A stretch of DNA of 64,000 nucleotides from an uncultured Verrucomicrobiae bacterium. GTDB lineage: Bacteria; Verrucomicrobiota; Verrucomicrobiia; Chthoniobacterales; UBA10450. Numbering within the stretch: position 1 is the stretch's first letter; each line of letters starts with the position of its first letter. The notes beneath the pieces were generated by a model. The model searched no databases. It had not been told where the DNA came from and saw nothing but the letters and a program-made list of their open reading frames with translations. This document shows positions 1 through 64,000 of this stretch, in pieces. Both the position numbers and the translations under genes were made by a program. Location: contig CAVYXA010000003.1 of NCBI GenBank assembly GCA_963772365.1, positions 512,001-576,000 on the forward strand, given 5' to 3'.

Positions 1-168
1 CACATCCTGCAAAAGGTCGTTCGTGTCCTCGTGGTTTGAGGTCATGTTGTAGATCAAGCCGTAAAGACGCGGCGAATACTTGATCACCAGTTGGTCGAAT
101 GCCCCGGCATCACCCGATTGCGCCCGCGCGACAAGTTGCTGATCTTCATCCGTGCGCGGTTTATCCAT
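1..168 (-). CDS. ECF (sigma-70 family) RNA polymerase sigma factor, N-terminal part; runs off the window edge
   Basis: Manual translation from ATG 168: MDKPRTDEDQQLVARAQSGDAGAFDQLVIKYSPRLYGLIYNMTSNHEDTNDLLQDV, typical ECF region 1.2/2. Not in the ORF track. Confidence 0.85.
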   Translation of the reverse strand, partial: MDKPRTDEDQQLVARAQSGDAGAFDQLVIKYSPRLYGLIYNMTSNHEDTNDLLQDV

Positions 169-277
169 CTGGTCGCGCTTAGATTTAACACGCGTCTCCA
201 GACCGGACGACAACAAATCCGAGATGCGACGAGCTGGCAATGCGAGCGCTGCGTTCATGTTTTTCAACGTGCGCCAA

Positions 278-974
278 TTAACGCCGATCCCGGATCGACA
301 TCAGCCAGAGCAGGTTCCCAAGCGCCGCAATAAACGCGGCCACATAGGTGAGAGCGGCTGCGTTCAGGACTTTATTCACGCCCGCAACTTCTTGCCCGGG
401 CTGCACGATTCCCATTTCTTTCAAAATGATTTTCGCTCGCCGGGAAGCATCAAACTCCACCGGCAGGGTGATGAGCTGAAAGACGAGCAAGATCAGATAA
501 CACCAAATGCCGATCGTTATCAGACCGCGTGATCCGAAAAAATAGTCCACCGAAGATCACGAACGGCAGCATTTGCGATGCGATCATTGTCACCGGCACG
601 ATCGCCATTCGTGCCTTCAGCGGAGCATACGCCTTGGCGTGTTGAATGGCATGACCGGTTTCATGCGCGGCAATGCCGAGCGCGGCCACCGATGGCGTCT
701 GAAACACGTTGCTGGACAGACAAAGTTTTTGTTGTGCCGGATCGTAATGATCGCCTAGAAAATCGTTGGTCTCGACAACATCGACATCGTGAATCTGCGC
801 CGCGTTAAGAATTTCCCGCGCGCACTCGGCGCCGGTGATATTCGAGCTGGCCCGCACCTCGCCCCATTTGCGGAACGCGCCACTTACCCGCATTTGGGCC
901 CAGATTCCAATGATCAGAGGAATGCCGATATAGAAGATCCAGCTGCCCCCGCCAAAACCGTAAGGATAAAACAT
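278..974 (-). CDS. YugP-type neutral zinc metallopeptidase (one frameshift near 530)
   Basis: DHYDP, AAHETGHAIQH (HExxH) and LNAAALTYVAA motifs split over ORFs 450..974 and 278..550. Confidence 0.85.
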
Positions 975-1030
975 GCCTGTCTTAAGTGTGTCTAGGAACC
1001 TTAGACGCGCAAGAGGGCGCCTCGTTCATT

Positions 1031-2179
1031 TCAGATTTCTAATTGCTTGGGAAATCGCGACAGAATTTTGCAGCCGCTTTTCGTCACTACGACGACGTCT
1101 TCGATCCGGACGCCGCCCAGTCCGGGATAATACAGGCCCGGTTCGACAGTTACGACCTCTCGCTCTTTTAGCACGACTTTTTGCAGCCGCGGATATTCGT
1201 GGATTTCCAATCCGAGTCCATGACCAGTGCCGTGGAAAAAGCCGACGTTTTTGCCTTTGCGGACTTCGGTCGGATAGCCGCGATCGGCAAAGAATCTTTG
1301 GATCGCCTTGTGGATCGACATTCCATCTACGCCGGCCTTGATCCGTTTCAAGGCAATCGCCTGGCCTTGTTTCACCGTTTGCCAAAGTTTGCGCTGGGCA
1401 TCGCTGGCGCGACCGCGCACAACGGTGCGTGTGAGATCGCCCCAGTAACCGGTCTTGGCGTCGCGGGGAAATACATCCAGGATAATTAATGAGTTTGCAT
1501 AGAGCGGTCCGGAGCCGCGCTCATGCGGATCGCAAGCTTGATCGCCGCCGGCGACAATCGTAGTCGTCGGTGTTCCGCCCGCGTGCAGAATCGCAGTGTC
1601 GATCTCCGCCCGCAGAATCTCTGAAGTCAGCGTTTTGCCCGACCATTTCAGTTTTTTGTCCAGCCCACGCGCGATTGTCGATCTTCGCAAAACTTCCGTG
1701 GCGCGTTTGAGTCCAGCTTCGGTGATGCGCAAAGCATGTCCGATCATTTCCAGTTCCTTGTTCGACTTCGCTTCGCGCTCCGGCCAGAACGTCCCGCTTG
1801 CTGCGCGCACCCGAATTTTATTTTTCGCCAATTCCTCCGCGTAACTAAGCGCAAAATTCCCGGGGACGGTTGCAGATTTCACTCCGCGCTGCCGAAGGAA
1901 GTGCGCCAGCACTTTCTCATACGGTGGCGCCTTTTTTGAACCTCCCTGGACTTCGCGCTCCAGTTTATTGAAGGAAAAAAATTTATCGGCTTTAGCCTGT
2001 TTCCGGCCGCGGCCTATTTCCAAGTCGCTTAATACCAGCATGCGTGTCCCGTTTTGCTGTAGAAAAATAAACGGATCGGGCGCCCAAAAATTTGTGGCGT
2101 AAAGCATATCGGCATCAGCTTCGCTGGCCGCGACGATGAGACGATTTTGGACTTCGGATTTCGGTTTTCGGATTTTCAT
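1031..2179 (-). CDS. Xaa-Pro aminopeptidase (M24B family)
   Basis: HGTGHGLGLEIHEYP, TVEPGLY and GGVRIED metal-binding motifs. Confidence 0.9.
   Translation of the reverse strand: MKIRKPKSEVQNRLIVAASEADADMLYATNFWAPDPFIFLQQNGTRMLVLSDLEIGRGRKQAKADKFFSFNKLEREVQGGSKKAPPYEKVLAHFLRQRGVKSATVPGNFALSYAEELAKNKIRVRAASGTFWPEREAKSNKELEMIGHALRITEAGLKRATEVLRRSTIARGLDKKLKWSGKTLTSEILRAEIDTAILHAGGTPTTTIVAGGDQACDPHERGSGPLYANSLIILDVFPRDAKTGYWGDLTRTVVRGRASDAQRKLWQTVKQGQAIALKRIKAGVDGMSIHKAIQRFFADRGYPTEVRKGKNVGFFHGTGHGLGLEIHEYPRLQKVVLKEREVVTVEPGLYYPGLGGVRIEDVVVVTKSGCKILSRFPKQLEI
2144..2176. repeat. Degenerate heptamer tandem repeat encoding the peptidase N-terminus (KIRKPKSEVQN)
   Basis: ATTTTGG ACTTCGG ATTTCGG TTTTCGG ATTTT. 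Confidence 0.6.
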
Positions 2180-2183
2180 TTGC

Positions 2184-5100
2184 CTAGCTCCGCCGGACTT
2201 CGAGTTGCCGCCGCAGAATCCAGTTCAATAAAAGGAGCAGACCAAACGTTGATGCAATCAGAACGGCGGTATTGAAGATGAAAACGCTGATTGTAAACCC
2301 GAGATATCGCTTTTGCGCTCCGAAAAACACGTTTGGCTTGTGACCGCGGCGATAATCGTTCTGCTCCATCTCGGCGTTCGAATAGAGATCGGAGACTTTT
2401 TGATTCACGTAAATTTGCTCCGCCGTAATCGGACCCGTTGCGCTTTGGAAAAGATTCCGGTCAAACGGGCGGTCGCCGTCGAGGATCTGATCGATCAGAT
2501 GAAGATAAGAATTCAATTCCTTTACCGAATGCGCCTCCAAACCGGAAAGCGCCGCCAGCGTTTCCTTTAAATCGTCCAGCCGTCTGAGCGCCGCCGGGTT
2601 CTGTTGACCTTGCAACCGCTGAACCAGTGCGTCGATCTCGCCCTGGACGCGGTCCTGTCGTCGCGTTAACGGATTCAGTTTCGCCTGGGCGACGATGATC
2701 TCCTCATATGACCATCTCATCGCGACAAATTGGCAGATCAGCGGCACTTCCAGCCGGCTGCTCATTTTTTTGTTCTCTTCCTCGGTCGGATGCTCTGTGT
2801 ACCAGCGTTGCATCAAATAACGGAAACCGAGGTTTCGATTCATATCCTCGTATTTGATCAGTGCGCCGCCCATCAGAATCTGCGGGATCAGTACCCAGAC
2901 CATGATGTTGACGGCCGATTTCGGGTCCGAAACGAGCGAAGAAATCAGCAATCCTAAACCGAGACTGCAGAGCGCGGTCAGAAACATTAGGCCGAGATGG
3001 GTCCAAAACATCCCGCGAATTCCCAGGATATAATTGCCGATCCAGACGAAAAGGATGCATTGAATCAGGGCGAACACGGCCAGCGATGCCATCTTGGCGA
3101 AGATGTAATAGGGCAATCGGATATTGAGATTGCGTTCACGCTGAAGAACAGTCCGATCACGAATGATATCATCGGCGCTATTGGCCAACGACAAGAACAT
3201 GATCACCAATAGCGCGATGAACAGATACGTCGGGATATGAAATGCCGACGCGAAATCATACTGGCCAGTATCGGAGTAACGGAGCAGCTCCCGATTCCAA
3301 AAGCCAGAAGCGGCGCACCGGCGATCGTGATCCCGAGATTGACGCGATTCCGCAGTTTGCTCATGAATGCGCGCCGTGCAGCGCGCGAAATTGCGTCCAC
3401 TCGTCATGCCAGCGAAATGGCAATCGTCTTTTTTTCGCCGGGGCCGGCGGCAAAGGCGCGACTGGTTCCTTGCGAAGCGAGACCTGTTTAACGTCCTGGA
3501 TTAATCGAAACGCCTCATATTTATCTCGCCAGAAATCGGGCGCGTAACGACGGGCTGGCACGAGCTGCCCCCGGCTGTTTTCTTCGTAGATGATATCGCC
3601 GCTCAAATCGCGCAGAGGCGTTTCCAAAACGTCAAAGATAAATTCTGGGCGCGTCGTGCCGCACGCCGGGCACGCGCCCAATTCCGCGCCGAACTGATGT
3701 TGATGTTCGGCTTCGGCGAAATAGCGGAGCATATCCGGTAGGCGTGCCGAAAAAGACGAGCCGACCGCCTTTGTCGAGCAGGATCGCCTTGTGAAACATC
3801 TGGAAAATCTTCGAGCTCGGCTGGTGGATGGTGACGATGATGATCTTGTTGTGCGCCATCCCGCGGATGATCTCGATCACATGCTCGGAGTCCTTCGAGG
3901 AAAGGCCGGATGTCGGTTCGTCGAACAGGTAAACGTCCGACATGCCGATCATGTCGAGACCGATATTGAGCCGCTTGCGTTCGCCGCCGCTTAACGTCTT
4001 TTTGACTGCGCTTCCGACGACAGCAGTCGCGGCGTTCGCCGAGCCCGAGCTCGACGAGCTTCGCTTCGAGACGGCGCATCCGATCGCGTCGCGAAAGATG
4101 TGGCGATCGAATCGCGGCCGCGAACTGCAGGTTTTCCTCGATAGTCAGATGCTCGTCGAAAGCGTCTTCCTGCGGGATGTAACTGACGTAGCGCTTCAGC
4201 CGTTCGAGATTTGGATAAAGCGATTGGCCATTGAGGAAAATCTGGCCATTGGTCGGCTGAAGCTGTCCCGCCAGCACTTTTAAGAAGTGTGCTTTTCCCC
4301 GAACCGCTCGCGCCCATCACGCAAACCAGCTCGCCTCGCGTGATGTTGAAAGAAAGCCCGTCCAGTCCGATTTCGCCTTTCTTGAAATGATGAGTGACTT
4401 CGCGCACCTCGAGGCTGCGAATGATGTTGCGTTCCTCTTCGATAATCCGCTCGGAAAAGTTGCACCGCAAAAACTGTCCGATGTCGATCCTGATGGTGTC
4501 GCCATCCTTGAGCGGAGCAGTCGTACGCACTGTCACATCGCCCACGCTGATGGGCCGGTCCGCCTCGATCACTTCCAGTTCACCGACGCGTTTGTCGTAA
4601 TCGCAAAAGATTTTGAGCAAGCACATCGCCGCTGGTTCCCGGCGAAAGCAGAATATCGTCCGCCTGGAGAAGACTCGGATTATTCGACACGAGGTATTCC
4701 GATTTTGAAGCTTTTAATTGGAACCGGCCGCCCAAAGCGCGCGCACGCCGGCGCAGATCCAGCAGATCCAGTTCGCTATCGTTGTGGAATGTGACTTTGT
4801 CTTCCAAACTCGCTTCGACTTGTGTGCCGGCCTTTAATTTTACGCCTTTGAGCACAGCATCGACATCGCGCAGCGCCTTTACTTTCACTTTCAAACCGAA
4901 GGAAATCTTGAGCGCGCTTTCGCGAGTGCGGCCGCGTTCCAGCTCGACTTCGTCGCCTTCTTTGCTAACTCGCACAAAAATCTCGGGAACGGAGACGTTC
5001 TTCTTGGCGTTGAAATATTGCGCCAGCTCCTGGTAACTAAGCACCTGATCGCCTACCAGGATGCGTTGCCCTGGATAAATGCGGCAAAACCCATTTCGCT

Positions 5101-5803
5101 GCAACGGCCGGCCTCGCACGGATACGGTCTGGCCGCTGTAGTTCTTGAGCAGAATGAGATCGTGATAACGGAAAGCGAGCAATCGGTCGTTTTCCGTAAG
5201 GCTCTTCAAGATCACATCTGCCTTGCCGTTTGGCCCGAATGAAAGTGATTCCAGCGGCGAAGCGCCTCGTTGATAAATGGACGGATCGGAATCGCCGGAA
5301 GCATTGAGTTGATAAACGATGTCGATCGCCTGTGCTGCCATGCCGAGTTGCGACATGAACGAGTAAAACGCGACCACCTGGTCCTGCTTCAGCCCCGCCT
5401 GCGAAATCAAATCATAGAGCTGGACGCCGAGCATAATTTTCCGATCCGCGCTCAACTGCGAGCTGAGCTTTTGGGCCATCGCAGCGAGATCCTGTTGTTC
5501 GTAAAGCGCCTGCCGGAAAAGCTGGCGCAGCTCCGAGTAAACCGCTTCCGGATAATCGTAGCGCAGAAAACCGAGGCTCGAGTCGATCTCTTCTTCCAGC
5601 AGAACACCGTCCGCTTTGGAAAAGCTGGCCAGCACCTGAATCAACAGCGGCAATAGATTCGGTCCTTCCGAAACGCTGCGCGGCTTTCGCAAAGCCCGCC
5701 GCATCCAACGTCGGCCCGTACGTCGGAAACGATAAGCAATCGGCGTGACGCGCTGGACGGCTTTGTCGATCTTATCGGCAACGGTGGTGACCAGTTCTGT
5801 CAT
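2184..5803 (-). CDS. Large fused ABC transporter: TerB-like N-terminus, FHA-like region, ATPase, ABC-2 membrane domain (several frameshifts)
   Basis: Walker A GASGSGKST, Walker B YLFDEPTSGL, H-loop TIHQPS, CPACG, C-terminal TM helices. Pieces join across ORFs 4580..5821, 3991..4626, 3603..4277, 3632..3952, 3361..3732 and 2184..3407. Confidence 0.75.
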
Positions 5804-5894
5804 GGAAGAAATTCGAGGCAAAAACTACCGTAATTGACCGAAGGAAGCAATATAGTGGGTTCAATATTGGAAGCCCCGGCCCGGCTCCTGCTTT

Positions 5895-5923
5895 TTGCAT
5901 TGCCGATTCATTCATGGTAACAT
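5895..5923 (+). promoter_or_regulatory. Putative sigma-70 promoter of ftsH
   Basis: TTGCAT-17 bp-TAACAT with extended -10 TG, 33 nt upstream of ATG 5957. Confidence 0.5.
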
Positions 5924-5956
5924 TTTTCTCATAGCGGCTACGCGTCCGCATTGTTT

Positions 5957-7987
5957 ATGCCTCAATCAGATCGCAACTCTCAACGGGAGAATAAATCCCG
6001 TGGCAACGAGCCCAATTTCAATTGGCGCGGCGTGGTCTTGATTGCCATCGCCTTCGGCTTCATTGCCCTCGCCATGCTGTTTTATCGACAAGGCATGCAG
6101 GCTGTCGAAGATGTACCGTATAATCGGTTTCTCGAGCTGCTGGATAACAAACAGATCGACAAAAGTTCGCCGCTCACCCTCGTGGTCGAGGAAGGTCGGC
6201 CGACGCAGACTTTGCGCGGCGTTTACATTCATCCCGGCTCCGGCTCGGCCGCTTCGGAAAAGGTCCCATTTCGCACCACGGTTTACCTGAGTTTCACCAA
6301 TAATTTGCAGGAGAAACTTGCCGCCGCCGGGCTGCAACCGGCCATTAAAACGGAATCGAATGTTTTGGCCCAAACTGTGATCGGGTTTCTGCCCATCGCG
6401 CTGTTCCTGCTCGTGCTGTATTTTCTATTCCGTCAGCAAATCCGTATGGCAGGCAAAGGCGCGCTCAATTTCGGCAAATCGAAGGCGCGAATGCTGGCGC
6501 GCGACAAAAATAAAATCACGTTTCGCGATGTCGCCGGAGTCGAGGAAGCGAAAGACGAAGTGCAGGAACTTGTCGAATTCCTACGCGATCCAAAGAAATT
6601 TCAAAAGCTCGGCGGGCGGATTCCAAAAGGCGTTTTGTTAGTCGGTCCTCCGGGAACGGGCAAAACCTTGCTTGCCCGCGCGATCGCCGGCGAAGCGGAT
6701 GTCCCGTTCTTCTCCATTAGCGGCTCAGATTTTGTGGAGATGTTTGTCGGTGTCGGCGCCAGCCGTGTGCGCGACATGTTCGAGCAAGGCAAGAAATCCG
6801 CGCCTTGCATCATTTTCATCGACGAGATCGATGCCGTCGGTCGCCATCGCGGGCACGGTGTCGGGGGCGGCCACGATGAGCGCGAGCAAACACTGAATGC
6901 GTTGCTGGTCGAGATGGATGGATTCGACACGCAAGAGGGCGTGATCATCATTGCCGCCACGAATCGTCCCGATGTTCTCGATCCTGCCTTGCTCCGCCCC
7001 GGACGTTTCGATCGACAGATCACCGTCAATCTGCCCGACGTGAAAGGGCGCGAAGAAATTTTGCGGGTCCACGCCAAGAAAGTAAAACTCGCCGAAGGCG
7101 TCGATCTTGCCGTGGTGGCCCGCGGCACGCCCGGTTATTCCGGCGCGGAGCTGGCGAATGTGATCAATGAAGCGGCATTGCTCGCTGCTCGCCGCGGATT
7201 GAAAGGAATTACGCTGGCTGAATTGGAAGAAGCGCGCGACAAAGTTCGCTGGGGCAAGGAACGCCGTAGTCTCGCGTTGAGCGAAAAGGAAAAACAAAAC
7301 ACGGCGTATCACGAAGCAGGTCACGCATTGTTGCTCGAGCTATTGCCGCATACCGAACCGCTCCACAAAGTGACCATCATTCCGCGTGGTCCCTCGTTAG
7401 GATCGACAATGTGGTTGCCGGAGGAAGATAAATACACCAATCGCAAGAACGAATTGCTGGCCAGCCTGGCGGTGAAAATGGGCGGGCGCGTCGCCGAGGA
7501 AATCACGTTTGGCGACGTGACTAATGGCGCCGCCGGCGACATCAAGATGGCTACGGCCATGGCCCGCAAGATGATTTGCGAATGGGGCATGAGCGAACGA
7601 CTCGGCATGGTCGAATACGGTGAGCACGAAGATTACGTTTTCCTCGGTCGCGACATTTCCCGGGCACGCGATTACAGCGAAGCCACCGCCCAGGAGATCG
7701 ATCAGGAAGTGCGACGGCTCCTCGATGAGGCGTATCAACAAGCCAAGCAAACCCTGATTGCTCATCGGCAGACGCTCGATACGATTGCCAGAGCGCTGCT
7801 CGATTACGAAACCCTCGACGGTTCCCAGATTAAAGAAATTGTCCAGCATGGCCGACTCATCAATCCGCCCGGCCCGCCGCCGCCGGTCGGTCCGAAGATG
7901 CAGCCCGAAAAACCGCCCAAACAAGTCGTGATCGGACCCGATGTCGCCCCGCCGCTTCCTGGCGCCCTTGGCGGCGCCCCGGCGTAA
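5957..7987 (+). CDS. ftsH: ATP-dependent zinc metalloprotease FtsH
   Basis: Two TM helices, [25 protein letters not shown]. Confidence 0.97.
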
Positions 7988-8079
7988 TTCGGGACTTTTT
8001 CGTCTAATTCCTCAGAACGGCGTCAACTCATTCCTCGGTCGCCGAAAGTGTAGTGTCGGTTCATCTGAATCGCCCCGCC

Positions 8080-12133
<4,054 letters not shown>

Positions 12134-12203
12134 TTGCCTTAGATAAGCGCACTTGCCCATACTGCTACGATTTAACGTAAAGACTTAACCGAAAGGAACA
12201 TCT

Positions 12204-12350
12204 ATGCTTTGGACTATCTTCATCATCCTGCTCGTGCTGTGGCTGCTTGGTCTTGTTAGTGGTTACACCCTTGGCAACTTCATCTGGCTCCTGCTCGTTT
12301 TGGCGATCGTGGTGCTGATTATTCAGTTGATTCAAGGCCGGCGTCCATAA
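12204..12350 (+). CDS. lmo0937-family small membrane protein (48 aa)
   Basis: GAAAGGA RBS; MLWTIFIILLVLWLLGLVSGYTLGNFIWLLLVLAIVVLIIQLIQGRRP. Below the ORF-track cutoff. Confidence 0.85.
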   Translation: MLWTIFIILLVLWLLGLVSGYTLGNFIWLLLVLAIVVLIIQLIQGRRP

Positions 12351-12360
12351 GACTGCGCAA

Positions 12361-12591
12361 ATGAAACCAACCGGAATTATCGGAATCATTCTGATCGTCG
12401 CTGGCATCATCATCCTTGCCTATGGATGGTTGGGCTCAGTCAACTACACAACTAAGGAGAATGTGGCGAAGCTCGGCCCGCTGGAAGTGAACAAGGAGAA
12501 CAAACACCAGGTGCCAGTCGGCCCGATTGCGGGCGGAGTTTGTCTCGCCGGGGGAATTATCCTCGTGCTTGCCGGCGGCCGAAAGAGCTAA
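12361..12591 (+). CDS. Small two-TM membrane protein (DUF3185-like)
   Basis: Two hydrophobic helices around the YTTKENVAKLGPLEV loop. Confidence 0.75.
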   Translation: MKPTGIIGIILIVAGIIILAYGWLGSVNYTTKENVAKLGPLEVNKENKHQVPVGPIAGGVCLAGGIILVLAGGRKS

Positions 12592-14051
12592 CCGTCTGCT
12601 TTCAAAACTGCGAAGGTCTTGCTGCCTTTGCGGTCGAGATATAGCAGCACGCCGCGTTTCGGATCGGCTTTGTTGAGAGCGGCGCGAAAACTGGCCACAT
12701 CCGTGACCGGATTACCATCGACTTCGGTCACGACGTCTTCGCGTTGGATGTCCTGCCTCGCGGCGATGCTATCATCGCTCACATCTGTGACAATGACGCC
12801 CTGCTTTACGCCGAGATGCAGCCGATCGGCGACTTCCTTGCTCAAATCCTGCACTTGCAATCCAAATTTGCCCAAATCCTCCGGTTTCGGCTGGGGAGGC
12901 TGAACGGGTTCGTTCGAGACTCGGGAGATTTCGCTTGGCAATTCGCCGGTTTTGACCGGGATCTTTACGGTCTGCCCTTTTCGCCAAACCGTTAATTGAA
13001 CGGTCTGGCCGATTTTCTTTTTCAAAATCTCATGCTGAAGCTGCGTGTCGCTTTCCACGGCTGAACCGTCGACCTGCGTGATCACGTCGAACGGTCGCAA
13101 GTCGCTCCTGCTTGCCGGGGCGTCCGATTCAATCGTTCGCACGACTACGCCTTTGTCGGCGCCTTTGAACAGATCGCGAATCGATGGATCGTCGCCGAGT
13201 GTTTCAATGCGAATCCCCAGCCAGGGACGCGTAATTTTTTTTCCAACGATAAGCTGATCGCCGATTTCGCGGGCCATATTGATCGGAATCGCGAACCCGA
13301 GACCGCGATTGATCCCGTTGATGAGGGTGTTCATGCCGATCACTTTGCCGTCGATATCGCAAAGCGGACCGCCACTGTTTCCCGGGTTGATCGACGCGTC
13401 GGTTTGGATGTAATCCGAGATCGAGTAGCCCCCGGTCGCGATCAGTTTGCTCCGACCCGTGCCGCTCACTACTCCGTAGGTAAATGTGTAATCCAGTCTG
13501 TAGGGCGCGCCGATTGCGAAAGCGAATTGGCCGACGCGAACAGCATCGCTATCGCCTAACTGCACGGTGGGAAGATCTTTGGCGTCGATCTTGATTACCG
13601 CGATATCCGTCTTTTCATCCGTGCCGGTTACCTTTGCCAGAAATGAGCGACCATCTCTCAGCTTTACGTCTATTTTATCGGCGCCTTCGACGACGTGAAA
13701 GTTCGTGAAGATATAGCCATCGGGCCGCACGATGAATCCCGATCCTTCGCTTTGAATCGGTTGTAACCTGTGCGGATTTCGATGCGGATTGGTTTCATCC
13801 GGCGTGCCTTGGAAAAACAGATCGTCAAAGGGCGAGCCTTCGCTGCCGTCGTTCGCTTTTGAGACTTCAATGATCACGACACTGGGAGCGACAACATCGA
13901 AAACCCTGGCGAACGCATTGTTGAGTTGATGGACGACGTCTTTGCCGGCTTCGGCAGCGGCGGGATTGGGTGGGGAAGTTTCCGGAGTGGCGGCGAAGAT
14001 CGACACTACGCCTGCAATCATTAACGAAATCAAAATTGAAAATAAGCGCAT
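12588..14051 (-). CDS. HtrA/DegP-family serine protease with two PDZ domains
   Basis: Signal peptide, TNFHV, DIAVIK, INPGNSGGPL. Confidence 0.93.
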   Translation of the reverse strand: MRLFSILISLMIAGVVSIFAATPETSPPNPAAAEAGKDVVHQLNNAFARVFDVVAPSVVIIEVSKANDGSEGSPFDDLFFQGTPDETNPHRNPHRLQPIQSEGSGFIVRPDGYIFTNFHVVEGADKIDVKLRDGRSFLAKVTGTDEKTDIAVIKIDAKDLPTVQLGDSDAVRVGQFAFAIGAPYRLDYTFTYGVVSGTGRSKLIATGGYSISDYIQTDASINPGNSGGPLCDIDGKVIGMNTLINGINRGLGFAIPINMAREIGDQLIVGKKITRPWLGIRIETLGDDPSIRDLFKGADKGVVVRTIESDAPASRSDLRPFDVITQVDGSAVESDTQLQHEILKKKIGQTVQLTVWRKGQTVKIPVKTGELPSEISRVSNEPVQPPQPKPEDLGKFGLQVQDLSKEVADRLHLGVKQGVIVTDVSDDSIAARQDIQREDVVTEVDGNPVTDVASFRAALNKADPKRGVLLYLDRKGSKTFAVLKADG

Positions 14052-14198
14052 GCTGTTGGGAACTTGGACAGCAGCCACTGTGCTACGTTCAAGCCCGCCT
14101 GTCCAACACGTCAGACCATCTGAGTGGCCGCAGTTTTTCAATCGCTCTTATTGATGAACGTTTCTGACATGTGCGCCGCGCACCGCCGAGTGCCTGCG

Positions 14199-14226
14199 TT
14201 GACACGAATCTTAAGCATCTTAGCGT
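14199..14226 (+). promoter_or_regulatory. Putative sigma-70 promoter of kamA
   Basis: TTGACA-16 bp-TAGCGT upstream of ATG 14246. Confidence 0.4.
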
Positions 14227-14245
14227 TTTTGTCCTTATCACAGAA

Positions 14246-15451
14246 ATGGACACGTCTGAATCAGGGAAGGGAAATGGGAAAGAGTTCGTCTCGCATTCGC
14301 CCGGCTATTGGCCCGATGTCGCGGCGGAACTCTGGAACAACTGGAAATGGCAGCTCCAAAATCGCGTCACATCGCTCGCTCAGTTGGAGAAATATGTCCG
14401 TCTGAGCGATGAGGAGCGCAGTGGGGTGTTGCTTTCCGGCGATAAACTTGCGCTCGCGGTCACTCCGCATTTTTTCAACCTGATTCCGGCGGGCAATCCG
14501 GACGATCCAATCCGCCGCCAGGTCATTCCCCGCATCGAAGAAACTTGGTCGTCGCCCTACGATATGGCCGACCCATGCGGCGAAGATTCGCATATGCCCG
14601 TGCCGGGCTTAGTGCATCGATATCCGGATCGGGTGCTGTTTCTGGTGACCGATCGTTGTGCGAGTTACTGCCGATATTGCACCCGGAGCCGTGTGGTCAG
14701 CGGAGTCGGCGAACAGGAATTGCACACGGATTTCGAGGAAGCGTTTCGTTATCTCGAACAACACACCGAAGTGCGCGACGTGCTGTTGAGCGGCGGCGAT
14801 GCCCTGATTTTCTCCGATGATAAGATCGACAAGCTGCTGTCCCGGCTGCGGGCGATCAAACACATCGAGTTTCTCCGCATCGGCACGCGTGTTCCGATTT
14901 TTCTGCCGCAACGGATAACGCCCGAGCTATGCGCAATTTTAGCCAAGCATCATCCGCTTTGGATGAGCGTTCACGTGAATCATCCACGCGAGCTGACCAT
15001 CGAAGTGAAAGAAGCGCTCGAGCGTTTGGCCAATGCGGGCGTTCCGCTCGGAAATCAAAGCGTGTTGCTCGCCGGCGTGAACGACGATCTGGAGACAATG
15101 AAAACGCTCGTTCACAAACTTCTCATGTGTCGTGTTCGGCCGTATTACATCTACCAGTGCGATCTCATCAACGGTTCGTCACATCTGCGCACGTCGGTCG
15201 CGAAAGGCATCGAGATCATCGAAGGCCTGCGCGGTCACACTACCGGTTACGCCGTGCCGCAGTTCGTCATTGACGCTCCTGGCGGCGGCGGCAAAGTCCC
15301 GGTCAATCCGGGCTACGTTCTGTATCACGACAACGAAAAAATCGTCATCCGCAATTACGAAGGCAAAATCTTCGAGTATCCCGAAACAGGAAACGAAAAC
15401 GTCCAGTTCGCGCCTCAGCGCGAATATCACGACGAGTATTTGTATTCGTAG
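14246..15451 (+). CDS. kamA: KamA-family radical SAM protein (lysine 2,3-aminomutase-like)
   Basis: HRYPDR, CASYCRYC (CxxxCxxC), DAPGGGGK PLP lysine motif. Confidence 0.88.
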   Translation: MDTSESGKGNGKEFVSHSPGYWPDVAAELWNNWKWQLQNRVTSLAQLEKYVRLSDEERSGVLLSGDKLALAVTPHFFNLIPAGNPDDPIRRQVIPRIEETWSSPYDMADPCGEDSHMPVPGLVHRYPDRVLFLVTDRCASYCRYCTRSRVVSGVGEQELHTDFEEAFRYLEQHTEVRDVLLSGGDALIFSDDKIDKLLSRLRAIKHIEFLRIGTRVPIFLPQRITPELCAILAKHHPLWMSVHVNHPRELTIEVKEALERLANAGVPLGNQSVLLAGVNDDLETMKTLVHKLLMCRVRPYYIYQCDLINGSSHLRTSVAKGIEIIEGLRGHTTGYAVPQFVIDAPGGGGKVPVNPGYVLYHDNEKIVIRNYEGKIFEYPETGNENVQFAPQREYHDEYLYS

Positions 15452-15490
15452 ATTGTCGATCTTAGCCGCCAATTTTGCGAATGGAGCTGA

Positions 15491-15582
15491 TTGGAGGGAT
15501 CGGCTTCTCCGAAGACGATGGTAGAACAAGTGGGGCGGTGTCGCCTGAATGAGCAGCGCATTGGGACAACGCGTTCCACCTC
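15491..15582. repeat. Degenerate REP-like hairpins between convergent genes
   Basis: GCGCATTGGGACAACGCGTTCCACC hairpin plus a weaker GGAGGGATCGGCTTCTCCGAAGACGAT hairpin. Confidence 0.4.
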
Positions 15583-15623
15583 CGGAGCGTCCCGCCTATT
15601 GGGCTAAGATCGTCACTTACAAA

Positions 15624-16097
15624 TCAGTGCACGGTCACTGTTGCTTCCATCCCTTTGTTGCGATGCCCATCCAACGGGCAAAAAACGGTGTAGCTCCCAT
15701 CCTCAAGGGTGATATGCAAAACCTTGGTTTGCCCTGGTGAGAGGTTGTTGAGAAACTTTTTATCCACGCCCTGACCTTGAATCTCGAAATTATGCTTTCT
15801 CTTGCTGGCGTCCTTTACCACGAACGCCGTTTTTCCCGATTTCAGGTGGGTCGGCATATCGATGTGATAATCCGTCAGAGTCACATCAACACGACGCGCT
15901 TCCGGATCTGGTGTGAACACATCGGCCACGGTTTCTACTGCTTCCTTGGTATGTCTCACCGCCGCTTGACCGACGTGTTTCGCCGTCTCGGCGGCAGTGG
16001 CGGCTGCTCTGGCTGCCTTTGCAGGAATGTCCTCCTGCGCATTGATTACGCCGATGGAGATCGCGCCGGCGACAACTACAGAAATGAATGTCTTCAT
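15624..16097 (-). CDS. Secreted cupredoxin-domain protein
   Basis: Signal peptide, HNFEI, YTVFCPLDGHRNKGM type-1 Cu motif. Confidence 0.8.
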   Translation of the reverse strand: MKTFISVVVAGAISIGVINAQEDIPAKAARAAATAAETAKHVGQAAVRHTKEAVETVADVFTPDPEARRVDVTLTDYHIDMPTHLKSGKTAFVVKDASKRKHNFEIQGQGVDKKFLNNLSPGQTKVLHITLEDGSYTVFCPLDGHRNKGMEATVTVH

Positions 16098-16159
16098 AAC
16101 TAACTACAGTTCGTCCCGCACTATTCCCTCGCGCGTGTAAGGTTCGGTGAACGATTGCG

Positions 16160-17986
16160 TTGTCCGCTCAATCGGGTGATTTACTTACAGTGGAACCCAA
16201 AGCCGATGCCGCCGCAAAGGAAGGAATGCGGCCGCAAGTGCTGCGTTTGCTCAAGCTTTGGATTTGGTTCAAGCAGGCTTTCCAGCCTACAGAGCTCCAA
16301 CGCACTCTGGCTTGGGCGGGTGCGATTGGGTTTTTAGGAGCAACCTCGTCCATCCTGTTTCGGCTGGCCGCAGGGTTCGTGCACAATCTGGTGACCGGAA
16401 CTGCCACTGCCGGAATGGTGGAAACATTTGCCCGGTTACCACTGTGGCAACGGTTGATCACTCCCGCGATCGGCGGTCTTCTCGCCGGGCTGGCGATTTT
16501 TATAGGGATGCGCTGGCGCAGCCAGTTGAAAACAACCGACTACATGGAAGCTATCGTCTTGGGCGACGGCAAAATCTCCGCATCGCGAAGTATCGTGAAA
16601 TCCATCTCCGCGATGTTCAGCGTCGCCTCCGGTGGATCGATCGGTCGCGAGGGCCCAATGGTGCAGCTCTCATCGTTGATCGCATCATTGATTGGGCGGG
16701 CACGCAACTGGTCAACGCCGCGAATGCGTCTACTAGTCGGTTGTGGCGCCGCTGCGGGTATTGCTTCCGCATATAATGCTCCGATCGCGGGCGCGCTATT
16801 CGTTGCCGAGATAGTGATGTCGTCGCTGGCCATGGAAATTTTTGGCCCGCTGGTCTTCGCATCAGTCATCGCGACGCTGACTGTGCGCGGCTTCCTCGGG
16901 CGCGATCCGCTTTACGACGTGCCGGCATTTCGGATGAGTTCGACGTGGGAGATTATTCCCCACATGGTTCTTGGTTTGTTCGCTGGTTTTCTAGGGCCGT
17001 GGTTCCTCCGCTTTCTGGAATTGGGCGAACGATTGTTCCTGCGGCTGAGCATCCCCGTCTTTGTACGAATGACGATTGGCGGACTCATTGTGGGCGCATT
17101 GGCCATTCGCTATCCGGAAGTTTGCGGCAACGGCTACAGCACCATCAGCGGCATTCTTTCTGGCCAATGGCTCTGGCAAAGCATTGCCCTGATCTTGATT
17201 TTCAAAGTGATTGCCACCGGCGCGACATTTGGCTCGGGAGCGGTGGGTGGTGTTTTTACTCCCACACTGTTTGTGGGAGCGTGTCTGGGCTATCTCTTTG
17301 GAACCGTCGTTCCCGGCATTGGTCCTTTCCATCCGAACCCGATCGCGTTTGCCTTGGTGGGAATGGGAGCATTTCTATCTGCCACGACTCATGCTCCCAT
17401 CATGGCCATTCTGATGATCTTCGAAATGACACTCGATTACGAAATCATCCTGCCGCTGATGCTTGCCTGCGTAACGGCTTATTACACTTCATTCAGCATC
17501 GAGAAGCGCTCGATCTACAGCGAATCGCTGAAACGAAAAGGCGCAGGCACGTTTCGCAGCCGGTTGAGAGAACTCGAAGTGCGAGAAGTCATGACGCCAG
17601 ATCCAATCACGGTATCGCCAAAGGCGCGGTTCGGCGAGATTGGGGAGAAATTTATCGCTAATCGGTTCAATTATCTTTATGTCGCCGACAAAGGCCGCTT
17701 TCTCGGGGCAATTTCGTTGCACGACATCAAGAATTTTCTAAACACGCCGGAGCTGGCCAAGCTGGTCATTGCCCGCGATATCATGCGGGACAAATTTCCG
17801 AAAGTTCAACCCGGCGCGACTCTGAACCAGGCGCTCACTGTGTTCGCTCACCACGATGGGGAACGTCTGCCCGTGGTGGAGGATTCGGCTACGCCGCGAT
17901 TGCTCGGCAGTATTTCCAAGACCGACGTGATCCTCACACTCGCAGGCAAAGAATGGGAATTGGCAGCGTCATCCGCCGATCGGTAA
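16160..17986 (+). CDS. ClC-family chloride channel/transporter with CBS domains
   Basis: GREGP, GAVGGVFTP, C-terminal CBS pair. Confidence 0.92.
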   Translation: MSAQSGDLLTVEPKADAAAKEGMRPQVLRLLKLWIWFKQAFQPTELQRTLAWAGAIGFLGATSSILFRLAAGFVHNLVTGTATAGMVETFARLPLWQRLITPAIGGLLAGLAIFIGMRWRSQLKTTDYMEAIVLGDGKISASRSIVKSISAMFSVASGGSIGREGPMVQLSSLIASLIGRARNWSTPRMRLLVGCGAAAGIASAYNAPIAGALFVAEIVMSSLAMEIFGPLVFASVIATLTVRGFLGRDPLYDVPAFRMSSTWEIIPHMVLGLFAGFLGPWFLRFLELGERLFLRLSIPVFVRMTIGGLIVGALAIRYPEVCGNGYSTISGILSGQWLWQSIALILIFKVIATGATFGSGAVGGVFTPTLFVGACLGYLFGTVVPGIGPFHPNPIAFALVGMGAFLSATTHAPIMAILMIFEMTLDYEIILPLMLACVTAYYTSFSIEKRSIYSESLKRKGAGTFRSRLRELEVREVMTPDPITVSPKARFGEIGEKFIANRFNYLYVADKGRFLGAISLHDIKNFLNTPELAKLVIARDIMRDKFPKVQPGATLNQALTVFAHHDGERLPVVEDSATPRLLGSISKTDVILTLAGKEWELAASSADR

Positions 17987-18299
17987 GATGGATCTTTTCA
18001 GTTCCAGACTTGACGAGGCGGCAAAGTTTTGACGTGATCGATTTTGCCAAGCGCTCACTTTTTGCTATCGGAATTTGTGGCCGCACCGTTTTTGTAGAAT
18101 CGACATGGAATTTTCTGATCACGAATTTTAAATTTTATTTTGCCCTTGCGCGGTGGTTCCATAAAATCCCGCCAGCCCCTCGGACGCAGTATTAACCTTA
18201 ACCCTTCGCAACGTCTGAACAGCGCACATCCTGATTGCAGTTTTGATTCATTCCTAGGCTGGCCGCTGTGGCCGGATGGCGGTCTCGCTGCCTGAGCCT

Positions 18300-19025
18300 A
18301 TGGCGAACTTCTTTCCGCGCTGGTGCAATTGGCTGCCATTCAAAATGGCGATCTGCGGCACTCTCCTTGTTTGCGCGTTGACCGGTGCAACCTGGTATTA
18401 CGCCACCGGCAAATACACGAAAGTTGGCTATCAGCCAATTCAGCCGGTGCCGTTTCCGCATGATATCCATGTCACGCAATTGGGAATGGATTGCCGGTAC
18501 TGTCACAGCTTTGTCGAAGTTACGGCTCAATCGAATATCCCAACTACGCAGACGTGTATGAACTGCCATTCGCAGGTGCAAAAGGACAACCCGAAGCTGG
18601 AGCCAGTGAGAGCGAGTTGGAAGAGCGGCCAACCGATCGAGTGGGTGCACATTCACCTGCCGCCGGATTACGTCTTCTACAACCACGCGGCCCACGTGAA
18701 TCGCGGGATCAGTTGTTTCAGCTGCCACGGACCAGTGAACCACATGCCGGTCGTGTATGACGCAAAGCCTTTCACGATGGCGTGGTGCTTGGATTGCCAT
18801 CGGCACCCGCAAAATTTCTTGCGGCCGCAGGAACAGGTTTTCAATCTGGATTGGAAACCGAGTGATGTGCAACCGGCCGATTTCGTGGCCAAATACGGAA
18901 ATCCAAGCGGTGTAACGGAAGATTGGAGTAAGAAAAAACATCTCACCCAGGAGGAGATTGGACGGACGCTGAAACAACGCTGGAACATTAAACCGCCGAC
19001 AAATTGCCAGGGGTGCCATCGATGA
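18300..19025 (+). CDS. actA: Alternative complex III pentaheme cytochrome c subunit
   Basis: Five CxxCH (CRYCH, CMNCH, CFSCH, CLDCH, CQGCH) and an N-terminal TM helix. Confidence 0.92.
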   Translation: MANFFPRWCNWLPFKMAICGTLLVCALTGATWYYATGKYTKVGYQPIQPVPFPHDIHVTQLGMDCRYCHSFVEVTAQSNIPTTQTCMNCHSQVQKDNPKLEPVRASWKSGQPIEWVHIHLPPDYVFYNHAAHVNRGISCFSCHGPVNHMPVVYDAKPFTMAWCLDCHRHPQNFLRPQEQVFNLDWKPSDVQPADFVAKYGNPSGVTEDWSKKKHLTQEEIGRTLKQRWNIKPPTNCQGCHR

Positions 19026-22000
19026 AGCGCGTTTTACATCATCCGCCTGAGCCGAACAGAGGGAAGCGTTATTGGCGCAGCCTCGATGAGCTGAGCAACA
19101 CGTCCGAGTTTCGTCACTGGCTGGAGCGGGAATTTCCGGACGGCGCAGCCGAGCTGGAAGGCGACGAATGGTCGCGTCGAAATTTTCTCAAACTAATGGG
19201 CGCATCGTTTGCCCTCGCCGGTTTTGGATTAACCAGTTGTCGCCGGCCGGAGATGCATCTGGTTCCATTCACCAAGAACGTCGAATGGACCATTCCTGGG
19301 AAACCGCTTTTCTACGCCACCGCAATGCCGCGCCGGAGCGGGGCGATTCCTCTTGTTGTTACCACCAACGATGGCCGGCCCACTAAGATCGACGGAAATC
19401 CGCTTCATCCAATCAGCGGAGGCGCGACTGACGCTTTTGCGCAGGCCTCGATTCTCGATCTTTACGATCCCACGCGTTCGCAGCGTTTTCTTCATAATGG
19501 AAAACCGGCGGATCGCGACTCATTTGATACATATCTGAAAAAGCTGCGCGAGAGCATCGCGGCTGATGGCGGCGCGGATGCCGCCTTTCTGGTCGAGGAA
19601 ACATATTCGCCCACTCGAGAACGGTTGCGAGGAGAACTGGAGAAAGCGTGGCCGAACATGAGCTGGTGTGTTTACGACCCACTCCTGAGCCAGGCCCAGA
19701 ATTCGGCTAACAACATTGGATTTGGGGCGCACTTGAATCTCGCACCGAAGCTCGATCGGGCGGATGTAATTTTCGCGTTGGACAGCGATTTTCTCGATTG
19801 CGGCCAGGGCGATCTCGCCGCGCTGCGCGCTTTTAGTTCTCGTCGCCGGGTCAGCTCGGCCAAAGACAGCATGAACCGGCTCTACGTCGTGGAGAATCGC
19901 TACACCCTGACCGGCGCCATGGCGGACCATCGATTGTCGTGTCCCGCGAGTCAGATCCCGTTATTCGCATATCTTCTGGCTGGCAAAATTGTTGCGGGGA
20001 CAAATGACGCGGCGCTCGGTTCATTCGTTTCATCGATACCAGCACCAAACGGTGGGACAGGCATCAACGAACAATGGGTCACCGAAGCGGCAAATGATCT
20101 CTTGTCGAAGCCGGGGGCGAGTCTGGTCGTAGCTGGTCCGCATCAACCAGTGGCGGTGCAGCTTCTCGTTTATGCGATCAACTCCGCCCTGAAGAATATC
20201 GGGACAACACTGGTTGGCCGCAATGTCGCACGAAATCCGCGAACTCTGAGCATTCTGCAGTTGGCGAATGAGATCAATGAAGGCCGAGTCAAACGCCTTT
20301 TCATTTTCGGTGGAGATCCCGTTTACAACGCCTATCGAGGACTGGCGCAGGATAAACAGACCGGGCAACTTCTCGATTGGCTCGATTTGCAAAAAAAAGT
20401 GCCCGAGATCGTGCGCCTCGGCTATCACGTCGATCTGACATCCAGACTGAGTCATTGGCATGTGCCGGCGGCGCATTATTTGGAATCATGGGGTGATGCG
20501 CTCGCTGCGGATGGCAGCTTCTTGTCGATCCAACCAATGATTCTTCCGCTGTTCGGCGGTCTGTCGGAAATTGAATTGCTGAATGCTCTTCTGGGTGGGC
20601 CAAATCCGACCGGACCGGAACTGGTGCAGGAAACATTTCGCGCCACCAATCCGCCGGGGGATTTTGATACGGCCTGGTCAAACTTTTTGCGAGACGGATT
20701 TGCGCCGCACATCAAGAACCCGGAAGCAGCTCTTTCATTCAATTCCGGATCGGCTGGCGCTGCGCTCAAGGATTACAATCTTTGGAACCTGACGCCTGCA
20801 CCGAGTTTCGATTCACCTGAGATCGCGTTCGTGGGCAGCTACTCGATGGATGACGGCCGCTACACGAATAACGGGTGGCTTCAGGAGATGCCCGACCCGA
20901 TCACGAAATTGACTTGGGACAACGGTGCCATGATGAGTCCGACTTTCGCGAAACGACTCGGCGTCGAGACCGGCGATCTCGTGCAGATTACGGTTAGAGA
21001 GAAAGTGCCCGGCGGAAGCGAGCCCATCAAGCGTGAGCTGGTCATAGCTGCCCTGGTTTCGCCGGGACACGATGATGCATCGATCACAATTCCGCTCGGC
21101 TACGGCCGCAAATTACCCGAATTCGATACCCTTCCGTATGCCGGTGCGGAGGCTGCAAGTGGGTCGACGACCGAGAAGCAACGCGGTTTTAACGGCTATT
21201 TGTTGCGCGGAGCGCGAAATCCGCACTTCCTCATCGCTGATGGCGACCATATCGAAAGCGTAAAAGTTACAAAGGTTGGTCGCAGATATCCGCTCTCGAT
21301 CACCCAGGACCATTTCAGCATTGAAGGACGCGGTCTAGTCCGGGAAGCCACTCTGGAGCATTACCGGGCCGACCACGATTTCGTTCAAGAAGTCGAAGGC
21401 ATCATCGCAGAAGAACACCAACTGCCCACCATTTATACCCATCCGACAATGGATGCCCCGCAGCAGTGGGGAATGGCTGTCGATCTTAACGTCTGCACCG
21501 GTTGCAGCGCATGCGTGATTGCTTGTCAGGCGGAAAACAATATCCCGATCGTGGGCAAGCTTCAGGTCAGTCACGGCCGTGCCATGCACTGGATGCGGAT
21601 CGATCGATATTACGCCAGCGCGAAGCCATTCAATCAGGATAATGGTGAGTGGCCGCAGCACCCCGAGATCGTTCATCAACCGATGTTCTGTCAGCATTGC
21701 GAGAACGCGCCTTGCGAAACCGTGTGTCCGGTCAACGCCACGATTCACAGCGAAGATGGCTTGAACGTGATGGTTTATAATCGGTGTGTCGGAACCCGGT
21801 ATTGCGCCAATAACTGCCCATTCAAAGTGCGCCGGTTCAATTTCTTCGATTACAACCAGCGGCCGGTCGGCAAGAAGACAATCGCCGGCGAGTTTGGCAT
21901 CTACGCCGAATACATTGCTCCGTTCACCGATAAAGGCGCGCCCGATGTCGTGAAGATGCAGAAAAATCCGAATGTCACGGTTCGGATGCGCGGTGTGATG

Positions 22001-22351
22001 GAGAAATGCACCTTCTGCGTTCAGCGCATCGAGGAAGCAAAAATTGCCGCCCATGTCCGCGCCGGCGATTCGCCGAATACACTAATCCCGCGCGATTCAT
22101 TCACCACGGCGTGCGCTCAAGCGTGCCCGACGGAAGCGCTCGTGTTTGGCGATATCAAAGATCCAGAAAGCAAGGTCTCGAAGATGAAAGCGCAGGACCG
22201 AAACTACAAACTGCTTAAATATTTAAACGTGAACACGCGCGCGAGCTATCTGGCGCGCCTCCGCAATCCAAATCCAAAAATGCCGGATGCCAACGAGATC
22301 GGTGTCGCCAGTCCGATAGAGAAGGAGCCTGTGAGAGAAAAAGAAATGTGA
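19022..22351 (+). CDS. actB: Alternative complex III molybdopterin-oxidoreductase-like/Fe-S subunit
   Basis: YWRSLDEL, Tat SRRNFLK, C-terminal Fe-S motifs CTGCSACVIAC, CQHCENAPC, CVGTRYC, CTFC. Confidence 0.93.
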   Translation: MKRVLHHPPEPNRGKRYWRSLDELSNTSEFRHWLEREFPDGAAELEGDEWSRRNFLKLMGASFALAGFGLTSCRRPEMHLVPFTKNVEWTIPGKPLFYATAMPRRSGAIPLVVTTNDGRPTKIDGNPLHPISGGATDAFAQASILDLYDPTRSQRFLHNGKPADRDSFDTYLKKLRESIAADGGADAAFLVEETYSPTRERLRGELEKAWPNMSWCVYDPLLSQAQNSANNIGFGAHLNLAPKLDRADVIFALDSDFLDCGQGDLAALRAFSSRRRVSSAKDSMNRLYVVENRYTLTGAMADHRLSCPASQIPLFAYLLAGKIVAGTNDAALGSFVSSIPAPNGGTGINEQWVTEAANDLLSKPGASLVVAGPHQPVAVQLLVYAINSALKNIGTTLVGRNVARNPRTLSILQLANEINEGRVKRLFIFGGDPVYNAYRGLAQDKQTGQLLDWLDLQKKVPEIVRLGYHVDLTSRLSHWHVPAAHYLESWGDALAADGSFLSIQPMILPLFGGLSEIELLNALLGGPNPTGPELVQETFRATNPPGDFDTAWSNFLRDGFAPHIKNPEAALSFNSGSAGAALKDYNLWNLTPAPSFDSPEIAFVGSYSMDDGRYTNNGWLQEMPDPITKLTWDNGAMMSPTFAKRLGVETGDLVQITVREKVPGGSEPIKRELVIAALVSPGHDDASITIPLGYGRKLPEFDTLPYAGAEAASGSTTEKQRGFNGYLLRGARNPHFLIADGDHIESVKVTKVGRRYPLSITQDHFSIEGRGLVREATLEHYRADHDFVQEVEGIIAEEHQLPTIYTHPTMDAPQQWGMAVDLNVCTGCSACVIACQAENNIPIVGKLQVSHGRAMHWMRIDRYYASAKPFNQDNGEWPQHPEIVHQPMFCQHCENAPCETVCPVNATIHSEDGLNVMVYNRCVGTRYCANNCPFKVRRFNFFDYNQRPVGKKTIAGEFGIYAEYIAPFTDKGAPDVVKMQKNPNVTVRMRGVMEKCTFCVQRIEEAKIAAHVRAGDSPNTLIPRDSFTTACAQACPTEALVFGDIKDPESKVSKMKAQDRNYKLLKYLNVNTRASYLARLRNPNPKMPDANEIGVASPIEKEPVREKEM

Positions 22352-22377
22352 TGAAACTGTCGATCCTATTTCTTGCC

Positions 22378-22470
22378 TGTCATCCTGAGCGAAGCGAAGC
22401 GGAGTCGAAGGATCCCGTGGAAGTTAACTTAAGCGCTCACGACGGGATTCCTCGACTTCGCTCGGAATGA
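22378..22470. repeat. Palindromic element, family E (TGTCATCCTGAGC...CTCGGAATGA)
   Basis: Imperfect inverted repeat; related copies at 48541..48624 and 53281..53308. Confidence 0.8.
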
Positions 22471-22480
22471 ATAGAACTTC

Positions 22481-23942
22481 ATGGACGAAACGCCCACAGC
22501 ACCAGAGGTAATCAGAGGCGAAGCGACGGCTACCGTCGAGCGCCCGCTTTCACGCGTGCCGCTGGTGTTGAACCGGCGCAATTTCAGTTGGATCACGGAA
22601 CGAATCGCCGGTGTTGTGGAAAATCCAGCACCGCGATGGTGGTGGGTCACATTCACGATCACCGCCTCGGTTGCGATGTTCGGTTTGTTCTGTCTGGGCT
22701 ATCAAATTTCCACCGGAGTTGGCACTTGGGGATTGAATCATCCGGTTGGCTGGGCCTGGGACATCACCAATTTCGTCTTCTGGATCGGTATCGGTCACGC
22801 CGGCACCCTCATCTCAGCTATCTTATATTTGCTCCGGCAAAAATGGCGCACGTCCATCAATCGCTCAGCGGAAGCGATGACGCTCTTCGCCGTCATGTGC
22901 GCCGCAATCTTCCCGGGCGTGCACGTCGGTCGGGTCTGGATGGCGTGGTTTCTCGCGCCTGTTCCTAACAACTGGGCGATCTGGCCGAATTTCCGCAGCC
23001 CGCTTATGTGGGACGTATTTGCGGTCTCGACTTATTTCACCGTCTCGGTGCTTTTTTGGTACACTGGCTCTGATCCCTGATCTCGCCACCTTACGCGACC
23101 GCGCCGTAACGAAGATCAAGAAATTCCTATTCGGAGTGTTCGCATGCGGGTGGCGCGGGTCCAATCGCAACTGGCGTCATTACGAAATGGCGTATCTCTT
23201 GTTGGCCGGTCTTTCCACGCCCCTCGTTCTTTCCGTGCATAGCGTCGTATCGTTCGACTTCGCGACGTCGATTCTACCGACGTGGCATACCACGATTTTC
23301 CCGCCCTACTTTGTCGCCGGCGCCATCTTTGGCGGATTTGCCATGGTGCTGACTCTGCTGATTCCCGCGCGCGCGATTTTTAAACTACAGGACATCATCA
23401 CCGAGCAGCACATCGACAAGATGGCCAAAATCATTTTGTTGACCGGCTCGTTCGTGACTTACGCCTACGCGATGGAATTTTTCATCGCCTGGTACAGCGG
23501 CAATCAATACGAGCGATTCGCTTTTTGGAACCGCGTATTCGGTCCTTATTGGTGGTACTGGTGGGTCGGCATGCTCTTTTGCAACATGCTTTCTCCGCAG
23601 CTTTTCTGGTTCCGCTGGTGCCGGCGGAACATCTTTGTCGTTTATTTCGTTAGCATGTGCGTCAACGCGGGCATGTGGTTCGAGCGCTTCATCATCATCG
23701 TCGGCGGATTGCACCGGGATTTCCTGCCGTCCTCGTGGGAGCTTTTCATTCCAACGTGGGTGGATATCTGGACGTTCATCGGCACGCTCGGGATCTTCAC
23801 ATCCCTGTTCCTTATTTTCATTCGATTCCTGCCGATGATCGCAATGTCCGAAGTGAAAATCGTCTTACCTGAAGCCGATGCCCATTACGCCACCCCTACT
23901 GAGCATCATCCCATCGCTCCCGGCGGAAAGGAGCGCACATGA
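22481..23942 (+). CDS. actC: Alternative complex III NrfD-type quinol-binding subunit (frameshift near 23070)
   Basis: [54 protein letters not shown]. Confidence 0.92.
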
Positions 23943-24081
23943 GCCGTGTAAGAACGCCAAGTTGCTGTGGCGTGCGCTCTCCTGAGCGCATATTCCTGAG
24001 ACATGGCAAACATGAATCCGCTGAGGACAGCGGACGCTACAGCAATGCCCGTGATTGGCCGCGGAAAGGAGCGCACATGAG
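23923..24081. repeat. 21-bp direct repeat (RBS plus start) flanking a REPIN-like inverted pair
   Basis: GCGGAAAGGAGCGCACATGAG at 23923 and 24061; inverted arms 23962..23991 and 24016..24045. Confidence 0.85.
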
Positions 24082-24635
24082 AACGCCAGCCGGTCACAAA
24101 GTTTACGCCATGGCGGCTGAATACCCGAGTGCGGCGCCCTTTACGAAGCGGCCAAAATGGTGCGCGATGCGGGATTCAAACGCTGGGATGTTTATTCGCC
24201 TTTCCCAATTCATGGAATGGACGACGCCATGGGCTCTGGGAAAATCGTGGCTAAGCGCGGTAGTCCTGGCTGGCGGCATCACCGGTCTGTGCACCGCTGC
24301 TCTCGTGGAATTCGGTCCGTCGTCGATCCTGTATCCACTCGTCGTCCATGGTAAACCGACAAACTTCTTCACCGTTCCGGCTTTTTCCCGATCATGTTCG
24401 AGTTGACCGTTTTGTTCTCGGCTTTGCGGCTTTCTTCGCTGTGCTGATCATGAACGGTCTGCCGCGCCCGAATCATCCGATGTTTAACTGGAACCGGTTC
24501 AGTCGGGTTACGAACGACGGTTTCTTTCTGGCAATCGAAGCGCGAGATCCGCGGTTTACCGAAGTGGAAGCGCGCGAGCTTCTCGAGCGAAGCGGTGGCG
24601 AGCACATCACCATCATTCACGAGGAGGGAGCATGA
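23939..24635 (+). CDS. actD: Alternative complex III subunit D (DUF3341), frameshifted
   Basis: [46 protein letters not shown]. Alternative start at 24077. Confidence 0.85.
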
Positions 24636-25358
24636 TTCGCGGTTTTCTATTGATCTCCCTCTTGGTCGTGCATTGCGGCCCTCGCCGTGCTTGGTTTTCG
24701 TGGACAAAAAGGCACGGCGACTCCATTTGAATTGTTCCCCGACATGGTGCGCCAGATGAAGGTGCGCGCCCAAGCGCCGCTTGCATTTTTTGCCGATAAT
24801 CGCGGAGCGCGTCTGCCGGTACCCGGCACAGTTCCGATCGGTTACACAATGCCGAAGCCGCAAGACCATCGCCACGCCAGCGACGGTTGTTCCAGTGCCC
24901 GAGACATACTCGCAATCTCGACCTTCAGCGTAGGCACCGATTATTACGACACCGGGAAAATGGGCGACCAATGGGGGACTGGCATTCCGTTCAAAGTGAC
25001 GCCCGATGTCATGTGCCGCGGGCAACAGCGTTTCAACATCACCTGCGCGATGTGCCACGGCGCGAGCGCGGCCGGGAACGGCATCACCAAACAATACGGA
25101 CTGGCCACAGTCGTCAGCTTCAGGACGACCGTATCCGTAAAATGGCTGATGGCGAAATTTTCAACACCATCACACATGGCAAGAACACGATGATGGCTTA
25201 TGGCCCGAATCTGCCAGTGGCGGATCGCTGGGCGATCATCGCCTACCTGCGCGCCTTGCAGCGAAGCCAGCACGGCCTCGTGGCTGATGTGCCGCCGGAA
25301 CATCAGAGCCGAATTGGAAAAACCGAAGGCAACTCCGGCGCCTGCAGCAAAACCATGA
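24632..25358 (+). CDS. actE: Alternative complex III monoheme cytochrome c subunit, frameshifted
   Basis: PDMVRQ, GQQRFNITCAMCHG, DRWAIIAYLRALQ. Confidence 0.85.
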
Positions 25359-26563
25359 GCGCGCGATCCCAAACATTACCAACGCCCGAAGGCGAACGCT
25401 TTGAAACGGGCCGTTTCACCGGGCTGTCGATCTTGCTGGGCGTGATCGCTCTGGTTTTTCTTATCCTTTGTCTGGTTGGGGCCATCGTCGATCCTCACCA
25501 ATTCAGTTTTTCCTGGCTGTTTGCATTTGCCTTTTTCTTTACTCTTTGCGCCGGTTGCTTTTTTCTGGACCATCGTCCATCACGCGACGGACGCCGAATG
25601 GTCGGTCGTGGTGCGGCGGCAACTCGAAAATCATCGGCGCGTTCTGGCGATGATAGCGCTGTTCTTCATTCCGATTCTGTTGCTCCGACATCATCTTTAC
25701 GAATGGATGAACATTCCGCCGGGCCACGAAGCATCCCTGGACTAGCAAGCGCGCATATCTCAATTGGGGATTTCTTCGTTTTCCGGGCGGTTTTCTTTTT
25801 CGGATCGTTCATTCTGGCCACTCAATCCTTGCGCCGTTGCATTCCATTCGGCAAGATGGAGATGGAAATCCGCGGCATACGATTTGGATGCGCAAGGTGG
25901 CATTTCGCCAGTCTGCCGATGTTTGCGCTTTGCCTTACCTTCGGCGCGTTCGATTGGCTGATGAGCCTGAACTACCACTGGTTCTCCACCATGTTCGGCG
26001 TTTACATCTTCGCTGGAACCGCCGGCAGCTCGATGTCGTTGCTTGTTCTGGTCATCACCGCGTTGCGCCGGGCCGGTTATTTGAAGGATGTCGTCACCGT
26101 CGAGCATTACCACATCATGGGGAAATGGATGTTCGCCTTTGTTGTCTTCTGGGCCTATATCGGGTTCGGCCAATACATGCTGATCTGGTATGCGAACATG
26201 CCGGAGGAGACGCAGTATTTCATCACTCGAAACACGGAATCATGGTGGGCTTTGAACATGCTCCTGGTGATCGGGCGTTTCTTCGGCCCGTTCGCGATCC
26301 TGCTTTTGCGCTCGATCAAAAAACATCCCGATCAACTTTGCTGGGCGGCTGGTTGGATCGTGTTCATGCAATTGATCGACATGTACATCGTCGTTCTGCC
26401 GGCGCTGCATGGAACCGGCATCCATGTCAGCATATGGGATTTCGTCGCTCTCATCGCGATGGGCGCGACTCTCGCCTTTGTCTATCTGCGGCTCCTGCCC
26501 CGCAGTTCGCTTTTCCCCGTGCGCGATCCGCGCCTGATTGAATCGTTGAGATTGACCAACTGA
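25355..26563 (+). CDS. actF: Alternative complex III membrane subunit F, frameshifted
   Basis: DWLMSL..HWFSTMFG, FGQYMLIWYANMPEE. Confidence 0.87.
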   Translation: MSARSQTLPTPEGERFETGRFTGLSILLGVIALVFLILCLVGAIVDPHQFSFSWLFAFAFFFTLCAGCFFLDHRPSRDGRRMVGRGAAATRKSSARSGDDSAVLHSDSVAPTSSLRMDEHSAGPRSIPGLASAHISIGDFFVFRAVFFFGSFILATQSLRRCIPFGKMEMEIRGIRFGCARWHFASLPMFALCLTFGAFDWLMSLNYHWFSTMFGVYIFAGTAGSSMSLLVLVITALRRAGYLKDVVTVEHYHIMGKWMFAFVVFWAYIGFGQYMLIWYANMPEETQYFITRNTESWWALNMLLVIGRFFGPFAILLLRSIKKHPDQLCWAAGWIVFMQLIDMYIVVLPALHGTGIHVSIWDFVALIAMGATLAFVYLRLLPRSSLFPVRDPRLIESLRLTN

Positions 26564-26565
26564 AG

Positions 26566-27056
26566 ATGGCAACGCCCGTCACACTACACGAAGTGGCACA
26601 TACTCGAGCGCCGTTCTCAACCTGGCTAGGTGTTATGCTTCTTCTTTTTAATTTTCGGCGCGATCGTGCTCGCCCTCATCGGCCCAATGCCGCGCCAGGA
26701 CGACTACGAAGCGAAACGGGCTAAGACGCGTCTGGAAAAATTAAAAGCCCAGCGCGAAGAAGAGCCAAGGCACTCACGAGTTACGGTTGGATCGATAAAA
26801 CTAAAGGTGTCGCCCGAATCCCAATCGAGCGGGCGATGGAATTAACAATGGCCGAGCTGGCGCAGAAACAGCCGGCGCCGGCTTATCCAATTGCCACGCC
26901 GCCGCCGCAGGCTTCTGCTTCCCGCGTCGGCTCCGCCGTCCGCCGCTACGCCCGCTCCTTCGCGCAACGCCCAACACCCTACAGCCGGCCCTCAAGCCAC
27001 TTCTGTTTCCGGTCCAAACTCCGAGGAGCGGGCACACCAACCAGCCGCCACGATGA
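26566..27056 (+). CDS. Single-TM protein in the ActG position, frameshifted; 3' boundary uncertain
   Basis: TM helix, then YGWIDKTKGVARIPIERAMEL in an alternate frame, then a Pro/Ala-rich tail. Confidence 0.6.
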
Positions 27057-28640
27057 ATCCTCAGCCGACAACGGCTCAGTCGCCCGCGCAATCTCCCATT
27101 GTCCATCACGGTCCAAGCTCAAACGCGGCAGGATCATCCCCATCAAGATATCGATCTTAATGAAGTGACCGCCCGGGATTCCTTTGAAAGAACCAACGAT
27201 TCCGGCCAAGCCACGCCGACAGATGTCGAGCAAGTCGAACGCGCATTGATCGATGCATCCACTCGTGTGCCAGTCTTGATGTTTTATGCTTCGGCCATCG
27301 TCTGGCTGTTGATTGGCACAGTGATGGCCGGGTACGTTTCAATCAAGCTGCACTCGCCCGATTGGTTATCGGATGTCAGGTTTCTGACGTGGGGCCGAAT
27401 GCGCCCGGCGCATATGAACGTGATGGTTTACGGCTGGGCATCGATGGCTGGAATAGGCACCGCCATCTGGATCATGGCGCGATTGTGCCGCACTACTTTA
27501 CGCTATCCTCTGTTGCTCGTAGCCGGCGGCGGCTTTTGGAATCTCGGCGTTTTGCTTGGCGTAGGCGGAATACTTGGTGGCCAAAGCACCGGCTATCAAT
27601 GGCTCGAGTTTCCACCCTATGCGGCCTCGTTCTTTTCGTCGCTTATATCCTGATCATTTCTTGGGCCGTGCTGATGTTCCGGTTCCGGCATGGCGAGCAG
27701 ATTTATATCACCCAATGGTATCTGCTAGGTGCGTTTCTCTGGTTCCCCTGGGTCTATGCCGCTGCGCAATTGATGCTGTTTGTCGTGCCCGTCCAAGGGG
27801 TGATGCAGGCGGCGGTCAGCTGGTGGTACGCAAATAATCTCATGTTTCTCTGGTTCGGGGCGATCGCGCTGGGTGCCGCTTATTACATGATCCCGAAAGT
27901 GATCGGCCGCCCGGTTTACAGTTACCATCTCGCTACGATCGGATTCTGGACTTACGCGCTGTTTTCAGCTGGACAGGGATGCAGCGACTTGTCGATGGTC
28001 CATTCCCGGCCTGGATGATCACCGCAGTATCGCTGCGACAATTCTCACATTGATTCCCGTCGCGACGGTCGGGTTGAATCATCACATGACCATGCAGGGT
28101 TATTTCCCACTCATGAGATATAGTCCCACCCTGCGCTTTACCGTGTTCGGCGCGATGTCTTACACGGTGTTCAGTCTGGTCGGCATCGCAATTTCGCTGC
28201 GCTCGGTCGCGCATTACGTGAACTTCAGCCAGGCCAGCATCGCCTATTCGCATTTGGGGTGTACGCCTTCTTCACCATGACATGTTCGGCTCAATGTATT
28301 ACATCGTCCCGCGACTGGTCGGCCGCGAATGGCGCTACGCTACTCTCATCAAATTGCATTTCTGGGGTTCGGCTTATGGAATCGGGCTCATGATTCTGAT
28401 GTTGCTCGCCGGCGGATTTATTCAGGGCATAAATACTCAGGATCCGTCTCTTCCTTTCTCCGAGAGCGTTCAAGCCTTCTCCCCTATTTGCGCGGACGCA
28501 GTCTTTCCGGAATTCTCCTCGCCGCGTCGCATTTCATTTTCGCTTTCCATTTTGGACTGATGCTCTTTGGACTTGGGCGAACATCGACAGTTCCAACGTT
28601 TCTTAATCCAGTGGAGGCGGAAGCTTCCGGAGGCCATTGA
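27053..28640 (+). CDS. cbb3-type oxidase subunit I (CcoN)-like protein lacking binuclear-centre ligands; frameshifted, start uncertain
   Basis: TWGRMRPAHMN, YITQWY, WWYANN, YYMIPK..GRPVYSY, WTGMQRL, IAYSHLG, MYYIVPRL. Confidence 0.8.
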
Positions 28641-29627
28641 TGAAAGGACTGGCGCCGCTCTTCCTAGGAATTTTCGGAACGTTCGCGTTCTCTTGGATCG
28701 GTTTAACCGTCGTTCCGAACTACCAAATTGGGAGTCTCGATCCCCAATCGGATGAAGAGGGGACCGACATTTATCCGATGCCGCAATCGGGAATGGTTGA
28801 ACGTGGCCGGCGCATTTATGCCGCGAACGGCTGCATCTATTGTCACACACAACAGCTACGCGCCGATTACATCTCAGCCGATGTCGACCGAAAACGTGAC
28901 TACGGTGATCATCCAAGTTGGGGAGCACGCCGTAGCGCCCCGCGCGATTACATCTTCGCCAGGCCAGTTGTTGCTAGGAAAAGATCGAATCGGACCTGAC
29001 TTGGCGAACATCGGAAATGCGGCGCCATGCTGCGGAAGAGAATTCCGTCGCCTGCACCGAGCCCGGCTGGTTCAGCGGCGCCGGCCCCTGCCGCTTCACC
29101 GAGCCCACCCGCTTCCCGAATCCAACAGCGGCCAAATCTCCATCGCCCGGATCGACAATTTCGCCGGTCCATCTCCTGCTGCTTCTCGAAACGGCGCCGC
29201 TCCAACGGGATCACCTTCACCGAGTGCGCCCCTGCCGGGTCGCCATCACCTTCTCCCGCAGCGGAAAGTTCGGAACCGGGTCAGCTGAAAGCTTACACCG
29301 CGGCCTGGCATGCATGTTCATCTTTATGCCCCGCGCAGCATTAACATTGACTCCAACATGCCGGCCTATCGATTTCTTTACAAAAAACGCCCCATCGGCG
29401 GACAACGTTCTGCGGAAGCTTTGCAGCTGACCGGTCCTGATGCACCTCCGTCCGGTTGGGAAATTGTGCCGACCGCGGATGCCCAATGTCTCGTTGCCTA
29501 TCTCATGTCGCTTCAGCAATCTCACCCCTTGAGTGAAGTAAAATCCGCGCCGGCAACAGCCGCTGCGCCTGCCGGTTCACCGAGCGCTCCCGCGTCGCCT
29601 GCCGCCGCGTCGCCTGCACCAAAATGA
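28637..29627 (+). CDS. CcoO-like monoheme cytochrome c with Pro/Ala/Ser linker, frameshifted
   Basis: GRRIYAANGCIYCHTQQLR, RIGPDLANIG, HLYAPRS...SNMPAYRFL. Confidence 0.8.
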
Positions 29628-30403
29628 ACGAAGGCCCGACCAATCCGGAATCGAGCCCGCGCCAGGGCATGGACTACAGCGAATTCGCCGATGTCCAACA
29701 GGTGCACGCCGCGGTGCAACGCGAAAAACGCGAGCCCCGCGTCGGCCTCGAGCCACTCTCGATCTGGTTGGTTGCCGTTTACGGGCTGGCTGTCTTCTTT
29801 GGCGGCGCGTATCTCGGGCGTTACTCGGGAACTTTCAGCGGCAATGGTCTTGATCCGTTAGGCGGTCCGCCTCCCTCGAAAAAAGCAAGCGCCGCTGGTC
29901 CGGGTGGCGGCGCGCAGGTGGAGCTGACTCCTGCGGAGCGCGGCAAGAAAATTTTCGCGGCGAATTGTCAGACTTGCCACCAAGCCAACGGCGAAGGAGT
30001 GGCAGGACAATATCCGCCGCTGGCGGGTTCTGAATTCACTACGGGCGGTTCGCTTCGGCCCGCCATGATCGTGCTTAAAGGCTTGCAGGGACCAGTAACG
30101 GTGAAAGGCAAGCAATTCGGCACCGCGGTGATGCAACCCTGGGACAAAACCCTGACCGACCAAAAAATTGCAGAAGTCCTCACTTACGAGCGAAGCGCCT
30201 GGGGGAATAACGCCAGTGCCGTTACGCCCGAACAAATTGCCACTCTGCGGAAACAATTGGCGAATCATCCTGAGTCATACAGCGAGCACGAAATTCTCGC
30301 CGTTCCCGCCGAAGCCGAACTTCCCGGCGGAGCAGCTCCAGGCGCACCGCCCGCTGCCAAACCGAGCGAAGCCGCAAAACCCGGCGAACCCCCAAAGAAA
30401 TAA
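29624..30403 (+). CDS. Membrane-anchored monoheme cytochrome c
   Basis: TM helix, CQTCH, YPPLAGS, MQPW. Confidence 0.9.
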   Translation: MNEGPTNPESSPRQGMDYSEFADVQQVHAAVQREKREPRVGLEPLSIWLVAVYGLAVFFGGAYLGRYSGTFSGNGLDPLGGPPPSKKASAAGPGGGAQVELTPAERGKKIFAANCQTCHQANGEGVAGQYPPLAGSEFTTGGSLRPAMIVLKGLQGPVTVKGKQFGTAVMQPWDKTLTDQKIAEVLTYERSAWGNNASAVTPEQIATLRKQLANHPESYSEHEILAVPAEAELPGGAAPGAPPAAKPSEAAKPGEPPKK

Positions 30404-30445
30404 TCACGGCAGATGAACGGTCCGAATTCGAATTCTGAAAACCTG

Positions 30446-30477
30446 CCTGCCCGCCGTAGCGCGTAGCGGGAAGGAGG
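30446..30477. repeat. Family B-like element at the left edge of the RM island
   Basis: CCTGCCCGCCGTAGCGCGTAGCGGGAAGGAGG resembles 32938..32967. Confidence 0.45.
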
Positions 30478-30492
30478 AAAAGGGCCTCGAAA

Positions 30493-31113
30493 ATGGCCGG
30501 CAAGAAATCCACGGTGTCGAAGGCGCTCGCCCTTGAGCGAGTCGAGCCGCTGATCTATGAAATCCGTGGCGAAAAAGTGATTCTCGATTCGGACTTGGCG
30601 CGACTTTACGGCGTGACCACGAAGCGGCTCAACGAGCAGATAAAACGAAATAAGGAGCGATTTCCGGATGATTTCGCATTTCAGCTCAGCGCGAAAGAGA
30701 GTGCGACTTCAAGGTCGCAAATTGCGACCGGTTCACCGCAAGCCCTTGATCCTGAGTCGAGTGGAACGAACCGGTCGCAAATTGCGACCGGTTCCCAGAA
30801 GCATCGTGATCCACGTTTACGCCCTTACGCCTTCACCGAGCACGGTGCGATCATGGCCGCAAACGTCCTGAACAGCCCGCGCGCCGTGCAGATGAGTGTC
30901 TTTGTCGTGCGCGCCTTTCTCAAAATGCGGGCCCTGCTCGGGGACAAGCGCGACCTGGCCAAACAACTCGCCGCGCTGGAAAAGGAACTCAAACAACGGC
31001 TCGACGTTAACGAAGCGGCTATCGTCACCATCCTTCAACGCGTCATGGACATCATCGACCCGCCGGTCGCGCCGCCGGAGTCGGAAAAACCGAAGATCGG
31101 ATTCAAGCCATAA
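30493..31113 (+). CDS. ORF6N-domain DNA-binding protein
   Basis: IRGEKVILDSDLARLYGV..KRN.ERFP.DF.F.L, PYAFTEHG..MAANVLNS..A, C-terminal IGF. Confidence 0.9.
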   Translation: MAGKKSTVSKALALERVEPLIYEIRGEKVILDSDLARLYGVTTKRLNEQIKRNKERFPDDFAFQLSAKESATSRSQIATGSPQALDPESSGTNRSQIATGSQKHRDPRLRPYAFTEHGAIMAANVLNSPRAVQMSVFVVRAFLKMRALLGDKRDLAKQLAALEKELKQRLDVNEAAIVTILQRVMDIIDPPVAPPESEKPKIGFKP

Positions 31114-31143
31114 CCAATGCCCACGCCCGTTCCGTCAATCGGC

Positions 31144-31241
31144 ATTCGAAATTCGACGATCGAAATTTCCTCAGTCCCGCCCCGGGGCAACGCCAACTTC
31201 GCGCGGGCTTCACTTCCGCATTCCGCATTCGAACTTTGAAA
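31144..31241. repeat. Heptamer repeat patches flanking a short HsdM-like remnant
   Basis: ATTCGAAATTCGACGATCGAAATT and TTCCGCATTCCGCATTCGAAC; 31174..31203 encodes VPPRGNANFA. Confidence 0.5.
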
Positions 31242-31383
31242 TGCCTCGCGCCCCTTTTCTTTTGGAATAACTGGACGCCACAGGGCCGATTTACGCGAGG
31301 AGACAGGCAACGCGTTATGCGCGTCCAACGAACCGTGTGCAAGGCGCTGTTCCCAACAGCGGTGTGATCGGTAAAGACACCGG

Positions 31384-33489
31384 ATGACTAAGGAGCAACT
31401 TAAACAACTCGAAAAGGATCTTTGGGATGCCGCGGACAATCTGCGCGCGAATTCAGATCTTAAATCGAGCGAGTATTCGACGCCGGTTCTCGGTCTGATC
31501 TTTCTTAAGTTCGCCGACAACAACTACCGTCGGCACGAAGCGGAAATCATTTCCGAGTATCAGAAACTCAAGGGGACTCGGCGCGAGAAGAAGTTGTCTG
31601 ATATCGCGATCGAGAAGTGCGGATTTTATCTGCCCGATCACGCTCGCTACGATTACCTGCTCAAGCTGCCGGAGAGCAAAGACATCGCCAGGGCGCTGAA
31701 GGAGGCGATGAAGGACATCGAGAAATACAAGCCCGAGCTGGAAGGCGTTTTACCGAAGGACGAATATTTCAAACTCACGCGCGATCCGAAGACGCGCACC
31801 ATTCCTAACGATCTGCTGAAAAACTTCGCCAATATCCCGTCGGATGCCGGCGGCGATCTGCTGGGACAAATCTACGAATATTTCCTCGGTGAATTTGCTC
31901 GCAGTGAAGGGCACCGAGGCGGTGAATTCTTCACCCCGCGCTCGGTCGTCCGCTTGATGGTCGAGATCATAGAGCCGCACGGCGGGAAAGTGTTCGATCC
32001 GGCCTGCGGATCTGGCGGCATGTTCGTTCAGTCGGCGCACTTCATTGAGGAACATCGCAAGGAATTATCCAAAGGCGTGGACAGCAGTGTCTATGTCTAC
32101 GGACAAGAGAAGGTTCTTGAGACAGTCAATCTCGCGAAGATGAACTTAGCCGTGAATGGTCTGCGCGGCGATATCAAGAAGGGCATCAGCTATTACGACG
32201 ATCACTTCAATAGCTTTGGAGCGTTCGACTACGTCCTGGCAAATCCGCCGTTCAATGTGGACGACGTTAGCCTAAACCGGGTTGAAAAGGACCGGCGCTT
32301 TAGCACCTACGGGATTCCGCGGAACAAGAGCAAAGCCAAGAAAAAGGACAAAGGGAAAGAGACCGTTCCGAACGCCAACTATCTTTGGATCGATCTCTTC
32401 GCTACGTCACTCAAGCCGAAAGGCCGCGCCGCGCTCGTCATGGCCAACTCCGCTTCGGACGCGCGCCATTCCGAGGCCGACATCCGCCGCACCTTGATCG
32501 AGAACAATCTCATCTACGCGATGCTGACTTTGCCCTCGAACATGTTCTACACCGTCCCGCTCCCGGCCACGCTCTGGTTCTTCGACAAAGGGAAAAAGGA
32601 CGATCGCATCCTGTTTATCGATGCCCGGAACATTTTCACTCCGATCGATCGCGCCCATCGCGAGTTCTCCGAGGAGCAGATCCAGAACATCGCCATCATC
32701 AGTCAGCTTCACAAAGGCCGGCGCGAAAAGTTTGTGCAATTGGTGGACCGCTACTTCGCGGCGGGCATGGAACGGCTGATCGAGAACAAGACCCGCGTTG
32801 AACCTGTCTCCGCGCAGTTGCTCGAAGTGCTCGACGACGCCGCTGGAAAACAGACAGTCGCCGATCTCGTGAAACAATGGGCCGGTCTCAACAAACTCCA
32901 AACACGCTACGAACAATATTTGGAGGGCGCCGCGCCGCTCGCCACGCCGAAGCCGGGCGAAGGCGGGTCAGCGCCAAAGGGGAACATTGAAAAGCTCAAC
33001 AAAGCCCAGCACCGGTTGCGCGAAAACTTCGATCCTTTCTTTGCCGCGTTGCACGAAGGCCTGAAGCAATTGGATAAAACTGTGCGCCAGCACGAGATCC
33101 GCCTTCGTCAAGACTCCGGCGCGACAGGAGCAGTAGGCCGCAAATTGCGCGAACTCAAGGCCGCGCTGGAGCAATTGCACAAAGAGGTAAAGAACGCCGA
33201 AATTTTCTACGAGCACATCCACTGGTTGCAGGAGCGCTTTCCGAAAGCGGAATACGAAGACGTGACCGGCCTGTGCAAACTCGCCAGCCCGGCGGAAGTA
33301 AAAGAGCAAGAATATTCGCTGAATCCCGGTCGTTACGTCGGCGTGGTGATTGAGGAGGATGGGAAAACAGAAGAGGAGTTTGTCGAGGAAGTTCTACAAT
33401 CCAACGATGAGATTAGCGCCCTCAACATAAAGGCGCATTCCCTCGAGCAAACAATCTCCACGAACATCAAGGCGCTTGTCGGCGAATGA
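31384..33489 (+). CDS. hsdM: Type I restriction-modification methyltransferase
   Basis: GEFFTP, DPACGSGGM, ANPPFN, SLNPGRYV. Confidence 0.95.
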   Translation: MTKEQLKQLEKDLWDAADNLRANSDLKSSEYSTPVLGLIFLKFADNNYRRHEAEIISEYQKLKGTRREKKLSDIAIEKCGFYLPDHARYDYLLKLPESKDIARALKEAMKDIEKYKPELEGVLPKDEYFKLTRDPKTRTIPNDLLKNFANIPSDAGGDLLGQIYEYFLGEFARSEGHRGGEFFTPRSVVRLMVEIIEPHGGKVFDPACGSGGMFVQSAHFIEEHRKELSKGVDSSVYVYGQEKVLETVNLAKMNLAVNGLRGDIKKGISYYDDHFNSFGAFDYVLANPPFNVDDVSLNRVEKDRRFSTYGIPRNKSKAKKKDKGKETVPNANYLWIDLFATSLKPKGRAALVMANSASDARHSEADIRRTLIENNLIYAMLTLPSNMFYTVPLPATLWFFDKGKKDDRILFIDARNIFTPIDRAHREFSEEQIQNIAIISQLHKGRREKFVQLVDRYFAAGMERLIENKTRVEPVSAQLLEVLDDAAGKQTVADLVKQWAGLNKLQTRYEQYLEGAAPLATPKPGEGGSAPKGNIEKLNKAQHRLRENFDPFFAALHEGLKQLDKTVRQHEIRLRQDSGATGAVGRKLRELKAALEQLHKEVKNAEIFYEHIHWLQERFPKAEYEDVTGLCKLASPAEVKEQEYSLNPGRYVGVVIEEDGKTEEEFVEEVLQSNDEISALNIKAHSLEQTISTNIKALVGE
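32921..32978. repeat. Family B element nested in a GGAGGGCGCC-type hairpin, in frame in hsdM
   Basis: TGGAGGGCGCCGCGCCG-[CTCGCCACGCCGAAGCCGGGCGAAGGCGGG]-TCAGCGCC. Confidence 0.65.
33097..33128. repeat. Family B element in opposite orientation, in frame in hsdM
   Basis: ATCCGCCTTCGTCAAGACTCCGGCGCGACAGG; its reverse complement resembles 32938..32967. Confidence 0.65.
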
Positions 33490-34802
33490 CGAACAACGCG
33501 AAATCCTTTACGCTTGGCCAAATTTGTCACCTCATCACAGATGGCAAGCACGGCGACTGTAATGACGAGTCAGATTCAGGGTTTTTCTTTATCAGCGCGA
33601 AGGACGTTAGAGACGGCAAAATTCACTACGGCGAAGCCCGTCAGATAACGCGTGCAGATTTTGAAGATACGCATCGACGAACCAGACTCGCGCCTAACGA
33701 TATCCTTGTCACTAACAGCGGGACGATTGGCAGACTCGCCATCGTGCCCGACGCGGAGATAACTCGTCGGACAACTTTCCAGAAGAGCGTCGCTATCATC
33801 AAGCCGGATACCGTCGTGGTCCTTCCGAAATTCCTGTATTACACCTTTCATGCGCATCTTCATTATTTGATCGAGATGGCAGGTGGAACGGCGCAAAAAA
33901 ATCTGCTTCTCGGTGATCTCAGGCGATTCAAGTGCATAATTCCCGATCTCACTGTACAGCGAAAAATCGCGGCGATTCTCTCGGCGTATGATGAGCTGAT
34001 TGAAAACAACCAGCGGCGCATCGCGCTGCTGGAAAAGATGGCCGAGGAAATCTACCGCGAATGGTTCGTCCGTCTCCGCTTCCCCGGCCACGAAAAAGTG
34101 AAGAAAGTAAAAGGCGTGCCAGACGGATGGGAGTTGGTGAAGCTAGAACGCGCCTTCAACTTCACCGGCGGCGGCACTCCATCAAAGGGAGTTGAGCGCT
34201 TTTGGAACGGCGGAGACGTGAATTGGTTCACGCCTTCAGACATCACGGGCGCAGACGGAATCTTCTTGGAAAAATCCGGTGACCAATGCACGGAAGAAGG
34301 TTTCAACAACAGCTCTGCCAAAATGTTCCCCGCGTATTCCGTGATGCTGACCAGCCGGGCGACCATTGGTGCAATCGGCATCAACACAACTCCCGCGTGC
34401 ACGAACCAAGGTTTCATCACGTGTATTCCGAACGAGCGTTACCCGCTGCCGTATCTTTATCACTGGCTGAAGTTAGGGAAGCCGCATTTTGAATTGTTGG
34501 CTGGCGGAGCAACATTCGCCGAGCTGACGAAAGGCACATTCAAGCGAATCGAAATTTTTACGCCGCCCGAGCCGATTGTCACGGAGTTCGCGCGCATTGA
34601 GTCGCCCTTGTTTAAGAACATCGAAGCACTTCTCCAAGCGAATCGGAAGTTAGTCGAAACCCGTAACAAACTGTTGCCGCGTCTCATCTCCGGCAAACTC
34701 TCGGTCGAGAACCTCAACATCCCGCCCGGCATGGCGGAGGGATCGCAGGCCGGGGCAACTGCCTTTACGGAATCCGTGCCGGCCGGTATAATCGCCCCAT
34801 GA
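33486..34802 (+). CDS. hsdS: Type I RM specificity subunit
   Basis: Two TRDs; Q.KIAAILSAYDELIENN and RNKLLPRLISGKL conserved helices. Confidence 0.93.
   Translation: MTNNAKSFTLGQICHLITDGKHGDCNDESDSGFFFISAKDVRDGKIHYGEARQITRADFEDTHRRTRLAPNDILVTNSGTIGRLAIVPDAEITRRTTFQKSVAIIKPDTVVVLPKFLYYTFHAHLHYLIEMAGGTAQKNLLLGDLRRFKCIIPDLTVQRKIAAILSAYDELIENNQRRIALLEKMAEEIYREWFVRLRFPGHEKVKKVKGVPDGWELVKLERAFNFTGGGTPSKGVERFWNGGDVNWFTPSDITGADGIFLEKSGDQCTEEGFNNSSAKMFPAYSVMLTSRATIGAIGINTTPACTNQGFITCIPNERYPLPYLYHWLKLGKPHFELLAGGATFAELTKGTFKRIEIFTPPEPIVTEFARIESPLFKNIEALLQANRKLVETRNKLLPRLISGKLSVENLNIPPGMAEGSQAGATAFTESVPAGIIAP
34764..34792 (+). promoter_or_regulatory. Sigma-70 promoter for the TA pair, probably giving a leaderless mRNA
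   Basis: TTTACG-17 bp-TATAAT, 6 nt before ATG 34799. Confidence 0.6.
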
Positions 34803-35077
34803 GCACGATCACCGCCATTCTCGAACCCGACCCGGATGGCACCTTGCACCTGCCGCTGCCGGCCGAGTTGCGCGGCGTGAAAGTCGAGGTCACCGCCACG
34901 CTCAAGCCGGCCGATGGACAATTGCCATCGCCGCCCAAAGCCACACCGGAGATGATCCAGCGGCGAATGGCCGCGCTCGCGCGCGTGCGTGAGCTCGATC
35001 CCTACCGCGACATTGCCGACCCCGTGGCATGGCAGCGCGAAATCCGCAAGGATCGCCCGCTCCCCGGCCGCGAATGA
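34799..35077 (+). CDS. Putative antitoxin
   Basis: 92 aa directly upstream of a PIN toxin; DPVAWQREIRKDRPLP C-terminus. Confidence 0.7.
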   Translation: MSTITAILEPDPDGTLHLPLPAELRGVKVEVTATLKPADGQLPSPPKATPEMIQRRMAALARVRELDPYRDIADPVAWQREIRKDRPLPGRE

Positions 35078-35081
35078 CTTC

Positions 35082-35459
35082 ATGCTCCTGGATTCCAACG
35101 TCATCATCGACGCGGCGAAACCGAGCGGAGAATGGCTGGCCCGCTTCGTGGCGGACGCCGGCGCGTGCATCAGCATCATCACGCGGATTGAAGTGCTGGG
35201 ATATCACCTGCTGACGACTGAGGAAGAAAGGGCAATCAGTCTCTACCTCGGTGATCTTTCCGAGCTTCCGGTCGACCATCCCGTGGCCGATCGTGCGATT
35301 GCCTTGCGGAAACAAAAGAAGATGGGACTGGCCGATTCCATTCTGGCCGCGACGGCGCAAGTGCACGGCCTGCCACTGGTGACGCGGAATGTGGCCGACT
35401 TCAAGGACGTGGCCGGGCTGAGCGTGATCGATCCGGTTGCGGCCAAGCCCCAGGGCTGA
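35082..35459 (+). CDS. vapC: VapC-family PIN-domain toxin
   Basis: MLLDSNVII, LADSILAATA..HGLPLVTRN..DF. Confidence 0.9.
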   Translation: MLLDSNVIIDAAKPSGEWLARFVADAGACISIITRIEVLGYHLLTTEEERAISLYLGDLSELPVDHPVADRAIALRKQKKMGLADSILAATAQVHGLPLVTRNVADFKDVAGLSVIDPVAAKPQG

Positions 35460-35485
35460 ATGAGTAGCGGATTACCGACTCCTGG

Positions 35486-35524
35486 TGTTCACGAAAACAG
35501 CCATGTTCACGGCCCCGTGAACAT
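35486..35524. promoter_or_regulatory. Perfect palindrome plus extra half-site upstream of hsdR
   Basis: ATGTTCACGG-CC-CCGTGAACAT (35503..35524); TGTTCACG also at 35486. Confidence 0.45.
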
Positions 35525-35548
35525 TCCATCGCCCGGGAAGGCAATCTG

Positions 35549-38500
35549 ATGCCTAACTTCATTTCCGAAGATCAGATTGAGCAGGCGTTTCTCCAGCGCC
35601 TGCAACATCAACTCGGATATGACGTGCTCAATTGTTACACAACCGATCCGGAAGATCTTAATGACGGATCGAACCGGACAGACAAGCGCGAGGTCGTCTT
35701 CAGCGACAGGCTGCGAAGTGCGGTAACACGGCTCAATCCCAAAATTCCCGAACCTGCGATCGAGGATGCACTGGCAAAGTTTTCAGAAAAACGCGCGGCC
35801 ATGTCCGAGGTGGCGGCCAATCACGAAATCGACACGCTCATCCGCGATGGTGTTCCGGTTCAGTTCGAGAGCAAACAAGGTCGAACCGAGGATGGCCGGG
35901 TAAGGCTGATCGATTTCCAGAATCCCGAGAACAACGAATTCCTGGCGGTTTCCCAGATGTGGGTGAAAGGCGAGCGCGGCTATCGCCGGCCGGATGTGCT
36001 CCTTTATGTGAACGGCGTTCCGCTCGTCTTCATCGAGCTCAAGAATTCGAACGTTAAATTAAAGAGCGCCTTCGAGTCTAACGTCGTCGCTTACAGGTCG
36101 GAGATACCGCAGCTTTATCTGACGAACGCGTTCTGCGTGCTTTCAAATGGTCTGCAAACGCGGGTCGGAAGCATGACGGCCGAATGGGAGCATTTCTTTA
36201 CCTGGCTTCGGGTTGAGGACGAGAAGGAGAAGGTCAATCGCGAAAAACTTGAAGAGAAAGGCGAGACGGTAGTTCGCGTAATCGACGGGCTATTCCCGAA
36301 AGCTCGGCTCCTCGATTACGTGGAGCATTTCGTTCTCTATTACGACGACAAACAAAAGATCATCGGGCAAAACCATCAATTCATCGGCGTGAACAAAGCC
36401 TACGACGCCTTCCTTAATCGCAAAAAGAAAGAAGGAAGACTCGGCGTTTTTTGGCACACGCAGGGGTCGGGCAAGAGCTTTTCGATGATCTTCCTCGTGC
36501 GCAAAATCTTTCGCACGCTCACCGGGAACTTCACGTTTGTGGTCGTGACCGACCGGGAAGATCTGGATGGGCAAATCTATCGCAACTTTCTGCACACGGA
36601 GACGGTCAAGAAAAGCGATACCGCTCAACCCAAAGACAGCGAGGAAATGCGAAAGTTTCTTGGCCAGAACAAGCGTCTCGTTTTCACGCTGATCCAGAAA
36701 TTTGGCTGGCCCAAGGGGAAGGAATATCCGCTGCTGTCAGAGCGCAACGACATCGTGGTGATGGTGGATGAAGCCCACCGCACTCAATACAAATCGCTCG
36801 CCGAAAACATGCGTCATGGTTTGCCGAAGGCGCAGTACCTGGCGTTTACTGGAACTCCGCTACTGGGACGCGAGCGCAAAACCAACGCCTGGTTCGGGGA
36901 TTATGTTTCCGAATACAACTTCCAGCAGTCGATGGACGACGGCGCGACTGTGCCGCTTTTCTATCAAAAGCGTGTCCCCGAGGTTCTGATTCAGAACGAA
37001 GATTTGAGTGACGAATTTTACGAAATCCTCGAGGACGAAAATCTGGATGAGGCCCAAACGGAAAAGCTGGAAAAAAGGTTCTCGACTGAGGTCGAAATAA
37101 TAAGGCGCGACGATCGCTTGGAAACGATCGCCAGAGACATCGTCTACCATTTTCCGCGGCGAGGTTATCTCGGGAAGGGAATCGTCATCTCACTCGACAA
37201 GTTCACCGCCGTGAAAATGTACGACAAGGTCCAGCGGCTTTGGAAGGAACAGATCAAAGAGCTGCTCGGCCGGATCAACAAGGCCGGCAGTGAAATTGAG
37301 AAGGAACGATTGAAGAAGCGGGTGGATTACATGCGCCGGGTCGAGATGGCCGTGGTTGTCAGCGAAGAAGCCGGCGAGGAGGAAAGGTTCAAGAAACAAA
37401 AGCTGGACATCAAGCCCCATCGACAGCGGATGAACGGTGTTGACGAGCACGGCCACGATATCGAGTACAACTTCAAAGATCCCGAACATCCGCTCCAGCT
37501 TGTCTTCGTTTGCGCGATGTGGCTGACGGGTTTTGATGCGCCCACCGTCTCGACGCTCTATCTCGACAAACCGCAGAAGGATCACACGCTGATGCAATCG
37601 ATCGCTCGGGCGAATCGGGTGACTTCATTCAAAATCAACGGCGTCGAGAAGCGGACGGGGGAGATCGTTGATTACTACAACGTCTTCCGCAACATGAAGA
37701 AGGCGTTGAAAGATTATGCGCAAGGCGCGGAAGGCGCCGATGAGCCGCCAGTCAAAGAGAAGGCTGAGCTATTTCGCCTCCTCAATGATTCCATTGAGCA
37801 AGCCACGGCATTTTGCCAATCGCACAGTGTGCGCATCGATAAACTGCTGAACACCAAAGATACGTTCAAGAACGTCGAGCAATTCAAGGAATACGCTGAC
37901 ATTCTTCTTACGCAGGACGAATGGCGCAAGGCATTCAGTGTTTACGAAAACACCGTGACTGCGCTCTATGAGGCGAGCAAACCGGAGATACTGCGTCAGC
38001 CGGAGATCGTTCGCACAGTTGCGGTGTTTCAATATTTGCGCGGCGTAATTGACGCGATCGTCGAGCAAACCGACATCGACGCTGTTGGTCTGCGGGTCGG
38101 AGAGCTGCTGGATGAAAGCGTGGTCGTGGCGAAGGAATCGAACGATGCCGCGAGCGGCTACGGAATTCTGAAACAGGGAAGAAAGTGGGACCTGAGCAAG
38201 ATCGACTTCGAAGAATTGCGCAAGGATTTCAAGAAAGCGGCGTACAGAAACATCGAGATCGCAGACCTCCGCGCGTTCATCGAGAAAAAGTTAGAGCAAA
38301 TGCTGAAGCAAAATCGCACCAGGAGCGATTTCGCGCAGCGACTGCAAGAGATCATCGACGAATACAACGCTGGCGGGACCTCGAATGAAAACTACTTCGA
38401 AGAACTTCTAAGATTCACGAAGGAACTAAAGGCAGAAGCCGAGCGCCATGTTCGCGAAGGACTCTCTGAAGATGAATTGGAGCTGTTCGACCTAATCAAA

Positions 38501-38770
38501 AAAGACGCAATGACGAAAGACGAAACACAGAAGGTTAAGCTCGCTGCCAAAGCGCTCCTGCATCGCCTGCGCGAAGAAGCGCCGCCCGTCCTTGTCCAAG
38601 ACTGGTTTAAGGACGTTCAAAGCCAGAAAGTAGTCCGGTCAGCAGTTGAGGCTGTTCTGGACGCAAACCTGCCGAATACGTACGATCGAGTCTTGTTTAG
38701 GAAAAAGTGCGACAACGTGCTTGAGATGATGCTCGATTACGCGTCGCATGGTCTGAAATGGGCAGCGTAA
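35549..38770 (+). CDS. hsdR: Type I restriction endonuclease subunit R
   Basis: RPD..LYVNG.PL..IELK, WHTQGSGKS, DEAHR, FTGTP, MWLTGFDAP, IARANR. Confidence 0.96.
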   Translation: MPNFISEDQIEQAFLQRLQHQLGYDVLNCYTTDPEDLNDGSNRTDKREVVFSDRLRSAVTRLNPKIPEPAIEDALAKFSEKRAAMSEVAANHEIDTLIRDGVPVQFESKQGRTEDGRVRLIDFQNPENNEFLAVSQMWVKGERGYRRPDVLLYVNGVPLVFIELKNSNVKLKSAFESNVVAYRSEIPQLYLTNAFCVLSNGLQTRVGSMTAEWEHFFTWLRVEDEKEKVNREKLEEKGETVVRVIDGLFPKARLLDYVEHFVLYYDDKQKIIGQNHQFIGVNKAYDAFLNRKKKEGRLGVFWHTQGSGKSFSMIFLVRKIFRTLTGNFTFVVVTDREDLDGQIYRNFLHTETVKKSDTAQPKDSEEMRKFLGQNKRLVFTLIQKFGWPKGKEYPLLSERNDIVVMVDEAHRTQYKSLAENMRHGLPKAQYLAFTGTPLLGRERKTNAWFGDYVSEYNFQQSMDDGATVPLFYQKRVPEVLIQNEDLSDEFYEILEDENLDEAQTEKLEKRFSTEVEIIRRDDRLETIARDIVYHFPRRGYLGKGIVISLDKFTAVKMYDKVQRLWKEQIKELLGRINKAGSEIEKERLKKRVDYMRRVEMAVVVSEEAGEEERFKKQKLDIKPHRQRMNGVDEHGHDIEYNFKDPEHPLQLVFVCAMWLTGFDAPTVSTLYLDKPQKDHTLMQSIARANRVTSFKINGVEKRTGEIVDYYNVFRNMKKALKDYAQGAEGADEPPVKEKAELFRLLNDSIEQATAFCQSHSVRIDKLLNTKDTFKNVEQFKEYADILLTQDEWRKAFSVYENTVTALYEASKPEILRQPEIVRTVAVFQYLRGVIDAIVEQTDIDAVGLRVGELLDESVVVAKESNDAASGYGILKQGRKWDLSKIDFEELRKDFKKAAYRNIEIADLRAFIEKKLEQMLKQNRTRSDFAQRLQEIIDEYNAGGTSNENYFEELLRFTKELKAEAERHVREGLSEDELELFDLIKKDAMTKDETQKVKLAAKALLHRLREEAPPVLVQDWFKDVQSQKVVRSAVEAVLDANLPNTYDRVLFRKKCDNVLEMMLDYASHGLKWAA

Positions 38771-38789
38771 CCAAAGATTTTTCAGCAGA

Positions 38790-38990
38790 AGCAATCGCAC
38801 CCGAAGGCGAAGTCATTGATGTCTTCCAAGCTGCCGGGCTACCACAACCAAACTGTCAGATCAGTTTCTGGCGAAAGTTCGCGGACTCAAATCATAAGAA
38901 CGTCGCCGCTGAGTTACTCGCGAAACTTTTAGGCGACGAGATCAAAACGCGATCGAAACGGAACCTCGTTCAGAGCCGTGAGTTCTCCGC
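38790..38990 (+). pseudogene. Remnant of a second HsdR C-terminal (DUF3387-like) region
   Basis: VIDVFQAAGL..P and HKNVAAELLAKLLGDEIKTRSKRNLVQSREFS, with no N-terminal domains. Confidence 0.65.
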
Positions 38991-39153
38991 CGTAACGCGG
39001 GTGAAGGAGCTCCGAAACCGTTCGCGAGCAGGCAGGCCGGGCTTTCAAATGCTGAAAATGCCGTGAGGTGCTGAATGCACACCAAACGAGTTCTTGGCAT
39101 GCTGTGCAACCTGCAGCAGTATCGCGCACCAGTAACCAGATTGGAGCCCGAGC

Positions 39154-39396
39154 GTGCAAGTTGTTTACACCGAAGTTGCCCTTGACGATCTGCGACGTAT
39201 TCCGAAGCGCTTTGCACGGCAGATCGTGGCCAAGGTGTCACGGCTCGAACATGGCCTGCATGGCGATATCAAGCGGTTGACGAACTTCGATTGCGATTAT
39301 CGACTGCGGTGCGGCGACTACCGAGTCCTCTTCGATCTTGAGGAAACCACCGTGATAGTGCATCGTGTCCGGCATCGCCGGGAGGCTTATGACTAA
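39154..39396 (+). CDS. RelE/ParE-family toxin
   Basis: 80 aa; DIKRL....YRLRCGDYRVLF..HRVRHRREAY. Confidence 0.88.
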   Translation: MQVVYTEVALDDLRRIPKRFARQIVAKVSRLEHGLHGDIKRLTNFDCDYRLRCGDYRVLFDLEETTVIVHRVRHRREAYD

Positions 39397-39571
39397 GGCA
39401 GCACTGAAGAATTTCGCTACGGAGATCAAGCGCAAGCGGCGCGAAGTCTCGCGGCTGCAGGAAGACTTGAGCGACATGCTGGACCATCTCGCCGTCCTTG
39501 AAGCGCGCGCCAAATCGGTGGGCGGGAGACGTTATTCTACCGTCGAGGTGAAGAAAGCGCTCAGTCTTTGA
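39389..39571 (+). CDS. Putative antitoxin (toxin-first pair)
   Basis: GGAGG RBS, overlaps the toxin stop; EDLSDMLD.L.VLEAR...YSTVEVKKALSL. Confidence 0.65.
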   Translation: MTKAALKNFATEIKRKRREVSRLQEDLSDMLDHLAVLEARAKSVGGRRYSTVEVKKALSL

Positions 39572-39586
39572 AACTGCAGAACAAGT

Positions 39587-39658
39587 ATGGCCGATAAAGT
39601 AAAACTGTGGTTCGATCCCGAAGGCGATTACCTCGAAGTCTGCCACCGATTCCGCTGA
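39587..39658 (+). pseudogene. DUF2283-like N-terminal fragment truncated at a REP-like element
   Basis: MADKVKLWFDPEGDYLEV, then a stop inside the 39651 repeat. Confidence 0.55.
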
Positions 39659-39678
39659 GGACAGCGGACGCTACAGCA
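39651..39678. repeat. GTAG-type REP-like element
   Basis: TCCGCTGAGGACAGCGGACGCTACAGCA, identical to 24017..24044. Confidence 0.9.
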
Positions 39679-42678
39679 TCAGGCGATCGCGTTCGCCAGT
39701 ACTTCCGCTATGTGCTTTGGGTGCGCGTTTGTAAGATCGAGAATTTGATGTCGGCAACTGGTGCCAGACGCGACGATTTCCGTTCCGGCTGGTTGATCGT
39801 CGATCTTATCGATCAAATGGCGTCCCACTTGGACGGATAGATCGTATTTCTCCGACAGCGCACCGAACCCCCCAGCCATTCCGCAGCAACCGGTATCGAG
39901 GACAGTGGCTTTTCGGCCCGGCAATCGTTCTGATAATCGCGCCATGAATGAGGGATTCAAAATCGATTTCGCATGACAATGCGCATGGATCGCGACGTTC
40001 GCCGATCTATTTTGAAATCGCATCGCATTCGGATGGTGCGAGAGAAAATCGTCCACGAATTTTTCGAACAGAAAACAACGCGACGCGATTTGCTCGGCAT
40101 TGTCGATCTTCAGTTCGCGATAATCTTCCACAAACATCGACCAGCACGACGGCTCGAGAAACAGAACTGCTAGGGCGCGACCGCTGGGCGCGCCGGATCG
40201 AGACGAGAGAAGATCGACATTGTGTTGTCCGAGCTCCCCAGCGTAATCCAGATTTCCCTGGCTAAATGCAGGCCGTCCGCAGCACTTCCGGTTCTTTGGC
40301 AACACAACTTCAAACCCAAGCGCTTCCAGCACCTTCACTGCGGCGATTCCAATGTGCGGCTCGTGATAGCGCACGAATGTATCGTCCCAAAGAATGACTT
40401 TCTTCTGTAGCGGCGCTCTTTGAGCGCCGTTCGGCGGTCGCAGACCGCCGCTACAATGTCGCGCAAACCAGCGATCAAACCGTTCCTTTGCGTAATGCGG
40501 CAACGATCTTCTTGCCGAAAGGCCAAGCGTTTTTTCCATTATCACCCGCAGCGGTTTAAGATCGATAATCGCGTTAGCCAACGACGGCATCGCGCAACCA
40601 ATCCGGCCCAGAAAATCGACATTGCTTAGAATGCGCTCCCGCAACGGCAGGCCATCGCGCTTGTGCCGGGCGTAAAGCATCTCCGCTTTTAGCAAAGCGA
40701 GATTGACGTTCGAAGGACATTCCGGCGTGCAGCCTTTGCAGGAGAGACAATTGCTGAGCGCTGCATCCAGCTCTGCGGATTTGAGAGGATCTTTGGAGTG
40801 CGGTGACACGTCGCCGCTTTCGAAAGCGCGGACATGTCCGCGCACTCCAAGTTCCAATGCGGCTCGAATAATATTCGCCCGTCCTCGTGTGGACATGATC
40901 TCCTCGCCCGTTGCCAGGAACGTCGGGCACATCGTAGGCGCGAGTTTCCGGCAACCGCCGCAGCCATTGCATTGCTCAAGATTCCAGACGAACGAGTGAT
41001 CCTTAAATTCAAATGCGAGTCGCGGCTGAAATGGCAACACGATTGGTGCGATGAAGTTGTCGCGTAAATGATTGTCGATCCTGTGGCTATGTCCGTGCGG
41101 CTGGCATTTGTCGCTGAAAATCTTTCCCGGATTGAAGATATTCTTGGGATCGAAAATGCGCTTGATCTCGCGCATCGCTCCCAGCAATTCATCTCCAAGT
41201 TGCTCGCGCATATATTCCGTGCGCGCGATCCCCACGCCATGTTCGGCGGAGAGCGAGCCTTTGAATTGACGCACGAGCGCGGAAGTTTGGTCGGCGACTT
41301 GTCGAAGCTTTTTCAGATCGCTCGGATCGTGCAGGTCGAGAACGGGCCGGACATGCAGGAGTCCGCTGGCAGCATGCCCGTAATAGCTCGCCTCCAAGCC
41401 AAGCGGTTTCATGATTGATCGGAGCCCGCGGACGTAATCAGGCAATTGCGCAGGGCGAACGGCGGCATCTTCAATGAATGCGACCGGTTTCGCCGGACCG
41501 ACGCAACCGGTCAAAAGCGACAGGCCGGCCTTGCGTACCGACCACGCCAGATCCATCTCTGCTGGATCCGTTAGGGTTTTCGTGCGTAATCCAAGGTTCT
41601 TCGATTGCAGGATCGACAATCGCTCGGCCACGTTATCGTAAAATTCGACGATCAGAATCGATTCGCACGGCTTCGTATCCAGTTCCATCAGATCGCGCGC
41701 CGGTTGAAACAGCAGTTGTCCTTTTGTTTGATCGAGCAGGGGCCGATCGATGTGTTCAATGGCTGCGGGCTTTAGATCGAGCAGCTCGACGGTGGCTTGC
41801 ATCGCTTCAGCAATCGACGCGAAGAAAATCAAGCCGAGTCCCTTTTCTCGCGGTAACTGCGAAATTTTCAATTCCGCGGAAAAAATTGCTGCAAGCGTGC
41901 CTTCGCTGCCGGCGAAAACGGCGGTAAGATCGTTCGGCGCACGCAAAAAGCGTTCTATCCCGTACCCGGGCCAGCGTTTGATCAGGCCGGGCGGCCAGCG
42001 CTCCGACATCTCTCTGGAATGTTCCCGAACGATCTTGAGAACTTGTTGCCGCTCAGCCTCCAGGGCAGCTCGATTGCTGTAGGGGAAGCTGTCAGCTTCC
42101 CGTGCGGCTTCGTTAGTGGGGAAGCTGTCAGCTTCCCCTACAGGTTCAGCGGAACCCACGGATACGATTCGTCCATCGGCCATTACGATTTCCAGCGACG
42201 CAACGTGGTCCGCGGTCGTGCCGTAAATCGGACAGCGTGCGCCGGAAGAATTATTTGCGATCATTCCGCCAAGTGTCGCCCGCGAGCTGGTGGCAACATC
42301 GGGTCCAAAACAAGATCCGTGTGGCTGCAGAAACGAATTCAACTGATCCAGCACCACTCCGGCGCCGACGCGCACCGTGCGATTGTCGATGTTCAGATCG
42401 CTGATCTGGCGATTGTGGCGCGAGAACTCAACAATCAATCCGTCGCCGATCGCGTTGCCGACCAGACTAGTGCCAGCTCCGCGCGGCGTGATGGAAACGC
42501 CTTCATCCGCCGCAGCGCGAATCACCGCGCTGGCCTCCGTCGCACTTCTTGGAAAGGCCACGCCGGCCGGCTTGATTTGGTAAATCGATGCATCGGTGGC
42601 GTAAAGCTGACGTGTCAGATCATCAAAACGGATATCGCACCCCGTCGCGGCAATGATCCTCTGTTGATCAAGAGTCAT
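39679..42678 (-). CDS. FAD-linked oxidase/Fe-S (YdiJ/Dld-like) oxidoreductase
   Basis: PRGAGTSLVG, GHA..G.LH.RP, AEHGVG, CNGCGGC, CLSCKGC...CP, two CCG domains. Confidence 0.92.
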   Translation of the reverse strand: MTLDQQRIIAATGCDIRFDDLTRQLYATDASIYQIKPAGVAFPRSATEASAVIRAAADEGVSITPRGAGTSLVGNAIGDGLIVEFSRHNRQISDLNIDNRTVRVGAGVVLDQLNSFLQPHGSCFGPDVATSSRATLGGMIANNSSGARCPIYGTTADHVASLEIVMADGRIVSVGSAEPVGEADSFPTNEAAREADSFPYSNRAALEAERQQVLKIVREHSREMSERWPPGLIKRWPGYGIERFLRAPNDLTAVFAGSEGTLAAIFSAELKISQLPREKGLGLIFFASIAEAMQATVELLDLKPAAIEHIDRPLLDQTKGQLLFQPARDLMELDTKPCESILIVEFYDNVAERLSILQSKNLGLRTKTLTDPAEMDLAWSVRKAGLSLLTGCVGPAKPVAFIEDAAVRPAQLPDYVRGLRSIMKPLGLEASYYGHAASGLLHVRPVLDLHDPSDLKKLRQVADQTSALVRQFKGSLSAEHGVGIARTEYMREQLGDELLGAMREIKRIFDPKNIFNPGKIFSDKCQPHGHSHRIDNHLRDNFIAPIVLPFQPRLAFEFKDHSFVWNLEQCNGCGGCRKLAPTMCPTFLATGEEIMSTRGRANIIRAALELGVRGHVRAFESGDVSPHSKDPLKSAELDAALSNCLSCKGCTPECPSNVNLALLKAEMLYARHKRDGLPLRERILSNVDFLGRIGCAMPSLANAIIDLKPLRVIMEKTLGLSARRSLPHYAKERFDRWFARHCSGGLRPPNGAQRAPLQKKVILWDDTFVRYHEPHIGIAAVKVLEALGFEVVLPKNRKCCGRPAFSQGNLDYAGELGQHNVDLLSSRSGAPSGRALAVLFLEPSCWSMFVEDYRELKIDNAEQIASRCFLFEKFVDDFLSHHPNAMRFQNRSANVAIHAHCHAKSILNPSFMARLSERLPGRKATVLDTGCCGMAGGFGALSEKYDLSVQVGRHLIDKIDDQPAGTEIVASGTSCRHQILDLTNAHPKHIAEVLANAIA
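40168..40196. repeat. Single REP-like hairpin in frame
   Basis: TAGGGCGCGACCGCTGGGCGCGCCGG; encodes SGAPSGRAL. Confidence 0.5.
40406..40455. repeat. GTAG-type REPIN-like pair in frame
   Basis: TGTAGCGGCG...CGCCGCTACA; right arm recurs at about 50527..50549 and 53372..53395. Confidence 0.85.
40793..40850. repeat. GGAGTGC-type REPIN-like pair (family D) in frame
   Basis: TTGGAGTGCG...GCTTTCGAAAGC...CGCACTCCAA; related to 49213..49316 and 52492..52603. Confidence 0.85.
42077..42143. repeat. GTAG-type REPIN-like pair in frame
   Basis: CTGTAGGGGAAGCTG...CAGCTTCCCCTACAG, perfect 15-bp outer inverted repeat; encodes EADSFP twice. Confidence 0.88.
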
Positions 42679-42684
42679 TCGGTT

Positions 42685-42829
42685 GGGTAGCGCATGCGTC
42701 CCGCGTGCTGGTTTCGCCGTCGCGCCGAAACAATCTTTCCTTGTGTTGTCGCTCTTCGCCAGTGGCGAATCCGGGAAAGTTCGCGAACGCCGGAGGCCTT
42801 CGCCAGCACGCCAGAGGCGTGCGCTACCC
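42685..42829. repeat. Intergenic GTAG-type REPIN-like element
   Basis: GGGTAGCGCATGCGTCCCGCGTGCTGG...CCAGCACGCCAGAGGCGTGCGCTACCC. Confidence 0.8.
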
Positions 42830-42840
42830 GGAAGGATCGG

Positions 42841-43887
42841 TCACAGCAAGGGGATCTGTGCTTCGGCTGGCATCGTTTCAGCAAACCGAACACCGACGCC
42901 GATCAGGCGGACTGGTTTCCCGGTCCGTCCGAATGCCTCCGCCAGTAACCCGCGAAAATCTGGCAGGTTCGGCGCGAGTCCCGCGCGCTCGGCTGTGGTG
43001 CGACTAAAGTCAGCGAACTTCAGTTTCACGAAAATCTTGGTTACGGCCCGGCTTGATTCCTTCTGCGCAAGATCGGCCATTAAATCCTGAAAAAGTTCCT
43101 CTAGTTTTTCCTCGCATTGCTCGAGAGTGGTAAGATCGACAGCGAATGTTTCCTCGGTGCTGAGCGACTTGCGCGGCCGGTCCGGCTCGACCGGGCGATC
43201 GTCGATGCCGCGACAAAGATCGTACAGCTCGAGCCCGAATTTGCCGAAAAGATCGACCAGCTGCGGTCGGGAAAAGCGCTGAAGATCAGCGCAGGTTTTG
43301 ACCCCGAGCCCTTCGAGTTTTCGCTCTGTTTTCTCTCCGATTCCCCAGATTTTTCGAGCCGGCAGGTCTGCCATAAATTCCGCCACTTCATCAGGCTTCA
43401 CTTCAAATTGCCCGTTCGGTTTCTTTAGTTCGCTCGCGATTTTGGCGATCAATTTATTTGGACCAATTCCGGCTGAGGACGTGAGTTTCGTCTTGCGGAA
43501 AATGGTGCCGCGAATGACTTGAGCCAGAGGACCGGGAGCGCCCGGATGCGCAGTTACATCGAGGTAGGCTTCATCCAATGAAAGCGGCTCAATCAAAGAT
43601 GTGAATCGATGCAGAATGCCGCGGATGATCGCAGCTTCGCGCCGATAAACATCGAACCGGGTCGGCAGCACGATGAGCTGGGGGCAACGTTGCAGAGCCA
43701 TGAACGTCGGCATCGCCGAGCGGACGCCAAATTTTCGCGCCTCGTAATTGCATGTGGTCAGCACGCCGCGCCGCTCGCGTGAGCCGCCCACAGCGACTGG
43801 TTTGCCGCGCAATGCCGGCCGATCCCGCACTTCGATTGCGGCGTAAAAGCAATCCATGTCGAGATGGATAATTGCGCGTTCGCCCAT
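42841..43887 (-). CDS. dinB: DNA polymerase IV
   Basis: HLDMDCFYAA, NYEARKFGVRSAM, SLDEAYLD, AKIAS..KPNG. Confidence 0.96.
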   Translation of the reverse strand: MGERAIIHLDMDCFYAAIEVRDRPALRGKPVAVGGSRERRGVLTTCNYEARKFGVRSAMPTFMALQRCPQLIVLPTRFDVYRREAAIIRGILHRFTSLIEPLSLDEAYLDVTAHPGAPGPLAQVIRGTIFRKTKLTSSAGIGPNKLIAKIASELKKPNGQFEVKPDEVAEFMADLPARKIWGIGEKTERKLEGLGVKTCADLQRFSRPQLVDLFGKFGLELYDLCRGIDDRPVEPDRPRKSLSTEETFAVDLTTLEQCEEKLEELFQDLMADLAQKESSRAVTKIFVKLKFADFSRTTAERAGLAPNLPDFRGLLAEAFGRTGKPVRLIGVGVRFAETMPAEAQIPLL

Positions 43888-44114
43888 GTTCTCATTTCAC
43901 CTCATACACCACTCGGGACAAATGGCAGTTAGATGAGGCATGGCAGACGAAATGCTTTAGCCGTTCTGTTGTGAGTAATAAGGGAAATCGCCGAACCCGG
44001 CGCAAGCTCGACAAGGTGGGCAGACCACGGAAGCAGGATCTTTTCGATATGGAAACAGATCTGGTTGAGAACAACGGGCGCGTCACCCTGCCGGGCATTT
44101 CCACCGGACCGCGC

Positions 44115-44192
44115 ATGACCGGAATCCATTTTCTGATCCTGATCTTTGCGGCCGCATCTTTATTGGTTGCTGCATTCATCAGGCGAAGATAG
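44115..44192 (+). CDS. Possible 25-aa single-TM peptide
   Basis: MTGIHFLILIFAAASLLVAAFIRRR: hydrophobic core with a basic tail. Confidence 0.3.
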   Translation: MTGIHFLILIFAAASLLVAAFIRRR

Positions 44193-44292
44193 CCGCCGGC
44201 TATAAAGGCAGGCGGACTGGTGGCGCGTTGATCGACGGCTGATCAAGCTTATAGTCGATCCCGACAGAGGACCTTCATCGACTCACCCGAAA

Positions 44293-44958
44293 ATGTCTCT
44301 CATTCCCAACGAATCGTACAGTTTTCCTGATCTTGAGGAAGGAGCGAAACCGGAGCAGGAAGCTCCCTCCCGGCCTGAGGAGGAGCCGGTCCCGAATCTC
44401 GAAAATCCGCCCGATGTGATCCGGGAGGAAGCGCTCGATCCGGCCATCGATAACATTGAAGAATCGCCTGTGGTCCCGATGGCGGAGCAACCTATGAATC
44501 CATTCCCGATGATTCCTGTGCAACCTGTCGAGCAAACAAGACCGCCTGCTCGAGCGCTAAAACCAATGCCGGTCCGGCCGGTTGAGCCGATAATTCCCGT
44601 TGTGCCCGATCAACTTGGTGGAATCGCGCAGCCGGCTTTCCGTGATAATGAACCGGAAGTCAGGCCGACTAAAACAATGGAGGAGACGCATGCCGAACCG
44701 AAGGCATCAGAGTGGCAAGCTCAGCCGCATTTTCCGCCGCGACGCCGACGCGCCAAATTGATTCGATTTATCGTTTATGAAGCGCTGGCTATCGGCGCGT
44801 TGCTTGTTTTCGCGAAGCTAGAGGTCAACGAGCAATTCCACGGAAATTCCCTTACCTATTTGTATGGGGCGGCGGTGTTTTGTTCGGCTTTGGCGGCCGC
44901 AGTTATTCCTGTGATCTTTTATGCTCTGCCGCCGACACTTCCACCCGGCCGGCAATAG
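44293..44958 (+). CDS. Hypothetical protein: Pro/Glu-rich disordered N-terminus, two C-terminal TM helices
   Basis: Composition and hydropathy of the translation. Confidence 0.7.
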   Translation: MSLIPNESYSFPDLEEGAKPEQEAPSRPEEEPVPNLENPPDVIREEALDPAIDNIEESPVVPMAEQPMNPFPMIPVQPVEQTRPPARALKPMPVRPVEPIIPVVPDQLGGIAQPAFRDNEPEVRPTKTMEETHAEPKASEWQAQPHFPPRRRRAKLIRFIVYEALAIGALLVFAKLEVNEQFHGNSLTYLYGAAVFCSALAAAVIPVIFYALPPTLPPGRQ

Positions 44959-44975
44959 AGCAACTTGTGGCGATT

Positions 44976-45656
44976 GTGACCCGCGTTTTCATGGTCAGGC
45001 ATGGCGCCACAGTCTTGAGCGCTGAAGACCGTTTCGCCGGCGCAACCGATGTCGATCTTTCCGAAGAGGGCCGTGAACAAACACGGCGATTGGCTGACCG
45101 ACTGAGCCGTGAAAAAATCACAGCCGTTTATGCGTCGCCACTGGGACGCGCTGTCGAAACGGCGCAGATTTTGGCTGGGCCGCACAAACTCGAAGTCCAA
45201 ACCCGCGACGAGTTCCGCGAAATTTCGCACGGACGCTGGGAACAACTGACCCGGCGCGAAGTCGAGGAGAAGTTTTCGGAAGAAGCCGCCGAATGGGAAA
45301 AAGACCCGTATACGTTCGCGCCCGCAGGAGGCGAGAGCGGGCTGGCCGTGACGGCGCGAGCCTTACCGGCACTCGTCGATCTCGTTCGCAAGCATTCGGG
45401 TGAAAATATTCTCCTCGTTTCGCACAAAGCGACGATCCGGCTTCTGCTCAGTTCGCTCCTCGGCTTCGATCCCCGTCGCTACCGCGATAACCTCGATCAA
45501 AAACCGGCTGCATTGAACATTGTCGATTTTCGCGACGCGACCCGTGCGCGGCTCACCCTCTTTAACGATACTTCACATTATTCCGAAGCCGGCGAGGCAA
45601 TCCCTTCAGTGCCGGAGGAAAGATTATCGAAATGGTGGAATCGAAAAATGCAGTGA
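44976..45656 (+). CDS. Histidine phosphatase family protein
   Basis: VRHG, YASPL.RA..TA, GGES, LVSH. Confidence 0.9.
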   Translation: MTRVFMVRHGATVLSAEDRFAGATDVDLSEEGREQTRRLADRLSREKITAVYASPLGRAVETAQILAGPHKLEVQTRDEFREISHGRWEQLTRREVEEKFSEEAAEWEKDPYTFAPAGGESGLAVTARALPALVDLVRKHSGENILLVSHKATIRLLLSSLLGFDPRRYRDNLDQKPAALNIVDFRDATRARLTLFNDTSHYSEAGEAIPSVPEERLSKWWNRKMQ

Positions 45657-45723
45657 GCGCAAATTTTTCGGCTTTGCATTCGTCTTCTCTTTTTCGATAT
45701 TAGGCGCGAATCTTTTCTCGAAA

Positions 45724-47618
45724 ATGGACACCGGCACTTCTATCGAAAAACACGAACCAGTCCTTGAGCACGACGAACACGACCATCACGAGCTCGGGTT
45801 CTGGCGAAAATACATTTTTTCCACCGACCACAAAGTCATCGGGATTCAATACGGACTTTGCGGTCTGGTGTTTCTGTGTTCTTCGGTTTCTGTCTGATGA
45901 TGTTGATGCGGTGGCAATTGGCTTATCCCGGGCAGGCTCTGCCAGTGATTGGCAAATGGATTCCCTACATTTTCGGGGCGAACTCAATGCCCGATGGGAA
46001 GATGGCGCCCGATTTCTACAACTCGCTGGGCGCGATGCATGGCACCATCATGATTTTCTTGGGCGTAGTGCCGCTCGCTTTCGCTGCCTTTGGGAACTTC
46101 GTCGTGCCGCTACAGATCGGCGCTCCGGACATGACGTTTCCCAAGGTAAATGCGGCAAGCTTCTGGGCGTTTGCTGTGGGCGGCGTGATCATGCTTTTGA
46201 GTTTCTTCGTGCCGGGCGGCGCGGCCAAAGGTGGATGGACATCCTACACTCCCCTGGCGGCAATTTCGACGATACGGGGCCTGGGCGTCTATCTGGTATT
46301 CAATGGTCAGACGCTTTGGCTGCTCGGATTCATTTTTCTGATTACGTCGTCGCTTCTCGGCGCGGTCAATTTCATCACCACGATCATTCAGCTGCGGGCC
46401 AAAGGTCTTACCTGGATGCGACTGCCATTTTTCGTTTGGGCACAATTTGTGACCGCATTCCTGTTGCTGCTCGCCTTTCCGCCCCTCGAAGCCGCCATCG
46501 TCATGCAACTGATGGATCGCGTCGCCCATACCAGCTTTTTCCTGCCCAGCGGCCTGGTCGTGAATGGCGCGCCGGTCCACATCAGCGGCGGTGGCAGCCC
46601 ACTTCTGTGGCAACATCTCTTTTGGTTTCTCGGACATCCGGAGGTTTACGTCTTGATTTTGCCGGCGTTCGGAATTGTCGGTGAAATCCTCGCGAATAAT
46701 TCGAGAAAACCGCTTTGGGGTTACAAATCCCTCGTCTTTTCCGTGCTCGTGATTGGGTTTCTCTCGTTTGTCGTCTGGGCACATCACATGTGGTTGACGG
46801 GGATGGGCGCGACCGTGAGTGCGTTTTTCCAGACGACCACGCTACTGATCTCAATTCCGTCAGTTATTATTTTGAGCGCCTTTTTCATTTCGCTCTGGGG
46901 CGGCTCGATCCGGTTCACTGTGCCGATGCTTTTTGCGACTGCGTTCTTGCCGATGTTCGGAATTGGTGGCCTGACCGGTATTCCGTTGGCGTTTAATTCC
47001 GCCGATCTCTACCTGCACGATACCTACTACATCATCGCGCATTTCCATTACATCGTCGCCCCCGGCACGATCTTTGGATTATTTGCCGGTGTTTACTACT
47101 GGTTCCCGAAAGCGACCGGCCGAAAGATGAGCGATTTCTGGGGCAAAGTGCATTTCTGGCCCACGCTCATCTGCATGAACGTGATTTTTCTGCCGATGTT
47201 TCTACAGGGAATGGCTGGAATGCATCGGCGCTGGTACGATGGCGGGCAAGGATGGGGCGTTGCCAACGAGCATACCATCTGGGGATTGACTGGCTTTCAA
47301 TGGAACACGCCGATCTCGTGGGCGGCTTGGATCATGGGACTCGCTCAAATCCCGTTCATCATTAATTTCTTCTGGAGCATCAAGCATGGCCAGAAAGTGA
47401 ACGATAATCCGTGGGAAGCGACCACACTTGAGTGGACCGCGCCATCACCCCCGCCTCATGGAAACTTCGTTCACACGCCGGTTGCTTATCGCGGTCCTTA
47501 CGAATACAGCCTGCCCGGAAGCGAGCGTGACTACACGATGCAAAATGAGCCGGTCGAGCCGACGGAGCGCGTGCACAAACCCGCGCATGCGGCCGAGGAG
47601 TTAGTTACGCCAATCTAG
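45724..47618 (+). CDS. ctaD: Cytochrome c oxidase subunit I, A1 family (frameshift near 45875)
   Basis: STDHK.IG, MHGT, GHPEVY, WAHHM, AHFHY, GMHRR. Confidence 0.95.
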
Positions 47619-47643
47619 CCGAACTTGTTTGCTGATATAACAA

Positions 47644-48520
47644 ATGGAAATTCCATACACAGTCTCGACCCGACCTGACACCGGTTTGTGGAATGCGAAG
47701 ATCGGCATCTGGCTTTTTCTTGCCTCGGAAGTGATGCTCTTCGGCGGTCTTTTCTCCGCCTATATTTTTCTGCGAATCGACGCGCAGCCAGGCATGTGGC
47801 CGCATGGTTTGCTCAATGTTCCCGTCGGCACTTTTAATACCGCGATCCTGATCATATCGTCAGTGACGGTAGTGTTGGCGTGGGCGGCGTTCAAGATGCG
47901 CCGATACAATACTTATTGGTGGTACATGCTGGCGACGATTTCATGTGGAGTGATATTCCTGGTGGTCAAACTTGGTTACGAATGGCCGCAGAAGTTCGAC
48001 CACTTCGGCGCTTACATTAAGCCGGAAGCGCTGGCCAAATACGAACAGTATCTCGGTAACGAACACGCCGCTGCGAAAGGTCTTTCACCGCGGCTCGAGA
48101 TCACCGGCCACCTTCACAATCTTAAGGCACTGCACGATCCAAACATCAAGGAATACGAAGTTGCTTTGGATCCGCTAAACGCCGAGCCAACCAATCCGGA
48201 AACGGATCGCCCGCACTTTTGGCCGCATTCCGCTACGGAGAAGATTGCGGTGATCGAGAAAGAGGATGTCCAATACGCCACGATGTTCCTGCCTAAACAC
48301 AGCGCGTATTTCGCCAGTTATTTCACGATCACTGGCTCTGCACGGGGTCCACGTGCTCGCTGGCGTGCTGGTTTTCATTTACATGTGGTTGCCGGTCAGC
48401 AAGCGGCTCTACCAGCGCAATCCGGAGCATTTGGCCAACCGCGTCGAAGTCGCCGGTCTATTCTGGCACTTTGTCGATCTAATCTGGATTTTCGTATTCC
48501 CACTTTTTTATCTGCTTTAG
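47644..48520 (+). CDS. ctaE: Cytochrome c oxidase subunit III (frameshift near 48335)
   Basis: WLFLASEVMLFGGLF, LHGVHV, FWHFVDLIW. Confidence 0.9.
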
Positions 48521-48540
48521 CACCCTTGATGAACAAGCAC

Positions 48541-48624
48541 TGTCATGTTGAGCGAAGCGAAACATCTCAATCTTCCCGTATCGGGAGAAATGATCAGAGA
48601 TTCTTCGCTTTGCTCAGAATGACA
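48541..48624. repeat. Family E palindromic element
   Basis: TGTCATGTTGAGCGAAGCGAA...TTCGCTTTGCTCAGAATGACA. Confidence 0.8.
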
Positions 48625-48644
48625 ATTTGAGAAAGCATAGGTTC

Positions 48645-48987
48645 ATGAACAACCCGCCAGACGTTTCACCCGACTCGAAGGAATACGAGGAATACGCCCA
48701 CGGGATCCGCAAACACGTGAAGGGCTATCTGATGGTCGGCGCGATTCTTATCACGTTCACCGCTCTTACCGTCGCGCTTTCCTATGTGAATTTCGGCACG
48801 CCAAAAGCGAACATCGCAGTCGCGATGCTCGTGGCCATGATTAAGGCCGGCTGCGTGGCGGCTGTATTCATGCATCTGGCCGCAGAGAAACGACTCATTT
48901 ACCGAATCCTGATTTTCACCGGCTTCTTTGTGCTCGGACTTTTCTGGCTTACATTTTCTGGCTTGGTACAACCCCGTTGTTCGATAA
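48645..48987 (+). CDS. Cytochrome c oxidase subunit IV family protein (frameshift near 3' end)
   Basis: Three TM helices; KA..V..VFMHL motif. Confidence 0.8.
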
Positions 48988-49197
48988 ATGTCACTCAAGG
49001 GATTTCACATTTTTTTCATCGTTTTCACAACCGTGATGGCGCTGGGCGTCGGCGCATGGTGCATATGGGTTAATTGGTGGAAGGCGAGCCGATTTTTATC
49101 GCCGGCGCCATTGCTTCATTCGCGTCCGCCATTGCTCTGGTAATTTACGGCGTCTGGTTTTACCGAAAAATGAAACGATCTGCGTCTCATCACATGA
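48988..49197 (+). CDS. Small two-TM hypothetical protein (frameshifted)
   Basis: MSLKGFHIFFI...YGVWFYRKMK. Confidence 0.6.
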
Positions 49198-49574
49198 AAC
49201 AACTGCATTCGATTTCGCGACAGCTTTTGGAGTGCGACACCTTGGCGTCGCTTTCGCAACGACGCGCGAAAAGCGGTGCGAGGACGCCCCGCACTCCTAA
49301 AGCGCTTCGCGCGAAACTCAGCAAGACTTTCTCGGTGCTTCTAATGTTGATCTTGCTTTCCGCTCAGCAGGCGGCCGCTTGTCCATTTTGCTATGGCGCC
49401 AAGGATGGCAAAGCGTCCGAGCACATGGCCGTCGCAATCTGGTTTCTATTTGGTGCAGTGCTGTCGGTTTTTGGCGGCATCGGCGCATTCAGTTTTCATC
49501 TCTGGCGTCATGGGCGAATGCCGACTCCTCCTTACGAGGAACTGACCGAGGACGATTTGACCAAATATGACTAG
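49194..49574 (+). CDS. Small membrane protein with CPFC motif and a repeat-derived N-terminal extension
   Basis: Signal-like helix, AAACPFCYG, TM helix; 49213..49316 is a family D element. Confidence 0.6.
   Translation: MKQLHSISRQLLECDTLASLSQRRAKSGARTPRTPKALRAKLSKTFSVLLMLILLSAQQAAACPFCYGAKDGKASEHMAVAIWFLFGAVLSVFGGIGAFSFHLWRHGRMPTPPYEELTEDDLTKYD
49213..49316. repeat. Family D REPIN-like element
   Basis: TTTCGCGA..GGAGTGCG...CGCACTCC..CGCGAAA. Confidence 0.75.
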
Positions 49575-50447
49575 CCTCGCGCTTATCAACGAATTTCTCG
49601 GCCAGCCGCCAAACGTTGCCGAGCATGGTTATCAAATCGATCACATCCTGGAGTTCTGCCATTGGTTCATGGGCGCGTCTGTTTGTTGGCTGGTCGGCCT
49701 TTTTCATTTTTGTCCTTTTCCGATTCCGCCGAGGCCGACAACCCAGGGCCGATCACGAAGGAGTGCGAAGCGGGATCTCAACCCATCTGGAATTTTCGGT
49801 CGTCTTGATCGAAGCGGTCCTGCTCGTCGGGTTCGCTCTTCCGCTCTGGGCAAAGCGCGTGAATGAATTTCCTACAGGCAAGGATGCGATCCTTGTCCAC
49901 GTCGTCGGTCAGCAGTTCAGTTGGAATTATCATTTGCCGGGGCCGGATGGACAATTTGGCCATCGCAGTGTCGATCTGGTGAGCAATTCCAATCCGCTCG
50001 GGCTCGACCGCAACGATCCGGCCAGCAAGGATGACATCGTCACACTTGGAGAATTGCACGTGCCAGTCGATCGTCCGGTGATCATCGAGCTTTCGTCCAA
50101 GGATGTGATTCACAATTTCTGTTTGCCAAATATGCGGATCGCCACCGACGCAATTCCCGGGCAGCTCAACCCGATGTGGTTTACGCCGGTCAAGACTGGA
50201 ACCTACGAAGTGATTTGCGGTCAGCTTTGCGGTCTCGGCCATTACGGGATGAAAGGGACGCTCGTGGTCGATATCGCCGGCAGGATTATCAAGCCTGGTT
50301 AAAAGAACGCGCCGAGTTGGCGGCGAACACCAGCCGCGCCTCCGCCGATGCAGCGTCCTGCCGGCGAACCGCCGGTCGGCCCGACTCCTGGCTCAATTCC
50401 TCTGCCAGGGGCCGGGACAACGCCCTGCGCCGACGCCCGGCGGATAA
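49567..50447 (+). CDS. ctaC: Cytochrome c oxidase subunit II (frameshifted; 3' end approximate)
   Basis: GQQFSW, DVIHNF, DAIPG, CGQLCGLGHYGM CuA motif. Confidence 0.9.
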
Positions 50448-50461
50448 ATCTTCGACTTCTC

Positions 50462-50549
50462 TGTAGCGGCGCGTCTATGCCGTCTCAATTTTCGTATTTG
50501 TGGCAGCATCGCTATCAAAAATCGTTGACGGTCGTAGACCGCCGCTACA
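50462..50549. repeat. GTAG-type REPIN-like element at the ctaC-ctaA junction
   Basis: TGTAGCGGCG...GACCGCCGCTACA. Confidence 0.8.
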
Positions 50550-51571
50550 AGCATAAGTCTGGCTCAAGCCGTTTCGCCTGGCTCACATGTGTTCGCGACG
50601 CTCTTGTTGATTTGCAGTGGTGGAATGGTCACGAGCAAAGGCGTCGGCCTTTCCGTTCCCGATTGGCCAACTACATTCGGCTACAACATGTTCCTGTTTC
50701 CGGTTTCGAAATGGGTCGGTGGAATTTTGTTCGAACATACCCATCGCCTGATGGGTTCGTTCGTCGGGTTTCTTACCATCATTCTCGCGGCCTGGCTCTG
50801 GCTCTCGCGAGGATCGACAATGGGTGCGGAATCTTGGCGTCATTGCCGTGGCTGCCGTGGTTGTGCAGGGAATTCTCGGCGGTCTTCGCGTTACCATGCT
50901 GAAAGATGAGATCGGCGATTTTTCACGCGTGCATTGCCCAGGCCTTTCCTCAGTCTGCTCGTTTTCATTGCGCTGGTGACCACAAAATTTTGGCGCATCG
51001 TTGGCAACTCAACCTCGGCTTCCGGAAAAGCGCGCCGGTGCATTGCTCGCATTTGCGCTGGCAATCACGATAGCGATTTATCTTCAGCTTGCGTTCGGCG
51101 CCACGATGCGCCATCAGCATCGTGATCTGGCGATTCTCGATTTTCCCACTGTTAACGGCGCCTGGATTCCCGACACCAGCGCGCCAAGCTCTGGCGAAAA
51201 TAAATGCGTGGCGCGAAGCGCGCGCCTTGTCCGAAGTGACCGCATTCCAAATCTGGTTGCAGATGGCGCACCGTTTTCTGGCGTTCGCGATCGCTATCGC
51301 GATGATCGTTTTTTTCGTTCAGCGTCTGGCGAGATGCAAACGATTCGTCGCGAGCCTCATCTAAGCGGGGTTGTCGATGTCATGGCTGGCCCTGGTTTTA
51401 TGTCAGGTCACGCTTGGAGCTTGGACGATTTGGAGCAACAAAGCCGCTGATGTTGCGACGGCGCATGTCGCTGTCGGCGCGATCATGCTATCTTTCGGCG
51501 TGAGCATTTCGGCAGTTTCCTGGCGAACTTTCCAAGTCGAGCCATTGGCCGCAATTGTCGATCAGCCCTAG
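50477..51571 (+). CDS. ctaA: Heme A synthase (COX15/CtaA), several frameshifts; start uncertain
   Basis: GLSVPDWP, FEHTHRL, QMAHRF, QVTLGA, TAHVAVG. Confidence 0.82.
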
Positions 51572-51584
51572 CCAGTGCGCTGGC

Positions 51585-52486
51585 ATGAAAACAGTTCGCC
51601 ATTGAGAAGCCGGAAGCGGTTCCATCGCGCAGCCGGTTTGTGCCGATTTCGCCGAGCTGGTCAAAGCTCGATTAACCTTGCTCGTGCTTCTCACGACTGC
51701 AGTCGGTTTTTATCTGGGCGCCGAGTCGCCCATTAGATTACGTCGCGCTTGTTTCACGTCGTGTTTGGAACAGCAGCGGCAGCGGCAGGCGCGGCGGCGC
51801 TGAATCAATGGTGGGAACGGCGCCTCGATGCGTTGATGCATCGAACCAAAACGCGTCCTGTTCCGGCTGGCCGGATGCGGCCTGTCGAAGCGCTCGTCAC
51901 TTGGCCTCGCGCTGTCGATCTTCGGTGATCGGCTATCTCACAGTCGCCTGCAACTTCCAGCGCTCTGCTCGCAGCGATTACGATCGCCATTTACATTTTC
52001 GGTTACACTCCGCTTAAACGCACGAGCACTGCAAACACAGCCGTCGGTCAATTCCCGGTGCGCTTCCGCCTGTGATCGGCTGGGCCGCGGCCCAGGGAAC
52101 ATTGAGCATTGAAGCGTGGAGTCTGTTTGTGATTCTTGATTCTGTGGCAATTGCCCCATTTCTTCGCCATCGCCTGGATGTATCGCGATGATTATTCCCG
52201 CGCCGGATTTCGAATGATTTCCAGCGATGATTCCACCGGCGAACGCAGTGCCAGCCAGAGCGTTTTCTTCTGCATCCTGCTCCTGATCATGGCCGGTCTG
52301 CCTTCGTTTCTCGGAGTGGTCACAATGTTTTATTTGCCTGCAGAGCTTCTTCTTGGCGGCTTGTTCGTAGCCGTTGCCATGCGATTTTTACGAATCCGTA
52401 CCGCCGCGTCGGCGCGAGCATTATTCATCATGTCGATCGTGTACCTGCCTCTGCTCTTGATCGCGTTAGTCTTGACCAAGTCATGA
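51585..52486 (+). CDS. ctaB: Heme O synthase (protoheme IX farnesyltransferase), several frameshifts
   Basis: DALMHRTKTRP, YTPLKR, WQLPHF..IAW.YRDDY.RAG. Confidence 0.87.
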
Positions 52487-52491
52487 AATCG

Positions 52492-52603
52492 TTTCGCGAA
52501 GCTTTAGGAGTGCGCACGCGTTCTCGCGTCGCTTTTCGACTCGGCTCACCTGGTGTCAAAGCGATGCGAAGACGCATCGCACTCCAAAGCACTTCGTGCG
52601 AAA
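52492..52603. repeat. Family D REPIN-like element
   Basis: TTTCGCGAAGCTTTAGGAGTGCG...CGCACTCCAAAGCACTTCGTGCGAAA. Confidence 0.8.
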
Positions 52604-52617
52604 TTTGAGAGAGAAAC

Positions 52618-53271
52618 ATGGACACAGCCTCTGCCACAATGAATCGCGCGCCGGCGCGGCGCGTCACGGCTTGGAAAGTTATCCTCATTCTGATTCCATT
52701 CTTAACGCTGGCGTTGCTGCTATGGCTGCGAAATGTCGAGGTGAAAACGCTCCGAGCGCGGCACATCTCCTCCTATGGCGCGGTGCCGCCGTTCGAGCTG
52801 ACGAATCAAAACGGGCAGCCGTTCGGGTCTGCTCAACTCGCCGGCAAAATCTGGATCGCCGATTTTATTTACACGACCTGCCCGGGGCCGTGCCCGATCA
52901 TCAGCATGCGCATGGCCGAGTTACAAAAACCGCTCGAGAAAACTGGCGTGCATCTCGTTTCATTCACTGTCGATCCCAAGAAGGACACGCCTGAGGTCTT
53001 GCGCAAATATGCCGACAATCTGCGAGCCGATCCACGCCGCTGGGATTTCCTCACCGGGCCAATCTCAGCCATCTACAAATTGGCCCATGACGGATTCAAG
53101 CTCGCTGTCTCGAACGGAGCCGAGGAACAGGGCATTCCTGTTCACAGCACCCGAATGGTTTTAGTGGATCGACATGGTCAAATCCGCGGTTATTACGAAG
53201 CGACAGACGCGGAGGCGATCACCAAGCTACTTGCCGACACGAATCATTTGCTGCGCGAACAGCCGAAGTAA
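52618..53271 (+). CDS. SCO/SenC copper chaperone
   Basis: FIYTTCPGPCP, VDP..DTP, HS. Confidence 0.92.
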   Translation: MDTASATMNRAPARRVTAWKVILILIPFLTLALLLWLRNVEVKTLRARHISSYGAVPPFELTNQNGQPFGSAQLAGKIWIADFIYTTCPGPCPIISMRMAELQKPLEKTGVHLVSFTVDPKKDTPEVLRKYADNLRADPRRWDFLTGPISAIYKLAHDGFKLAVSNGAEEQGIPVHSTRMVLVDRHGQIRGYYEATDAEAITKLLADTNHLLREQPK

Positions 53272-53280
53272 AAGAAAGAT

Positions 53281-53395
53281 TGTCATCCTGAGCGGAGCGA
53301 AGGATCTCAAATCTTTTCAGCCGCTCTTTTCCCCTTAGCGGTGAACGTCGCAAACTTTCGCCCCAGAATGGCGACGGTCGCAGACCGCCGCTACA
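53281..53395. repeat. Family E half-element plus GTAG-type REP between convergent genes
   Basis: TGTCATCCTGAGCGGAGCGAAGGATCTC and CGACGGTCGCAGACCGCCGCTACA. Confidence 0.7.
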
Positions 53396-53416
53396 TGCAA
53401 GGCAACATCTCCTTAA

Positions 53417-54688
53417 TTAGCCGATCTTTTTTACCTTCGCGGTCAATCCTTCCACTCCCGCAATCTGCGCCCGCTCGCCCTCCTGAATAGGAGTATCGCT
53501 GAACGCATTCCAATATTCGCCTTCGATAAAGATGCGTCCGCCGCGCGCGTCGATGAGCGTAAGTGCTGTCGCGGTTTTTCCGATCAGTGATTCCAATCCA
53601 ACTTTTACCGGCAACCGTTGCGCTCTTAGTCCCTTCCCGATTACGAATAAAAAGAACGCGGCGGTGACGATGGTCGCCGGAATAATGTAGGCGAGCGATA
53701 ACCGAAAGAGCGGATCGGCACGATTGAAAAGCATGAGCGAGCCGATCAGAAAAGCAATGATGCCGCCAATGGTGAGTACGCCATGCGTCGGGGCATAAAC
53801 ATCAAAAACGAACAGCGCCAGCGCCAAACCGATCAGGGCCAATCCCGTCACATTGACCGGCAGGATCGCTGCCAGGTAAAGGAACAGAACCAGCGCGATG
53901 GCACCGGCCACGCCCGGAAGTATTGCGCCAGGCGTGCTCACTTCGGCGATGATTCCGTAAATTGCCACTAGCATCAGAATAAACATCACCTCCGGTCGCC
54001 ACAGCTTTTGAAAGACCTGCTCCGAGGCTGACATTTTGATTTCCGTAACTTGAGCTCCTGCTGTATTGAGCATTTTTCCGTCTACCACCCGCCCATTCAG
54101 TTTATTGAGCAGGTCTGGCATATCGACCGCGATAAGATCGACAACTTTTAACTGGAGCGCTTTGTCCGCACTAATCGATGCGCTCTCTTTCACCGCCGAT
54201 TTGGCCCACTCCACGTTGCGTTTCCGTTTTCCCGCGATTGCTTCGATGTAGCTCACCGAAAAATTTTCCAGCTTTTGCTTCATCGTGTCGTCCATCTTTT
54301 CCTCGCCACCGCCGATACCGCCTATCGAGACCGGATGAGCAGCGCCAATCGTCGTCGCCGGAGCCATTGCCGAGACACTCGCCGCCATCGTGATGAAACA
54401 ACCCGCGCTGGTAGCCGTCGCTCCTGTGGGCGAAACGTAAACGACGACCGGGACTGGTGACCCCAAAAAGCTTTGGACAATCTTCTGGGTCGAATCGAGT
54501 AAGCCGCCTGGCGTGTTCAGTTGAATGATCAAACATTGCGCGTTTTGCTTCTGCGCTTCACCGATGCTGCGCGCGATGTAACTCGCCGTCGCAGGTCCAA
54601 TCGCGCCGTCGATCTTGATAAGGGAAACTTTTTCCGCCGCCGTCGCGGTGGCGCACAGCAGCAAGAACAACAAGGCTGCCGGTTTCAT
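53417..54688 (-). CDS. NfeD-family membrane-bound serine protease (long form)
   Basis: LNTPGG, SAG, TIGAAHPV, TM bundle, C-terminal OB fold (GEYWNA). Confidence 0.9.
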   Translation of the reverse strand: MKPAALLFLLLCATATAAEKVSLIKIDGAIGPATASYIARSIGEAQKQNAQCLIIQLNTPGGLLDSTQKIVQSFLGSPVPVVVYVSPTGATATSAGCFITMAASVSAMAPATTIGAAHPVSIGGIGGGEEKMDDTMKQKLENFSVSYIEAIAGKRKRNVEWAKSAVKESASISADKALQLKVVDLIAVDMPDLLNKLNGRVVDGKMLNTAGAQVTEIKMSASEQVFQKLWRPEVMFILMLVAIYGIIAEVSTPGAILPGVAGAIALVLFLYLAAILPVNVTGLALIGLALALFVFDVYAPTHGVLTIGGIIAFLIGSLMLFNRADPLFRLSLAYIIPATIVTAAFFLFVIGKGLRAQRLPVKVGLESLIGKTATALTLIDARGGRIFIEGEYWNAFSDTPIQEGERAQIAGVEGLTAKVKKIG

Positions 54689-54746
54689 CTTTTCCTCTGG
54701 TAAAGATTATGTCGAATTGCAAACGAAGCCAAGTGGATCGCGCGAA

Positions 54747-57639
54747 TTACATCTCCTCCACTGGCGGGCACGAGCAGAACAAATTCCGGTCGCCATAGAC
54801 ATTGTCGATCCTGGCGATGGCGGGCCAGAATTTGAAGTCCCGCGTCCACGGCGCGGGAAAAGCGGCTTGCTCGCGCGAATATGGGCGGTCCCATCTATCC
54901 GAGGCGATTTGTTGGGCCGTGTGCGGTGCGTTTTTGAGCAGATTATTTTGTCGATCCTGTCCGCCACCGGACGGACTCGCCGTGGCGAGTTCCCCAGCGA
55001 CCGCTTCCATCTCCGCGTGGATCGAGATCATCGCTTCGCAAAAACGATCTAGCTCCGGTTTCGATTCGCTCTCGGTCGGCTCGATCATCATGGTGCCAGC
55101 TACCGGAAAGGAAATGGTTGGCGCGTGAAAGCCGTAATCCATCAAACGTTTCGCCACATCTTCCACTTCGATTCCGGCATTCTTCCACTGTCGAAGATCG
55201 ACAATGCATTCATGGGCCACGAGTCCGCGTTTGCCTTTGAACAACACCGGGAAATACCGATCGAGCCGTTTGGCTATGTAATTGGCATTTAGAATTGCGA
55301 CTTCGCTGGCCTGCTTCAAACCGTTAGGGCCCATCATTCGAATGTACATCCAGGTAATCGTTAAAATGCTCGCGCTTCCGTACGGAGCGGCCGCCACCGG
55401 ACCGACCGCATGTTTGATGTTTGATGTTTGATGTTTGATGTCCGGAGAGGAGGGAAGAAATGGCGCGAGGTGTTTCGCTACCCCGATCGGACCCATGCCG
55501 GGACCGCCGCCGCCATGGGGAATGCAAAACGTCTTGTGCAAATTCAGATGGCAGACATCGGCGCCGTAATCGCCGGGGCGGCAGAGTCCGACCTGCGCGT
55601 TCATGTTTGCTCCGTCCATATAAACCTGACCACCGTGCGAATGAACGGTCTCGCAAATTTCGCGAATCGTTGGTTCGAATACTCCATGGGTGCTCGGATA
55701 AGTCACCATGAGCGCTGCCAAATCGCGCGCATGCTGGTCGGCCTTGGCCCGGAGATCGGCAAGATCGACATCGCCATCCTTCAAACAGGCAACCGGAACA
55801 ACCTTGAATCCGGCCATGACGGCACTGGCCGGATTGGTTCCATGCGCTGAAGTCGGAATCAGACAAACGTCGCGGTGTCGCTCGTTGCGGGACGCGTGAT
55901 ATTCCCGGATGGCGAGCAGACCGGCATACTCACCTTGTGATCCCGCATTAGGCTGCAACGAAACCGCCGCAAAACCCGTGATTTCAGCCAGCCATTGCTC
56001 GAGTTGCTCGCACATTTCCAGGTAACCGCGCGTTTGATCGGCTGGCGCGAACGGATGGAGCTTCGCGAATTCGGGCCATGAAATCGGGAACATCTCGGCC
56101 GTGGCGTTCAGTTTCATCGTGCACGAGCCGAGCGGGATCATGGAATGACAAAGCGACAAATCCCGTGACTCCAGTTTGCGCAGGTAACGCAGCATTTCCG
56201 TCTCCGTGTCATGCGTGTTGAAAATCGGGTGAGTGAGGAAATCGGAGGTGCGGATCACCGATTGCGGAATACGAATTGGCGGTTCAGCGAGATTCTGATC
56301 CGCAAAATCTTGAACGTGCGTGCCCCGGAAGATCGACATCAACAATTCGATCTCGCGAGCGGTCGTCGTCTCATCGAATGAAACGGCGACTGCACGAGGG
56401 CCGAGCGCGCGCAGATTGCAATTGGCTTTTGCGGCATGCTCCAAAATCACGGCGCTCGATTCGACTTCAATCCGGATGGTGTCGAAGAAATTTTCGTGCG
56501 TGATGTTTAGTCCGAGCGATCTCAAGCCGTCGGCGAATTGGCTTGTCAGTCGATGAATGCGTTCAGCAATTGCCCGCAGACCGCGCGGCCCGTGATAAAC
56601 CGCATACATCGCCAGCCATCACCGCTAGAAGAACCTGAGCGGTGCAAATATTGCTGGTCGCTTTGTCGCGTCGGATATGTTGCTCACGAGTTTGCAATGC
56701 CAATCGATAGGCCGGGCGTCCCTCGACATCATGCGAAACGCCAACGAGGCGGCCAGGCATATGTCGCTTGTATTGGTCGCGCGTGGCGAAAAATGCCGCA
56801 TGTGGACCGCCAAATCCGAGCGGGACGCCAAAGCGCTGGGTGTTTCCGACCGCGACGTCAGCTCCAAATTCTCCCGGCGGCTTCAACAAAGTGAGCGCAA
56901 GAATATCCGCCGCCACGACAACGAGCGCGCCGGCGTCATGAGCTTGCCGAGCAAATTCTGTGTAATCATAAATGGCGCCGTCCGTCGCGGGATATTGGAC
57001 CAGGGCGCCAAAGACCGTCTGGTCGAATTTGAAGCGCGAAAAATTGTCGATCTTGATTTCGATGCCGAGCGGTTTCGCGCGAGTTTGGATAACAGCAATG
57101 GTTTGAGGGTGGCAATCCTCCGCGACAAAAAATGTTTTTCGATCCGGTGTCACAGCGTGACAAAGCGCCATTGCCTCGGCTGCGGCGGTGGCTTCGTCGA
57201 GGAGCGACGCATTCGCGATGTCGAGCGCGGTCAAATCCATGATCATTTGCTGGAAAACGAGCAGCGCTTCCAACCGGCCCTGGGCGATCTCGGCCTGATA
57301 CGGCGTGTAAGCCGTGTACCAACCGGGGTTTTCGAGAATATTCCGCTGGATGACCGGCGGCGTGATACAATCGGAGTAACCGGCGCCGATGAATGAGCGA
57401 GCAAGTTTGTTTTTCTTCGAGATTGCGCACAGCTCCTCCAGCGCTTCCGTTTCAGATTTCGCCTCCGGCAGATTCAGCTCACGAGCGAGCCGGATATTTT
57501 TCGGGACCGTCGATTCAATGAGCGCGTCAAGGTCGGCAAACCCAACCTCGCCGAGCATCGAGCGAACTTCATCCTCCTTCGGTCCGATGTGGCGCCGCGC
57601 GAAAGAATCGATGTCGATCTTACTTTCGCGCGTTTGCAT
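54747..57639 (-). CDS. gcvP: Glycine dehydrogenase (glycine cleavage P protein), frameshift near 56612
   Basis: [60 protein letters not shown]. Confidence 0.96.
54958..54989. repeat. Palindromic element, family A, in frame in gcvP
   Basis: TGTCCGCCACCGGACGGACTCGCCGTGGCGAG. Confidence 0.9.
55410..55441. repeat. Perfect heptamer tandem repeat (ATGTTTG)x4 in gcvP
   Basis: Read directly from the sequence; encodes [11 protein letters not shown]. Confidence 0.9.
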
Positions 57640-57736
57640 AGCTGATGCTACGGAAAGGCGCAGCGCATTCAAGCACGTGACAGAGCCAAAACAATTCCCG
57701 CGTGACAAAACCCGCAATTTGGGGCATAAAGGGCGG

Positions 57737-58465
57737 ATGTTTCGCTTTTCGACGGCGGTTCTTACGCTGTTTTTGTGCGCCACTACCCTTCGCGCTAATC
57801 CTTTTCAGAATGATCGGATCATCGTGAGCATTCGCGATCAGAAATTGATGCTGGTCCAAGACGGAGGTCGAATCGCAACTTATCCGGTTTCCACATCCAA
57901 GTTCGGTATCGGCGACAATCTCGGCAGAATGACCACGCCACTTGGATTCTTGCAGGTCGCCCAAAAGATTGGGGGTAAAGCACCGTCTGGCGCGGTTTTT
58001 CACAATCGACGCTGGACTGGAGAAGTCCTTCGCCCGAATGCGCCGGGACGCGATCCGATCGTAACGAGGATCATTTGGTTGCGTGGTTTGGAGGCGGCGA
58101 ATGCGCATGCTTATAGCCGCTGCATTTACATTCACGGGACGCCGCAGGAGCAAATGATCGGGCGGCCGGCCAGTTACGGTTGTATCCGGATGCGTTCGAG
58201 CGATGTAGAGGCTCTGTATAATCAGGTCTCCATCGGCACGCTTGTGCAAATCATTCCGGATCGATTGCCGAAACTTCGCAAAGGATCGCCTCAATCGACT
58301 ACCTTGATGGCTAGCGTCAACAAGACGGCTCCAGCGGCTGCGGAAGCCTGGGCGGCATCGGCGGTTGTTCCAAAGAAAGTTGCTCCCGAGTCGAAAGGTG
58401 TGGTTGTTACTTTGGCGGTGTTAGCTTCCGCGCCCACGCATTTGCGTTCTGCAACTGGAGAGTAA
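57737..58465 (+). CDS. L,D-transpeptidase (YkuD family)
   Basis: Signal peptide, [28 protein letters not shown]. Confidence 0.88.
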
Positions 58466-58476
58466 ATCTTCGTTGC

Positions 58477-58725
58477 ATGGCCAACACGAAATCCGCAGCG
58501 AAACGGTCTCGGCAGACGGCTCGACGTTCCTCACACAATCGCGCCGTTCTGAGCCGGATTCGCACAGTTCAAAAACGAGCATCGACAGGCGACAAACCTG
58601 ATCCTGCGCAGATTCGCAACGCAATCTCGCAGATCGACAAAGCAGCCAAGAGCGGAGTGATTCATCGCAACGCCGCCATTCGACGCAAGGCGCGTCTGGC
58701 TAAGATTTTGGCCGCGAGCAAATAA
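58477..58725 (+). CDS. rpsT: 30S ribosomal protein S20
   Basis: MANTKSAAKR, IDKAAK.GVIHRN.A.R.K.RL. Confidence 0.95.
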   Translation: MANTKSAAKRSRQTARRSSHNRAVLSRIRTVQKRASTGDKPDPAQIRNAISQIDKAAKSGVIHRNAAIRRKARLAKILAASK

Positions 58726-58779
58726 GCAGGGTTACACCTTCCTCTTGGCAGATTGCCGGGGACGGATAATATCTTGGGA

Positions 58780-59367
58780 ATGATTCCCGCGATTTTGCTC
58801 ATTTTTTCGGCTGTCGCTTACCGTGTGGCGACGGCGCTTCTGATTACGTCGGGCACAGGCTGGCTGTCGAACTTCGCTCCGATGGCCGCGATTGCGCTTT
58901 GCGCCGCGGCGTATTTGCCGCCGAAATTCAAGTTCAGTGTGCCGCTCGTCGCACTGTTCGCTTCCGATGCAATCCTCAATTCTCATTACGGTTTCCCAAT
59001 TTTCGATCCGAGGGTTGTTTCTCACTATCTTGGATTTGTAGTGGTCGGACTTATCGGGTGGGCATTACGAAATCGCGCCTCGTCGAAGACGCTGCTGCCG
59101 GCATCAATTATAGGATCGACAATCTTTTACGTGATCACGAATATATTCTCCTGGTTCACTGATCCCGGTTACGCGAAAAATTTTGCCGGGTTGATTCAAT
59201 CCCTCACGGTTGGCCTGCCGCAATATAGTGCCACGCCGAGCTGGATGTTTTTCCGCAACTCTCTTTTGAGTGATCTCTTCTTTACGCTGTTGTTTGTTTT
59301 CTTCATGAGCTTTGGCCGAAATCGATCGACGCCCCAGGCGGCCGCGGCCTTGCCACGCGCCGCATAG
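58780..59367 (+). CDS. DUF6580-like putative membrane transport protein
   Basis: NFAPMAAIAL, FYVITN, GLP...FFRNSLLSDLFF. Confidence 0.75.
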   Translation: MIPAILLIFSAVAYRVATALLITSGTGWLSNFAPMAAIALCAAAYLPPKFKFSVPLVALFASDAILNSHYGFPIFDPRVVSHYLGFVVVGLIGWALRNRASSKTLLPASIIGSTIFYVITNIFSWFTDPGYAKNFAGLIQSLTVGLPQYSATPSWMFFRNSLLSDLFFTLLFVFFMSFGRNRSTPQAAAALPRAA

Positions 59368-59374
59368 ATCTCCA

Positions 59375-60352
59375 ATGCAGCAGCCCGAGCAACGCGACGA
59401 GGTCGAGATGCTCGCGCTGATGTTATTGATTCGCCGTTTTGAAGAACGCGCGAGCCAGCAATATCAAGCGCAGAAGATCGGCGGTTTTTGCCATCTTTAT
59501 ATCGGGCAGGAAGCGGTTGTGATGGGAGCGGTCGCCGCAGTGCGCGACGATGATTACATCATCACCGCTTATCGGGATCATGCGCATGCTCTCGCTCGTG
59601 GCACCAGCGCCAACGCCTGCATGGCCGAACTTTTTGGAAAGGAGACGGGCTGCTCGCGCGGTCTTGGCGGATCGATGCATTTTTTCGACAAGGCGAATCA
59701 TTTCTACGGCGGGCACGCGATCGTAGGTGCGCATGTGCCATTGGCAGCGGGGATGGCTTTTGCGTCGAAATATCGCTGCGAAGATCGCGTGACGCTCTGT
59801 TTCTTTGGAGATGGCGCGATCAACCAAGGTTCATTTCACGAAGCGCTGAATCTGATTGCGCTCTACAAATTGCCCGTGGTGCTGATTTGCGAGAACAACC
59901 TCTTCGCAATGGGCACATCGGTCAAAAGATCGACATCGCTTAAACAGATCGTTGATCGCGCGGAGGGTTACGATATTCCGGGCGAGATTGTCGATGGAAT
60001 GAACTTTCGCGAAGTGCGCGACAAACTTGCCGAGATCGTTTCCTCGATTCGCAAGGAGCCTCATCCGGCTTTCGTGGAAGCGCGCACATATCGCTATCGC
60101 GGACATTCGATGTCGGATCCGGCGAGCTACCGCACAAAGGAGGAGTTGGAAAAGTATCGATTGGACGATCCAATTACGCGCCTGCGGGCGCAGCTGACGC
60201 GCGAAGGCAAATTGACCAACGAAGAGTTCGACAGGATCGACAAGAAAGCCAAGGAGACAGTGCTCGCCTCGGTGAAATTCGCCGAGCAAAGTGCGGAGCT
60301 GCCGGTCGAAAAGGTTTTCGATTATGCCTACTTCGACGGCGAAGAAAAATGA
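59375..60352 (+). CDS. pdhA: Pyruvate dehydrogenase E1 alpha
   Basis: GFCHLYIGQEA, GDGA..QG, YRYRGHSMSDP. Confidence 0.95.
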   Translation: MQQPEQRDEVEMLALMLLIRRFEERASQQYQAQKIGGFCHLYIGQEAVVMGAVAAVRDDDYIITAYRDHAHALARGTSANACMAELFGKETGCSRGLGGSMHFFDKANHFYGGHAIVGAHVPLAAGMAFASKYRCEDRVTLCFFGDGAINQGSFHEALNLIALYKLPVVLICENNLFAMGTSVKRSTSLKQIVDRAEGYDIPGEIVDGMNFREVRDKLAEIVSSIRKEPHPAFVEARTYRYRGHSMSDPASYRTKEELEKYRLDDPITRLRAQLTREGKLTNEEFDRIDKKAKETVLASVKFAEQSAELPVEKVFDYAYFDGEEK

Positions 60353-61332
60353 GGGAAATCACATATCGTCAGGCGTTGAATGAAGCGCTCGCCGAAGAGC
60401 TCGAGCGCGATCCCAATGTCTTTCTGATGGGCGAAGAAGTGGCCGAATATCACGGCGCTTACAAAGTCAGCCAAGGTTTGCTGGAACGGTTTGGAGCTAA
60501 CCGCATCATCGACACCCCGATTAGCGAAAACGGATTCGCCGGTTTGGGGATCGGTGCGGCCATGGTTGGGCTCCGGCCAGTGATCGAGTTTATGACATTC
60601 AGCTTTTCGTTAGTCGCGTTCGATCAGGTCGTGAACAATGCGCCGAATATGTTCATGATGTCGGGCGGACAATTCAATATCCCGATCACGTTTCGTGGCC
60701 CAAACGGCCCGGCCCACCAACTCGCAGCCACGCATTCGCACGCGACCGAGAATTTTTTTGCAAGCGTGCCCGGCTTGAAAGTATGCACGCCGGCGACACC
60801 GCGCGACGCCAAGGGTCTCCTCAAGACCGCGATTCGTGATGATAATCCCGTGCTCGTTCTCGAAGCTGAGCTTCTTTACAGCTCCAAGGGGATGGTCGAG
60901 CCGCCGGATGAAGAGTTACTCATTCCGCTGGGCCAGGCGGAGATCAAGCGTGAAGGCAGCGATGTCTCGCTTATTTGTTATGCCCAAACAGTTCATCTGG
61001 CCATTGCCGTGGCGGTTCAGCTCGAAGAGGAAGATATTTCCGCTGAAATTGTCGATCTTCGGTCGATCAAACCGCTCGATGAACAGACGATTTACAATTC
61101 TATTTCCAAAACCCATCGAGCCGTGATCGTCGAGCAGGATCGGCCATTTTGCGGTGTGGGCGCCGAAATTTCTTATCGGATCCAAAAAAACATCTTTGAT
61201 GAGCTCGACGCTCCCATCATGCGCGTATCACAAGAAGATGTGCCGATCCCTTACAACGAGCGCCTGGAAAAATTCGTTTTGCCGAATGCCGATAAATTGA
61301 TGTCCGCAGTGAAGAAGGTCTGTTATGCGTGA
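60349..61332 (+). CDS. pdhB: Pyruvate dehydrogenase E1 beta
   Basis: GEEV..Y.GAYKV, DTPISE, FRGPNG. Confidence 0.95.
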   Translation: MREITYRQALNEALAEELERDPNVFLMGEEVAEYHGAYKVSQGLLERFGANRIIDTPISENGFAGLGIGAAMVGLRPVIEFMTFSFSLVAFDQVVNNAPNMFMMSGGQFNIPITFRGPNGPAHQLAATHSHATENFFASVPGLKVCTPATPRDAKGLLKTAIRDDNPVLVLEAELLYSSKGMVEPPDEELLIPLGQAEIKREGSDVSLICYAQTVHLAIAVAVQLEEEDISAEIVDLRSIKPLDEQTIYNSISKTHRAVIVEQDRPFCGVGAEISYRIQKNIFDELDAPIMRVSQEDVPIPYNERLEKFVLPNADKLMSAVKKVCYA

Positions 61333-61336
61333 AGCA

Positions 61337-61407
61337 TTGAAAGGGTTACATGGTTGAAAAGTTGAATGGGGTTCCTTTTTAACCGTTCAACTCTTTAACG
61401 ATTTAAC
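61337..61407. repeat. Inverted arrays of degenerate octamers between pdhB and pdhC
   Basis: GTTACATG GTTGAAAA GTTGAATG ... TTTTTAAC CGTTCAAC TCTTTAAC GATTTAAC. Confidence 0.6.
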
Positions 61408-61416
61408 TTTCCTGCC

Positions 61417-62739
61417 ATGCCTGAAATTCAAATGCCCAAGCTGAGCGACACGATGACGGAGGGCACTCTCGTTTCGTGGAAGAAAAAGAAGGGCGACAAA
61501 GTTTCAGCGGGTGAAGTGCTGGCCGAGATCGAAACCGACAAGGCGACGATGGAATGGGAATCGCCCGATGACGGCACGCTAACGGAAATCTATGTCGAGG
61601 AAGGCGGTAAGGTGAACGTCGGTGACAAGCTCGCCTTCATTCGTGAAGAAGGTGAAGAGGCGCCAAAGGAAAAGCCGGAAACGGAAGCCAAAGCCGAACC
61701 GAAAAAAGAAAAGCAAACTCAGAAGGAGACGGAGAAACCCGCACCGGCGGCGAAGATAGAAAAAGAAACCGCTCCGCCACAAGAGACAAAAGAAAAAGAA
61801 AAAAGCGCTGAACCGAAAAAGAAAGCTGCACCTGCCCCGCAGCCGAAGATCGATAGGGAGGAAGCGCGAGTGAAAGCCTCGCCGGTGGCGCGTCGTATTG
61901 CAGCCGAGCTCGGAGTGGATCTCGGTTCTGTGAAAGGCACGGGGCCGGAAGGTCGCGTGACTGAGACGGATGTCCGCGCGGCGGGGAAAAGCCGGACCGC
62001 TTACGCAGAGCCGCGATCAGCGCCCGCGGCTACCGCAAAGTCGGGTGAAGGCGCGCGGATTCAACTTTCGGGAATGCGCAAGATTATTGCGCAGCGTTTG
62101 AGTGAGAGTCTCGGACCGGTCCCGCATTTTTATCTCAGCATCGACATCAATGCCGGTCCGCTCATGGCCGCTCGTGAAGAATTGAAAGCGGCTGGAGAAG
62201 AAAACGACGCATCGAAAATTACAGTTAACGATTTCGTCCTCAAAGCAGCGGTCATGGCAGCGGTAGAAGTTCCCCGGGTCAACGCCTCCTTCGATGGGGA
62301 CGCTTTTGTGCAATATGCGGATGTCGATCTTGGGATCGCAGTGGCGATTGAGGAGGGACTGCTCACGCCCGTGATTCGCTCCGCCCAAAACAAATCACTG
62401 CGCGAAATCAGCGCGCTGGCAAAAGATCTCGCAGGTCGCGCTCGCAACAAGCGGATGAAACCGGAGGAATTTCAGGGTGGGACGTTCACCGTCTCCAATC
62501 TCGGGGGAATGGGGATCGACAGTTTCTCGGCAGTGATTAACCCGCCGCAGGGTTTCATCCTGGCCGTTGGCAAAATTACGAAAGTCCCGGTTGTGGACGA
62601 TTGCGACCAAATCATTGTTGGCCATCGAATGTCGATCACGATGAGTTGCGATCATCGGGTCATCGATGGCGCGCTCGGCGCGGAATATCTGAAAGAACTT
62701 CGCCGGCTGCTCGAGAATCCAGCGCTGCTGATGGTGTGA
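61417..62739 (+). CDS. pdhC: Pyruvate dehydrogenase E2 dihydrolipoamide acetyltransferase
   Basis: One lipoyl domain (ETDKA), ASP.ARR E3-binding domain, DHRVIDG. Confidence 0.95.
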   Translation: MPEIQMPKLSDTMTEGTLVSWKKKKGDKVSAGEVLAEIETDKATMEWESPDDGTLTEIYVEEGGKVNVGDKLAFIREEGEEAPKEKPETEAKAEPKKEKQTQKETEKPAPAAKIEKETAPPQETKEKEKSAEPKKKAAPAPQPKIDREEARVKASPVARRIAAELGVDLGSVKGTGPEGRVTETDVRAAGKSRTAYAEPRSAPAATAKSGEGARIQLSGMRKIIAQRLSESLGPVPHFYLSIDINAGPLMAAREELKAAGEENDASKITVNDFVLKAAVMAAVEVPRVNASFDGDAFVQYADVDLGIAVAIEEGLLTPVIRSAQNKSLREISALAKDLAGRARNKRMKPEEFQGGTFTVSNLGGMGIDSFSAVINPPQGFILAVGKITKVPVVDDCDQIIVGHRMSITMSCDHRVIDGALGAEYLKELRRLLENPALLMV

Positions 62740-62741
62740 AG

Positions 62742-63209
62742 CTAATCGCCGCAGGTTTCCCAAATCATGAAATCGTCCAGCGCGCGTTTTGTGCTGAGAA
62801 CCGCAAACTCGACCACGGCGGCGTCATCGACGAAGCCGAGAAATGGGACTTCATCGGGAATGAGATCGAATGGATCCATCAAGTAGTTCAGAGCAGCGAT
62901 GATCGGTAGGAGCGCGTTTTCGGAGGCGCCGCTGTATTGGTTGCGATAATAGGCCTTGGTGAAACGCAGCATGGTTTGGAGATACGCCCAGTTCTCGCCA
63001 AACGGCTCTTTCGGCACCGAGGCGGCTTTTTTCGCAGCCTCCTCGACAAGCCGGTGCAAGCGGTCACGGTCATTGACGAACAAGTGTGCCCGCTGCACCG
63101 CACGGGCGAAGGCGTCGCTTCGGAGCGCCGCTTTGGCATGACCCAGTTCTGTTCGAGTCCGCTGTGCAGCTCGCTTTGGCTTGGGCAACTTCTTTTTCGC
63201 ACTCTTCAT
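62742..63209 (-). CDS. YkvA/DUF1232-family protein
   Basis: Y...PFDLIPD..P.LGFVDD. Confidence 0.85.
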   Translation of the reverse strand: MKSAKKKLPKPKRAAQRTRTELGHAKAALRSDAFARAVQRAHLFVNDRDRLHRLVEEAAKKAASVPKEPFGENWAYLQTMLRFTKAYYRNQYSGASENALLPIIAALNYLMDPFDLIPDEVPFLGFVDDAAVVEFAVLSTKRALDDFMIWETCGD

Positions 63210-63263
63210 CGTGGTTTATGAAAACATGTCGATCCACCGGTGAAAAGCCGATTGTGACGGGAT

Positions 63264-63367
63264 CCGGCAAGCGGAGCGCTTGCCCTACAATGATCGTGAC
63301 TCGCGCGAGGTCATTTTGGGTCAGTGGAATATGTTGGAATTGTAGGGCAGGCGCATCGCCTGCCCGG
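63264..63367. repeat. Two GTAG-type REP-like hairpins in back-to-back orientation
   Basis: GGCAAGCGGAGCGCTTGCCCTACAA and TTGTAGGGCAGGCGCATCGCCTGCCC. Confidence 0.75.
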
Positions 63368-63400
63368 CGGGCTGATTCAAAACTGCTGGAAAATGTGTCG

Positions 63401-64000
63401 CTATGGTTTTGTTGCCAAAACCAGCGGCGAGGGACCAGGGGCTTTGAGTTTGCGAACTTTTTTGAAACCCGCTTGTTCGAGCCAGCTCTTGATCTCGTTG
63501 AAACTGAATGTGTCGCCCCGCTCGCTGTGCATCAGCATGTTAACCGCAAACAGTAATCCATTCGGCGGGCCGGTGCGGTCGTCTTTGACCAGCCATTCTC
63601 CTATCGCGATTGTTCCGCCGGATTTTAGCGCCCGGAAAACTTTCTTTAACAATTTGGGGCTGCGTTCTTCGCCTTCAGTGTGAAGGATGTGGCCTAACGT
63701 CGCAACATCGTAGCCACTACCGAAATCGGCTTCGGACACATCGCCCTCGATGTAATCAAAGCGATTCGCGACCCCGAACTTCTGAGTGATACGTTTCGTC
63801 GTCGGAATCATTGCCGCCCAGTCCTGGGCCGTAACGCGAACCTGTTGCGATTGCTGGGCCAAGGCGATTCCCCAAATCCCGGAGCCAGCTGCAATATCGA
63901 GCACGCGTATCGGCCTGTGCGCTTTTTTCAAACCGAGCGAATCTCCCAGTGCCGCAGCTGCCGGATAGCTCATGGGAATGATGTTTTCCACCAGCGCGGA
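63401..64000 (-). CDS. SAM-dependent O-methyltransferase family protein; 5' end outside the window
   Basis: VLDIAAGSG, YD...LGHILH, ALKSGG, W..AGF. Confidence 0.85.
   Translation of the reverse strand, partial: SALVENIIPMSYPAAAALGDSLGLKKAHRPIRVLDIAAGSGIWGIALAQQSQQVRVTAQDWAAMIPTTKRITQKFGVANRFDYIEGDVSEADFGSGYDVATLGHILHTEGEERSPKLLKKVFRALKSGGTIAIGEWLVKDDRTGPPNGLLFAVNMLMHSERGDTFSFNEIKSWLEQAGFKKVRKLKAPGPSPLVLATKP

Follow-up and report, generated by a model that had tools for sequence, protein, structure and literature searches.

A CcoN homolog without binuclear-site ligands in the ACIII operon of Verrucomicrobiae and its probable role as a scaffold for c-type cytochromes

What remains for a cbb3 oxidase subunit I to do once the residues of its catalytic site are gone? 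The question is raised by the end of an ACIII operon in an uncultured Verrucomicrobiae bacterium, examined here within a window of 64,000 nucleotides (the whole stretch of DNA that was analysed). A first-pass annotation of the window had described a CcoN homolog there, ccoN*, as a non-catalytic, heme-b-bearing membrane module. Databases name the ccoN* product cbb3 subunit I. In the literature searched we found neither a paper on a ligand-less CcoN, of which a passing mention may exist, nor any subunit I of a heme-copper oxidase that lacks the binuclear site. Based on comparison of the window with related loci, we consider it probable that CcoN* is an ex-catalytic cbb3 subunit serving as a membrane scaffold for two c-type cytochromes that link ACIII to another terminal enzyme.

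The ACIII operon and the window copy of ccoN*

All genes described are encoded on the forward strand. The operon starts with actA for the pentaheme cytochrome c of ACIII (18276..19025; five CxxCH motifs and matches to cytochrome c7/c3 Pfam families). The next ORF, of 1115 aa (19004..22351), has molybdopterin-oxidoreductase-like and Fe-S domains and shares 70-72% identity with its positional counterpart in relatives; from gene order and the usual ACIII layout, we take it to be actB. It is followed by actC of the NrfD family (22481..23942), with PF03916 on both pieces of a gene split by one indel near 23067, by actD (23939..24635; PF11821), which is broken by indels, and by actE, encoding a monoheme cytochrome c, and actF (24580..26563; several indels, boundaries approximate). 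A small membrane protein encoded at 26566..26990 (end approximate), also broken by indels, is presumably an ActG; it has no Pfam match, and homologs occur at loci L092, L240 and L241. The cco genes stand at the end of the operon, giving the order actA-F/ccoN*/ccoO/ccoP, which is conserved. Wherever the flank was long enough (62 of 62 loci), actF lies no more than 1.5 kb upstream of ccoN*, and the module follows actA-F directly in the same orientation; ccoO and ccoP follow ccoN* in 57/57 family loci. At locus L135, a nosZ/nosD cluster stands between actF and ccoN*. The stop of ccoN* overlaps the start of ccoO in the window, and ccoN*, ccoO and ccoP, with their overlapping stop and start codons, travel as one unit. 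A promoter and terminator scan of 26400-31400 gave nothing above shuffles.

Sequence comparison identified the window gene at about 27160-28640 as a full-length CcoN homolog, with PF00115 on four pieces. Comparison with relatives places its approximate start nearer 27160 than the 27053 given previously (IPLKEP lies at 27178). The gene is split by six single-base deletions (near 27626, 27966, 28025, 28253, 28278 and 28475), with further uncertain indels near the start; judged from sequence, the six look like assembly errors. Once the indel codons are skipped, there is no internal stop.

The relative L010, whose gene is unbroken, aligns colinearly with Pseudomonas stutzeri CcoN (3mk7_A, E 6e-39); it has H60 and H347 but carries Asn for H207, Ser for Y251, Gln/Arg for H257/H258 and Tyr for H345. 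Re-reading of the window recovered every motif at the coordinates first reported. RPAHMN (27402-27419) keeps R57 and the low-spin heme His H60. In WWYANN (27821-27838) the CuB ligand H207 is replaced by Asn, and SWTGMQRL (27967-27990) has Gln/Arg in place of the CuB ligands H257/H258; position 251, where relatives have Ser instead of Tyr, falls at an indel just upstream of the latter motif. GLNHHMTM (28071-28094) carries a His pair at P. stutzeri positions 290/291. In IAYSH (28239-28253) the heme b3 ligand H345 has become Tyr and the low-spin His H347 is kept. The alignment to P. stutzeri CcoN bears out the original description: all three CuB His, the cross-link Tyr and the heme b3 His are lost, and both low-spin heme b His are retained.

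Loss of the binuclear site in the Udaeobacter-type family and beyond

The same changes are common to 95 distinct sequences of the Udaeobacter-type family (some positions were scored in 93), which rules out an indel artefact as the source of the ligand loss, as had been argued from the window alone. The H207 position is Asn in 95/95; His is absent at position 257 and occurs in a single sequence at 258; position 345 is Tyr in 89, Phe in 5 and Trp in 1, never His; and position 251 is Ser in 86 and Ala in 9, never Tyr. None of these act-linked homologs has an intact binuclear site, and with its residues gone throughout, apart from H258 in one sequence, CcoN* appears to be non-catalytic. T215, S240 and H243, which together with Y223, N289 and Y317 we take to be residues of the cbb3 proton channel, are replaced by Gly, Ala and Gly in all 95 sequences; Y223, N289 and Y317 are kept. 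E323 is absent, E122 is kept in 5/95, and E125 is invariant. The low-spin heme environment is mostly preserved (R57 in 92/93, H60 in 88/93, H347 in 88/95), with H60 and H347 kept together in 86/93, lost together in 5/93 and lost singly in 2/93. N207, R258, the aromatic residue at 345 and the NHH motif are near-invariant, but at least 95% conservation is found at 283 of 455 positions, so the near-invariance of the pocket is not special.

Homologs beside act operons are under purifying selection: the median pairwise dN/dS of family ccoN* is 0.062 (217 usable of 250 sampled pairs), about 0.06 and not near 1, compared with 0.065 for ActC, 0.091 for ActF and 0.034 for A-family subunit I. A CcoN-like gene is present in 138 of 151 family genomes, none above the canonical cut-off.

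Ligand-intact CcoN relatives exist in the same ACIII operon, with the six His and the Tyr all in place (28/28 at the positions covered). The NHH pair is found in 95/95 family sequences and in 28/28 of these relatives. The His pair of GLNHHMTM, initially listed as non-canonical, is thus present but not new, and NHH as a new site was rejected, being inherited from the intact ACIII-linked CcoN.

The binuclear site has been lost repeatedly across Verrucomicrobiae, with branching taken from quick trees, in which the other dead lineages form long branches. Among 23 dead sequences of other families, H60 is kept in 4 and H347 in 3, the NHH residues are mostly lost (3/23 and 7/23), and no replacement set is held in common. 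In addition to the 5/93 family sequences, L243 and L239 have also lost both low-spin His; this double loss falls on more than one branch of the quick tree, while the protein is otherwise conserved. Most residues common to the intact group and every dead group are Gly, Pro, Trp or Arg in loops, which is what maintenance of the fold would be expected to leave. A Methylacidiphilum protein named cbb3 subunit I in databases keeps one of the six His; published work attributes a high-affinity cbb3 oxidase to Methylacidiphilum on the basis of this cluster.

Cytochrome partners, electron acceptors and candidate roles

The ccoO homolog (28640..29627; weak PF02433 match, broken by indels) encodes a protein with one membrane anchor, an Ala/Pro-rich insert, the heme c motif CIYCH (28832-28846) and the axial-Met motif SNMP (29352-29363); CxxCH and MP are invariant in 21/21 aligned homologs. 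The intact gene that follows (29624..30403; PF00034, E 2e-13) encodes a CcoP-like membrane-anchored cytochrome c with a Pro/Gly-rich linker and one heme motif, CQTCH (29966-29980), scoring 31.6 bits on TIGR00782 against a cut-off of 180. CxxCH is present in 91/91 CcoO and 61/61 CcoP-like proteins found in the family, and in 22/22 of each in the other dead lineages. Both partners therefore carry heme c motifs, the third subunit being monoheme.

The proposed electron acceptor is encoded about 15 kb downstream by A1-type oxidase genes (subunits I, III, IV and II; 45606..50302, start approximate). This oxidase was first annotated as intact; subunit I has the GHPEVY, HH and HFH motifs, and in subunit II a CuA-type motif is present and CxxCH is absent. 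A-family subunit I lies within 10 kb downstream of ccoN* in 19/39 loci, and in several other families the A-family genes directly follow ccoP. By a hand count in which kin are not independent, an A-family match occurs in 36/36 genomes with a directly read dead copy versus 22/28 with an intact copy. Operon-linked subunit II has no CxxCH of its own in 19/20 loci; the same holds beside intact CcoN (7/8), so the dead state is not distinguished by it. With five hemes in ActA and no CxxCH in subunit II, a c-type donor from elsewhere is required. Other electron routes exist in the window genome, which encodes a cytochrome b/Rieske pair close to a B-family oxidase, as well as an A2 oxidase that includes a cytochrome c domain of its own. 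ACIII as the sole quinol outlet was rejected, since cytochrome b is present in 3/5 genomes tested; bd oxidase was not found in 5/5 genomes searched.

In the scheme we propose, ACIII would oxidise quinol and reduce CcoO, seated on CcoN* as in the cbb3 oxidase; electrons would then pass to the tethered monoheme cytochrome and on to CuA in the A-family oxidase or, in genomes that have them, to a B-family oxidase or NosZ. If this relay exists, its path is more likely to lead through the c hemes on the periplasmic side. CcoN* is likely kept under selection as the scaffold for CcoO and the CcoP-like protein. Most family members probably still bind low-spin heme b, as a structural cofactor that the core role would not need. 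The description of a heme-b-bearing module thus holds for the window copy, with both His kept, but not as a general property, heme b being dispensable. Evidence also points the other way: c cytochromes with a single anchor may not need a scaffold of 12 helices, and the joint retention of H60 and H347 with a near-invariant replaced pocket could mean a retained cofactor role.

That cofactor role was favoured by the first-pass annotation, with CcoN* as a redox-active low-spin heme b protein acting as a conduit, electron buffer or redox sensor. The tendency of R57, H60 and H347 to be lost together, the invariant E125 and both His of the window copy fit this idea; we nevertheless regard it as unlikely, since the purpose of the module cannot lie in heme b when both His are lost in family members and in other dead lineages, and beyond heme b no acceptor is left. 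Quite unlikely, too, is a structural or assembly role of CcoN* within ACIII, or within a supercomplex of ACIII and an oxidase, with the c-type cytochromes working independently of it. Its constant place directly behind actF, its mainly structural conservation and its frequent position between ACIII and A-family genes agree with this reading, but ACIII of other phyla works without a CcoN*, and the three cco genes form one travelling unit.

A new catalytic site for NO or another substrate, with a Tyr-ligated heme or a metal at NHH, is very unlikely. The near-invariant pocket would suit it, and heme-copper families with altered sites exist according to bioRxiv 10.1101/2021.10.15.464467; however, position 345 is Phe or Trp in 6/95, NHH is inherited and mostly lost elsewhere, and the other dead lineages have no common replacement set. 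The same preprint names gNOR as the first family in which any active-site His is replaced; CcoN* lacks all four. Least probable of all is decay of the window copy or the family. Six frameshifts and the long branches of the other dead lineages could suggest it, but the window gene has a dN/dS of 0.05-0.085 against six relatives with its frame free of stops, single-base indels also break actC, actD, actE, actF and ccoO, and the gene persists in most family genomes.

Relation to known systems and implications

The scaffold reading can be set against known systems. CcoN* resembles the P. stutzeri cbb3 oxidase CcoNOP (PDB 3MK7) in its N-O-P gene order, the low-spin His pair of most family members, the CcoO heme motif and a predicted 12-helix CcoN fold (L010 model with pLDDT 84 and pTM 0.87; TM-score 0.84, rmsd 2.7 to 3mk7_A). 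It differs in lacking the CuB His, heme b3 His, cross-link Tyr and E323, in its changed T215, S240 and H243, in its monoheme third subunit, and in scoring 160 bits on TIGR00780 against a cut-off of 583. The ligand-intact ACIII-linked C-family oxidase of Verrucomicrobiae shares its operon and clade, about 45-54% identity, the NHH pair, the H243 to Gly change and the absence of E323, but retains the six His and Tyr. The adjoining of ACIII and cbb3 genes is already in print, in PMC8498564 and PMC5615132.

The NO reductases (cNOR, qNOR, eNOR, sNOR, gNOR and nNOR) and the 'degenerate B family' (PMC6431628) belong to the same superfamily and also lack the cross-link Tyr. In these proteins a metal site built from His (and Glu/Asn) is retained, whereas CcoN* lacks all four binuclear His and derives from the C family. 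The NO reductase ligand set, a high-spin heme His with three or four non-heme metal ligands, is accordingly absent from CcoN*, with no Glu in place of the missing His. A cNOR-related N2O-reductase-like family was rejected as a match because of this C-family origin.

ACIII has monoheme output domains in ActE of Rhodothermus and in the extra heme domain of Flavobacterium ActA. These domains and the tethered cytochrome cy offer an analogy for the proposed membrane-bound c heme linking quinol oxidation to CuA; unlike them, the carriers here are recycled cbb3 subunits accompanied by a former catalytic subunit, and their job would be of this kind.

More broadly, we tentatively suggest, as a plausible reading, that Verrucomicrobiae have domesticated the cbb3 oxidase many times, discarding the site and keeping the carcass as a fixed cytochrome c output hub of ACIII toward aa3, ba3 or N2O reductase; the Udaeobacter-type family would be part-way, with low-spin heme b in most members, and the abundant soil Verrucomicrobia and Methylacidiphilum methanotrophs would then be without any cbb3 oxidase. 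Methylacidiphilum is culturable, so a direct test is available. The intact, heme-b-only and ligand-free states may serve as a natural series for studying electron hand-over from ACIII. CcoN* is near-universal in a dominant soil family; counting ccoN* as a working oxidase is probably wrong, and readings of oxygen affinity and niche inferred from genomes would change.

Ligand residues, reading frame and fold of the window gene

The five CcoN motifs that the first-pass annotation had read in ccoN* (about 27160-28640, forward strand), the gene for a cbb3 oxidase subunit I homolog, are all present and correctly placed, and four pieces of 27099-28500 matched PF00115 in order. Residue numbers were taken from the colinear alignment of an intact relative of this frameshifted gene, L010, with Pseudomonas stutzeri CcoN (3mk7_A; E 6e-39), in which H60 and H347 (low-spin heme b), H207, H257 and H258 (CuB) and H345 (heme b3) are the ligands. 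L010 keeps H60 and H347 and carries N for H207, S for the cross-link residue Y251, Q/R for H257/H258 and Y for H345.

Compared with its relatives, the window ccoN* lacks one base at each of six places, near 27626, 27966, 28025, 28253, 28278 and 28475. With indel codons skipped, its dN/dS against six relatives was 0.05-0.085, and no stops were found against five of them, with one counted against the sixth. Single-base indels also break actC, actD, actE, actF and ccoO, while actA, actB and ccoP are open, and assembly error is the likely cause of the ccoN* frameshifts. The stretch from actC to ccoO (23000-29400), where such indels are dense, is probably a locally poor piece of assembly.

Across the family, the median dN/dS of ccoN* was 0.062 (217 of the 250 pairs sampled from 80 sequences were usable), similar to that of ActC (0.065) and below that of ActF (0.091). 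A model of L010 predicted from a 9-row alignment (pLDDT 84, pTM 0.87) had a cbb3 subunit I as its best structural match (TM 0.84).

Ligand states and probable repeated loss of the binuclear site

Among 95 distinct sequences of the Udaeobacter-type family, a sample biased toward close relatives of the query, all have N at the H207 position, G at T215 and A at S240; His occurs at H257 in none and at H258 in one, H345 is replaced by Y/F/W and Y251 by S/A, and E122 is retained in five. The window gene represents the state in which the heme b His pair is still present, and the pair is being lost within the family: in the 93 rows covering both positions, both residues are kept in 86, both lost in five and one lost in two, and of three further members, L243 and L239 lack both and L244 lacks one. 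Unpublished genomes supplied one of the 95 sequences (L011), and none was needed for any claim.

In 28 ligand-intact CcoN proteins of other families encoded with alternative complex III (ACIII), all six His and the Tyr are kept where covered, and all 28 share NHH, a G at H243 and the lack of E323, features by which they differ from canonical fused CcoNO (n=19). NHH, first read as a non-canonical His pair of the window gene, thus characterizes the intact clade. In intact ACIII-linked CcoN (L102-L120, L148, L149, L196-L204) the invariant NHH replaces H243/E323 of canonical cbb3 enzymes, possibly reflecting a different proton path. In two of the genomes, G080 and G092, a search with two queries found no other heme-copper oxidase. 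Ligand-less copies from other families (n=23) retain H60 in four cases and H347 in three, with replacements that are not shared, and most full-length matches among the best 150 cluster representatives resemble them.

Ligand-less copies were nested within the ACIII-linked clade in a quick tree of 87 rows. A CcoN tree with masked ligand columns (65 rows, 22 left out) required at least two state changes and rejected a single ligand-less clade (p-AU 0.003), and an independent ActC tree (46 rows, 30 with ligand-less copies) required at least eight (p-AU 3e-6). Such counts alone fit either loss or gain; since regain of five or more ligands is implausible, we infer that the site was lost repeatedly; gene replacement may also have contributed to the pattern.

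Distribution, gene neighborhood and other oxidases

Close matches that carry a name, among the best 80 of 230, came from Candidatus Udaeobacter, from Chthoniobacterales and from unclassified Verrucomicrobia MAGs; one contig bears the label Alphaproteobacteria. A match was found in 55/61 related genomes and in 45/151 genomes of a phylum-level sample; the TIGR00780 profile matched 138 of 151 family genomes (three unpublished), none of which passed its cut-off. A few family genomes carry a second CcoN-CcoO pair away from the act genes, ligand-intact in G270 (L219) and G252 (L220) and broken in G026 (L150).

The gene order actA-F, ccoN, ccoO, ccoP is common to intact and ligand-less copies class-wide, often with A-family oxidase genes directly after. 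actF lies within 1.5 kb upstream of ccoN* in all 62 loci with sufficient flank, and ccoO and ccoP follow in 57/57. In 19/39, the gene for an A-family subunit I is found no more than 10 kb downstream. In the window, 30493-38770 between ccoP and the A-family genes holds an ORF6N-domain gene, the type I restriction-modification genes hsdM, hsdS and hsdR, and a PIN-domain gene. In another family, f45 (L136-L138), an intact CcoN stands behind a seven-heme cytochrome c gene and act genes are absent. Every CcoO and CcoP-like protein found has CxxCH, and CxxCH and MP are invariant in 21/21 aligned CcoO. The window CcoO has a long Ala/Pro/Ser-rich insert in its cytochrome domain (28990-29310), shared by family members L021, L046, L078, L085, L097, L100 and L215 and absent or a few residues long in 14 aligned homologs of other families.

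The window genome encodes the A1 oxidase of the window itself, an A2 and a B-family oxidase, and also a cytochrome b/Rieske pair; ccoN* is the only CcoN found there. In a hand-made tally of partly related, hence non-independent, genomes, leaving out four family genomes that lacked a direct reading and one without CcoN, an A-family match occurred in 36/36 genomes with a directly read ligand-less copy versus 22/28 with an intact one. Although the PMC5615132 supplement states that bc1 is missing from Verrucomicrobia genomes, the cytochrome b and Rieske genes lie near the B-family oxidase (G000:C3:56659-63328; L181, L217), and cytochrome b was present in 3/5 genomes tested.

In Candidatus Methylacidiphilum infernorum (P0189, named cbb3 subunit I) and M. 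kamchatkense Kam1 (P0190, named cytochrome oxidase), H258 is the sole remaining His of the six and the Tyr is absent. The genomes G188, G150 and G168, which have close homologs, each encode two A-family proteins, one or two of the B family and one of cNOR type; a further CcoN was not found in any of them. One B-family subunit I in G188 and G168 (L184, L182) reads TGHQIVY and the other copy TGHPIVY. The Methylacidiphilum cluster is called a cbb3 oxidase in the portions consulted of PMC6688271, PMC8498564, PMC10205796 and bioRxiv 10.1101/2024.01.15.574570; the last reports, in that portion, cbb3 genes of strain IT6 unchanged between oxic and anoxic growth and a nos cluster inside the ACIII cluster, adjoining aa3 and cbb3 genes. 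At L135:8482-14551, a nosZ/nosD cluster sits between actF and a ligand-less ccoN. Our literature search found no description of a ligand-less CcoN, which subscription papers or supplements may hold; the consulted portions of bioRxiv 10.1101/2021.10.15.464467, PMC5492636, PMC6431628, PMC13608581, PMC4013037 and PMC5615132 with its supplement do not mention one.

Proposed role of the ligand-less subunit

CcoN* lacks the binuclear site and nevertheless has a conserved fold, is under selection, and stands in a fixed operon whose c-heme motifs are intact. ActA has five hemes at all loci counted except one, and the operon-linked oxidase subunit II lacks CxxCH in 19/20, which leaves room for c-type carriers; the same holds beside intact CcoN. 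An electron conduit or a sensor would be a rather improbable role for CcoN*, as the heme b ligands are dispensable, and for this reason we rank above it a scaffold function, the somewhat favored reading. As a scaffold, CcoN* would seat CcoO and the tethered monoheme cytochrome, and these two may carry electrons from ACIII to CuA of the oxidase.
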